A stretch of DNA of 63,769 nt, filler included, from Nemertoderma westbladi (Eukaryota > Animalia > Xenacoelomorpha), in the NCBI GenBank assembly GCA_032718475.1. It is 3 parts of 3 records of this genome, joined end to end, with 100 filler letters (N's around TTAATTAATTAA, not from the genome) between each part and the next. Parts side by side here need not be neighbours in the genome. Positions count along the whole stretch, not along the records: positions 1 to 31,966 come from JAUCBJ010005656.1; 2 more parts are not named here. One strand, written 5' to 3'. Positions 1-63,769 of this stretch are shown here, piece by piece (the stretch's first letter is position 1; each line of letters opens with the position of its first letter). The notes beneath the pieces are model-generated. The model worked only from the letters and a program-made list of their open reading frames with translations. It searched no databases and had not been told where the DNA came from. The translations under genes and the position numbers were made by a program.

Positions 1-2820
1 TTAAATGAACGGGACAAGGGCCACCTTTACTATCATAAAGAATGAGATGATTTACATTAGGGCCACAAATATACATCTTTTACAGTGGCCTTTTGCATCC
101 AAATTGATCTTACCAATAAACTGAGATGAAAAAGGGCCAGAATGAAATACAATGAGCTTAACAGCATTAGGGTAGGGCCATACTGTAGCGCCATGGAGAT
201 ATTTATGGACAAGGCTCTTTAGAGCTAGAACATAGTAACGAATAACGACCATAAGAACTATAAAAGTCCGTCTAGGCATAGAATTTATAATTATGCAATT
301 CTCCTTGTTCACTCCTACCAAATTTCAGATGGAATCTGATGGTTGGTTCTATAATTACACAGCTACTTCTACGATTCTGTCAATTCGCCCGCCTAGCGGC
401 AGACAGGGGAACTTTAAAGTCTGTCTGTGTGTATAATTTCTACTTAAGCAACGGCGATAACTGCCCGATGAAGACATGGGAACTTGAAAGTCTAACCGTA
501 CAGTACATAAAATATGTTCAAACAAAAATAATGTTTATTAAAATCTACATTATTTTAGTTTTAGGTTAACTGAGGTAAATATTACATTGCAAGTCTTACA
601 AATCATGTTACTATTCATGTCATTTTTTGAGAAAGTTTGACTGGCCCATTTGATTCAAAATTGATTTATTAAATTAAATGAACGGGACAAGGGCCACCTT
701 TACTATCATAAAGAATGAGATGATTTACATTAGGGCCACAAATATACATCTTTTACAGTGGCCTTTTGCATCCAAATTGATCTTACCAATAAACTGAGCT
801 GAAAAAGGGCCAGAATGAAATACAATGAGCTTAACAGCATTAGGGTAGGGCCATACTGTAGCGCCATGGAGATATTTATGGACAAGGCTCTTTAGAGCTA
901 GAACATAGTAACGAATAACGACCATAAGAACTATAAAAGTCCGTCTAGGCATAGAATTTATAATTATGCAATTCTCCTTGTTCACTCCTACCAAATTTCA
1001 GATGGAATCTGATGGTTGGTTCTATAATTACACAGCTACTTCTAAGTTTCTGTCAATTCGCCTCCCTAGCGGCAGACAGGTGAACTTTAAAGTCTGTCTG
1101 TGTGTATAATTTCTACTTAAGCAACGGCGATAACTGCCCGTTGAAGACATGGAAACTTGAAAGTCTAACCGTACAGTACATAAAATATGTTCAAACAAAA
1201 ATAATGTTTATTAAAATCTACATTATTTTAGTTTTAGGTTAACTGAGGTAAATATTACATTGCAAGTCTTACAAATCATGTTACTATTCATGTCATTTTT
1301 TGAGAAAGTTTGACTGGCCCATTTGATTCAAAATTGATTTAATAAATTAAATGAACGGGAAAAGGGCCACCTTTACAATCATAAAGAATGAGATGATTTA
1401 CATTAGGGCCACAAATATACATCTTTTACAGTGGCCTTTTGCATCCAAATTGATCTTACCAATAAACTGAGATGAAAAAGGGCCAGAATGAAATACAATG
1501 AGCTTAACAGCATTAGGGTAGGGCCATACTGTAGCGCCATGGAGATATTTATGGACAAGGCTCTTTAGAGCTAGAACATAGTAACGAATAACGACCATAA
1601 GAACTATAAAAGTCCGTCTAGGCATAGAATTTATAATTATGCAATTCTCCTTGTTCACTCCTACCAAATTTCAGATGGAATCTGATGGTTGGTTCTATAA
1701 TTACACAGCTACTTCTACGATTCTGTCAATTCGCCCGCCTAGCGGCAGACAGGGGAACTTTAAAGTCTGTCTGTGTGTATAATTTCTACTTAAGCAACGG
1801 CGATAACTGCCCGATGAAGACATGGGAACTTGAAAGTCTAACCGTACAGTACATAAAATATGTTCAAACAAAAATAATGTTTATTAAAATCTACATTATT
1901 TTAGTTTTAGGTTAACTGAGGTAAATATTACATTGCAAGTCTTACAAATCATGTTACTATTCATGTCATTTTTTGAGAAAGTTTGACTGGCCCATTTGAT
2001 TCAAAATTGATTTATTAAATTAAATGAACGGGACAAGGGCCACCTTTACTATCATAAAGAATGATATGATTTAAATTAAGGGCACAAATATATATCTTTT
2101 GCAGTGGCCTTTTGCATCCAAATTGATCTTACCAATAAACTGAGATGAAAAAGGGCCAGAATGAAATACAATGAGCTTAACAGCATTAGGGCCATACTGT
2201 AGCGCCATGGAGATATTTATGGACAAGGCTCTTTAGAGCTAGAACATAGTAACGAATAACGACCATAAGAACTATAAAAGTCCGTCTAGGCATAGAATTT
2301 ATAATTATGCAATTCTCCTTGTTCACTCCTACCAAATTTCAGATGGAATCTGATGGTTGGTTCTATAATTACACAGCTACTTCTACGATTCTGTCAATAC
2401 GCCCCCCTAGCGGCAGACAGGGGAACTTTAAAGTCTGTCTGAATTTAGAATTTCTAAATAAGCAATGCTTGTAGGTGTAGGTCACTCTTACCAAATTTCA
2501 AGAAGATATATCAACCATACATAAAATTATGTTCAAACAAAAATAATGCTTATTATTTTTACTTTTATTATTTTATTTTAGTTTGGTTAACTGTGGTAAT
2601 TACATTGCAAGTCTTACAATTCATATTACTATTCATGTCATTTTTTGAGAAAGTTTGACTGGCCCATTTGATTCAAAATTGATTTATTAAATTAAATGAA
2701 CGGGAAAAGGGCCACCTTTACTATCATAAAGAATGAGATGATTTACATTAGGGCCACAAATATACATCATTTACAGTGGCCCATTTGCATCCAAATTGAT
2801 CTTACAAATAAACTGAACTG
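1..2820. repeat. 673-bp tandem satellite, about 4.2 near-identical copies (inside the CK intron)
   Basis: TTAAATGAACGGG unit starts at 1, 674, 1347, 2020 and ~2692. Each unit has one CGCCC(G)CCTAGCGGCAGAC motif shared with the 147-bp arrays. Confidence 0.95.
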
Positions 2821-3481
2821 TAAGAATGAAGAGAAATAAGATAGGGCCATTGAGTTATATAGGTACACTATACCTACATATCTCACTTTATAGATATATA
2901 AGTTGGCCCTTTCGCTCGTTTTTTCATCTTTATGTATGTATATTAAAATGGTATATGTAGGAACATATATACACGAGATATGTAGATATACTAATGGCCC
3001 TTTTTACATCCATTCAGTGTTATATAGGTACATAATACCCTTCATTTCAAAGATACATATCTATGGCCCTTTAGGCCGAACGTACATATATATATATATA
3101 TACAGTACAATATGAAATATATTAACGTATATTAGCGTATATTAACGTGTGCTGGCGGTCACAAACACAAAATTATAAGTTTAAATTGAGGAAAATTAAT
3201 TTTTATAAAACCCAACGATATTTTATTTCAGCTGAAAATATTGTGTAACCGTACATGTTTTTATTTCTCCAACAAAATTAAAGATTCAAACTGAACTATT
3301 TTTTACCTTATGTGCAGGTGGGCCGTATATATTGAAATAAATGCAATTTCAAGTATTAAATTTCATTCTTTCAATATATTTCTATCTAGATAGTATTATA
3401 TTATATCAGGACATTATCTAAATATATGAGTGTTGTTATTAAAAACAAAAGGACAGATTAATGCAGATAGTTATTGTAAGT

Positions 3482-3860
3482 CATACCAGGTTATGTATTA
3501 ACATAAATTCTGTGACATACCTGGTGTGGTCATTTGTTACCATAGTAACTGTGTGACTTCCCTGGTGTGGACATACGTTACCATGCTGAATGTGTGACTT
3601 ACTTGGTGTGGTCATTTGTTACCATAGTAACTGTGTGACTTACCTGGTGTGGATATACTTTACCATATTGAATGTGTGACTTATCTGGTGTGGTCATCTG
3701 TTACCATAGTAACTGTGCGACTTACCTGGTGTCGTCATTTGTTACCATAGAAATTCTGTAACATACCTGGTGTCGTCATTTGTTACCATAGAAACTCTGT
3801 AACATACCTGGTGTCGTCATTTGTTACCATAAAAAACTCTGTGACATACCTGGTGTGGTC
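3482..3860 (-). repeat. 41-bp minisatellite (~9 copies) built from the exon end, 5' splice site and an X-box-like motif
   Basis: Unit of the type GTTACCATAGTAACTGTGTGACTTACCTGGTGTGGTCATTT; period 41 (3700, 3741, 3782, 3823). Confidence 0.9.
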
Positions 3861-5533
3861 TTCCTCATTTACCCAGACGAGGAAAGATTTATCGTCGTTA
3901 TGCCATATTCCTCGGGCTTCCGGCCAATCTCCCGCCATGTTGGAACTGAGAAGCAGTGGAGACACTGGTTTATCGAAGAGGAAGTGGTTGGCGATTAACT
4001 CATCTTGATCGGCCTCAGACATCGTCTCCAAACTATAATACTTCCCGCTGCATGGAATACATTAATCATTGATATGCACAACTTTTATATTTGTTTGCTG
4101 CTTATCAGGTGATCTCCAATAAAACCAATATTAGTTATTTCCTATGCACTAACCTAAATTCCCCATCGAGTTTGCTCAAGGCGTCCAGAACAATCTTCTC
4201 TACAGATTTCCTATCTTCCCGTCCCGTATGGGGAGGCAAGGCGTATCCCCTGACACTTCGTCCGGTTCTCACACGGGAACTCAGGACGAATTCGTCATCG
4301 AATTCTCCGCCTTCCAATTTATTCCAATCCAAATCAGTTTCATGTTTAGCATCCTAAAAATAAGTATTAAATGTAATGTATTTTCATTTTAATATTTAGG
4401 TTTTGTAATAGGAATTTGATATAGTTTTTACATTCCTCTCAATGTCGTTTACACCTGCTGTGCTGCTGACGAAACTTCAGCATTGAACATTTTTATAAAA
4501 GTGAACGATTATATGTTGCATAACGGATTTGGAACTGTCACCCTTATGCCAAAACTAGAGCTGTATATTAAGGAGAATAAAAATAAAAAAAATCGTTCAA
4601 TAATGTACCATTATTCTAAATCGAATCATCAAGTTTGAAAACTCCATGGGTATATTAAATTCCGTCAAATAATTTCAATGTCTATACTTTACACCATCAG
4701 AGATTTATGTTATGTAACTGAAATTATAATTGTTACACAAGTGCACCAGTCCCTATGCTGAGTTGTACGGCCTATTGAACTATTATAGAATACATGTCAA
4801 ATACACCCATATTCATCAGTCAGTTGTTCCCAAAGTATAATATAGGCAAGACCAGTTTTCATTACACGACCATAATGGAATGTTTCCTAATGCGGAATGA
4901 GGGACATGTGATTTCAAGAAGGCAATGCAATGTAAATACGAATTTGAGATATTAAGGAACAATTTCTGAAAACTGCATGATACATTCCAAAAAAGCCCTT
5001 TCATCTGTCTAGCTATACTTCAACAGAAGTAATAACAAAAATAACATTGTGTTAATGGTGACGATTAAAGATATCTTTACTCTCTAGAACTCAATATTCC
5101 CACTAAACTTTTAATGGCCACACAAGGTAGTCCGTCATTCCGAAATATTCTTCGAATATCTATAAACTAAAATATATTTGGTTAAATATTAAAGTTCCGT
5201 TAGCTACCTTAGCATAGCCTCCATGGCGCCCATCGATAACTGGATCGAATAACTCAGAAAATGTCTCATAACTTTCCTCGTCTCCCGCCACACACCCCAC
5301 TGTCATAATAAAAGGATGTCCTGGATTCTCCATACCCGTCTTTATCGCGCTGAGGAATGAAAATCCGCTTGAAGTTTTTTTATCGAATAAGTTTGAGTAT
5401 ATATCGGGTGTGAGGGATTTAGTCATCCAGTTATTATGTTTAGAGAGATCAGGGAATTCGTCTTGTTTGAGAGATTCAAACAGTTTCCGGCCTTCTTCTG
5501 GTATACCGATATGTTCTTCCTCGACCTGTTTAC
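3850..5533 (-). CDS. Creatine kinase domain 4 (3 exons seen; C-terminal part lies beyond the window)
   Basis: [36 protein letters not shown], then a GT donor. No downstream CK exon found in 1-3849. Confidence 0.88.
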
Positions 5534-8500
5534 CTATGAGGCAAAACATATTTTTTCGTTTTTTTTTTTTTTTTTTAGAAAAATCTCAATATTTTAATAA
5601 ATTATACAAATTAATTAATTATTGACAATGTTCCAACAAATTTGGATCCCTTGATTGATTTGTAAAAATATATAGAAACCTCCAAAGTTGAGATTATTAT
5701 TTTAAATTTATTGAATATACAATAAATTGTATATATATAACAATATGTTACAATTTATTGTATATATATATATATAAATAAATAAATATAAATTTATTTG
5801 TTGAGATAATTATAAGGTTGGGAAATGTTATGATTGATTTATATTACTTACCTTTGGGAGCAGGGATCATCTCATCAATAGATTCCCCTCTTTCAAGAGC
5901 TTTCTCTATGTCAACTAATAGGGTGACACCATCGATAACAAACTGCGCCAATTCAACCTCAGAGTAACCCAAACGATCCGAGTTACTGATATCGTAAACA
6001 CCACCTTCAGCCTTGGAACACAATAAATCAATAAATACGGAAAACTAAGCACCGGTAACTAACTATATCCTATTATTCTATGTTATTCTATATTTTAAGT
6101 TACGGAACATAATATTATCTCACCTTATCTTACATACAGACACGGTTTCGAATAGGACAATCCTCGAAATCATTCAGAAAAACGTATTATTATATAAAAT
6201 TAATCATTAAAATTCCTGTAATCCAATAGTAATTAGGACTTTATCAGCAGATTAGCTCCTTGCATTAACGACGACAGAGCTCCGTTTATGGAACACCATA
6301 TCATACCGTACCTTAGTATGCTCGCCTATCCGTTTCTGGTTACATACCTCAGTATCTACACCGCCTGTTCCGCGTTTCTGAAGCCTCAAATTTTTAAGAA
6401 TCAGTCCGAATTTATCATGGTTACAGAGTTTTGCCAATTTCACGTGGACGCCCGCCCGTAAACCAGTCCCGAGGTTGCTCGGACAAGTTAACACGTATCC
6501 CAAATGTTCATTCCACATGAATTCGTTGCCGGATTTCTTAACTTCCTCTTCAACTTTCTGCAAACCTTCACAGAATCGTCTAAAAACTTCCTTCATATTA
6601 CCACCTTTTTGCATCGATATAACTCTGTGAATAAAATGTAACTTTATTTCCACATTGTCAATATAAAGAAACATTCAAAACTATGAATTATTTCAGACAT
6701 TAAGTGCATATTGCACCATCATTGTAGTATATATATAATAAGCACGCGACTGAGTAGCAGAAACTGAAAGAATTACAGAAAAAAACTACAGAAATAAACA
6801 AAACCAATAAGAACTCACCATGAAATGGATTTTATAAATAATATGCTATTACAAAAAATATATCCTAAGTATTGAAGGAAATTTTAGATTAAAACTGTAT
6901 ATACTGACATGCCCTCTATGATCTATATTTAGTAGATATTAAAAGAACCTGCTGTGGTCTTCCTCATTGATCCAGACGAGGAATGTTTTGTCGTCATTGT
7001 GCCAAATTCCACGAGCCTCTGGCCAATCCTTCTCCATCTGGGAACTCAGTAGCAGAGGGGAAACCGGCTTGTCGAACAGAAAATGGTCGGCAATAAGTTT
7101 CTCTTGGTCTTCCTCACTCATTGTCTCCAGACTGTAATACTGACCTCTGCGTTGAAGGATTACGTTATAATTTAGACTTATTGGTTGGAACTGAAAGATA
7201 TTTTACAGAAATGATTCTAATTAATAATCTTGCAGCCTTGTTCCTTAACTGCAACCGGGAGCTTTCAAATGCAATACAAATAATAAATTATAGTAGGTAT
7301 TGGCCATTCTGTACAGACAAGACCAATTTATGAAGCACTAGCAGCTAAATCGTGAAAGATATCTCTGAATCGGTAACTGATAGCTGTTAGATGATATTAA
7401 CGGTAGCCGAAGCAAAACACTGTATAACTAATTTTGTTATTTATATTATATTTACAATATTTGTAAAATAAACGTGACGGCAGAAACGTTTTCCAGTATT
7501 TTTTGTAATGTAATTTGTGTTGAGATGTAAAGACATCAATAACTCGCTCTTAAATGTGGATCTTTTATATGATCTATTGATCTCTAGAGTTATACTATTT
7601 TATAAACTAAATTGCTGTTATAATACTAACGGTGTTAAGATTAAATTATAACACCCCACTCACTTAAACTCGCCCTCTAGGTTTCCCAAAGCAGTCACCA
7701 ATATCTCCTCCACTTTCTTCCTCTCTTCGCCTCTACAGTGGGGCGGCAGACCGTATCCTCTTATACTGCGGCCAGTTCGGACACGGGATGATAGAACATA
7801 ATCAGGGTCCATGTCTGTACCTCCAACTAACTTTGTCCAATCTAAGTCTGTTGGATGGATGGCGTCCTGGGAACAAGATACAGACATGTCATACGTTGTT
7901 TGCATGTGTACTGTAAATAGGAAGTGGTACAAAAATGAGATAAAATGCACTCTAAATGTTACAGTGGCAAAAAATTTGACAAAATTCACTATAAGACAGT
8001 GGTAAAAAAAAATGAGACAAAATTCCCTGAAAATATGACAGAGGTACACTAAATGACAAATTTTAACAGTAAATAAGACGGTTGTACAAAAAAGAGACAA
8101 AATGTACTGTGATTACGACAGTGGGACAAAAATGTGGCTAAATGCAATGTAAGTGGAGAGACTGACTACTAAATCAACGTCACAAGTACAGCAGCTCATT
8201 TTCTTTTACAATTAAATTTCATTTATTTTTACATAATTTTTATTTTAGATTTATTTCGTTTACTGACAGTACGGAATGAAGCAAGAAAAAGTACTAATTT
8301 AGGAAAAAAATTCGGTTTTACAAATGTGAAACAACATTGAGAATTAAAAAAATTCTGTTTTACAAATGTGAAACAACATTGAGAATTGCCATGTGCTCAA
8401 ATCTTTATTTTACCTCTAGACCATAGTGAAAATAATTTTACTTTTTTTTCCATTTAAATTTATATTAGTCTAAATAATCTTGTTAGTCTTTCAAATACGT

Positions 8501-11500
8501 ATTGTTGTTGTTTAACTGAACAAATTAAGAAACACTTAAAACTAGAGAAAATGTATATTAAATGAAAATTAATGTTTTTAAAATATTGTGCCGAATGTGA
8601 GCAGTAATATTATTTGGTGATGCTAAGTGGTCCTCATACTATATATAATTATAATTAAGGTAAACTAATTATTTTGGGGCTGCTTAATTATACAATTAAT
8701 TAATTATCTATTTAATATTCTCAACATACTTTACCGTATCCACCATGTCTTTTGTCAATTACGGGATCAAACATATCGGCGAATGCCGTGTAGCTCTCCT
8801 CGTCACCGGCCACACATCCTACAGTCATTATAAAGGGATGTCCCGCATTCTCTATACCGGTCTTTATGGCGTTGAGGAAACTGAATCCACTCGACGTTGA
8901 TTCATCATAATACTACAAAATATATAAAGAGACAAGTTATTATGAAACCATAAGAATTCGAAATCCGGATAAGCCAATGCCATATATATGTCTCTCTAAG
9001 AAGATAATATTCCGGTATTTATAGAACGTAAGTTAGTAATTACTATTAAATCACATTGACTATTAAACATGATGATTACAATAATTGACAAACCTTTTCA
9101 TACGCGTCGTTTGTTAAGCACTTGGCCATCCAGTTATTGTGGGATTTAGAAAGATCGGGGAAGGAACCCTTCGCTAAACTATTGAAGAGTTTAACTCCTT
9201 CTTCTGGAATCCCGATCTGTTGACTTCGAGTTGTCGGTTCCGGAATAAGATCATCGATAGATTCGCCTAGATGTCAAAACAAATTAAATCAATCTAAATA
9301 AAAACTGATTATATTTTTTAGAATGAATAAAATAATTAAAAAAAATTAAATACTTTGGTTTTGGCTGACAATATAATTGTGCAAGTCGGTGGCATTAGTG
9401 AGTGTAAATGGTTCTTACCAGACCCCCTAGTGCATAGATTCCTGGAGGACAATTAAACCAAGCAAGTTAGTAAAGTTAACTCATTAAATAAATAGGAAAG
9501 TACAACAATTATTCGACTAACTTACCATTTTCTAATCTCTTTTCCATTTCGATAAGCAGTTTGAGACCATCGACAAGAAATTGTACGAGTTGGACTTCCG
9601 AATATCCTAAACGGTCGGAGTTTGATATATCGAATATCCCGCCCTCGCTCTTGGTATCCACGCCGCCGGTACCCCGTTTCTGTAGCCGCAATGTCGTCAA
9701 AATCTCCTCAAACTTTTCGTGTGTACTCACACATGGAATCTAAGGAATTACCATGCCGTCATTTATATTACATTAGTTCCTAAATCCAGTCAAACAATTT
9801 ATTAATAACAATTTAATTATTATTGCAAATATTTTAATTTAACCCTAACCCTATTACCATATAATAACAAAAAAAAGCAGAATTGTTTGGCTGTACACCA
9901 AATTGTCAGCTTATCTTGAGGGCTCCAAATAATTAAATGATATTTAATTGTTCTTACCTTAATATGAACTCCAGCTCTGAGTCCGGTGCCCAGATTGCTT
10001 GGACAGGTCAGTATATACCCCAGGTGTTCGTTCCACATGAATTCCTGACCCGCGTTTTTCATTGCATTCTCAACTTTCTGAAGACCTTCGCAAAATCTCC
10101 GAAACACTTCCTTGACATTGCTGCCTTTCTGCATAGATATTACTCTGCATTGCAAAAATACTTAATTCAATTGGAAATATTTTAGGAATATTAACTAAGT
10201 AAGGTGCTGAATGCCAAACGTGTGAAGCTGAATGCAACGATGTCTATACAGTCTACGTCTAATCAGACTACGTTAGGCTACCTGTAACATCGCTATATTT
10301 TAATTTATTTTTCAATACTACTGAGCTGTAACTGTCCTACTGTCTGACAGTAGGCCTACGAACGTTACTGGCTTGGACAAACACAGAATGCATAACTTAT
10401 TGTCCATTACCCGCATGAAGCTAGAAAACGATAGCACAATGCTGAAATAAACTTGGTACTAATTTTCATTTCACACTGTCAATTATTTATGCCATTGCTC
10501 TTTAAATTTAATTCAGTGTGCACTTCAAACCGAATCAATGTATGAATTAATAGAAACTAAATTCTTTTGAAATTGTCCCATAGCACACATTTATCAATTC
10601 CACACATTTTGTTTACATAAGCCTATAAACTTTTAAATTTACCAGACATAAATAACAACTACCTTGTATGATCTTCCTCATTAATCCAAACAAGGAAGCT
10701 CTTATCCTCGTTATGCCAGATTCCCCTCCCTTCTGGCCACTCACGTTCCATATTGGAGCTCAGCAATAGAGGCGAAACGGGTTTGTCGAATAGAAAGTGA
10801 TCTGCAATTAATTTGTCCTGGAAATGAAAAAAATAATATGAATTTTTTATATTATTCATTTCTGTTAACTAATTTAATTATTTAACCCACCAATTAACCA
10901 TAATTTACAAGTTTGCAAAGGAATTAAAATCATTATAAATAATAATAAATTTTGAATACAGTAAAATTATACCGTTACAATAGTGCATTGAGCAATAAAG
11001 AAAAAATCAGCGATTAAAATAGAAACTGAAAAAAAAACATCACATAAACTAATACCTGATTTAATTAAACTAAACTAATTTGTGTGTCACTAGATATGTA
11101 AAATACATAATTAATAAATAAATTGGCCCACCTGATCTGTCTCTGTCATTGTCTCCAGCGAGTAGTACTTCCCCAAGAATTCTCCATCTAACTCTCCCAA
11201 AGCTTTAACTACAATGTCCTCAACATCCTTCCTATCCTTTTTGCCACTGTGCGGCGGTAATGCAAATCCTAAATAAAACAATTCAAATTTACAAGAATAA
11301 CTCATTCATTAGTTCTCAATAACTCATTCATTAGTTCTCAATAAATCATTCATTAGTTATCAATAACTCATTCATTAGTTCTCAATACCTCATTCATTAG
11401 TTCTCAATAACTCATTCATTAGTTCTCAATAACTCATTCATTAGTTATCAATAACTCATTCATTAGTTCTCAATAACTCATTCATTACTTCTCAATAACT

Positions 11501-14500
11501 CATTCATTAGTTATCAATAACTCATTCATTAGTTCTCAATAACTCATTCATTAGTTATCAATAACTCATTCATTAGTCTCAATAACTCATTCATTAGTTC
11601 TTAATAATTCATTCATTAGTTCTCAATAACTCATTCATTAGTTATCAATAACTCATTCATTAATCTCACTAACTCATTCATTAGTTCTTAATAATTCATT
11701 CATTAGTTCTCAATAACTCATTCATTAGTTCTCAATAACTCATTCATTAGTTCTCAATAACTCATTCATTAGTTATCAATAACTCATTCATTAGTTCTCA
11801 ATAACTCATTCATTAGTTATCAATAAATCATTCATTAGTCTCAATAACTCATTCATTAGTTCTTAATAATTCATTCATTAGTTCTCAATAACTCATTCAT
11901 TAGTTCTCAATAACTCATTCATTAGTTCTCAATAACTCATTCATTAGTTCTCAATAACTCATTCATTAGTTCTCAATAACTCATTCATTAGTTCTCAATA
12001 ACTCATTCATTAGTTCTCAATAACTCATTCATTAGTTCTCAATAACTCATTCATAAGTTATCAATAACTCATTCATTAGTCTCAATAACTCATTCATTAG
12101 TTCTTAATAATTCATTCATTAGTTATCAATAACTCATTCTTTAGTTCTCAATAACTCATTCATTAGTTCTCAATAACTCATTCATTAGTTATCAATAACT
12201 CATTCATTAGTTCTCAATAACTCATTCATTAGTTCTCAATAACTCATTCATTAGTTATCAATAACTCATTCATTAGTTCTCAATAACTCATTCATTAGTT
12301 ATCAATAACTTATTCATTAGTTCTCAATAACTCATTCATTAGTTATCAATAACTCATTCATTAGTTCTCAATAACTCATTCATTAGTTCTCAATAACTCA
12401 TTTATTAGTTCTCAATAACTCATTCATTAGTTATCAATAACTCATTCATTAGTTCTCAATAACTCATTCATTAGTTCTCAATAACTCATTATTTACCGCA
12501 TTTTATACTGTTACCGGAAACTTGTAGTTATTTATATCTTTTTGCACATAAATATATGCAATGTAACAGTAGTTGTTTAATAATTAATTAATACATTGTA
12601 ATTTAAATGCTACTTTTAGAATTGGAGTATATTCATATAGCTAAAGTGATGTTTCAAATTATAAAGTTCATAGAATGACTATTCTAAGCTTCGGTAGCTT
12701 AGGTAACGTCAATTCTAAGCTAAGGTAACTTCGCCTTCGTTCGTGATATAAGTATTACAGTAGAGTTAATTATATAAAGCGTTAGATAGTTTTATTTACC
12801 GCGAATACTCCTCCCAGTTCGAACTCGTGACGACAGGATATATTTATCATCTAAGTCGTCTCCGCCTTGCAGTTTGGTGTAATCCAGATCTGTGTGGTGT
12901 TTGGTGCTACCCGGATACCCTTAATAAATATTTAGTTTAGGTATGAAATTAAAAAGTTGATATGTTTTATTATTTTGGATATTTTGTACCTCTCTTAGGA
13001 CAATGTAAGTATTACATAAATTAACGGTAAAGGATCGCATCTCAATATTCTGTTTATCAACTTACTTATTAATACATTGATTATATTAAATATGATGAAA
13101 ATATAACAATGATAAAGCAATATAATCCTACAACTAAACCCTTGAACATGAAGCAAAACAACAATCGATAATGTTGTCAAAAACTGCCCAGAGTTCATAG
13201 AGATTTACTGGAACAGGATTCTCAGGTTGGTGAGGATCCTCAAAATAGTCTAGGAAAATAGTATTGTAATAGTACTAAAATGATATGATGATGGTTAAGT
13301 TTTCTTATGCCAATAAAATGTCTTTAAATGAAAAAACATCGGTACTGGTAATAAATACATCACGATTATTTAAACATTCAATTCATTGTGCAAATATGAC
13401 AATGCAATATGCAACCACCAAATTTAAAGAAAGTATGCAATATGTATGTCACATTCTTTCAGCATGGGGGATAATTTTATAATTATAAATAAAAGTTAAT
13501 TTACAAATTATTATAAATGAATACTTACCTCCATGACGCCCATCGATAACTGGATCGAATAACTCAGAAAATGTCTCATAACTTTCCTCGTCTCCCGCCA
13601 CACACCCGACTGTCATAATAAAAGGATGTCCTGGATTCTCCATACCCGTCTTTATCGCGCTCAGGAATGAAAATCCGCTCGAAGTTTTTTTATCGAATAA
13701 GTTTGAGTATATATCGGGGGTGAGGGATTTAGTCATCCAGTTATTATGTTTGGAGAGGTCAGGGAATTGGTCTTGTTTGAGAGATTCAAACAGTTTCCGC
13801 CCTTCTTCTGGTATACCGATCTGAAAAACAAATTCCGAAAGTAAATTGGTAATTCTTTGTAAATGTTCAGTTGTCATGCTTCGTTTCAAATTCGTTTCGC
13901 ACACAAATTTTACGAATAGAGCTAAACGTAAATTAATAATCATATTAAATTGTTTTTGCTCAATTTTCAAAGGCAAACGAAAAGCAATATTAGTAACTTA
14001 AATGTCTACTCCAGTTCTAAATTATACTAGAATGACAATCAATGAATTTTAAGAGGATATGTATAAAATGTACCAAGAATGATTCTCACAATCGATGTCT
14101 AGCCCTGTTAATAAATATTAAAAGGAAGAAGCACATAAGAACAATGATTTTATACCAAGAATGATTCTTACATGTTCTTCTCCAGAAGGCTCTTCTTTGT
14201 CTTTAATCTTGAACTCATTAGTTATGGGTTTGGGGACCATGGATTCAATGTCCTTACCCTCCTCCAAAGCCTCTTCCATTTCAACTAATTTACCTATGCC
14301 GTCTATTACAAGTTGCATTTGTTCTACCTCAGATGTTCCAATTCGGTCTACAAAGAAAAGTAAAAAATAATAAATTATGTATGTAGGAAAGTGATTAATG
14401 AATTAATATGGTCCGACCAAGATCGAACCGATCTGGAACTTCCCAATCACACGTGCGATATGGCGATGGCATATCGCCAACATCTTGGCTGTTAATTATA

Positions 14501-17500
14501 CTATTAGCAATGTTATTAGAGAAAAATATTATATAATAATTATATTGTTAAATGATAAGTGGTTATTATCTGTGTGTGGTTTATTCTGTATTAAATCGGG
14601 CGACGTCGTGTAACTCACCTAGATTAGATATATCGAATATCCCGTCAGTAGAAGCCGTATCCACACCCCCTGTTCCGCGTTTCTGTAGCCTCAAGTTGGA
14701 CAGAATATCATCGAACTTGGGATGGGCACTGAGAAGTGGTAGTTTAACGTGGACACCCGCTCGCATTCCTGTGCCAAGATTGCTGGGGCAAGTGAGCACA
14801 TAGCCTAAATGTTCGTTCCACATAAATTCGTTTCTGAAATGTACCATATCATAGTTATGGCTATTACATAACAAGACATAAATATGAGAGGTAAAACTGA
14901 GAATATAACAATATAGCGCAGTATACAGTGGACTTCGCCTTTCACTAATGAAATTTGAGTCCACAATTCTTCCTTTCTTCTCCTTTATCCACCACTTTAA
15001 GTACGGTAACTCAACCTACATTTGTTTTTTACCCTCCTCTTTAAGTAATCACCCTACCTTGTTTTTTATCCACCACTTAAGTACGGTAACTCAACCTACA
15101 TTGTTTTTTACCCTCCTTTTTAAGTACGGTAACTCCAACCTACCCTTGCTGTTTTACCACATCCTCCACTCGTTTGAGACCATCGCAGAATCGGCGGAAC
15201 ACCGCACTCATATCTCCTCCTTTCTGCATTGATATAACTCTGGTATGATCCTCCTCGTTCACCCATACCAAAAAGGTCTAAAAAATATAATAGCTTCATA
15301 TTGCAGTTGATCCTGAGCAATAATTACATGTTGTTAGTTTAAGCGAATAAGTTTAACACAAGGTTGAAAAAACATTAGATAGACAAATACAAAGCTACTA
15401 CCTATTAATTGGATTAAACATTTAGCATCAGACCAGTTAAATATTTTTCAAGGTTAAAAGTTGATATATTTAAATTGCATCAAATGAATAACCCACCAGC
15501 CACCAACCTTATCATCATTGTGCCATATCCCTCGTGCATCTGGCCAATCACGGGCCATTCCACTGGCTGTCAGCAGAGGCGATACTGGCTTATCGAACAA
15601 GAAGTGATCATTGATTAGTTGGTCTTGTTCTTCCTCTGTCATCTTACCCAAAGGATAATATTTACCCTGAAATTCACCTGTAATATATAATTAGGTTGTG
15701 ATTTCAAATCATTCGGTAGCTGTTAATAGTACAATTTTCAACGATTGAAACTTACATCAAAGATAATGGCAAGAACACAAAATTTTTATAAATGACATGA
15801 AATACAGAACCTTGCAAATTTCGTCAATTAGCAGACAAAAACTAAAATAGAGTATCTCTAAATCTAACTTGATAATAATTTCACTCCTTTATATAAGCAA
15901 AACTATTATAGTAAACTAAAACCCTATTTGGTCTGGGTAATTATACTACGTTGTTGGCCCGGTGGGTTGGGGGGTGGGTAATTTTATAAATTTTTTAGAT
16001 CTTGGCTCAAATTTTCAAATTATGATGGTATAAGGTTTTTCGAGGTCGCTCATCAAGACAAAGCTCGTTAAAAATATTTTTTGGCAATGCAACCATTATT
16101 TGGACTCCCCCAGGACGAAAAGTACAAGTAGCAAAAAATTACAAACTGTTAAATGTTGTCTTTGGTTTGGTAATTCTGAAGCTATACTGGATTTCAAGGT
16201 CGCTGATAACGATACAACTTGTTACATATCATTAGAAATATAGAAAAATTGAATTTGGTTGGATAATACGATATTTTTGAGTGTCATAATCGTGATCAGC
16301 GTCCTAGAAAACCCCTAATATCATAAAATGAGGTTGATTTCTTAATTATTGTTGATTATCAAATTTGTGCTGCTTGTATTGTTCGTGCCCCACATTCACG
16401 CGTGTCCAAAAATTCCCTAATCAACAACATACGATATATTTCAGTGTCATATTGTTTTTTCGTGTCCAAGGGGGCACATTCAAATGACCCACATTTTTTC
16501 GAATGTTATTGAGTTCTATAATCGTGATCAGCATCCATAAAAACCGCTATATACCGCAAATAAATTAATTTTAGTGACCCATAACAATTTTTGAAAATTT
16601 TAACATGTAAAATACTTTGAGATGGGTGCCAGACAGGACCGACAGCAGGAAAACTAACATAGCCAGGTAAATGGTCGTTTGCTCTATTGGATAGCCCATT
16701 AAATTTGGGGAAAAGTCACAAAATATCGGTTTTCCCAAAACACCTGACTCAAAGATACACATGAATTATAAAAAAAATTCTAAAATTACCCCCTAAAATT
16801 GGGCTAGATGATAGAATCTAACAATAATATTACATTCATACATCGTCATATTATAAAAAAATGAACAAAATGAAAGTACTTTGTATTTATTTTAACTAAA
16901 TTATGATAATATGGACAGCAATTTCTGCGTTAAATTAATTTGTTACATTGTAATAATTGTAATAATGTTATTGATTTACACCTTGTGACTCAAAGTTTGG
17001 AAAATATATTCAGCATTTCTTTATTTATTATTCCACATTTATTTTATCTGCAATTTTTCTCAGATATATGCCAAACTGTGAACTTTTATAAAACTTACCA
17101 TCTAAGGTCGCTAACGCCGTTGTTACTATCCGCTCTACTGCCCTCCGTTCTGCTCTGTTATTGTGTGGCGGTAAACTCAATCCACGAACACATCGTCCAG
17201 TTCGGACTCGCGAAGACAGAACATACTTATCGTTGAACTTTCCTCCAACTATCTTTGTGTGATCCAAATCGGTCGGATGTCTGTCGATAGAAAATACAGA
17301 CATGGTGGCTATTTGATATGAGGTCATACATAACCCATGAATACAGACATGGTGGCTATTTGATATGAGGTCATACATAACCCATAAATACAGACATGGT
17401 GGCTATTTGATATGAGGTTATACATAACCCATAAATACAGACATGGTGGCTATTTGATATGAGGTCATACATAACCAATAAATACAGACATGGTGGCTAT

Positions 17501-20500
17501 TGGATATGAGGTCATCCATAACCCATAAATACAGACATGGTGGCTATTTGATATGAGGTCATACATAACCAATAAATACAGACATGGTGGCTATTGGATA
17601 TGAGGTCATCCATAACCCATAAATACAGACATGGTGGCTATTTGATATGAGGTCATACATAACCAATAAATACAGACATGGTGGCTATTGGATATGAGGT
17701 CATCCATAACCCATAAATACAGACATGGTGGCTATTTGATATGAGGTCATACATAACCCATAAATACAGACATGGTGGCTATTTGATATGAGGTCATCCA
17801 TAACCCATAAATACAGACATGGTGGCTATTTGATATGAGGTCATACATAACCCATAAATACAGACATGGTGGCTATTTGATATGAGGTCATCCATAACCC
17901 ATAAATACAGACATGGTGGCTATTTAATATGAGGTCATACATAACCCATAAATACAGACATGGCGGCTATTTGATATGAGGTCATACATAACCAATAAAT
18001 ACAGACATGGTGGCTATTGGATATGAGGTCATACATAACCCATAAATATAGACATGGTGGCTATTTGATATGAGGTCATCCATAACCCATAAATACAGAC
18101 ATGGTGGCTATTTGATATGAGGTCATACATAACCCATAAATACAGACATGGTGGCTATTTGATATGAGGTCATACATAACCCATAAATACAGACATGGTG
18201 GCTATTTGATATGAGGTCATACATAACCCATAAATACAGACATGGTGGCTATTTCATATGAGGTCATACATAACCCATAAATATAACATCCAAAAGTTGC
18301 AATTATTTCCGAATTATAGGGGTAAGTTGCTGGATATATAGATTGGTCATTAAAGCCGCGCGCTATAGTGTGCCATTATTCTGGCGATATATATATATTT
18401 TTATATTTTTGAATATAAATATGAGGTTTACTACAGTATATCTCCTGGGATAGTTATATAATACCCGCAAACAACGAAAAATACGAAATTATCAACGAAA
18501 ATATAGAAATTATCAAACAATCTAAAAAATCTCGCTTTCCAGTAAGATAGGTATTATTAGAAGGCCCAGTTTACATTTTTTAATTAATAAAATCCAATAA
18601 TTTCTCTCCATTTTCGACCTTAAAAGTAATTTAATACCAAATACTGTCTGCTGCTTGGTTGTTATGTGTTGACCAATGGCGGCTTGAACGAATCAAGTCA
18701 GCAGATCATTTCACTTATCTATTAAAACCATGGTACAAGCCTGAAGGGGAAAAGTTGAAGGAACCGGTCCGGTACTGTAACCCAACACTGCAACACAACT
18801 GCAAAGTCAGACTGTCCTACCTCTGCTAACCTGTAGGCTACCAGCTACTGGAAGGCCGTAACGGTAGGCCAGTAGGCGGTAGGCTTATTTTATTAATTAA
18901 AAATGTAACATGTGCCTTCTAAATAATACTGATATCACTGGAAAGCGAGATTTTATTTAAAGTTTCATAATTTCGATATTTTGGTTAATAATGTCGTCTT
19001 TTTCGTTATTTGCGGGTTTTATAACTATCCTATATCATCCCGTATACTGCCTTTGACGGATAGCAAGTGTATCGAACAGTCGACGGTCATTCTGTTCGAT
19101 GTAATATAATGGTTTTCCTCAAAAATGGAACAAACGAGGAAACACGTCACCGGGGGTTGAACCAGCGCTATACGTACGTTTCTGCCTATCAGGCCTCACC
19201 AGTAGCGCTAACCAGTTCCACTTGTTCCTGACACTTGCTTTCCCAACTAATCCACTTCTATTGTACATGCAGTCTTAAGTTTCTATATATCCTATCTCCT
19301 TGCATACTCCAATTTATTCCGTCCGATACCTAGGCTATCAGTGAAGGGCAGTATATAAAGTAAACCTCACATCTTTATATTCATCACTTTATTTCCAGCC
19401 GGGATAAAGAGTTTATCCCGCTGGTATATAAAGATCAATCTTGTATCCGGAAACTTTGCCTAATTCGGTAATACAGGCTATTTTTACAAATACAATATAT
19501 GAATATAAAGTAAATATAATAATAAATATAATAAATAAATGCGATAAAACAAATATAAAAATATAATTGAATAAATGAATAGATGAAATAAAATGACTAA
19601 AGAAATTAGAACATAGGGTATTATAAAAATCATATTATAATGAAAATACAATTCATATATTTATTTACATTCCATTCTTTGGATATCCACTGTGTCGGAG
19701 TCTGATAACTTCATCAAACATTTCGGAAAATACACTGTAACTGTCTTCATCACCTGCTACACATCCAACTGTCATTATGAATGGATGTCCGGGGTTATCC
19801 ACACCAGTTTGAATGGCCTGCAATATAAATAAATCCTTTATTAATTGTTTATACATTCACAATTATTACTTTATCTTGCCTCATATAGACCTCACAAAAT
19901 ACCGTTTTACTTCAACGGATAACACTTATGACTTATGCTCGCCCTTATCTGTTTGATTTTGCTGAGATCTCGATCTAAATTGATTGTTAAATTAAAATAT
20001 TGTTTCAATTGTTTCCGTAGAGGCGGTCGTTTAAGCGTCAATGATAAGTTTACTTTATAATGACCAAAACTTCACGATCTCTAACTCTTATTACTGGGTG
20101 TTGAATTCCAGACATCGCTCTCCAGACATATAATTGCTCTAATTAATATGGATAGTAACAATGATGAGACCCAGTAAGGTCGAAACGCGTACGTGGTTTG
20201 GAGAGATATGAGATATTAATTTCAAGAAAAATTACGCGATTCCTAAATTTGTACAATACCCGGTTAAAAAGTACGCATGTGATGGGATTAGTCCTACAAT
20301 TGCGCCAATAAAAGATAAGTTATTTTCGGTAAAATAAACTTATCATTCGAGGTTAAGACCCCTATATCCCTTCCTATAACTAATTAATATGTAAAGCTAT
20401 GAAAGTAGCAAACACGATAAATAAACCGCAACTGATATAGCTGAAAACTTCCCTGGCTCTTTTTCGTCTGAAAGTGCAACCCGTAATCGAGTATGGCTTT

Positions 20501-22085
20501 CGTGATATCTGGCCCTTCTTATCGGCAATAAAGTCATCGGAGGACACAAAACGACGAACAACACAGTGGTTTTGACTCTCTACCGAGATAAACAGTGGGT
20601 TGAGATATCGTCCATAAATTATTCTCCCTAACTCATTCATTGGAATTCCAGAATTATTTAGTTGTAGTAGCCGATTGGCCGAGACATGGAGTGGACCAAA
20701 CCAATATACAAGAACAGAAACGTAATTACAAGGTTTGCCATTCATGGATACCACCACAAGTTCTAGTTAATATCTTCTTCATATAAGTTCTACTTTATAT
20801 CTTCTTCATATCATTGGCTGGGGGTAGACTGTGTCTGCAGACTATATCTGTGGCTGTAGACTGTCTCTGCCGTACCTGCCTGAACCTACGTTTTAATTTA
20901 TTCGTTTTTTTCTCCTATTCTAATTATTTAAATGGTCCGAATTTAATATTAATATTATTGTAAATATTGTAGTGTAAATCTGCCTTCTTGGTGTAATACA
21001 ATTTATATATATATTGTTGAGATACTCACAGCGTCCAATGTAAACCCACTAGGCGTCCTCAGTTTGCTTAGGCGTTCGTACATGTCCATGGTCAAACAGT
21101 TCGCCATCCAGTTGTTGTGGACGGACAGGTCTGGAAAATTATCCGCGGGGCTCCACTTAAATATTTGTTCCCCCAAATCACCTAAAAATCATAGAGAGAC
21201 TTTATAAGAAGAGCAGATAGGGGGGTATGGGGGGGGGGGGGGGTGGGGGGGGACTGGACGCAATAAAAGTTCATCACTCTCCAGGGAAAATTCGACGCAA
21301 ATAACAGCTGATTATTCTCAAAAATACAACTGTAAAAAAATTTTACATTGAGGCGGGATATTAATTCGCCAATGCGGGATTTGCGTCCAGTCCCCCCCCC
21401 CCCCCCCGGTCTCTAGAAGAGACAACTTAGAAGTAATAATATTCAAAATCTTTCATTATAATCTACTAACGTTACATATTTGTGATTATGTAATATTATT
21501 TATTACATTTTAACTCTTTTATGAATTAGGCTATCTATGGTAATCAAGCCTTTCCAATAATACATCATGAATCAAAGCAACATGAGAGTCAAAGAAATCA
21601 GCCCCTCATTTAATTAAATAAACTAAATGAACGCTATTTAAAACATCTTTAGTAACTAAATTAAATATTATCTGATTGAATATTCAACATCATCTTTCAT
21701 TATTATATTTGAAGAACCAATCTTGGTGCAACTGAAATATATTGAACCACCATCACCCATATTTAAAACAACTATGGTAAACGGTAGCCACGCTGCCGCG
21801 GGTTGCCATGAATGCCAGGTTGTCATAGCTGGCCCGTTGCCATGTCTACCAACAACGTTACTTTTACGTTGTTGATTGATACATTTAGTATCCTACTTGG
21901 ATATTTGATATAGTTTCCCAGATACAAACCAACTTACCTTCAGGGTGCTGACCTTTCTGAATACCTTGGAAATACTTTGCTGCGAACTCCTTTAGTTCAG
22001 GTGGTTGTTGGCGCAGAACGTTGATGGTAAACCCCTGGAGAAGATCCACCAACCCTGGCGGTGCCTTGTACTTGTTGCCAGACAT
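3850..22085 (-). CDS. RIIa D/D domain + at least 4 contiguous creatine kinase domains (flagellar-type multi-domain CK), 3'-incomplete
   Basis: Hand-spliced coding exons (minus): 21938-22085, 21030-21181, 19669-19817, 17099-17280, 15508-15677, 15144-15277, 14619-14833, 14172-14347, 13529-13820, 12800-12919, 11132-11268, 10663-10817, 9958-10144, 9526-9739, 9094-9266, 8730-8912, 7664-7866, 6949-7146, 6348-6624, 5852-6011, 5208-5533, 4154-4353, 3850-4047. All introns are GT-AG and all phases match. CK motifs [25 protein letters not shown] and NEEDH occur four times; TCPSNLGTG and RGTGGVDT occur three times within the window. Confidence 0.9.
5852..9266 (-). CDS. Creatine kinase domain 3 (6 exons)
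   Basis: Exon 9094-9266 contains the end of domain 2, the linker and the start of domain 3 in one reading frame. Complete motif set. Confidence 0.92.
7920..8150. repeat. Degenerate ~36-bp tandem repeat near the acceptor of exon 7664-7866
   Basis: Recurrent ACAGTGG..AAAAATGAGACAAAAT-like blocks. Confidence 0.5.
9526..13820 (-). CDS. Creatine kinase domain 2 (6 exons)
   Basis: Complete CK motif set including NEEDH and the active-site CPSNLG; follows domain 1 in frame via a [16 protein letters not shown] linker. Confidence 0.92.
11297..12490. repeat. 22-bp minisatellite (~54 copies)
   Basis: Unit AACTCATTCATTAGTTCTCAAT. Confidence 0.97.
14172..21181 (-). CDS. Creatine kinase domain 1 (7 exons)
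   Basis: [12 protein letters not shown]...[14 protein letters not shown]...[13 protein letters not shown]...NEEDH...TCPSNLGTG...RGTGGVDT; the most canonical of the four copies. Confidence 0.93.
14985..15150. repeat. Short imperfect tandem repeat derived from the donor of exon 15144-15277
   Basis: TAAGTACGGTAACTCAACCTAC repeated 3-4 times; on the minus strand each unit recreates GTAGGTTG. Confidence 0.7.
17292..18283. repeat. 47-bp minisatellite (~21 copies)
   Basis: Unit AAATACAGACATGGTGGCTATTTGATATGAGGTCATACATAACCCAT. Confidence 0.97.
18447..19030. mobile_element. Foldback/MITE-like element with ~150-bp imperfect terminal inverted repeats
   Basis: GGATAGTTATATAATACCCGCAAA...TCTCGCTTTCCAGT...TTAATTAATAAAA (18447-18592) is mirrored by 18885-19030. 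Confidence 0.65.
20155..20200 (+). ncRNA. Degenerate minimal hammerhead-ribozyme-like motif (Penelope-type remnant)
   Basis: TGATGA-GACC-cagtaa-GGTC-GAAAC-GC-GTA has stem II and a palindromic ACGCGT stem III. The first core C is replaced by A and stem I is poor. Confidence 0.4.
21214..21413. mobile_element. MITE with poly-G/poly-C subterminal tracts and 8-bp TSD (hAT or P-like)
   Basis: CAGATAG(G)n-GACTGGACGCAA...TTGCGTCCAGT(C)n-GGTCTC; flanks AAGAAGAG / TAGAAGAG (7/8). Same family as 49032-49303. Confidence 0.8.
21770..21850. promoter_or_regulatory. Cluster of RFX X-box-like sites in the first coding intron of the CK gene
   Basis: GTTGCCATGAATGC (21802), GTTGTCATAGCTGG (21819) and GTTGCCATGTCTAC (21836) lie in a small GC-richer island. 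Confidence 0.5.
21938..22085 (-). CDS. First coding exon: PKA RII-type dimerization/docking domain
   Basis: [39 protein letters not shown] matches the RIIa D/D pattern (PPGLxxLLQGyTvxVLRQQPPdLxEFAxxYF). Its phase-1 GTAAG donor joins the first CK exon in frame. Confidence 0.88.
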
Positions 22086-22146
22086 TTTCAGATCAATTTA
22101 TTCAAAGTTAATAACTAAAAATGAATATTAACAAATTGTAACATTA

Positions 22147-24331
22147 TGGAACCAATAAACTGTGTGTAAATGGAACCAATAAACTGTGTGTAAATGAAAC
22201 CAATAAATTATGTGTAAATGGAACCAATAAACTGTGTGTAAATGGAACCAATAAACTGTGTGTAAATGGAACCAATAAACTGTGTGTAAATGGAACCAAT
22301 AAACTGTGTGTAAATGGAACCAATAAACTGTGTGTAAATGGAACCAATAAACTGTGTGTAAATGGAACCAATAAACTGTGTGTAAATGGAACCAATAAAC
22401 TGTGTGTAAATGGAACCAATAAACTGTGTGTAAATGGAACCAATAAATTATGTGTAAATGGAACCAATAAATTATGTGTAAATGGAACCAATAAACTGTG
22501 TGTAAATGGAACCAATAAATTATGTGTAAATGGAACCAATAAACTGTGTGTAAATGGAACCAATAAACTGTGTGTAAATGGAACCAATAAACTGTGTGTA
22601 AATGGAACCAATAAACTGTGTGTAAATGGAACCAATAAACTGTGTGTAAATGGAACCAATAAACTGTGTGTAAATGGAACCAATAAACTGTGTGTAAATG
22701 GAACCAATAAACTGTGTGTAAATGGAACCAATAAACTGTGTGTAAATGGAACCAATAAATTATGTGTAAATGGAACCAATAAATTATGTGTAAATGGAAC
22801 CAATAAACTGTGTGTAAATGGAACCAATAAATTATGTGTAAATGGAACCAATAAACTGTGTGTAAATGGAACCAATAAACTGTGTGTAAATGGAACCAAT
22901 AAACTGTGTGTAAATGGAACCAATAAACTGTGTGTAAATGGAACCAATAAACTGTGTGTAAATGGAACCAATAAACTGTGTGTAAATGGAACCAATAAAT
23001 TATGTGTAAATGGAACCAATAAATTATGTGTAAATGGAACCAATAAACTGTGTGTAAATGGAACCAATAAATTATGTGTAAATGGAACCAATAAACTGTG
23101 TGTAAATGGAACCAATAAACTGTGCGTAAATGGAACCAATAAACTGTGTGTAAATGGAACCAATAAACTGTGTGTAAATGGAACCAATAAATTATGTGTA
23201 AATGGAACCAATAAATTATGTGTAAATGGAACCAATAAACTGTGTGTAAATGGAACCAATAAACTGTGTGTAAATGGAACCAATAAACTGTGTGTAAATG
23301 GAACCAATAAACTGTGTGTAAATGGAACCAATAAACTGTGTGTAAATGGAACCAATAAACTGTGTGTAAATGGAACCAATAAACTGTGTGTAAATGGAAC
23401 CAATAAACTGTGTGTAAATGGAACCAATAAACTGTGTGTAAATGGAACCAATAAACTGTGTGTAAATGGAACCAATAAACTGTGTGTAAATGGAACCAAT
23501 AAACTGTGTGTAAATGGAACCAATAAACTGTGCGTAAATGGAACCAATAAACTGTGTGTAAATGGAACCAATAAACTGTGTGTAAATGGAACCAATAAAT
23601 TATGTGTAAATGGAACCAATAAACTGTGTGTAAATGGAACCAATAAACTGTGTGTAAATGGAACCAATAAATTATGTGTAAATGGAACCAATAAACTGTG
23701 TGTAAATGGAACCAATAAATTATGTGTAAATGGAACCAATAAATTATGTGTAAATGGAACCAATAAACTGTGTGTAAATGGAACCAATAAATTCTGTGTA
23801 AATGGAACCAATAAATTATGTGTCAATGGAACCAATAAACTGTGTGTAAATGGAACCAATAAACTGTGTGTAAATGCAACCAATAAACTGTGTGTAAATG
23901 GAACCAATAAACTGTGTGTAAATGGAACCAATAAACTGTGTGTAAGTGGAACCAATAAACTGTGTGTAAATGCAACCAATAAACTGTGTGTAAGTGGAAC
24001 CAATAAACTGTGTGTAAATGCAACCAATAAACTGTGTGTAAATGGAACCAATAAACTGTGTGTAAATGGAACCAATAAACTGTGTGTAAATGGAACCAAT
24101 AAACTGTGTGTAAATGGAACCAATAAACTGTGTGTAAATGGAACCAATAAACTGTGTGTAAATGGAACCAATAAACTGTGTGTAAATGGAACCAATAAAC
24201 TGTGTGTAAATGGAACCAATAAACTGTGTGTAAATGCAACCAATAAACTGTGTGTAAATGGAACCAATAAACTGTGTGTAAATGGAACCAATAAACCTGT
24301 GTGTAAATGGAACCAATAAACCTGTGTGTAA
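22147..24331. repeat. 24-bp minisatellite (~91 copies) in the presumed 5'-UTR intron of the CK gene
   Basis: Unit GGAACCAATAAACTGTGTGTAAAT; it ends ~30 nt from a TTTTTAG acceptor (~22116) just upstream of the ATG. Confidence 0.97.
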
Positions 24332-25154
24332 ATTTGTTCATCAAATAAATACAGATTTACGTTAAGGTAGGCAAAAATCCGGTGTGATGTTGCATCGCTT
24401 TCCAGCTACGGTAAAGATATTCACCAATTATAAAGAGTTCATTAGGAAATAACCGGAAGAATGTGTCGAATCTTCACGGAATCTTGCACGTGAGTATATT
24501 GTAAATGTATTGTGTGATTTTGGTTGGAAATACAATTGTCATCAATAATTCAACTGATGGCCAAGTTGGCATCATTAGGATTTTCTGTAGTTGCCATTCT
24601 TAGGCTCAGAACGGAATGGAGAAGACATTTCAGGCTTTGCTATTTGGATAATAGTTTTGCTACCGGTACTGAAAATAAACATATTTTACAAGATTCTATA
24701 ACAATTAAATATATAACTGCAATAGTCTTTTATACCAAATTTCACTTCACATCCCACATATTTCATATGGTAATAAAAATTATGCAAATTATAGTACTTA
24801 ATTACTGCAAATGAAAATAAATACCAATACATTCAATTAGTTAGAAGATGTTTTCATAACTCTAAACGATTAACTGAAATAACGATAAATATTATACACA
24901 GTGTGGATTAAGACATAATTGTATTTGTCTTTTAATTTTTGAATTTATTTACTGGTCAAAATAATAAAACAGTCTTATAAAGAGCCAACATTACTTGCTA
25001 GGCGTTCCTTTCATCAAAAAATTTATAAAAATAACTAAAACAGAACAAATTAAATGGTATTATTGCAAATGTAAAAATTTTCAAAGGTAAATTAATTTTA
25101 CAGGTAGTAGTAAGTAGTAAAAGAGGAAGCACACCGAATAAACAATAAACTACT

Positions 25155-25420
25155 TACCTTATTGGCACTAATAACAACAATATAACGAATGAATAGGTTT
25201 TCTTGTTAGTGTTCAACTAGCAGTGTTGCCACGAGATGCTACAACGGGTTTTAATACTAACCTGGACATGCAACAAAGACGTGTGTGTACAAAACACACC
25301 AAGGGCAACCACAATGCAATACATAATTGAATAATAATCTTGGCAGATTGAATAGAAAGCTAAGCAACCTCTTTGGAGATCTTTGCCTGGCACAAGTTGC
25401 TGGCAAGGTCGCCGGCCCAG
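25155..25420 (-). promoter_or_regulatory. Possible non-coding first exon/promoter region of the CK gene
   Basis: Strong minus-strand donor AAG|GTAAGT near 25157 and GTTGCC/GCAAC half-sites (25225, 25304). No transcript evidence. Confidence 0.25.
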
Positions 25421-26859
25421 GTGAGTTTCATACATTAGTAGGTAACTTTATACCCGAAATCATCTATCTAACTTTATTTATCTCAAGACTTGTAGTCCTA
25501 GACACCGGATGAATTTGTTCCGCAAATAAAAATATTCAGAAATATAACTTAATAACTTAGCTTAATAATAATAAACTGATGAATAAACTACTCATTTGAA
25601 TGTATCCAAAGTATCCATTACACGTGCGGAAACGGACTGATAAAGTCACGTTTTCTATTTAGGAGGAAGGCCGCATTTCGGAACCTACAGTAGCAGCACT
25701 AATTGTAGCAGTACGTAGAGTCTCTCAGCTGCACCAGCAAATCGCTAGAACGTTTTCAAATTGGCGACAAGATGCTAAGTGCAGGTAGGTTCCGCTGCCT
25801 GTAACTAAATCGAAAACAGGGCATAAAGCGTTCCGGTGGTGGCAGATCCGACCACCATAACTGCATTGAATGAGGTAAGGCATACAATAGTGGAAGATAA
25901 TGATTTGGATAAATTATAGCTGGTTGCTTCACCTACTTCTAAGTCTCACCTTAATTAGGGATGTATTTTATATTTCATGTTATATAACTGATAGTGGCAG
26001 TAGTGGCTAAATGGAAAATAAATAGGAGAAACATGAGTTACTTCGTGATGAATTAGAAATGGTAAAAGGAAATTGAAAGAAATGGAATTTGAACATTTGA
26101 ACATTTTCCATTTCGCCGGCCCGATAGACAATGACTATCGCGCAAGCGCTCGTGAAATAAACATCAAAATTACAAACCACCTCCCTCAGCGTATATTGTG
26201 AACGGCGAGAATGAATGGCTATTTGGATGTCTTGCATGATTAACATGGATCCGCACATAAAACTAAACAAAAAAATAGTTTGACCAAATAACTATTAGAT
26301 TTAAAAACTCAGAACCACATTGCAGGAAATATATAGTCATTGGGGGTATAAAAAACAATTTTCCTTTTTTGTCAATAAAATTGTTAATATTCCATGGATT
26401 TAAATGATTTTGGTATTGTCTGAAAGCTAATCAAAAATGTAATTTAATGATCATCAAACAATATCACCTAACATATATTTAAAGAAATTATGGTCAAAAA
26501 AATAGGGTAAAACAAAAACAAGTGTGGGTAAATAACAAACAGTTTCAAGTGTAGAATCATCGGAGCTCAGTAGTAGTCCTACCTAACTGCCTAATCTGAT
26601 GCCTCTGTTATAATTCACGCAACAACCGAAGGATACTGCCGGATATCTGACATTGATTTCGGTGATTGAGGCGGATAGAAACTACTCTGTGTTGAATATG
26701 TTGAATGGAAATTCGATCTACTACTATAATCAGCTTACTGCATTGAAGCTGCATATGGAGATGTATGTGCTGGCTTAACAATAATATTTTTGCAAATGCA
26801 GTGTGCATAAATAATGTTAATCTCTATAAGATAATCTCTATCACCCTTGACATTTGCGA

Positions 26860-27080
26860 GATTGTCCGCATCTTCAAGTGTCCTTTAAAAGGCGTCTCAA
26901 GAAAGTCATGGGCTGACATAACCATGCTTATTTTCTCCATGGGGTTGCCAAAGCACAAGATTGAGCACAAGCTGGTCCTCACGGCGAAAGCAATGTCCTG
27001 TAAAGCGGAGTCTGCTTTATTCGAGTGTCAAACTTGGGGGAACCAAAGAGACACATCCATTGTTATATAGTGTCTGCTTG
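26860..27080 (-). mobile_element. Decayed 3' fragment of the RTE-like LINE
   Basis: GTCTCAAGAAAGTCATGGGCTG and CTGGTCCTCACGGCGAAAGCAATGTCCTG match 54190-54380. Confidence 0.8.
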
Positions 27081-28930
27081 GAGATGTGTATCATGTACGA
27101 ATCACGCAGACTGTTATCAGTTTTAGATCGTGTACCCCACCCTCGTATATAAGGTATTCACAGATTATTATACTTTTAGCTACCTCACGCATGTTGAGTT
27201 CAGTCTTGTATTCCTCAACAGCAGCCCGTATTGACTATACACTTCATATCAATTGTTTATTTAAATATCTACGTGGCATATTGGTTGTTAGATTTCCTCA
27301 AGAAATATGCCTACAAATATAGGCCTATCCCAGTAAGAGATGCCGGTCCCGTCAGTGTGAAACGATAGGAAGCACCCTGTTCTTTTTTACCCCACGGCCT
27401 ACACTTTAGGTGGGTACAAATTAAACACGCAATGCAGTATTGAGCGAACTGTTTGGAATGATACAATGAGACCATTTGTGTTGGAAAGAGCATTGCCACT
27501 TTAGTGTTCAGGGAATTGAGACACTACGATGAATTCGAAGCAACCAATTGAATTCATGCTTGGGAAATACTGTGGTTGGAACCCTCCATCAACTAAAATT
27601 ATAGCAACACTGTCGTTGTTGTCTATGCAGAGGAGAGGCTGGTATTTACCACCTCAATAGATGTCCAAGGAATTCAAAATCCCTCACCTATTGGGTCAAT
27701 TTGGATGTCCGATACTAATAACTCGGACCTTTTATATATAAATACGTTTTAAATTATTTATTTTAACATTATGTACCATATATAAATATATAAATATATA
27801 ACTATATAATATATAAATATATAAATATATAATATATAAAATCAAAATATTATTTTGATTTTATAAATTATTGCAATTTGTGCGTGCATGGTGCCTATTT
27901 CTGGCTTAATTCGAATTAAAAAATAATAATAGCAACTTTCAATCAGCTGGTTAACAACGTTATATTGTAGGCTGAGGTGATTTGATTGGATAATGGCTAA
28001 GCCAATAAAAACGCTCTTTCAAATGGTAATAATATCACTTACTCACGTTTAAGTGAACTCAGTTATGCCATGTTTTTTTATACCCCACAAAGCATTCTGC
28101 TTTTCTTTTTACCCCCAATGACTATATTGAAATATTGTTTCAGAATTAGCTGATCCCATGTCAAGTCAATATGGTACACTGCGTTTTTATAAAGGAACAA
28201 GAGTTATTAAATAAAGTAGAGAATTAGTCCATTAGTTATTATTAATGTACAACTAACAACCAATGTGAAGTTTACCAGAATTTCTGCGGTTTTATCTCAT
28301 TTTGCAGTTTACCACCATGTTAAGAATGCCAGGCTTTCACAAAAACCAGGTTACAGAATGGCTGAATTTAATCAAAACAATAAACGAATTTGTATCTGCA
28401 CAGGTTATAAGATAGAAATAAGCACTATTAAACACTTACAAATTCAACATATATACGATTCCACTAAAATTTCAACCGATAAGTGACAACCAGGTATTCT
28501 TCACAAGGGCCGCACAAAATACAACTTACTACTTTCAAATTTTTCTCTACCAGTACTAAATTATATGAAACTCATTAATATGCTAAAATGTTAAACCTGG
28601 GCGTTTATGATGTGTTGACACAGGCGAGCTGATATTAATTGCCTACATTATACTTTATCGCCACAGTCCATTAGCATGCTGAATAAACCCACATATACAC
28701 TATACAGTCCATATGTCTAGGCCTATTGTGACTGACAATAAACTATAATAAAATTATGTATGTCGACTGTGATACCATGTCAGCGAGGCACTGTTTGTGT
28801 GAGAGTTTTAACATAAACAATGTTCCTTCTTGAATTACGTTTTTCTGACATAGCTAGTGGATTTTACAAGTATGGTATTCCATCAATATAGTGGATGGTA
28901 TGTTTATTCCTGACCGTATTCCTACCATAA

Positions 28931-31882
28931 TTAAACAAGTAATCTTTCAGTTTCTTCTTCTTCATTTGATCTTACAATGCCACCTTGTATGGGGGCGTAA
29001 ATTTCTCGACCACAACACGTATAGGATGATATCAACGCAATGGCGACCGAGGCAATGATTACATTGAATACACAGAAGACTGTAGAAGAGAGAGGGAACT
29101 TCATGTATTGATCCATCGGTCCAGCAATTAATGGCCCTACAAATAGACCACATGCTCCCGCACTTGCGCCAAGTGACATTATAACTGTATTGGTTTCAAC
29201 ATTCTGCGGCCATTGAAGGCGTTTATTTGCGATTTTCATTAGTGTCTCAAATAAAGGAGTTAAGGTGAATGAGATTCCACAACCTAGCAGCGTCGTCCCA
29301 GATATGACAATACCAATGTGTGTTGGAAGAGGGAGTAAGGGAGATGGTCCCATCAGTAAAAATCCACATATAATTGAAATTTGCCCCAGAACTAATATAT
29401 ACATGGTGTTGAAATTTCGATACTTATTCATAATGATGCCCAAGCACAGCCCAGAAAGAACATTAAACAGCGGGGCTACAAGAAATATCGTGCCAACCTG
29501 GGCCGGAGATATACCAAACTGAGTTAGGTGAATTGCAAAAGTGGTCTCATAAAATCCAGCACTCATCGCTTCAATGAATGACATTATCGCTGAGACAAGG
29601 GCAAATTTATCTTTCAGTAAGTCCAATATGGTTTTGTCTGTGATAACTTTGCTAGTTCTTACACTGGGAAGCGATACTATATTTATCATTGCAATGGTTA
29701 CTTCGATGGTGCCAAGGGTAATGAACGGGGTTACAAAGTTGGTGTATTGGTATAGGATTCCTCCAATCGCTGGTCCACACATAGTCCCTCCCATGAATGC
29801 GTTGAGGATTGCCGAATACACAAGAATCCGCTTATCCTATAAACATATAGAATAATAATAAAATAGTATATTAAATATCAAAGATTGTATTGATCAAGCA
29901 AGAAACAAAAAATCATTTATAAATGGAAGAATCTTTTAAGCTCATTAAGCTAATGAATGATCACCACCATCTCCCACCCTACCACTCTGTCCCTCCACTT
30001 TGTTATTTATCGATCACTAAAGTATGAAAGCCTGGATTGGTCTAGGATGCAGCATAAGCACTGTGCACAAACAGTGCTGCTCCATCTATTTGGATCAAAC
30101 AAGCCCTCCTGATTGATTGTAAGAACGTGAATGTCACCAATACGTAGAGCTAGAGGCTAGATAGACGTATCAGCAGCAACCGATAGGCGGCTGATTGCAA
30201 GGTACCCACCACGGCGCATCTACCCCGTGGGAATGGTGGGTATCTCGCACCCTCTAGGGCGAGTAGCGTGGATGGGGGGGGGGGGGGGGGGGGGGGGATA
30301 ATAAAGATGGGTAATGTTAACAACACCCCAACTGGCGGATAGAAGACAAGGCAATCAATACAATAATTTTGACAGTTAACATCGACAGTCCTCAGGTTAT
30401 GGTCTGATCGTATGAGCTATATGGATGGTGTGTTTGATCAATGAGCATGTGGTTGACTTATGCTACAGCTTCATGCATGGTTACTGAAGAGGAGGGGTTA
30501 AGACTTTAGCATACTTAAGGGTAAAGCATGGACGGACAGCTCTCAATAGTCTGTCCAGGATTTGGAAGTCCCATAGAATAAATATATTATTGGTGTTTTG
30601 TGTGAATGAGTAGTGGTTTCATATTATTTAAACTTTTCGTTGGGCACACCTTTTGCAAAGTCGGCAATTAAGTCCACTGCACATGATGCCACTGCAACCC
30701 TACCGTACTTGGCCGTCTTTAACCACTCGTTACAATGAAAGGTTGGTGTATATTAACCATGAACCATCACAGTCACAATGATTAATTATACACTCTAGCT
30801 ACAAATTTAGGTAGGACAGTTACACCCATAGAGAATTGCGACCGATATATTTTTATAATTTATTATTGGTGTTATGGGTGAATGAATGGTTTCATATTAT
30901 TATAACTTTTTGTTGGGCTCAGCTTTTGCAAATCCGGCAATGAGGTCTAGGTGGGATCGAACTGGTGACCTCCGGGTTTGGCTTCTCCTGGACGTTATTG
31001 CCGACTTTGCAAAAGGTGTGCCCAACAAAAAGTTATTGAATAAATAGGAATCACAAGGTTGGATTATTTAGAGCAGCAGTAGTACCAGTCCTCCTATGGT
31101 GGTCTATCCTTGGCTCCCTGTAGTGGCGACACCAAACGTCTGGATATCACATCCACAAGAATAACTGCGATATCGGGGTTCATTATGTCAAGTACAATGA
31201 ACACCATATACAGTTGTAGTGTACATATGTAGTAGACATTGATGAACTATTACCGTAAAGGTGAAACATTTTTTGTTTTTAAGTGAGATATTTTTTAGCC
31301 TACGTACCTTTACAGTAATTAATGTTATATTAGCTTTTTTTGCAGCTTTTTATAAGGAATTCTCAAATTCATATTGAAGCAATGGATGTCTAGGAATATT
31401 TATAATTTAAAAAATTATCAGAAACATGCAGCGGGAAACAAACCTTAACTGAATTCATCATTATTGTAGATGTTTAATAATATTAACCGGTACACTTGGT
31501 ATGTGGTGTGTGTACCGGTACCATAGGCTTACACTTACTTTATATAGATGTGAACCGAAGCTGTACATGGATAAAATAGCTCCACCGAGGGCAAATGATT
31601 CTATTATGCGACAACAAAAACACAAGGCAATGTAAACTGGACCATTAGGCCCGTAATCCAATAGTCCAAACAGCGCTATAGAGGCTCCCGATAATATGTA
31701 GCCAGATATGAGGACAAACTTGACGCCGATTTTAGGAATAGCATTACCAAGTAGAATGTAGGAGAGGCATCGTATACCTGCATAAACCCCGAAAAGAACG
31801 CCTATAAGCGATTCATCGAAACCTCGAGTTACAGCTCGTGTTGTGAAGAATGCGGCTGGTAGGGAGAAGCAGATGCCACCCA
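28931..31882 (-). CDS. SLC18B1: MFS transporter, SLC18B1-like (exons 31539-31882 and 28931-29836; 5' exon(s) missing, probably in the gap)
   Basis: Many hydrophobic TM segments; motifs IPKIGVKF, FGLLD, GPAIGGILY, GPSPLLP and GPLIAG. The phase-0 junction HLYK|DKRIL is in frame. Confidence 0.75.
30450..31200. mobile_element. Decayed LINE fragment interrupted by SINE fragments (intronic)
   Basis: 30520-30580 and 31055-31110 match consecutive stretches of the LINE at 54480-54610. Between them, TTTTGCAAAGTCGGCAAT and TAGGTGGGATCGAACTGG match the SINE at 47.8 kb. Confidence 0.6.
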
Positions 31883-31966
31883 CTGAAACTTTGAATAACT
31901 AATAATATTATATTCACCAAAGGATTGCCAATACATCTTTTAATAAAATTCTTAGAGTCTTTAGGT

Positions 31967-32066
31967 NNNNNNNNNNNNNNNNNNNNNNNNNNNNNNNNNN
32001 NNNNNNNNNNTTAATTAATTAANNNNNNNNNNNNNNNNNNNNNNNNNNNNNNNNNNNNNNNNNNNN
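31967..32066. other. Artificial scaffold spacer
   Basis: 44 N + TTAATTAATTAA + 44 N. Confidence 0.97.
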
Positions 32067-35000
32067 CAAGCCGGTTGACAGACCTTGTGTGGTCACTAGT
32101 TAGATCACACCGGGTGACGTCATACTGCTAGGTGTAAGACCGGTCCCCCGGTGAGCAGGGATCAGACTATCTGATTACCTGGCTCTGCACACTTGCGGAG
32201 CTGTATCACCCTTACCCTGACTGCTGGATAGCAGACCTGCTCTGTTACCCTGATACTGCTTATGTGTATGACCGTATTGCTACTGTAGCCATTTACCTAT
32301 GTTATATGTAACATTATTACCCGGTATCAGTTATACGTTAATACACCAGTTACCTACGTGTCCGCGACACTTGTTCCTTTTACCCTCTGGCGTGGTGGCA
32401 ACGTTTCGGAGTTCGATTCTCACTCCTCAGCCTGTCAACAGCAAGTCAGAGTCGCTACACGTTCTCTTCACCAGGCGACCCGGGGTCAGAGCTCCCTCTG
32501 TCGCCTTCCTGCTATCCAGTCAGCCATTACCAGATTACCGGTACCTACTGGCGATCCACCCACCAGTTAGGCTACTACTTACCTAACCGGTACTGCGGAC
32601 TCACGCAGTACCCAACCCGATCCACCATTCACCATGGCGAATCAACACCTAAAGGCTCCACGCTTAGTTAAACTCACTACTCAGGAATCCATCACGTCAT
32701 TCGAGTCCTGGCGCCAGACGTTGATTTATAGTCTGTCCCTCGACCCAGAGTTCGCGCGGTTTACCGCCGCTGGCGCAGTATGGGAGAAGGCTTCCCCTGC
32801 GAGTCCGACCCGGGGTCTCGTCGACGACGCCGCCGGTGTTCCGGACGCCCAACGACGTACCGCGCAGCAACAACTCGTCTCCCTCGAGTTCATGCTGGGC
32901 CAAATCGCCAATTACGCGCAGGTTATCGCGCGTAACACCATCGTACTAAAATCTACATCTCTTTCATACGTCTGGCAAGCCCTCCAATTACATTACGGTT
33001 TTCAACGGACAGGCTCCCACTTCCTAGATCTCTCCACCATCCACCTCGAACACGAGGAACGCCATGAAGACCTTTTCCAACGTCTCGCAGCGTTCTTCGA
33101 TGACAACCTCCTCTCACCCCTCGGGGGCATTACCCACCACGGCGAGCTCCCCGCCGCCGCCGAGGAGATATCCCCCACGGTGGAGAACTTCCTCGTGTTG
33201 ACTTGGTTACGTCTCATCCACGAGGACTTAGCGGCGTTGGTTAAACAACGGTATGGCTGCGAACTTCGTTCCCGCACCTTGGCTTCCGTCAAGGCCGAGA
33301 TCAGCCAGGCTATGCCGTCCCTCTTGGAGGAGCTCCGCGTGTCAGCCGACGTGCGCACGTTCCGCTCCCAGATGACGGAGGTCGCCCCGCGCCACCCGAA
33401 CCGTGCGCGCCAGCTGGACCGCCGTAGTTTACAACACCGCACACGACCTGCCCGGATTTGCCCCCTGTGCAAGCAGGCGCAACGCAAGGAGTTCGACCAC
33501 TTCCTCAGTACCTGCCCGTTCCTCCCCGATCAGGATAAACAGTTCCTCGTCCGGACTCGCGCCGTCGATATCGCCGATTCCGCCAGTTCCAATGACGAGT
33601 TCGAGCCCCCCGATGATTCCCCAATGAGTTACAACCAACCACCAGCAGCCCACCGAGTCGCTGTGATGCGTTCCCCCGTCTTAGAAGCCGATTATCAGTC
33701 CCGTCCACTTCGATTGCTACTCGACAGTGGCGCAGAATCCGATCTCATCCGGGAGGCGTTCGCCCGCCAGCTGGGCGTCCATATCTCACCGAGTAGTTGC
33801 CAGGTTCCCGAACAGGCCGATGGACAGTCTAAGATGAAGGTTACCGGCGAAACGCGTTTTGTCGTCCACCGTGGCTCGACCCCCTTCGAGTTTAACGGTC
33901 TCGTCGTCCCGGAGCTCGGATGTCCCATCATTTGTGGAATGCCGTTCCTATACCGCAATGATATAACGCTACGTCCCGCCCATATGACAATTACCCTGCC
34001 GGACGGCACCACAATACCCTTCGGAGGCCAGCACTCAACCTCCACGCGCCCGCGAAGACCCGAGTCCACACTGATACGCGCAGCTACCCGGTCCGTCGTA
34101 GTCTGGCCAGACGCGGATCTCACTCTACCGGTAGCGAGTTCCGTGCCCCTCTTACTGGCACCCCACCATCCAACTACGTCTCCGAATGAGCCCTGGTTCC
34201 AACCGTTCCTTGCCGACGTGCGCGACGGTTCCGTCGCCATCCGCAACGCCACCCAGATCCCCATCAGGGTCAAACGGAACTCTCACGTTTGCTTGGCAAC
34301 ACCCATCCAACCAGCGGCAATACCGACCGCTGCCGTTGACACAATCCCACTGCCTACATCGCGCTCTATCCGTCGCCCCAACCCCCGTTCCGTCGACGGC
34401 GTACGCTTAGACCCCGACAACATCCTCACCAGCGCTGAACGCCGACAGTTTTCCGACGTCCTCGCCGCGCACTCCACGGTATTCGAAGCCGAGTACCCCG
34501 GATACAACGGCGCCGCGGGCCCCTACGAAGCCGTTGTCAACATGGGACCAACTCTACCCCCTCAACAGAAAGGACGCGTACCCCAATACGGCCGCAACCG
34601 CCTCGTCGAGTTGCAGGACCGGTTCGACGAACTCGAACAACGCGGTGTCTTCGCTACACCCGAACACGCAGGGGTACATGTGGAGTACCTCAGTCCCTCC
34701 TTCCTCGTAGCCAAACCCAACGGAGGAACTCGCCTCGTTACAGCCTTTAACGAGATTGCCCGGTATGCTAAACCCCAGCCATCACTCCTCCCTAGTGTCG
34801 AGTCTACCCTGCGCGAAATCGGCTCCTATAAGTTCCTCATCAAAACCGATTTAACGAGTGCGTTCTACCAGATCCCCATTAGTCGCAACTCCATGAAGTT
34901 CTGCGGCGTTGTTACACCGTTCCGCGGCGTACGAGTCTATACCCGCTGCGCCATGGGTATGCCCGGATCCGAGACCGCATTGGAAGAACTGATGTGCCGT

Positions 35001-38000
35001 GTCCTTGGGGAACATATCAAGCAGGGCACCGTCAGTAAACTCGCAGATGATTTGTATTGTGGCGGCAACACGATATCCGAATTAGCTGCAAATTTTAATG
35101 CGCTACTCACAGCCCTCGCACGCTCTTCCTTACGTTTATCCCCCAAGAAGACCGTCATTTGCCCGCATTCCACTACCATTCTTGGCTGGCAATGGACTGC
35201 TGGCTCCCTTACCGCGTCGTCTCATGTCGTTTCAGCCCTCGCAACCTGCGATAAACCTGACACTGTCCGGTCCCTCCGTTCCTTCCTGGGATCGTATAAA
35301 GTCCTCGCGCGCGTTCTCCCCCATTGCGCAGCACTTCTTTGCGACCTCGACGAACTCGCAGTTGGCGCTTCCGCCGATATCGTTCAGTGGACGGATCCTT
35401 CGACTTGTGCATTCCGGCGCGCTCAGGCCGCCTTGAAAACATGCCGTACTGTGGTTCTCCCACGGCCCTCCGACGAGCTGTTCATCGTCACCGACGCCGC
35501 CTCCAGCGTCGATGGACTCGGCGCTGTCTTATATATCCGCCGCGAGTCGAAACTCCTCGTCGCCGGGTTCTACTCCTCGAAGTTGCGAACCCATCAACGT
35601 ACGTGGCTTCCTTGCGAATTGGAAGCACTCGCCATTGCCGCAGCTGTTCATCACTTCGCTCCCTATATCACTCACGCTACTACCCGCACGTCCGTTGTCA
35701 CGGATAGTAAACCCTGCGTCCAGGCGTTCGCTAAACTTACTCGTGGGGCTTACTCCAACAGTCCGAGACTCACTACCTTCCTCGCCACGGTGAGCCAGTT
35801 CTCCCTCCTCGTGGTCCATATCCAGGGTTCGCGCAACCTACCAGCCGACTTCCAAAGTCGCAGTATTCCCGAGTGTGTTAATCCACAGTGCCAGGTCTGC
35901 GACTTCGTTAATCAGCTCGCCGACGAACCCATCATCCGTACGGCGGGTCTCACCAAAGACCCCCCCCCCCCCCCTCCAGCGCGTCCCTTGTACGCCACCC
36001 GTAGTACCTGGCTCGTCACCCAGCAGGAATGCGCATCTATCCGTCGCGCCAAAGCGCACCTCGCACAGGGCACGCGTCCATCCAAGAAGGAAACGACCAT
36101 CCGCGACGTTAAGCGGTACATCGGCTGCGCGTCCGTCGCCATGGACGGACTCCTCGTTGTTCCTCGACACACCGCGTTCTCGACTCCACGGGAAATGATC
36201 GTTGTCCCTCGCCATGCGCTCCCTGGTCTCCTTACGTCACTGCACCTCGAGTTGCAGCACCCGTCGCGTACCCAGCTGCGCGTTACGTTTCTGCGGTACT
36301 TCTACGCCCTCGACATGGAAGAAGCCATCACATCCATCCACTCGCAGTGCGCCCAATGCGCCGCGCTGCGTTCCGCCCCACGGCGATCCATCGAGCAGTC
36401 GTCCGGTGACCCTCCGGCCGCCATCGGAATCGCATTCGCTGCCGATGTCATCCGTCGCCATCGACAGTTCACCCTCATCCTCCGCGAAACCGCCTCGTCG
36501 TACTCCGCTGCCATGTTCCTCTCTGATGAGCAACACACAACGTTGCGGGATGGCCTCCTCACGTTGTGCGTCGGTATGTGCCCCCTTAGCGGCCCCCACG
36601 CAGTCATTCGTACCGATCCCGCACCCGGATTCCGTGCGTTAGTCGGCGACAAAGTTTTATCTGCCCACCATATCCGTATTGAGTTGGGACGCGCCAAAAA
36701 CAAAGACAAAAATCCGGTCGCGGAACACGCCGTCCGCGAATTAGAAGATGAACTCCTTAAACTCCATCCGTCCGGGGGACCCTACTCCGCTGTGTCTCTC
36801 GCCCTTGCCATCGCCTGGTTAAATGCGCGTATCCGGTCGAGCGGCGTATCCGCCCGAGAAATCCTGCTCCAACGCGATCAGTTTACTGGCGCTCAACTCC
36901 CCCTCATTGACTCTGAGCTTATCGACCAGCAACATCGCCGTCGTTTGGCCAATCATCCCCATAGTGCACAGTCCAAAAATCCGCATCCCAGTCGCTCCGC
37001 TAGAGATACTCCGTTAGAAGTAGGAGATATCGTCTACCTCCACGCCGATTCGCCGCAACTACAGGGCCGACCCCGGTACATTGTAGCGACAACGGACCAA
37101 TCCTGGGTAAGTGTCCGGAAGTTCGTCGGTCGCCAACTGCGTTCGCAGGCATATCGGGTTCCGCGGTCCGAATGTTACCGCGTACCCTACCGCGATACCT
37201 CGGTACCTGCAGTCGACGAACCCTCGTCCAACGACGATGACGAGGGGTCTGCGGGTCTACCTCCCCCGCGACCAGCCGACACCGAACCGCCGGGTGAGCG
37301 ACATTACCAGGCCTCTCCTCTGGTACCTTCTGTGCGTCCAACTACACCCCCTCCGGCACCAGCGCGCGCCCCGTCACCCTCTTCTTCCCTAGACGAGGTG
37401 TTCCTCGGGTTCGACGATGTGGACAACGTTCCTCCACACACCCGGCGTCCTCAGCGTCATACGCGCCCACCAGACTACTATGGGTTTCCCCTACCATGAT
37501 TACACCACAATACTAAAGTTTTCCTATGTGTTTATGGTACCCCGTGCGTTACAGCGGCCATTACTATTGGTCCTTAGTTTGTTTGCATTATTTGCATCCC
37601 TTTAGTATAGTCCTTGTTTTGCCAGTCTGTTACAATCCGCTTTAAACTCGTCGTAGTATTTGAGAAACTGACTGACCTTGTCCGTACGAAACTGAAAATA
37701 ATTTAGTTAGACGTCTTCATGCGTTGTTCATTCTATTTGTAGTATTATTAGTAGGAAAGCCGATCGGTGGTTAAATGTCCTTATTTAATTGTGCATACAG
37801 TTGTAGTATAAAACGTACCATACCTATTCGCGAGAAACTGAAAGTAAGTTAGGTAGGCCTTATCATTAGTCAATGCCGGCACCCTTTTTATATTTGCAAT
37901 TCATAAAAGGGCAGAACTATCTATCGAAAGGTAAAGTAGAAAGAAAGAAAAAAAGGGATCACGCCAGCCAACCGTCAAGCCGGTTGACAGACCTTGTGTG

Positions 38001-38302
38001 GTCACTAGTTAGATCACACCGGGTGACGTCATACTGCTAGGTGTAAGACCGGTCCCCCGGTGAGCAGGGATCAGACTATCTGATTACCTGGCTCCTGCAC
38101 ACTTGCGGAGCTGTATCACCCTTACCCTGACTGCTGGATAGCAGACCTGCTCTGTTACCCTGATACTGCTTATGTGTATGACCGTATTGCTACTGTAGCC
38201 ATTTACCTATGTTATATGTAACATTATTACCCGGTATCAGTTATACGTTAATACACCAGTTACCTACGTGTCCGCGACACTTGTTCCTTTTACCCTCTGG
38301 CG
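32067..38302 (+). mobile_element. Intact Gypsy-like LTR retrotransposon (Troyka-like termini)
   Basis: 5' LTR 32067-32392 (start lost in the gap) and 3' LTR ~37962-38302 are identical by eye except for one 1-bp indel. PBS-like TGGTGGCAACG at 32393; polypurine tract ~37938-37958. Confidence 0.95.
32634..37499 (+). CDS. Gag-Pol polyprotein (1621 aa; Gag-PR-RT-RNaseH-IN order)
   Basis: Zn knuckle CPLC-x9-H-x4-C, protease LLDSGA, RT DLTSAFYQ...MGMP...LADD, RNase H TDA/ELEAL/TDSKP/ADFQSR, integrase HHCC + D,D,E (ADVI, RTDPAPGF, AEHAVRE). Confidence 0.95.
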   Translation: MANQHLKAPRLVKLTTQESITSFESWRQTLIYSLSLDPEFARFTAAGAVWEKASPASPTRGLVDDAAGVPDAQRRTAQQQLVSLEFMLGQIANYAQVIARNTIVLKSTSLSYVWQALQLHYGFQRTGSHFLDLSTIHLEHEERHEDLFQRLAAFFDDNLLSPLGGITHHGELPAAAEEISPTVENFLVLTWLRLIHEDLAALVKQRYGCELRSRTLASVKAEISQAMPSLLEELRVSADVRTFRSQMTEVAPRHPNRARQLDRRSLQHRTRPARICPLCKQAQRKEFDHFLSTCPFLPDQDKQFLVRTRAVDIADSASSNDEFEPPDDSPMSYNQPPAAHRVAVMRSPVLEADYQSRPLRLLLDSGAESDLIREAFARQLGVHISPSSCQVPEQADGQSKMKVTGETRFVVHRGSTPFEFNGLVVPELGCPIICGMPFLYRNDITLRPAHMTITLPDGTTIPFGGQHSTSTRPRRPESTLIRAATRSVVVWPDADLTLPVASSVPLLLAPHHPTTSPNEPWFQPFLADVRDGSVAIRNATQIPIRVKRNSHVCLATPIQPAAIPTAAVDTIPLPTSRSIRRPNPRSVDGVRLDPDNILTSAERRQFSDVLAAHSTVFEAEYPGYNGAAGPYEAVVNMGPTLPPQQKGRVPQYGRNRLVELQDRFDELEQRGVFATPEHAGVHVEYLSPSFLVAKPNGGTRLVTAFNEIARYAKPQPSLLPSVESTLREIGSYKFLIKTDLTSAFYQIPISRNSMKFCGVVTPFRGVRVYTRCAMGMPGSETALEELMCRVLGEHIKQGTVSKLADDLYCGGNTISELAANFNALLTALARSSLRLSPKKTVICPHSTTILGWQWTAGSLTASSHVVSALATCDKPDTVRSLRSFLGSYKVLARVLPHCAALLCDLDELAVGASADIVQWTDPSTCAFRRAQAALKTCRTVVLPRPSDELFIVTDAASSVDGLGAVLYIRRESKLLVAGFYSSKLRTHQRTWLPCELEALAIAAAVHHFAPYITHATTRTSVVTDSKPCVQAFAKLTRGAYSNSPRLTTFLATVSQFSLLVVHIQGSRNLPADFQSRSIPECVNPQCQVCDFVNQLADEPIIRTAGLTKDPPPPPPARPLYATRSTWLVTQQECASIRRAKAHLAQGTRPSKKETTIRDVKRYIGCASVAMDGLLVVPRHTAFSTPREMIVVPRHALPGLLTSLHLELQHPSRTQLRVTFLRYFYALDMEEAITSIHSQCAQCAALRSAPRRSIEQSSGDPPAAIGIAFAADVIRRHRQFTLILRETASSYSAAMFLSDEQHTTLRDGLLTLCVGMCPLSGPHAVIRTDPAPGFRALVGDKVLSAHHIRIELGRAKNKDKNPVAEHAVRELEDELLKLHPSGGPYSAVSLALAIAWLNARIRSSGVSAREILLQRDQFTGAQLPLIDSELIDQQHRRRLANHPHSAQSKNPHPSRSARDTPLEVGDIVYLHADSPQLQGRPRYIVATTDQSWVSVRKFVGRQLRSQAYRVPRSECYRVPYRDTSVPAVDEPSSNDDDEGSAGLPPPRPADTEPPGERHYQASPLVPSVRPTTPPPAPARAPSPSSSLDEVFLGFDDVDNVPPHTRRPQRHTRPPDYYGFPLP

Positions 38303-38626
38303 CTGGTAATACGTACTGGAAGGCCTACAGCTGTAAAGTATTTGCTAGTAAAATACAGTTTTAATTTCTCTCTAATAAAATGAAATAGAAACCAATAAAA
38401 ACAGTTGATTTTATGAACCAAGTTTTAAATGCGTTTTTCTCCGAATATATTTTTTGGCAACAGGAAGGTCCCTTTTCTCGCAATCACCTCCACTCAATAG
38501 TCTATGAATAATGTTAATCCAAATTTATAGATCATCCTCGACTGACTGATAATGTAGGTATTAGCTCTATCTTATGTAACTATCCTAAATATCTATAATA
38601 CATAAAAATCAAATATTTATTTACAG

Positions 38627-40077
38627 AAGACAATATCGCTGGAGTTACAGTAATTCTAGAATCCAATGATTATGATACATCGATTACACCGGATGGGAGG
38701 GACCAACACAATTTCAATGATATCTTGTTATCATCGTTAGCAACGTGTACTGCATTACGGTTAGCAATGATCTCGGTATCGCTATTTAGGCGATGATTTT
38801 GCTGGAGGAACAGAGTAATTACTAACTGAAACTTGTATGGCATTCCCAAATGTTATTGGGATACCCTTAATATTTTGAGGACCTTCACTTTTCATATTTT
38901 TCACTCTTCACTATCTGCACTCATCCACTCCGCTCTGACATCGTCCGAACTGATTCAGATAGTGGCATGCCGCTTTTAGGAATTCATCTTATGCAATTTA
39001 TTTATAAAACACTGAAGTTATTCGCTTATAAATTATTAATAATCAATTAATTTATCGATGGTATAATATTTAGTTTAGAAAAGAATGCAAAAGAAACTCC
39101 AGTGTTTTTTAAATAGATCGCATAAAATCGTGCTAACTGATCAACAAGTCCATGAACAGTAAGATTCTCTGAGACAATAGCGGATGGTGCTTCAGCTATG
39201 TACGGTTAGTTGACAAAGAAGGAGCTAACCCAACTCACTCCATCTCTCTCCAGGGGAAAATCGACACAAAGAAACTATAACCTGTTCTATTGTCTTTCGT
39301 TTTTTGTTTTGGTTAGGATAACGTATAACAGTAATCCGTCGAACCTTTTTCGTACTTGACAATTAAGTAAATTCTCACCTTTCTGGCAAGACTAGAAACT
39401 TTATTCCGCAATATTGTGATTTATTATTTTACAATTAATTATTAATATCTTACTTCGCGGGACAGATACCAGAAAATAACGTTTCCCCATTCAGAGTATT
39501 CCAAACCAAATTTATTTAATTTTATTATTGCAGATCTCAACAAAACGTACCTTCATTAAAATCAATATTTGTTCGTCCCTTAACATTTATGAATGTTGAA
39601 CGTGATAATAAAATGATTATTGAAAATGGAACCATTCAGGCTTCATCAGTCGGAAAGTTATTGATAGGGAGTGGATATGGGCTGGAAGGTCGGGATAGTG
39701 GGAACCTGGATACCGATGACTTAGATCAGGGAGATCTTGGAGGAGATAATCCGGAAAAACCGTCGGACCAAAAAAGCTTCGGTATCACAGAGGAACAGAA
39801 GCGCTATACAATACAGGGGTACTCCGGTTCTTCGTCTAAAACATTTAACATATCGGAATCCAAGTTCCGTTCCTCCGATTCCGGTAGAGAACTTGACAGG
39901 TGTATACAGGTTGATAGCGAACCGTTGATAGATCTGGGTAGATTGATGAATTTGGTTGAGTACAGCTCGCAGCGATACGAGATAGAAGGGGCACAATCGA
40001 CAGCGGCTCCATTGGAGAAGAATAGTTCCACGGATGTTACAGAGGATGGGAGCTCCAATGAAAATGGAGGGAATTAA
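38627..40077 (+). CDS. Last two exons (38627-38759, 39534-40077) of an unidentified, low-complexity acidic/Ser-rich protein
   Basis: TTTACAG and TATTGCAG acceptors, GTTAG donor, compatible phase 2, and a 181-codon open terminal exon. No recognisable domain. Confidence 0.45.
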
Positions 40078-40919
40078 TTGAGAAACGATTCCGAAACATA
40101 CAGTTGTTACCGCCGTTACAGTATGTCCTTGGGGACTTACTTATCCAAGGGGCTCAAGATACCATATATAAAGAACAAATAGGTATTTACTCGAATAAGC
40201 GCCCCCTCGAATAATTAAGGCCATGTATCAATGCAAGGTTTGTTAGTGTAATGCTATATTAAAGTTTTATTACAGATATTAAATTTTGAATTATACCCCC
40301 CCCCCCCCCCCCCCCCCCCCAAATTGGGAAATTTATAAACTTAACGCCCGGCCTCTTATTCTGTAAGATACGGGGGTAATAATATTATATATGAGGCTTC
40401 GCAAGTAAAGAACTTGATTTTACTACATCAGTTTGAATCATACCAATCGCTTCTAATTAATCAATTTATAATCTTATATTAATATTTTAATCATAGTGAC
40501 ATATTTTTATGTATTAGTATTTTTGTGACTCTGTGTAGGTAAATTAATTAACAATAATTGAGGAAAATCAGCTACATATCTTTGGCGTTTGTTTTGGAAA
40601 TAGTTGGTGAATATTGTAAGTATAACTTACAGTTTTAATAAAGTTAGAATGTATTATGGCTATTTAACAAATAATTATTATAGTTCGTTATTGTTATATT
40701 TATTAACTTAGTTGGTGCTTTTATATAATTATTATTATAAAATAGTAAAGCCAATAAATAAAATATAAATAAAATAGTAAGGCACTTGAGTAAGGCCTAA
40801 TTAATTAATTGTTACATTATGTCAACTTATCAGCGGTGTGATTTCATTGTAACGCTAATAATTAAGCATTCAGAACGCTGATAAGTTGACTTAAGGTTGC
40901 AGAATGATGTACATCTTTG

Positions 40920-42200
40920 TATACACGAAGTGGGGCCTTCGCGCAGCACGTGAAATGAGTTAATGCTAAGTATCAACTCGAAAGGATTATAAAAACATAG
41001 GAGAAGATTTTCCCGGAAAACGTTAACCCTCTAGCGGGAGACTGGGTAACTGAAGAAGGAAGGATTAGTTTCCCTACAAAGCCACATCCTATGGTCTATT
41101 ACATATCTACCAAGTTTCCGATTGACGGATCATAAATAACGAAATGTTGGAAGGTTTTCACTTTCATACATTTAGCCCTCTAGCGGCATATTAAAGAACT
41201 ACGGATCGATCACCTTCCTCACAAAGACGAGGCATGTGGTCTAGTACATACCGGTACTGTATATTCCAAAATTCAGCTTAAATAGATTAAGATCAAGGAA
41301 TTCGCAAAGGTTATCACTTTCCTACATTTCGCCCTCTAGCGGCAGACTCGAAAACTCCGGACCGATTACTGTCCACACAAAGACTTAGGATGTCTTCTAG
41401 TACATATATGACAAGTTTCAGCGTAATCAGATCATAAACAACTAAATGGAAGAATAATTTCACATTCGGGACATTTCGCCCTCTAGCGGCAGACTGGAGA
41501 ACTGCAGACAGATTAGCCTCCTTTGAAATTTACAGCTAATGGTCTAGTACATACTTCCCAAGTTTCAGCTTAAACGGATTAAAAGCAAAGAAATGGGTGG
41601 CCATTTAATGTTTAGACATGTGGCCCTCTAGCGGGAGACTGGAAAACTTCGGACCGATTACAATCCACACAAAGACTCAGGATGTCATCTAGTACATATA
41701 TGACAAGTTTCAGCGTAATCAGATCATAAACAACTAAATGGAAGAATAATTTCACATTCGGGACATTTCGCCCTCTAGCGGCAGACTGGAGAACTGCAGA
41801 CAGATTAGCCTCCTTTGAAATTTACAGCTAATGGTCTAGTACATACTTCCCAAGTTTCAGCTTAAACGGATTAAAAGCAAAGAAATGGGTGGCCATTTAA
41901 TGTTTAGACATGTGGCCCTCTAGCGGGAGACCATTGCACTGATGGTGTCTGAAAGTCTCTCAAAAATCTCAACTTTTGCTCATATTGATACCTACAAATT
42001 TTCAACTTGGCAGCTTTAAATCCGACAAAGTTATTAGCATGTCAAAATCGTAACGACGACGACAACGACGACGACGACAACGACGACGACGACAACGACG
42101 ACGACGACGACGACGACAACTATTTGCATAAATTGACCCACCCCCTAACAGTGTCAATTCGCTAAGGCTCCGCCAACTTCGTGGCTCGCCCCAAAAGCCC
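40920..42200. mobile_element. Non-autonomous Helentron/HINE-like element with a central ~147-bp tandem array and (ACG)n microsatellite
   Basis: Seven CCCTCTAGCGG monomers (41027-41916), including an almost exact 292-bp dimer; (ACG/ACA)n at 42052-42120; short inverted CACGAAGT/ACTTCGTG near the ends. Confidence 0.6.
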
Positions 42201-44261
42201 AATGTGATACTTTTCACACAATAATGGTGTGAATAGATTATTACTCTAAATTTCAAACATAATTATTATTATTTTCCTTCCCCTCTAATTACAACAGAGG
42301 GGTGTCTACCGGTATCAGTTGAACCAATATGTTCTCAATTATAAATAATTCTTGTCGAAACTCTTTGGTTATCTAATTGGTTCGATACTTATTAGTTATG
42401 TAGCCCTTATACTGAAATTAAATTCATGGTTTTTTACATCTTTATTTATATAATTTGTTTGTTCATATTTTTTGTTGAGAATATATATATTTTTAAATTA
42501 GTAATTTATTACATGGTAATTTAATTAAGTTAATTTTTGATTAAGTTTTATTTAATTGAGCTGCGAGTAGTTTAGTAGTAGTAATTAATCGCCAAATTAT
42601 ATTTATATTTGTAATATGATAGTTTAAGAATGACATTACCAGTATGGCTCCCATTATGTACTGGAGTTATGCAGTCATTGGCTGGTAATTATAATATTTT
42701 GTATATATTATTAAATCAGTATTAATAATGAATTAAGAATAATTATTTAATATTATTTATTATTATTTATAATTTCGACCAATTTAGGTTTAGGTATCAT
42801 ATCAAGGTCGTTCTTCTGTGTTAACTTGCTACTGTTAATAGTTATGTTTCAGTTTGTAACTTCAATTGTCCACTTTTCCATCTAATTGAGGAGCTGTGTT
42901 GTGTTATGCTAAACTCTTTCGAGACACAGTTTGATCACACATACCCCGTATTAATGCGATGATTGACTGGGATTTAGATAAAATACTAATACATATGTAC
43001 ATACAAACATATAAACCTACTAGCAGGCATCGCCGGCAAGACTCATACGTTGTACCAGCAGGGTGCTGCAGGGTTTAGGCAATTACTCGTTACTCATAAG
43101 TTTTTAATCGTTTGTTAAATGATAATTATTTATAATACAAAGAAAAGAACCCTGCGTAGCATCACGATGTATTCTGCTGTAAGAGCCCGTAGTGGCTGCC
43201 ACAGGCTCAACTGCGCTGCCGCGAATAAATTTACGTTAAGGTAATAAGGTTGGCTTCCATATGAGTTCCCTTCCCCTTTGATTAATGCCGGCCAGCCTTG
43301 CTCTCCGTATTCGGAGGTATTCAGCTGACCGAATCCAAGACCAAGGTAGAAACTTCTACATGACTAACAAGGAGTTCCAACAACTGAACACATACTGACG
43401 GTTGTTGGTGTGACCTGCTGGGTGGAATCCAACTTTACACCCAAAATGTGGTCTTTGTAGTATTTGTAGCATAAACCTGGAGCCGAAAAGAGCCGAAATG
43501 AACTGAAAATGCGTAAAGCTGCCGTAACGAAATAAAAAGTTATACAAAATGTTTGGAAATTGAAATTAGTCAATATAATATATAGTTATTTTATAAAATA
43601 AATAATTGCACAAAGCAATAACACTATGCCTACTCCATCACCAAGGTTAAGTGCTAAAACGTCTGGTTTGTCCACTAATGTGATGTTTTAAAGTAAATGC
43701 GTTATTAAGCTTCTAATGTAAACCAACAATAAACACAAATGAGTTAATTTAACAGTACATATAAAAAAAACCATTGCAAAATATTCCTAGGCCTTTAATG
43801 TTATTTATAGCTCGCCTAATTGTCTAACATAAACTATTGCGCCTTGCGATATAATATATAGCAGCTCCAACTCTAATTATATACAGTAAGATAAATATGT
43901 TGAGGCAGGAATAATGGTACGTAATATTAGGAAGCACAGTTTGTGATTTAGAAAAATTAATTACAATGCGAATTATTATAAATTCCAAAATCGGGTGTAA
44001 TAAGTCATACATAATTATACGCCAACACTCCCCCCGGCCCCATTCGGTTAATAATAAATAATAATTTTTATTAAATTAATAATTAACATTAAATTAATAA
44101 GTAACGTTAAATTAATAATTAACATTAAATTAATAATTAATATTAAATTAATAATTAACGTTGAATTAATAATTAATCTTTAATTTATCAACAATCTAAT
44201 CTTTTTAAAATCTTTATATAATAATTATTACCGATACATATAAATAAATAGAACTGATGAT

Positions 44262-46199
44262 TTATAAGTATTCTGTGTTGCATTCGTCGTATATATGATT
44301 CATACTTGTGTATCCGTTGCTATCGACACGCTTTGGATAATAACGACTACTAATTGCGTCGTCTGATTCATCTTCCAGTTCACAGGTGTTGTCATCCGTG
44401 TTCTTCTTACTATTAGTCGCTATGTCAACTGTTACAGCTTCCTTTACGCGGGGTTTAACCACGGCCGTATAAAAACACATACGAGGATCACTAGGTTCTA
44501 GAATGTCGTCATCACTGTTGCTATGGGTGCTAGGTTCGATCGATATGGGTTTGAACGAGGTTCTGGGGTCTAGTTCCGGTGAGCGGGGGCGTTTAGGGCC
44601 TCCACCCAGGGCTGAGACGCCCATTATAGGGGGAGATAGTTCGGGTTGTGCGAACGAGCTGAGTTGCGGGGGGCGGTTTAGTTGCGGGGTTCGGGTGCGG
44701 TTGGTGGCCACTGTGGCGGGGTAGCACCGACGTTGTAGCGTCGCCGCGTAGCCACGACCCTGCAACAGCGGTGGCGTTCCTCCATTCCGGAGTGTTCCGT
44801 GCATTGGTGGTGTTCCACCGGTTCGATCGATTCCATACATTGGTGGTGTTCCGCTGTTCCTCACCGTTCCATACATTGGTGGTGTTCCGTTGTTCCTCAC
44901 CGTTCCATACATTGGTGGCGTTCCCCCATTCCTATCCGATCCGTACCTGCGCTGCGCAGTGCCCGGGTACCCACCGTGCCCCGTACCCGGGTACCCACCC
45001 TGGTAGAGCCCTGTCCTAGACGGTAGACGGGGCAGGGGGTCCGGTGTGTATACGAACGACCGCGCTCGACTATTGACGGTCGCGTATTCTTCGTACGTCG
45101 GTGCCGGCCCGCTACCGACGATAACCTCAATAGGGTCGGTACCATCCGTGTATACATCGCTGTCCCGCTTGAGTCGTCTCTTCCTGCGAACCACGCACAC
45201 CGCCACTAGTATCGCTATGGCGACAAACAACAACAAACAACCCACCGCACCACCTAGTATAAGCAATAGATCGGGCTGATTTTCATTCGTTTGCTGTTCT
45301 CTATTATTGTAACCAGTTTCAACAATAACAGGGTTTTCTGCATTAATTGATACCGAAGATGTTGGCAGGAGGTGTATACGGACAGTGCACGACTTATCTT
45401 GTCCCACAGACACGCGATTACGTACTCGACAAACATATAACCCCTCTACTTCGTGGTCACTGCCCTCCATAAATTTGAGTCTCAATGTTTCCGTATCAGC
45501 CGTGGATACTTTCTCCTCAAGGTAATGTTGACCCTTTACGAAATTATTTTGAGTGGAATTCCCGCCGATAGACCAATGAAACAGACTGTAGACATTATGT
45601 ATGTCGTTAGGGGAAGGTAGCCAATCAGCGACACCACAGGTTAATACAGCGAGGTTGCCCTTGGACACGGGGCAGTGGACCTCGCTACCAGAGCCCTCTA
45701 CCGTAGAGCACCCGCATTTGGGACCCGCCACTGTGGCGCTCGAAACGCACAGCTTAGGATCGAAAGCGGCCCCCGTGTGACTTTTACGACCGTCTGGATA
45801 ACTTGTTTCAACTTCACACTTAAATTCACCACCGAGTTCCTGATTGCTGAGATTGCTGAATTTAAAGATTACGCTATTACTCCCTGTATCAACCGTTAAC
45901 CACACAAACTCATTATTGTAGCGCGAAGAATACACTAGACCTCCTGAGTTTGCTTTAGTTTTCACTATATCGACTGTTGTACCATCAGATTTTAACAAAA
46001 TTGAGACGGTGACATTTCCGTGAGTGTAAAGGTTTGAGTATGTAATGGCTTCGTCGGTGCATTTCAGGGTTAGGATGTCCCCTAGGTCTACACACGTGCG
46101 TGGGGTAGGTGTCAACTTTGTAAATGATGACGCAGCCTTAGTTGATTGTAAAGAAGAAATTATCAGAACCATTAGAAAAACGCAAGCGCATTCCATCAC
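44262..46199 (-). CDS. Single-exon type I membrane protein with two Ig-like domains and a Tyr/Pro-rich cytoplasmic tail
   Basis: 645-aa ORF: signal peptide; Ig-type Cys pairs (LTLKC...GEFKCEV; LTC..FHW...EGLYVCRV); TM LLLILGG...VAVCVV followed by RRKRR; long tail with Yxx-hydrophobic and PPxY motifs. Confidence 0.85.
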   Translation of the reverse strand: MMECACVFLMVLIISSLQSTKAASSFTKLTPTPRTCVDLGDILTLKCTDEAITYSNLYTHGNVTVSILLKSDGTTVDIVKTKANSGGLVYSSRYNNEFVWLTVDTGSNSVIFKFSNLSNQELGGEFKCEVETSYPDGRKSHTGAAFDPKLCVSSATVAGPKCGCSTVEGSGSEVHCPVSKGNLAVLTCGVADWLPSPNDIHNVYSLFHWSIGGNSTQNNFVKGQHYLEEKVSTADTETLRLKFMEGSDHEVEGLYVCRVRNRVSVGQDKSCTVRIHLLPTSSVSINAENPVIVETGYNNREQQTNENQPDLLLILGGAVGCLLLFVAIAILVAVCVVRRKRRLKRDSDVYTDGTDPIEVIVGSGPAPTYEEYATVNSRARSFVYTPDPLPRLPSRTGLYQGGYPGTGHGGYPGTAQRRYGSDRNGGTPPMYGTVRNNGTPPMYGTVRNSGTPPMYGIDRTGGTPPMHGTLRNGGTPPLLQGRGYAATLQRRCYPATVATNRTRTPQLNRPPQLSSFAQPELSPPIMGVSALGGGPKRPRSPELDPRTSFKPISIEPSTHSNSDDDILEPSDPRMCFYTAVVKPRVKEAVTVDIATNSKKNTDDNTCELEDESDDAISSRYYPKRVDSNGYTSMNHIYDECNTEYL

Positions 46200-47789
46200 G
46201 TATAATTTTATTTAATTATAATTTTATTTTATTGATTAATACCTACAATCCAATTAACATTAATTAAATAAGGTTACAAAATATTTTCCACGAATACGAA
46301 ATTGTAATAATTACTATTTACTAAAGTATTTAATTGTCATTATAAGCTAAGATAAATAAACTAATTCATTTACCCCGGTTCGCTGTAATTTTATTTAGTT
46401 TAGTAGAGTGTGCACCAAGTGTGAATTTATTCATACTCAGCACTCGGCAGGTAGCTAAGCTACAGGACTGGGAGTTATGCCAGGCCCTTGGCGATGGGAG
46501 GTGTACGAGATAGTTAGATTGACACGTGCTGGGAACAGGTCCTAGGCCTATCCCAGTACCCTAGACTGGCTCACAATGTGGTTAGCCGCCATACAAGTCA
46601 AGTAAGAAGGGCCCTCTCTCCCCTACTTACTACAGGGTTCAATAGACTTTGTTCAATTCTATGGAACGTATCCGCCCCAGTTAGGGGGTGGATGGTAATA
46701 ATAAGCCATTCGGTGCCTGTTAATGCATGTTTACCTTATACAATGGCGTTATCCTACGCCTGCCAGCTATGATGGCTGTGGTTGTCAAGATAAGAGTAAT
46801 TCACGAGTACAGGCGACAAAGGTTTGTCAGTTACTTTCAATAAAATATATAATTACATTCAATCTAGGATCGGATGTTGTAATAAAAGTTTACCTTATAA
46901 ACTCGAACAAGAATGCAATACAAATAGTGTCCAGCAATGAGAATTAAGAGTTTAGATCCCGTACAGTACATTGTTGGTGTTTCTACAATTAACTATATGA
47001 TGTTACTTTATTGTCTTTGTTTTACCCTTTTACACATAGCATACTCAACGTGGCTGCTTTAAAATAGTCAAATTACTTCGAGAAAAAATATAAAAATATT
47101 CACAAGATAAGAAAATCACAACACCAGCATATCTGAGTTAGTATTATTTGATATTTCTCCTGGGCCGTTTTAATAAACAATGGACCAACTTCTTCGAATG
47201 AGGGCATTTCAGAAATGGCTGTAATATAACATTAATTAAATACTTACATTATAACTTTTAATAAACTATAAACTAATATAAAAATTTATCTTTCACTATT
47301 TTTGCAGACAAAACTGCTCTATTCCGACTTATATTCTACACTACACACATACTAATCCATTCTAACCTAAAATACACAAATCCTTGCTGTTCTGACACGA
47401 AACACAGCAACACACATGGGGCTAATTGGTATATTGGGAAAGAGTAATTCTAATTATGTTTGTATTTTGCTTGGGTGGCCCCATATTAACGTAATCCCAT
47501 TTGATTGACTACTAAAACATTCTCCAGAGGAAGAATAAAGAGGATTACAGTTTAAAAACACAGACGTCCACCTCAGGAAATGGAGTTAGTAAGTAGGGTA
47601 AAACAAATATTATTACTATTATTTTATTACTAGCAAAATTATGAGTGTGATTGATGCTTTTCATACGAAAAAAAAACATATAAAAGGCATGTTACGTATG
47701 TACATACAGACGCCATCTGGTTGCTTGAAGATAGTCATATCGGATAGGTGCAAGGATTGGATATAGTAGTATCCAATGCAATGTGAAGC

Positions 47790-47940
47790 CTACAGTAGTG
47801 GCCCACCCTGTTTAATAATATAACTTTTTGTTGGGCATGGGCACAGCTTTTGCAAAGTCGGCAATGACATCTAGGTGGGATCGAACTGGTGCCCTCCGGG
47901 TTGAAAGTCTGACGCTCTAAACATTCGGCTAGCGGCTCAG
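47790..47940 (-). mobile_element. tRNA-derived SINE
   Basis: A-box-like TAGCCGAATG and B-box-like GTTCGATCCC followed by a non-tRNA body also present at 30630-31035. Confidence 0.65.
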
Positions 47941-49031
47941 GTAAAAGATAAACCTGGAAATACAATCTGATTTTCTGTTATCTCTCTGTCCCAAGCCTGT
48001 TTTTTTTTTATATAAAAGTCAGATAGTCGCGCAAATGAAAATAGTGATCTTCAGCGCAAATTGACTGCAAGTGAAAAATGTATAGTTTATTGTTTTGGTT
48101 AGAAAACAACGCCAATGTAACCTGGTCATTTCCCTTAATGTTTTTAATTAAATTCAACTAAATTTTCAAATCCACTAAAATTTATTTTGTGTCTGCGGTC
48201 ATTTTGCGCCATTGACTCAAAAAAAGGACACAATTGCAAAATTAATTGAGAGAAACTAGACAGTAATAATTATAATTATAAACATTTTTATTGGAACTGT
48301 TGCTCTGGATTGAAAATACATATTTATAATATGTGTTGGCCTAACTTAAAGGTAAATAAAATATTACAGTACATCCCATTAAGCTACTATTGGGATTACT
48401 CTATTATAATTTCTACATGCTCAAATATAAATATTGTCAATCTGCAATCTATATTAAAAAGTTTTACCCTAATATTTGAGTATAGTGATCAAATATTTGA
48501 AGTTTAACTTTAAACTCATCAGCATTCTTATCTATTTACTAAGTCGTCCGAAGTCAATCATTATAATACCCGATCATTCTCCCTGCTTACTGATAATCTG
48601 ATACGGCAATGGCAACATTATTTTTTCCCTCTAAATTAATTGTCCTAAAAATTGAATGTTTTTGTGTGAATGTAAATTGAATAATAAGTATATAATGTCG
48701 CGAATTAATATATCGTTTCAATGTTAACTTTATCAATTAAGGGATAGGAGCAGGTTACAGTGGTACGCTATTCTAACCAAAACAATAAACTAAAATCAAT
48801 ATAACAGTTTTATTTTGGAGAGTATTAAGCTGATATTTGCGTCTATTTTCCCCTGCAGGCAGGCAGAGGGTTGAATTTTGATATGCTTATCTGAAAAAAT
48901 AGATAATTGATATCTATCAGCGGACAATGGACATTGACACAATGATGGGTACGTGGAATGACACGATATAAACCTATCAGATTGGCAGATTGATTTAATT
49001 ATTTTGGAAACATCGATTTAGATGTATTGAG

Positions 49032-49303
49032 CAGATAGGGGGGGGGGGGGGGGGGGGGGGGGGAGGACTGGACGCAATTAAAATTCATCCCTCTCCAGGG
49101 GAAATTGGACGCAAATAATAGCTGATTACTCTCAAAACTAAAACTGTAACCTGTTCTATTGTGTTCAGTTTATTGTTTTGGTTAAAATAACGTGCCACTG
49201 TAACCTGCTCCTTTCCCTAAATTGAGAATTTAACATTGAGGCGGGATATTAATTCGCCAAGGCGGGTTTTGCGTCCAGTCCCCCCCCCCCCCCCCCCTGT
49301 CTC
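49032..49303. mobile_element. MITE with poly-G/poly-C tracts and perfect 8-bp TSD
   Basis: TSD GTATTGAG at 49024-49031 and 49304-49311; inverted GGACTGGACGCAA / TTGCGTCCAGTCC. Related fragments near 39240-39330 and 48730-48860. Confidence 0.85.
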
Positions 49304-51574
49304 GTATTGAGAGGGAATTGGTTGAAAAGTCATTTGCTAAATTGATGAATGTTCAAATGTTTTCCCTGTATTATGTGCCCGAAACCAGTTTACAACAATT
49401 AAATATTAATTAAATTTCAAAACTCTTTATTAGTTAGTCTCTTTACAACCACTAAATACATCAATAATAATTACAAACAATAAATGACAAGAAAAAAACA
49501 TTAGCATTTATTCTAAATAAATTTTATGTATCTATAGTAAATACATCTTGTGGATATGACCACAGATTCATTAATTATTTTTACATGAAGTAATACTAAT
49601 AATGCTAAATTGTAGCATTAGCACCTTGACGGACAGTATGTGATGATACTAAAACTACAACAAATCAACTTGAACAAACAAACAAATAAACACAAACATA
49701 TATACAAACTATTGATGTACAATGTGTTCCATACACGTAAAGAGTAACTAGTATCTAACTATATAGGCATTTCACTAGTATCACATAAACTATTATATTA
49801 CAGAGGGTTCGGAAAAAACACACAATCAAAAAGTTATCAGTTCTTTCAATCAAATAATCACAATGACAAAACGTATTTCAGGCACTAAGCAGAGTAACTG
49901 ACAGGGATATCAAAACGAAACGGATGAAATATATACCGGTATATAAAAAAAAACTACTAACAGCAACGAAATTAATAAAGTTTGTAACGAGTTGGTGTGG
50001 TGTAAATGGTGAGCAACCAATTAAATTGAGAGTTGACCATTAATTAACAACGGGTGCTAATTGCTATACTTCCCATTTGTTTGTTAAAATTTATTTCTAG
50101 CTGTTTTGTAATTTTGCTAAAAGAGAAAAAGAGACGAGAAAAGTTAAAAAAGGCAGAATTTTAGAAAATAAAATTCGAAAGTTAAACAAATGCCGTTAAT
50201 TCAAAAACTAAACCGAAGGATAATATATTTAGTTTTAGTTTCATTTTGTTTTAGATCCCTATAGTGGGTAATAAACACAATACGCAACGACAAATCGAAA
50301 AGCGTAAACTATTTCTCTATAAAAAGGGAAATAAATATATATATTTCCCTCATAAAAGATTAACTATGTACGATATCCAATGATAATAAAGATATAGTCA
50401 AAATATATTCCTACAAAAACTAATATAATTGTAAATTATATAAGATTCAATAGCAGTATCTCAAAATTATAATGATTGAATATAATATCTCAGGTCAATT
50501 ATATAGAATGTTTGTAAAATTATTATAATTAAGTAATTAACTAATAAAAACTCTCAACACGGGGAATTAAAACCAAATAACCGTATATCATTAACCCTGT
50601 ACAGTACAGACATAGCAGATTCAAGTTTATGGAAATGTTTACGATGTTTTCAAGTAATAATAATAATATGCCATTGGGTCACCTCGCACCCAATTTTTAG
50701 GTTTGATATTGATGACGCATCAATTTTGGCTTTAAATTTACCTGATATAACTGAAACCAGCGTAACATTTCGCCACTCAAAAATGCTACGTAATATTTTC
50801 AGCACCTTAAACCACAGCGGAGTTATATTCCTTCCTTACGGTAATTAATTATCGCAGGGGGATTAGTCAACAAGCGAGCATTACCACCGGTCCACTAAAG
50901 AATAGTGCAGATAGTATGGCGTCGGCAAATCAAAGTTTCTTGAAAATATGTAAGTCACCACCCCATCGATTGTATGGAATTATTGAATCATTACCGATCT
51001 ATAGTCGCCGTATATTACATATGTTACTTAGGTAACGGGTATACCTCTACCTCTCCTAATTGTACATAATAATTTGCACCAAATTAATATCGTTCTTACA
51101 GAAACATCAGCTTATGGACTGGTGCGCGATGTACAAGCGCAATATAATATTCTGCGATTCCAGAGTTATATTTCTAACATTAATTAATGTTGTGGCGAGT
51201 GTATAATGTGTCTCGTTTTCGTTCGGGAATGATAGACATCTCGGCCATTACGAGATTTATAAAATCGGCCAATGATTGCGATACATATTGTATCGGCAGG
51301 CAGAACTGGACCTAAATTATGCTGAAAGTGAAAGTGATAAAAGTCTGTGTTTCAAACCGATAAACAAAAGATAAATGACATAAATAAATCGCATAGAATG
51401 ACAGTCGAGTTTATTCAGTTTAAGAGTCGATAATGAACAAACTCGAGAGTCGAGACAGAGTTAATGGCCGAATCAGGAATTACCAACAACTACAGAAGAC
51501 CACGTAACAGTCACAAAGTAACAAATTAATATTTATTGGAGACGATTAGCATATTTTAATAAACACATTTTCAC

Positions 51575-51800
51575 TTCGGCCTCTGTCCAACCGATCGGCC
51601 TCTGTCCAACCGATCGGCCTCTGTCCAACGGATCGGCCTCTGTCCAACCCATCGGCCTCTGTCCAACCGATCAGCCTCTGTCCAACCGATCGGCCTCTGA
51701 CCAACCGATCGGCCTCTGTCCAACCCATCGGCCTCTGTCCAACCGATCGGCCTCTGTCCAACCGATCGGCCTTTGTCCAACCGATCGGCCTCTGTCAGAT
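51575..51800. repeat. 20-bp GC-rich minisatellite (~11 copies)
   Basis: Unit TCGGCCTCTGTCCAACCGA(T). Confidence 0.95.
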
Positions 51801-52122
51801 CGATCTCCATCATGCATCAACCAGTCGGGAACGAACTCCAGAAAGAACCCTAGACAATGTAACCCTACTAATGTTGTACCATAAACTAACACTTTACATA
51901 CAGAAACTATTGTTTCCTAATTTCTAAACGGATTAATTATAACTGCCATTGAAATAGCCAAATATGACCTCTAGCTATAATTGGTCAAGCAAACTAACTA
52001 AGGAGAAGGACTAACTAATTATGTTATAAACAAAAGGACTGTAAAATAAAAATATATAGTGAGTAATAATAGACATGGCAAAAAATCAATTTGCACAAAT
52101 TAATCATATCGAAATGTTATTA

Positions 52123-53124
52123 GGGGCCATCCATAAATGACGTCACGTTTTTTAAAGACATTGTTGACCCCCCCCCCCCCTTTCGTCACAAATCGTCACG
52201 AAATGGCTCCCCCCCCCCCCCCCCCTCACCAATGTCACGTCACACTATATAAAATTAAATGATTACTCTTATATTATTAGAACAATAAATCTGGAATAAA
52301 TTTGTCAACTATAAACTATAGATATAAACTAATATTACAAATTACAGTAATACGAGTTTTTCAGACATGCTCCCATGGGCACTGCAGGTGGTCTGTCATG
52401 CTTATAATGGCCATTGGTGGGACATCAGCTACTGGGTATGTGTTCGCAGGGGATCGGCCTCCGCTTTGCAGGACATTGCTTTCGCCGTGAGGACCAGCCA
52501 GTGCATAATCTTGTACTTTGGCAGCCTCATGGAGTGAATAAGCATGGTGGTCAGCCCATGACTTTCTTGAGACGCATTTTAAAGGACACTGGACTTGAAG
52601 ATGCGGATGATCTAGCAAATGTCATGGGTGATAGGGAGTTGTGGCGGCGCAATTTTGTCGACAAGCCGGCACAGCATTCTTAAAAATGCAGCTGCAATGC
52701 AGCATGCCGATCCTAGTAGTAGTCGCAGGGGATTGATAATCAAAACGGGTTTTGGAACTACCGCTACCATGAAGGGATGTAAGATTTTTAGTAAAAATTT
52801 CGGATGCAAAAAGATGACATTCTTTACAAACACGCTCTCTAATTTTACCAATTATGGAAGGGCAGTAGAGGTCGTAAGGTAAGATTTTAATGGTTATCAT
52901 TGGAAGAGGTAATAGTTTAATAGTAAACACGTTAATAGTATACACGTAATAGTATACAAGTATACACGTTATGTATTTAATATATATACAGTAATTTTAT
53001 CGGAAACTTATAATGTGACGTCACGATATTGCGGACACCCCCCCTCCCCCTCGTCACAAATCGTCACGAAATACCAACCCCCCCCCCCCCCCTGTCCAGC
53101 GTGACGTCATTTATGGATGGCCCC
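52123..53124. mobile_element. PIF/Harbinger-type non-autonomous element
   Basis: Perfect TIR GGGGCCATCCATAAATGACGTCACG / CGTGACGTCATTTATGGATGGCCCC with TTA 3-bp TSD. Confidence 0.88.
52455..52722 (+). mobile_element. 5'-truncated RTE-like LINE copy nested in the Harbinger element
   Basis: Near-identical to the 3' end of the LINE at 54045-54310; (TAG)n tail; TSD TCGCAGGGGAT at 52444-52454 and 52723-52733. Confidence 0.9.
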
Positions 53125-53667
53125 TTATTGCAGGAAAGAATATTGAGATTACAGATAATATCCCATCCATCCCCCAGCGTTTATTGGGATGTTCCAACCT
53201 ACATCATCAGATTACGTGGCACCGGAGATAAAATATATAGTCGTGGAAATTAAAATAGAATATGGCTGGGGTCGTTTCGTTAACAAAATCAACACAAAAG
53301 GCTCTTAACGAATTAAAAGTGGAGGGAAAGGTAAATAATTTTACTTTGTAAGCTTTTAAATTACTTTATATTTGACTTTCAAACAATAAATGTTTTTACT
53401 ACGAAATTTTTTGAAACAACGAAACGTTTTCAAAATTAAATACCAGCCCAGTACAATATAATTTGTAGAGATTATAGGAGTAGATCAGTGTAATATAGAA
53501 CTTTATAAACCCACTGAATTCTGTTAAATGCTTTATATATATTTACTATCAGATGACGATCGGAAAAACTATGAAAAAGAGGTATATTGTTGTTGTTTCA
53601 AATAATATGGTCCAAAATAGAAAGAAAAATGTGAATAAGACATGGTGGTTCTACTGATTGATAGAAT

Positions 53668-53846
53668 TTAAACCATTTCCATAACCTTTATAGTTCCCTG
53701 ACTGTTAGCCGCAACCACAACGTTGCTGCCGGATCTCCAACAAACAGAAGAAATAAACTCCAAGCCGTCTTCATCCTTGCGTTCCCGATCTAACAAGGAC
53801 CTAACGGTGTCCAACCGGGAGGTCAGCAACTGTTTGGTGATGCCCT
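53668..53846 (-). CDS. COP1: Terminal exon fragment of E3 ubiquitin ligase COP1/RFWD2 (last WD40 strands)
   Basis: Translates to [58 protein letters not shown], matching the conserved COP1 C-terminus (EFVSAVCWR...[14 protein letters not shown]). Cut by the gap. Confidence 0.9.
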
Positions 53847-53946
53847 NNNNNNNNNNNNNNNNNNNNNNNNNNNNNNNNNNNNNNNNNNNNTTAATTAATT
53901 AANNNNNNNNNNNNNNNNNNNNNNNNNNNNNNNNNNNNNNNNNNNN
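53847..53946. other. Artificial scaffold spacer
   Basis: 44 N + TTAATTAATTAA + 44 N. Confidence 0.97.
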
Positions 53947-54044
53947 TAGTAGTAGTAGTAACTGACCAATAAACGTTTACTGCCACTGCACTGTTATCTC
54001 ATATAGTTATTGGATACATAATTACTCCCTAGATTTTACTGGGC

Positions 54045-56550
54045 TACTACTACTACTAGGATCGGCATGCTGCATTGCAGCTGCATTTTTAAGAATGCTG
54101 TGCCGGCTTGTCAACAAAATTGAACCGCCACAACTCCCTATCACCCATGACATTTGCTAGATCATCCACATCTTTAAGGCCAGTGTCCTTTAAGATGCGT
54201 CTCAAGAAAGTCATGGGCTGTCCACCATGCTTATTCACTCCATGAGGCTGCCAAAGTACAAGATTATGCACTGGCTGGTCCTCACGGCGAAAGCAATGTC
54301 CTGCAAAGCGGAGGCGATTTTGTTCTAGTGTCAAGCTTGGGGGAACCAATGAGACACCTCCAATGTTATATAGTGTCTGGTTGGAGATGTGTGCGTTGTA
54401 CTTGATACAATGAACCCGGCGTAGCATTCTTGTGAATGTGCCATCCAGAGATTTGGTGTTCTCAGCAGTTAGAGCCCAGCATGGACTCCCGTAGAGGAGT
54501 ACTGGAACTACTGCTGCTCTAAATAATCGGACCTTAAGTTTCCGATTAATTCTCGGTGACTTCCAAATCCTGGAAAGCCTATTCAAGGCTGCCCATGCCT
54601 TTCCCTTACGTATTCGAAGGTCCTCACCTGACTTCCGGATCCATGATCCCAGGTAACAGAAGTCGTCCACATGCTCAAGCATACCATCCTTTGAGCTTAT
54701 GCTCATCCGATCAGAGACTTGCTGAGGACTTTCAAAGTTAATTAACTGTCAGAATTTTGGTCTTTCTGGAGTTAATAAAAAGACCAAAACTAGAAGCAGC
54801 ATGTTCTAATGAGCTGAGGAGCCGTTGGGCTCCCTCTAATGATCCTGAGAGTACTCCTAAGTCATCAGCAAAGTCTAGATCAGTTAGGTACTTGGCAGGA
54901 TTTCCTCGACTTCTGGAGCCAGTAGGTGGAGTTATCATTACCCCATTATCATTATAATGATCTAAGGACATGCGTAGAAAATAGTCAACCACAATAATGA
55001 ACAAGAATGGTGCAAGTGTGTCTCCTTGGAGGACGCCCCATAACACTTCAAATGGTTCTGTGTCACTGTCAACAGTAGACACAAATGTTGTCGAACCATC
55101 GTATACTGATCTGATTGCTGCAACAATTTCATCAGGAATCCCATATAATGAAAGTATGCTGAACATACATGAGCGAGAGACTGAATCAAAGGCCTTGAAG
55201 AAGTCAACAAAGATAACAGCCAGATGCCTGTCTTTCTTTTTTGATAACTCTTCAATTATCCTTCTAAGTGCCAAAATGGGCTCCATGGTCCCACGACCTT
55301 TACGGAACCCATTCTGATTTCCACGGAGCAGTCTCTCAATGGGATCCCTGATGCGATTTAATAGAATCCTATTGTATAGCTTTGCAGCAATCGAGATAAA
55401 TGAGATTCCCCGAAAAGAACCATAGAGTGTTAGGTTACCCTTCTTGGGAACTGGCACCAACTTATTTGTTTTCATTTCTTGTGGGACTCTTGTTGTTCGG
55501 TACATGTCTACTATGATGGGATAGATGAGCTTTAAACACTCAGGTATTTTAAAGACCTCAGGGGGAACACCATCTACTCCACTGGCACGATTGGTCTTAA
55601 TGCTCTTTGCAGCAGCCTTCACTTCTGCAAAGGAGATATCGCCAATGGGAATATCTGGGAGTACAGACTCAGACACTTTTACTTCTATAAAGTTATCAGG
55701 CAATACCCTGTCATTATTGAGGAGCTTTTCAAAGTGGGCTTTCCAACCATTGAGGCGATCGGCTGGTGATTCAGCCTTAACCTTGGTGGTTGGTTGGCTT
55801 TTCCGCCCAGTAAGCAGATTGATTGATTTCCATGCCTGGGATGATTGCCTGCTGTCGTCAGCATCATTGATGGCATCAACCTGTTGGTTTATTAGCTCCT
55901 GTAGATTAACAGAGTACTGCCTGTTCAGGGACCTAGATGCAGCCTTAACTGCATTCTTGGCCGCTGTAGTCTGTTTGAGTCGGGACTCTTTCTGCGCCTT
56001 ATGAAGGTCATTTCGGCACTTCTGAATTTTGTTGTCAGTCCAGGGGGCCCTTTTCCTGTTTCGAGGGTATACAGGAACTGTTTCTGCAGCTGCTAACTTA
56101 ACTGCTTCTGTAAAGGCAGTATAGCCCTCACAGTGATCTGCCGCCTCAGAGGCAAGAGCCTCATACCTGTTGCTCAGCTGTAGTGTGAAGCTGGATCTCA
56201 CACTTGGCTGTTGCAACAGAGAGGACCAGTCATGCCGCGGCAAGGCAGATTTCGTTGTTCTGCTAGCACGCAGACTAAGTCTTACCTTGGCCACAATAAG
56301 GCGGTGATCACTGGAGAAGGGTCGAAGTGTAAATGCATTACAGTCTTGTATAGAGCTCCTGTATTTCCTACGAAACAGAATATGGTCTATCTGGGACTTG
56401 TGACCACTGGGTCCACTATGAGTCCATAGCTTTCCAGTTCGCTTCTTGAACTGGGTTCCAGCCGAAAACAATCCATTTCCAGAGATAAAATCCTGAAGAT
56501 GGACAGAATTTCGGTTAACACTATTGCTATAGACCCAGGGCGATGTAGGT
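54045..56550 (-). mobile_element. 5'-truncated RTE-like non-LTR retrotransposon (APE C-terminus + RT), one frameshift
   Basis: SQIDHIL/SDHRLI endonuclease end; QNGFR, DFFKAFDSV, GVLQGD and FADD RT motifs; (TAG)n tail; 13-bp TSD GATTTTACTGGGC at 54032-54044 and 56551-56563; frameshift at ~54738. Confidence 0.92.
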
Positions 56551-57769
56551 GATTTTACTGGGCAGGGTTAATTGCAATAAGAAAGAATGAGGTATTAAGC
56601 AGGAGAAGCTCCCTTATTGGGTGGTGGTTTCTCAGAAGGAATGTTGGTAATATTGCAATGTGGTTGACTTAGAGGGGTTTTTAGGTGATTGATAGGTGAC
56701 CAGTTTCGGAAGGCCGTGGTATATTGGGTGTAGATGGCAAGGGGATATTGAGGTGAGGGAAGGGGGAAGGGAATAATTATATTGTAATTATGGCATTCTA
56801 AAATAAAATCACGAGGAAGCGTATTTTTTGTGGTTTTGCCTGGAAGGGGTAATAAATCGATTACGCTCCCCCCATGGAAAATTTTGGAAAAAATTTGTCA
56901 TAAAAAAGAAAATATTTTGAGCCAAGATTTTGAAAAATCGATTTTGTCCTAAAAAAATTAATTGCACTGCGTGAGCGCCTGGTGTTTGCTAAAATCTGAC
57001 CAAAAAAAAAGTGGTTTCTGTTTAATGTTATTTTAAATACACAGCACAAATAATGATGATTCTCTCCCAGAGGTAATTCATAAATCAATATTAAAATTAA
57101 ATTTCCTTCACCACACAAACGAGACAAATCTTGTTACTGCCTAGTTCCACAAAGGGAACTATAGAAGCAATCAATTATATATGGTCCTAAATATTATGAC
57201 TCGGCCTTGAGTTCAATGGGGTCAGCATAGAGTTCATAAGTCATAGTCGATTTATGACTCATTATCGAGTTTGTATTGTGCAGAATGAGTTCAGAAGCGT
57301 CAAGTTGGGGCTGATCTTCTACTCCAATCATTATATAACGAGTTTGAGAGAGATGAAGCGGTAGACATTTACCAGTGTTATTCCGAATCCGAATCGGTTG
57401 CTGCAAGTTCTTTAATAATGATAATGAGTTTGATTTCCTTCGATAGAGTTTTTTCTCTAGAGTTCATCGAGGACGTCGTATTGGTCATCGGCTGTCGTTC
57501 GCTTGAGGGAATCCTATTGACTCCCCCCTTTGTCCACTCCCTTCCTCGTTCCGAGCGTAACAAGACCCAAGCATATCGTTTGTTAGTTCCCGCTTTCTCT
57601 AACCTCCCTTTCAACTTCAAGTCGTAACTAGCGAGGTACTCGAGCTCCTTGTATCGGATTATCTGTTCCATGATGGTTAACTCGGCCCAACACTCCCAGT
57701 TCTTGGTAGCAATAGCCTTGGAGTGGTGACCACGCATCATGCAGAACTCGCACTGCGTAAACATGTCAG

Positions 57770-58560
57770 GCAGCAGATGGTGCTGCATGTTGCTGCACGC
57801 TTTGCCCAATAACGGCAGTATGCCACAGCCAAACATTGCCATGACAACCGGATCCCCTTGAGTCACAATCTTCTCTAATAAGGGCATTTCTCCACAAACG
57901 AATAGACGGCCCGGATGAGTGTAACAGTTTGCTACTCTATTATATAGAGCGGGGCATTCAGTAGCTTGATGATTGAGAGTATTAAACACGTTGGTGCATC
58001 AATTTAGAGGACTGCATTGTATTTTTCGCTCTCTAAAGCATCGTTGAGGATTTGTATCGCAAACTCAATCCCAGCTTTATGTCCGAGGCAAAGTTGTATG
58101 TACCCCCTGACACACTGAAGATCCTGTCGAACACAATGTATTATCAACTTTCTGATGACATACCATAAAACCTTGCCAATCCCTACCTGTTGAACCCCAG
58201 GCGATTAGTCCAGTGCTAATGGCTGACAACAGTAATGATAAGACTTCTGGAGGAAGGATATCCTATGCCATTAGCTTCGATAATCCGGCAATCCTTTCAC
58301 CCAATTCCATTGATTGAACTCTAAATTTGGACATAAGGTGCTTTCAACCCCGGATGTCCAGTCCTGACAGCCCAGCAGCATTTCCCTTCATTTTCAATAG
58401 GCTCGAGTGAATAACCTGTTCAAACACCACCCCATAATGCTGTGGTGCTCCATCGTATTTGTCGAGTAGAATAGACTCATCAGCGTGCTTTGCTGCTGGG
58501 TGTTTAGCTCTGAGCTTATCACAGACAGTCTTCATACACCCGTCCTTATTGATAAACATA
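57770..58560 (-). pseudogene. Decayed CRE-like (RLE-type) non-LTR reverse transcriptase fragment
   Basis: Broken frames give LRAKHP, GNAAGLSGLD, QLCLG..AGIEFAI, FNTLN and TQGDPVVMAMF. Confidence 0.6.
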
Positions 58561-58919
58561 TCCTCCAGCCGCAGAGGAGAACCGCAATTTCGCAAACTGA
58601 GGCACCTCGGAGCAGCTGACACACTCCCAGTCAGCATATGTCGAGTGAATCTCTTCTGAATTTCTGCATTGTCTGAAAGACCGTGAGGACATTTAGGAAG
58701 ATGAGATTGAATAGCACACACCTCCTCCAGTAAATTTTGTAACTCGACATTCTTCCAAGAATCCAGACGTCGCAGTGGTGGAAGTGCGGCTTGGTTTTTG
58801 GAACAGAAGAATTATCGCCATTAGTGCGATGTATCAATATGATGTATGTTAGTGTGGGGAAATTATAAATCTTGAAAGGATTTCCAGATTTAAAAATATA
58901 TTCTGTAAAAAAGATATCA

Positions 58920-59062
58920 GGGGGAAATTGTCTGCGGGGCAATTTCCTAGAGTGGCAATTGCCTATGTCTATTGGGGAATTGTCCATGGGGTACAATTGT
59001 ATAGGGGCAATTGTCCATGGGGTAAAATTGTATGGGGGCAATTGTCCGAGGGGCAATTGTCC
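58920..59062. repeat. ~20-bp GGGGCAATTGTCC repeat (7-8 copies)
   Basis: Direct inspection; probably a transposon subterminal array. Confidence 0.75.
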
Positions 59063-59165
59063 TAGCTCCCATTCTCATAGCATTATCATATCATTATCAT
59101 AGCATTTTGTTCATTATTTTCCCATTATTATACAAAATTTATACAACATTATAATTATATTTCAG

Positions 59166-60317
59166 AAAGTGGATCAACTTAATGGGGGAATGGAGGAATT
59201 CAAAAATAAATCGATACAGAAGAATAATGAGTTGGTCGAAATACTAACAGGCAGGATTGTCAAACTAGAAGACAATTTAAACCGCTACACTAACGAAATT
59301 GAAGACAGATTAATGTTGAACACTAAAGAATTGGAAGACAAATTAACGACCGACACTAAAGAATTGGAAGATAAATTAACGACGAACACTAAAGAATTGG
59401 AAGACAAATTAATGACTGACAAAAAAGAATTGGAAGACAAATTAACGACTGACACAAAAGAATTGGAAGACAAATTAATGACAAACACTAAAGAATTGGA
59501 AAACAAATTAACGACCGACAATAAAGAATTGGAAAACAAATTAACAACCGACAATAAAGAATTGGAAAACAATTTAGCGACTGACAATAAAGAATTGGAA
59601 AATAAATTAACAACCAACAATAAAGAATTGGAAAACAAATTAACGACCAACAATAAAGAATTGGAAAACAAATTAACTGAAAAAATTGACGAAGTGTTGA
59701 TGCAACAACTTACTCCTATAGTAAGGCACAAAAACGGATTAAATGGTTTTATTAGATATGACAATAGATACCCTGGAGGGCCATGGATAGTTATACAAAG
59801 GCGGGTAGATGGATCCCAGGATTTCAACCAAGGTTGGGATAAATATGTGGCAGGTTTCGGAGATCTTGAGAAGAATTTCTGGCTCGGTCTCGAAAATATC
59901 CACCAATTGAGCGAAGGTGGTGTGGTACTGAGGGTGGATCTTCAATACCATGGCCAAGGCCATTATGCAGAGTACCAGAATTTTAGTACTGGGGGTTCAA
60001 ACAATAATTACGCTCTACATATATCCCAGTTTAACAACAACAGCACTGCTAGTGACTCAATACTTATAAAGGGTTATGATGGGCGTCTCTATCTCGATGG
60101 ATCCCCTTTCTCTACATCCGACAGAGATAATGACGATAGGGCCAACGGGAACTGCGCAGCCAAATGCAAAGGTGGTTGGTGGTTTCGGTCCTGCTCCGAA
60201 TCCAACCTAAATGGAGTCTATGGGGGTGGGTCTCCGGAGGGACCTTATTGGTACATATTCACCGACCCTTACAAATACACCCCAATAGATAAAATAGAAA
60301 TGAAGATAAGGCGTTAA
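59166..60317 (+). CDS. Terminal exon of a fibrinogen-related (FReD/angiopoietin-like) protein with a coiled-coil repeat
   Basis: TTTCAG acceptor; 11 x (N/D)xKELE(D/N)KLTT; then WIVIQRRVDGSQDF, WDKYVAGFG, FWLGLENIH, FSTSDRDND, GGWWF..C..SNLNG and EMKIR. Confidence 0.88.
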   Translation, partial: KVDQLNGGMEEFKNKSIQKNNELVEILTGRIVKLEDNLNRYTNEIEDRLMLNTKELEDKLTTDTKELEDKLTTNTKELEDKLMTDKKELEDKLTTDTKELEDKLMTNTKELENKLTTDNKELENKLTTDNKELENNLATDNKELENKLTTNNKELENKLTTNNKELENKLTEKIDEVLMQQLTPIVRHKNGLNGFIRYDNRYPGGPWIVIQRRVDGSQDFNQGWDKYVAGFGDLEKNFWLGLENIHQLSEGGVVLRVDLQYHGQGHYAEYQNFSTGGSNNNYALHISQFNNNSTASDSILIKGYDGRLYLDGSPFSTSDRDNDDRANGNCAAKCKGGWWFRSCSESNLNGVYGGGSPEGPYWYIFTDPYKYTPIDKIEMKIRR

Positions 60318-60380
60318 TGAATCTGCAATGGTTAACTACTAACTATATTATTCAGTTGTTCAGTATCTTTATTATTATAA

Positions 60381-61715
60381 CTAGAACTTTCTAGTTACTA
60401 GTTTCTAGTTTCTAGACTTTCTAGTTAGACCGCAAGCTGGCACAAAGTGAGAAATTAAGTGTTATCAATGGATTAAAAGTCATATGAACTGAACTGCCTT
60501 TGGAAATTTCTGCTTAATGAGTTTCCCCAGTGACAATAATAATAAGATATTATAATTCTTTATAATAACCAAATTTAATTGATTACCAAATCATTCTGAA
60601 CAAAATAATTAATTTCAACCAATAAAAGTTGTAAACTACACAATTATGCAATGGAATATCAAATAAGACAAGTGATTCCAGATGAGATCCGGCCAAAAAA
60701 TCGACATGGCTCAAATTTTTTTCAATTACGATTCTTCCATTCCATGCTCGGATTACACGCGACCAACCCCCTTGTGCGGCAGACTCTAAAGATAGCACTG
60801 TTGCATTGCAATTGCAACCCTATCCGCTGTCCGGCGAGTTGCCCGTTCCACGGCAGATTCTAAAGATCGCACTGTTGCAGTTGCAACCCTATTCGCTGCC
60901 TGGCGAGTTGCCCATTCCGCGGCAGATTCAGAAGATCGCGCTGTTGCAGTTGCAGTTCAATCCGTAGCCAGGCGAATTTCCCAATCGACATCATTTTCCA
61001 ATGCTCTTGTTATCGCCACCCTGGAAGAATCTCGGTTCTTCTTTCTATGTGTCAGTCTGGCTCTCTTTTTCGGAGGCATTATCTGATTATAACAGTAGGC
61101 GCCGTACCAGTAGTCGCAGAGTCGTACCGTCAGCCGGTATTATAATACACTAACACTAGTAGTGTAGTACAGTTCAGTCAGATCAGTTACCCTACTGCCC
61201 TAATCGTAATACTGTAATACCGGTACTGGTGGACCGTGACGAGTCTGATAAGTGCTGAAGTGCAGCAATGCATGTCCGATGCGATACGAACAAAAAGCCT
61301 ACCGCGCTACCGTCTGACAGTCTGACCGGGGAACCCAAAAAATAAAATTACCGTTCCATTACCACAGTACAGCAGTACTGCAGCACTGGCCACCGGTACA
61401 GCAACAACAACAGCATTTAGGCATAGGCCTAATTCTGTAATATGCATTACCGGTCCCATCTGCCTAGGTACAAACGCAGATCAGCTGGAATAATGGTTTT
61501 ACATTTTATGGGTAGCAGCTAACACTGATTTGCGGGATAAAACGGCGTTAAAACGAAAATAACGCCTGTAACTTTCTAGAAAATGTCGTGTTGCAACCTC
61601 CAAAGTCAGGCCGGTTCCGAATCTGTCACAATCGCGATAAATGGTAGAGATGAGGCGAAACGTATAAGCGAACAGACAGACAGACAGACAGACTGAGGAG
61701 ATTTATATATATAGA
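60381..61715 (-). mobile_element. Non-autonomous Helitron-like element
   Basis: On the minus strand it begins TCTATATATATAAAT followed by (CTGT)n and ends in clustered CTAG followed by T. Internal ~60-bp repeats at 60770-60990. Confidence 0.65.
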
Positions 61716-63570
61716 CTAGAAAGCCTGTGGCCCTTCGGGCCACAGCTTTCTAGTGCACGTGCAGATGATATATGAATATGTGTGGGAGATTTGAGAACTG
61801 CATACGGAACAGACACCATCATTAAATAAAACACCACCCCCATAAGAGATAACTGTCAAGTTTCAACTTTAGGCAGATTGTAAATAACAAAATTTCTAGA
61901 AAATGATCACTTTCAGATCCACCCTCTACCTGCGGACTGGTGAAATGCAGACGGCTCTGCAGTTTGGTAAAGATGGGGTTTATGGTGAAGTAAAATGCCT
62001 GCCTTTCAAGTTTCAGCTTAAACAGATTGTAAATTACAAAATTGGTGTAGATGTTCATATTCAAACATTTCACCCTCTAGCGGTAGACTGAAGAACTGTA
62101 GACGACTCTAGGACTCCGTAAAGATACAGAATATGCTGTAGTAGATTCCTGCCAAGTTCCAGCTCAATAGGATTAAAAAGAACCAAATGGGATGAGGTGT
62201 TCACTATCAGATATTTCGCCCTCTAGCGTCAAATGGGGGGACTGTATACAACTCTGCGAATCCGTAAAGGTACAGCCTATGTTGTAGTAGATGCCTACCA
62301 AGTTTCAGTCTAAACCGTTAGTAAATAACAAAGTTGGAGAAGATGTTAACTTTCAGACATTTCACCCTCTAGCGGTAGACTGGGGAAGTGTATAGGACTC
62401 TGCAACTCCGTAAAGATACAGCCTATGATGTAGTAGATACCTGCCAAGTTTCAGCTCAAAATGATTAAAAAGAACCAAATGGGATGAGGTTTTCACTATC
62501 AGACAATTCCCCCTCTAGCGGCTGACTGTAGAACTGTAGACGACTCTACTACTCCACAAAGATATAGCCTATGCTATAGTAGATGTCTACCAAGTTTCAG
62601 TCTAAAAGGATTGTAAATAACAAAGTTGGAGGAGATGTTAACTTTCATACATTTCGCCCTCTAGCGGCAGACGCTGGTAATGTAGACAACTCTGCGCGAC
62701 TCAGTAAAGATATAGCCTATGCTGTAGTAGATGCCTACCAAGTTCAGTCTAAATGGATTATAAATAACAAAGTTGGAGAAGATGGTAACTTTCAGACATT
62801 TCACCCTCTAGCGGTAGACTGGGGAAGTGTATAGGACTCTGCAACTCCGTAAAGATAGAGCCTAGGATGTAGTAGATACCTGCCAAGTTTCAGCTCAAAA
62901 GGATTAAAAAGAACCAAATGGGATGAGGTTTTCACTATCAGACAATTCGCCCTCTTGCGGCTGACTGTAGAACTGTAGACGACTCTACTACTCCGCAAAG
63001 ATATAGCCTATGCTATAGTAGATGCCTACCAAGTTTCAGTCTAAAAGGTTTGTAAATAACAAAGTTGGAGAAGATGTTAACTTTCATACATTTCGCCCTC
63101 TAGCGGCAGACGCGGGTACTGTAGACAACTCTGCGCGACTCAGTAAAGATATAGCCTATGCTGTAGTAGATGCCTACCAAGTTCAGTCTAAATGGATTAT
63201 AAATAACAAAGTTGGAGAAGATGTTAACTTCCAGACATTTCGCCCTCTAGCGGTAGACTGGGAAATTGTAGACGACTCTGCGACTCAGTAAAGATTCAGC
63301 CTATGCTGTAGTAGATGCCTACCAAGTTTCAGTCAAAACGGATTGTAAATAATAAAGTTGGAGAAGATGTTAACTCTCAGACATTTAGCCCTCTAACGGT
63401 AGACTGGGGAACTGTAGACAACCCAGTGACTCCGGAAATATACAGCCTATGCTGCAGTATATAGCTACCACGTTTCAGCTCAAAAGCATTAAAAACAACC
63501 CTATAAGATCAGGTTTTCACTATCGGATAATTCGCCCTCTAGCGGCAGACGGTGGAACTTCAGACGGCTC
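61716..63570 (-). mobile_element. Helitron-like element with 3' hairpin-CTAG and a ~146-bp tandem array
   Basis: Palindrome CTAGAAAGCCTGTGGCCCTTCGGGCCACAGCTTTCTAG (61716-61753); 12 monomers with CCCTCTAGCGG or variants at 146-151-bp spacing (61922-63535), including a 439-bp higher-order trimer. 5' end not identified. Confidence 0.65.
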
Positions 63571-63769
63571 TGAGTATAACGTTGCAGCGAGTTAGGGCGA
63601 GACCTATCTAACGAGCTATAGTAAGTGAGATTTCATCGAGATTAGATGTATAATATTAGATAAAATAATAATACAGTAAGTATAGGCCTACAGAAATAAT
63701 TATTTTACTTTTAATATTCATAACAGTAAAACAAAAATGTTATAAACCTCTCCTTCCATGCAGCCAATG

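Follow-up and report, generated by a model that had tools for sequence, protein, structure and literature searches.

A Nemertoderma westbladi creatine kinase gene with at least four catalytic domains and a predicted RIIa docking/dimerization domain in its first exon

Gene structure and transcripts

The window, the whole 63,769-nucleotide stretch of Nemertoderma westbladi DNA analyzed here (assembly GCA_032718475.1, filler included), carries a minus-strand gene whose 23 coding exons sum to 4,349 nt and encode a stop-free polypeptide of 1,449 residues (Table 1). All 22 introns have GT-AG borders, and the 23 in-phase exons and approximately 1,450 open codons of a preliminary description of this DNA were thus recovered, as was the joining of domains 2 and 3 within a single exon. 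The polypeptide contains an N-terminal RIIa domain followed by four creatine kinase (CK) domains, three of them complete; two-thirds of the fourth is present, the remainder being cut off at the window end.

Table 1. Coordinates of the gene and its features along the window.
Feature	Position	Strand	Content or support
RIIa-CK gene with four or more CK domains, exons 1-23	3850..22085	-	open frame, X4 joints
Exon 1: short 5' UTR + RIIa (R2D2) docking/dimerization domain	21938..22114	-	Pfam, structures, X4 contig 22
Exons 1-4	22085-21938, 21181-21030, 19817-19669, 17280-17099	-	
Exons 5-8	15677-15508, 15277-15144, 14833-14619, 14347-14172	-	
Exons 9-12	13820-13529, 12919-12800, 11268-11132, 10817-10663	-	
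Exons 13-16	10144-9958, 9739-9526, 9266-9094, 8912-8730	-	
Exons 17-20	7866-7664, 7146-6949, 6624-6348, 6011-5852	-	
Exons 21-23	5533-5208, 4353-4154, 4047-3850	-	
CK domain 1	14232..21149	-	residues 61-422, exons 2-8; introns 1-2 joints
CK domain 2	9241..13781	-	residues 456-819, exons 9-15; introns 11-14 joints
CK domain 3	5862..9177	-	residues 841-1205, exons 15-20; introns 15-19 joints
CK domain 4, first 220 residues	3850..5471	-	residues 1230-1449, exons 21-23; introns 20, 22 joints
Exon 15	9094..9266	-	domain 2 end + linker + domain 3 start, one frame
Exon 9 tract, 292 nt, 96.9% identical to 5219-5510	13529..13820	-	
Domain 4 copy of tract, inside exon 21	5219..5510	-	

Contigs from sequencing run X4 lack 13 of the 22 introns (1-2, 11-14, 15-19, 20 and 22) at joints with CT..AC ends, and none of these joints was found in runs X1-X3; run X6 yielded no match. 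From the joints, we infer that X4 is cDNA; the run record does not label it as RNA. Contig 22 (1,519 nt) equals in length a 158-nt leader, exons 1-8 and 35 nt of exon 9 combined, and its exon 1-exon 2 joint links the RIIa domain to CK domain 1; 127 extra letters at its 5' end were not placed on 18300-22135. The nucleotide total of this contig matches removal of introns 3-8 exactly, and exons 10-20 with flanking sequence would account for contig 27 (2,078 nt). For introns 3-10, the support consists entirely of such nucleotide arithmetic on X4 contigs, not of joints. The junction between domains 3 and 4 (exon 20 to exon 21) is spliced in an X4 contig. All four domains were not found in any single X4 contig, the spans being partial because the contig breaks fall at the tract shared by exons 9 and 21.

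Exon 23 terminates at a GT donor, and positions 1-3849, which contain one 41-bp and one 673-bp tandem array, hold no CK C-terminal motif. These observations indicate that the gene extends past the left edge of the window, as had been proposed. X4 contig 25 runs 755 nt beyond exon 23. Were the frame to close approximately 145 codons after exon 23, the protein would have about 1,594 aa and a mass of 179 kDa.

Creatine kinase domains and their history

A Pfam scan, suggested as a check in the preliminary description, returned the ATP-gua_PtransN and ATP-gua_Ptrans pair, with matches on single exons and four domain matches. The open frame and the X4 splicing of domain 3 into domain 4 bear out the earlier claim of at least four contiguous CK domains in one polypeptide. 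The NEED motif, the CPSN cysteine and the GGVDT loop are creatine kinase motifs. The creatine-specificity residues named earlier were found in all four domains as far as GHPFI and RH[SG]GY are concerned, together with NEEDH; GGVDT, together with CPSNLG, was found in domains 1-3 only, the corresponding part of domain 4 lying outside the window. Every domain has the CK-type GS loop GHPFIMTVG, also present in CK structures. An Arg at the position of residue 95 and a Val within the GS region, both of which mark CKs (PMC3836730), are likewise found in every domain. Judged by these residues, the substrate is very probably creatine. Against the PDB, exon 21 matched CK best (E 2e-36), with 2e-21 for the best arginine kinase and 1e-19 for glycocyamine kinase.

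The conserved linker reported to precede domains 2, 3 and 4 was seen there as IGIPEEG[RV]KLF[EN]SL, and it was not found in the linkers obtained for 23 of 25 other proteins compared. The idea that it represents a decayed half of a docking/dimerization (D/D) domain was dropped, since its alignment partner is the N-terminal arm of domain 1, and since the matches found for mitochondrial CK chains reach into it.

A four-domain chain could be an artefact, with domain 4 being an assembly duplicate or the domains being neighboring separate genes. The 292 nt common to exons 9 and 21 at 96.9% identity, and an X1 read depth across 3083-5256 of about half the level elsewhere, are what such an artefact might leave. 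However, the shared tract contains nine differences, eight of them at third codon positions, and the likeness ends at the exon 9 borders, with no intron sequence in common. Exons 22-23 encode protein with 73-75% identity to domains 2 and 3, their silent sites are saturated, and where residues are shared approximately 62% of codons differ, which argues against assembly duplication. Two other studies produced genomic runs in which domain 4 is also present, so that it is not an assembly duplicate; runs X2 and X3, both from one sample, and run X4 carry it with their own variants. Furthermore, no stop codon follows domains 1-3, and the joining of exons 20 and 21 in X4 speaks against transcripts ending after domain 3 or separate genes. 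We regard the artefact reading as largely refuted already and hardly credible.

The exon 9/21 tract is likely to reflect recent gene conversion. Domain 4 itself would be an ancient derivative of a domain-3-like unit, with an N-terminal lobe recently homogenized with domain 2. Bounded by an exon, such a conversion tract would cleanly illustrate how domains of the same gene evolve in concert.

Four- or five-domain CKs account for 15 of 184 database relatives (cluster representatives), apparently all from sponges; in addition, the Geodia barretti record CAI8014668.1 has four. A Geodia record of 3,008 aa, considered as an eight-domain CK by its size, was rejected because it comprises four CK domains and an SNF2 helicase; the upstream helicase in Geodia models probably results from two genes having been called as one. 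Chains of 4-6 domains are also known among other phosphagen kinases, namely in Dysidea, Macrostomum, krill and protists. Our literature search found no paper on a four- or five-domain CK, a weak result since 'three-domain creatine kinase' also gave none.

The nearest named matches of the gene are flagellar-type CKs, and most of its multi-domain CK relatives with a name carry a flagellar annotation. In a quick tree of 59 of the 216 domains, with mitochondrial CK left out, domain 1 was nearest to Nematostella flagellar D1 (73%) at an open fork, domains 2-4 formed their own clade (SH-aLRT 98), and the window's domains fell outside an 18-domain Geodia barretti/sponge clade (SH-aLRT 99). A FastTree of 216 domains likewise put the window's domains outside the sponge clade. 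The quick tree gives no firm placement of the domains with canonical flagellar D1/D2/D3. The four-domain architecture had not been recognized as a described one, but databases already hold four- and five-domain CKs. This gene lies outside the sponge clade. The domain count is thus less new than first claimed, and the RIIa exon is the more unusual feature. Fusions of 4-6 domains have been reached several times, in sponge CK and AK, Macrostomum, krill and protists, which makes the question of why the domains fuse comparable between lineages.

The RIIa domain of exon 1

Exon 1 belonged to the earlier exon set, and all 23 exons stand; the exon itself is not CK, its RIIa domain having been overlooked. 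The ATG at 22085 is preceded, at a distance of four codons, by an in-frame TAA. The protein starts with MSG and so has no Gly2 myristoylation site, and no ATG-Gly-Cys start was found on the minus strand in 21000-45000. Exon 1, which ends at a phase-1 intron, matched Pfam PF02197 (RIIa) with E 9.4e-9 and 35.2 bits (gathering cut-off 22.4). Searches against structures gave E ~1e-12 for RII-alpha D/D, 2e-6 for Sp17, 3e-4 for RSP7 and 1e-3 for ROPN1L; the exon is closer to PKA RII than to Sp17, RSP7, RSP11 and ROPN1L, and shares 55-60% identity with RII D/D sequences. It retains 5/5 invariant and 9/9 near-invariant columns of a 41-row alignment. R2D2 domains are marked by a Gly that opens helix I, a Pxx[LIV] loop and YF in helix II (PMC8339350), and these correspond to G11, P28-P-E-L31 and Y38-F39. 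On this sequence evidence, exon 1 is an RIIa docking/dimerization domain, not CK sequence.

Other proteins of this composition were sought in several ways. Among 213 phosphagen kinases examined, no other CK had an RIIa domain. An exon-1 search of 50%-identity representatives yielded 124 matches, none with CK similarity, and a search for longer proteins gave two candidates and no match (weak evidence). The Atlas search returned only stand-alone RIIa clusters, every score being below 0.9. In the literature searched, which covered few of the subscription journals where most work of this field appeared, no paper described a D/D domain on a CK or another phosphagen kinase.

A homodimer model of the exon-1 domain scored 0.37 against 0.01 for the best control, which may only mirror the solved D/D dimers; contacts agreed by at least 94% between runs, with a pLDDT of 72. 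The score mark was reached by 17/29 eukaryotic homodimers and 0/30 single chains, and by only 1/7 eukaryotic homodimers lacking an older solved relative, so the exon-1 pass may reflect likeness to D/D dimers. Homology and the model together suggest that the chain probably dimerizes through this domain.

RII anchoring relies on two key isoleucines, including Ile5 (PMC8339350). In exon 1, the equivalent of Ile5 is Ala8, a position that is Ile/Val in 40/40 aligned relatives, and the equivalent of Ile3 is Tyr6 (aromatic in 24/40); the Ile3/Ile5 AKAP-anchoring determinants of RII-type D/D domains are thus absent. Most of the other groove-facing positions assigned by homology (L12, L16, Q17, T20, L24 and R25) match the family consensus. 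Docking is uncertain because the Ile5 equivalent is Ala, and the prediction that the domain binds an AKAP helix, perhaps paired in a mixed dimer with a different D/D protein, is evenly balanced.

Proposed function and comparison with known systems

The phosphocreatine shuttle has its classic far end in flagellar CK, an enzyme whose targeting depends on a lipid anchor. For the present gene, we propose, with a probability of roughly 0.5, that a chain of at least four CK domains behind an RII-type D/D domain likely dimerizes, likely docks in AKAP fashion in a cilium or sperm tail, and would supply ATP near dyneins. The exon-1 domain would pair two chains, and the dimer, bringing at least eight active sites to each docking site, would clip onto an AKAP-type helix of the ciliary or sperm-tail scaffold, where the docked CK would convert phosphocreatine and ADP to ATP beside the dynein motors. 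The docking exon would thus stand in for the N-myristoylation anchor found in the canonical flagellar trimer. A ciliary location as such is somewhat favored, and an analogue of such a docked ATP regenerator would be AK8. More tentatively, this may be the first CK with a captured PKA-RII docking domain: an animal lineage may have exchanged the myristoyl membrane anchor of flagellar CK for an AKAP anchor and independently lengthened the chain to at least four domains, fixing the end of the phosphocreatine shuttle to the axoneme as a dimer.

The RIIa domain might instead only dimerize, producing a large soluble multi-site CK in the cytoplasm, muscle or cilia. The alanine at the otherwise invariably Ile/Val position, beside retained dimer-core residues, would fit this, as would the weak binding of SPA17 homodimers to AKAP18 (PMC8339350). 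Nevertheless, most other groove positions are consensus, and the docking form of AK8 is a mixed dimer that includes EFCAB10 (PMC11779644), so that one weak residue need not block docking; we consider dimerization without docking rather unlikely. Exon 1 might also be a captured piece of PKA-RII that provides no more than a start codon and a promoter, while the docking fold decays as a passenger. Its identity to RII D/D, the phase-1 intron at its end, the lost docking residue and the failure to find RIIa in any other CK searched are consistent with capture. However, every invariant column is retained with no frameshift or stop, and no further part of a PKA-R gene, including the cAMP-binding domains, lies in the window, making a passenger improbable. 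Docking on an AKAP outside cilia, for example in muscle, at membranes or at mitochondria, would place CK at PKA signaling sites rather than at dyneins. The greater proximity of exon 1 to PKA RII than to the ciliary D/D proteins and the occurrence of RIIa-clan proteins outside cilia (PMC3494852) could point that way, but the mostly flagellar annotation of the named multi-domain relatives and the recurrently ciliary location of non-PKA D/D proteins (PMC8339350) leave it quite improbable.

If the ciliary docking reading is true, CK joins the D/D-anchored enzymes, among which the main text of one account does not mention 'creatine' (PMC8339350). The gene would offer a natural test case of whether tethering ATP regeneration to an axonemal scaffold rather than to the membrane affects beating. 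Together with AK8, AK7, RSP23 and the protist phosphagen kinases that bear a D/D segment, it would also represent repeated convergence on D/D-tethered ciliary ATP regeneration.

Flagellar CK is a contiguous trimer in the phosphocreatine shuttle (PMC3080659), and membrane association of sea urchin TCK is driven by myristoylation (PMC13024116). Compared with this set (sea urchin TCK; Chaetopterus Q67ER6, Ciona, Nematostella, hemichordate and lancelet records P0014-P0044), the present gene likewise has tandem complete CK domains with the CK signature residues, at up to 73% identity per domain. It differs in having at least four fused domains rather than three, and in starting with RIIa and MSG instead of the MGC myristoylation start, which stands at or near the start in 15/26 named animal multi-domain CKs. 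The sponge-clade CKs (CAI8014668.1/CAI8014669.1 and the ENA/JGI proteins P0001-P0013, P0036 and P0277) similarly contain 4-5 complete CK domains in one frame, but no D/D domain was detected in them; many of these gene calls start with an internal Met and thus likely lack the true first exon.

A D/D-like segment also lies upstream of 2-4 phosphagen kinase domains in the protist proteins P0319, P0298, P0301, P0293, P0297, P0302 and P0338, which are not CKs, lacking the GHPFI/GGVD set. This RIIa/Dpy-30-like segment, 110-190 residues in, has flanking helices and a PxxP loop, and P0319 alone exceeds the Pfam cut-off (23.7 vs 22.4 bits). Likeness of the GS loop to P0299 suggests that these proteins are likely dinoflagellate, and their segment and the exon-1 RIIa are likely convergent. 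PKA type II regulatory subunits (2IZX, 2HWN, 8S8O) differ from the window's gene in their cAMP-binding domains and in Ile3 and Ile5, where exon 1 has Tyr and Ala.

The pairing of a phosphotransfer enzyme with a D/D domain is shared with AK8 (RIIa, radial spokes 1 and 2) and AK7 (Dpy-30, radial spoke 3), for which docking on RSPH3 and CFAP91, respectively, has been shown (PMC11779644). The nucleoside diphosphate kinase RSP23, tethered by Dpy-30, similarly has demonstrated docking on a radial-spoke helix (PMC3494852). The D/D domain of AK8 is of the R1D2 type, that of exon 1 RII-like R2D2 (PMC8339350). Unlike these three enzymes, the window's gene belongs to a different catalytic family, and its docking is predicted.

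Gene structure and substrate signature

The creatine kinase (CK) gene was placed on the minus strand as 23 exons, the first opening with an ATG at 22085 and the last closing at a GT donor at 3850. Each of the 22 introns has GT-AG borders, and the joined frame comprises 4,349 nt and 1,449 codons with no stops. A search with domain 3 as the query located CK domains at residues 61-422, 456-819, 841-1205, and 1230-1449. The preliminary description had reported 23 in-phase exons with about 1,450 stop-free codons, a single exon joining domains 2 and 3, and an IGIPEEG linker before domains 2, 3, and 4; it proved accurate, since the frame, the four domains, the junction (within exon 15), and the linker were all recovered. 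As it also stated, the gene runs past the left edge: the remainder of domain 4 is absent from positions 1-3849, and contig 25, assembled from the public run X4, extends 755 nt beyond exon 23.

The proposed creatine specificity is consistent with the predicted residues. The CK GS loop and the residue-95 Arg occur in all four domains, and CPSN and GGVDT are present in domains 1-3. According to the available text of one study, CKs are marked by an Arg at residue 95 and a Val within the GS region (PMC3836730). Exon 21 matched CK structures with an E-value of 2e-36, far ahead of other phosphagen kinases.

Other features are tabulated below. The gap at 31967-32066 lies to the right of the likely MFS exon and adjoins the LTR retrotransposon.

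Additional features of the window
Feature	Position	Strand	Remarks
Tandem array, 673 bp	1-2816		intronic or flanking
Tandem array, 41 bp	3511-3860		unit repeats the exon 23 end with its donor site
Tandem array, 22 bp	11296-12490		intronic or flanking
Tandem array, 47 bp	17292-18283		intronic or flanking
Tandem array, 24 bp	22146-24333		intronic or flanking
Likely transporter exons	28934-31898	-	two hydrophobic frames of 145 and 301 codons, sharing the CK gene's strand and lying upstream of it; likely an MFS-type membrane transporter
LTR retrotransposon, apparently young	32067-38307	+	332-bp terminal repeats 99.4% identical; single 1,642-codon open frame at 32571-37496
Intron-free 649-codon frame	44265-46211	-	signal-like start, cysteine-containing ectodomain, one likely membrane helix; 12-residue GGTPPMYG-type repeat in tail; no Pfam domain at E 0.1
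Non-LTR retrotransposon reverse-transcriptase frame, 609 codons	54092-56567	-	
Non-LTR retrotransposon reverse-transcriptase frame, broken	57381-58811	-	
404-codon frame	59103-60314	+	33-bp repeat region at ~59270-59677; probably coiled-coil-like

Transcript evidence and domain 4

The stretch is present in four public sequencing runs (X1-X4) from three studies, none of which is recorded as RNA. X4 behaves like cDNA: its contigs leave out precisely the predicted introns, with CT..AC ends at the joints, none of which appears in X1-X3. Eleven X4 joints correspond to introns 11-20 and 22, and introns 1 and 2 are also spliced out. The evidence for intron 21 is one 16-letter loose end matching the exon 21 end, while introns 3-10 rest on size sums rather than mapped joints: the 1,519 nt of contig 22 are accounted for exactly by exons 1-8 together with a 158-nt leader and 35 nt from exon 9, which covers introns 3-8, and contig 27 (2,078 nt) agrees with exons 10-20 plus short flanks. 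The X4 contigs are interrupted at the near-identical tract common to exons 9 and 21, and therefore the four domains never appear in one contig.

Exons 9 and 21 have 292 nt in common, with nine differences, eight of them at third positions, and their likeness stops at the exon 9 borders. Over exons 22-23, the identity of domain 4 is 75% with domain 2 and 73% with domain 3, and where residues are shared, ~62% of the codons differ from those of domains 2 and 3. An assembly duplication, named in the preliminary description as what would undo domain 4, is largely ruled out by this divergence, by the exon-bounded tract, and by the region's own variants in X2 and X3. The three downstream intron positions of domain 4 all recur in domain 3, and just one of them recurs in domain 2. 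We infer from these comparisons that a domain-3-like unit was duplicated long ago and that the copy recently underwent gene conversion with domain 2.

At 5176-5256, X1, X2, and X3 each have a contig that seems to run along the first part of intron 21 and then diverges from the window sequence at 5176, with 30 letters that are identical in the three runs; this would represent either an insertion allele or another partial copy of the tract common to exons 9 and 21. Over 3083-5256, X1 has roughly half the depth found elsewhere. At 3952-3986, loose ends in X2 and X4 and a high X4 depth (4,409 when summed) suggest that the organism has another, distinct CK gene.

About 433 nt are needed to finish domain 4. 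In the contig 25 extension, an 84-nt piece reaches the 90% threshold of identity to domain 2's CPSN exon, and a loose end was translated by hand into ten residues; domain 4 is thus likely complete in the organism. The remaining ~320 nt would belong either to a 3' UTR or to the beginning of a fifth domain, and we consider a four-domain chain fairly probable.

Multi-domain creatine kinases in databases

Two sequence searches (the best 120 of 905 and the best 120 of 146 matches) yielded 184 distinct phosphagen kinases. Among the matches listed, 39 have at least four domains, 15 of them CK-type. One such CK-type cluster includes the four-domain Geodia barretti 'Creatine kinase, flagellar'. Because database proteins P0001-P0013 cluster with Geodia in a 216-domain tree, and P0036 and P0277 are closer to Geodia than to the rest of 11 named proteins, we infer that these are sponge proteins. 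An IQ-TREE quick tree of 59 domains unites the sponge proteins in one clade (SH-aLRT 99) with the window's domains outside, and window domains 2-4 form their own clade (SH-aLRT 98). The architecture, which the preliminary description did not recognise as described, is thus not new to databases; its expansion appears independent of the sponge CKs. No named non-sponge animal CK with more than three domains was found among the matches listed. Other phosphagen kinases with four to six domains come from Dysidea (P0276 of D. avara, six), Macrostomum (P0285 and P0291 of M. lignano, five and four), krill (P0286 of Meganyctiphanes norvegica, four or more), and protists. A literature search, with thin coverage of the field, found no published report of a four-domain or docking-domain-bearing CK.

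A docking/dimerization exon and its possible role

Exon 1, overlooked in the preliminary description, encodes an RIIa docking/dimerization (D/D) domain (Pfam, E 9.4e-9), and X4 shows it joined to domain 1 by splicing; contig 22 differs from the window at two positions within it. Its nearest solved structure is the PKA RII-alpha domain (E ~1e-12), followed by Sp17 (2e-6). When 214 phosphagen kinases, among them the window's own, were compared with a D/D profile, the window's protein scored 1e-19 and six others gave weak scores. Pfam placed one of 18 scanned proteins, P0319, above the RIIa cut-off and six more (P0298, P0301, P0293, P0297, P0302, and P0338) below threshold for RIIa or Dpy-30. All seven are non-CK, likely from dinoflagellates, with two to four kinase domains and the RIIa/Dpy-30-like segment upstream. 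By eye, the protist protein P0314 has a comparable upstream pattern with no Pfam match. In P0320, MORN repeats and an adenylate kinase are joined to two phosphagen kinase domains. A CK domain was absent from all 124 RIIa matches. The sponge gene calls probably omit first exons, so a D/D domain may have gone unseen there.

We propose, with a probability of about 0.5, that a flagellar-type CK gained a docking exon, and that the chain would dimerize and regenerate ATP on an AKAP-type scaffold. Exon 1 retains all invariant and near-invariant columns of a 41-row alignment, and carries the R2D2 marks given in the accessible part of PMC8339350. A homodimer model passed (0.37 vs 0.01 for the best control; agreement at least 94%; pLDDT 72), and this may reflect likeness to known dimers, because only one of seven eukaryotic calibration pairs lacking an older solved relative passed. 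The equivalent of the anchoring Ile5 is Ala, where all 40 relatives have Ile or Val; this counts against docking and would suit the main rival, a dimer that does not dock, which we regard as less likely.

The docked, dimeric CK is the simplest reading, as it joins D/D-docked enzymes with the CK trimer shuttle. As described in excerpts, AK8 uses an RIIa domain and AK7 a Dpy-30 domain to attach to radial spokes near dyneins, and the dimers are often mixed (PMC11779644); RSP23 has a tether of this kind as well (PMC3494852). The contiguous CK trimer of sea urchin sperm is presented in part of another source as the tail end of a phosphocreatine shuttle (PMC3080659). According to the available text of PMC13024116, it is myristoylation that brings sea urchin flagellar CK to the membrane. 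MGC stands at or near the start in 15 of 26 named animal multi-domain CKs, whereas the window's chain begins MSG behind an in-frame stop four codons upstream of the ATG, and therefore has no myristoylation start.
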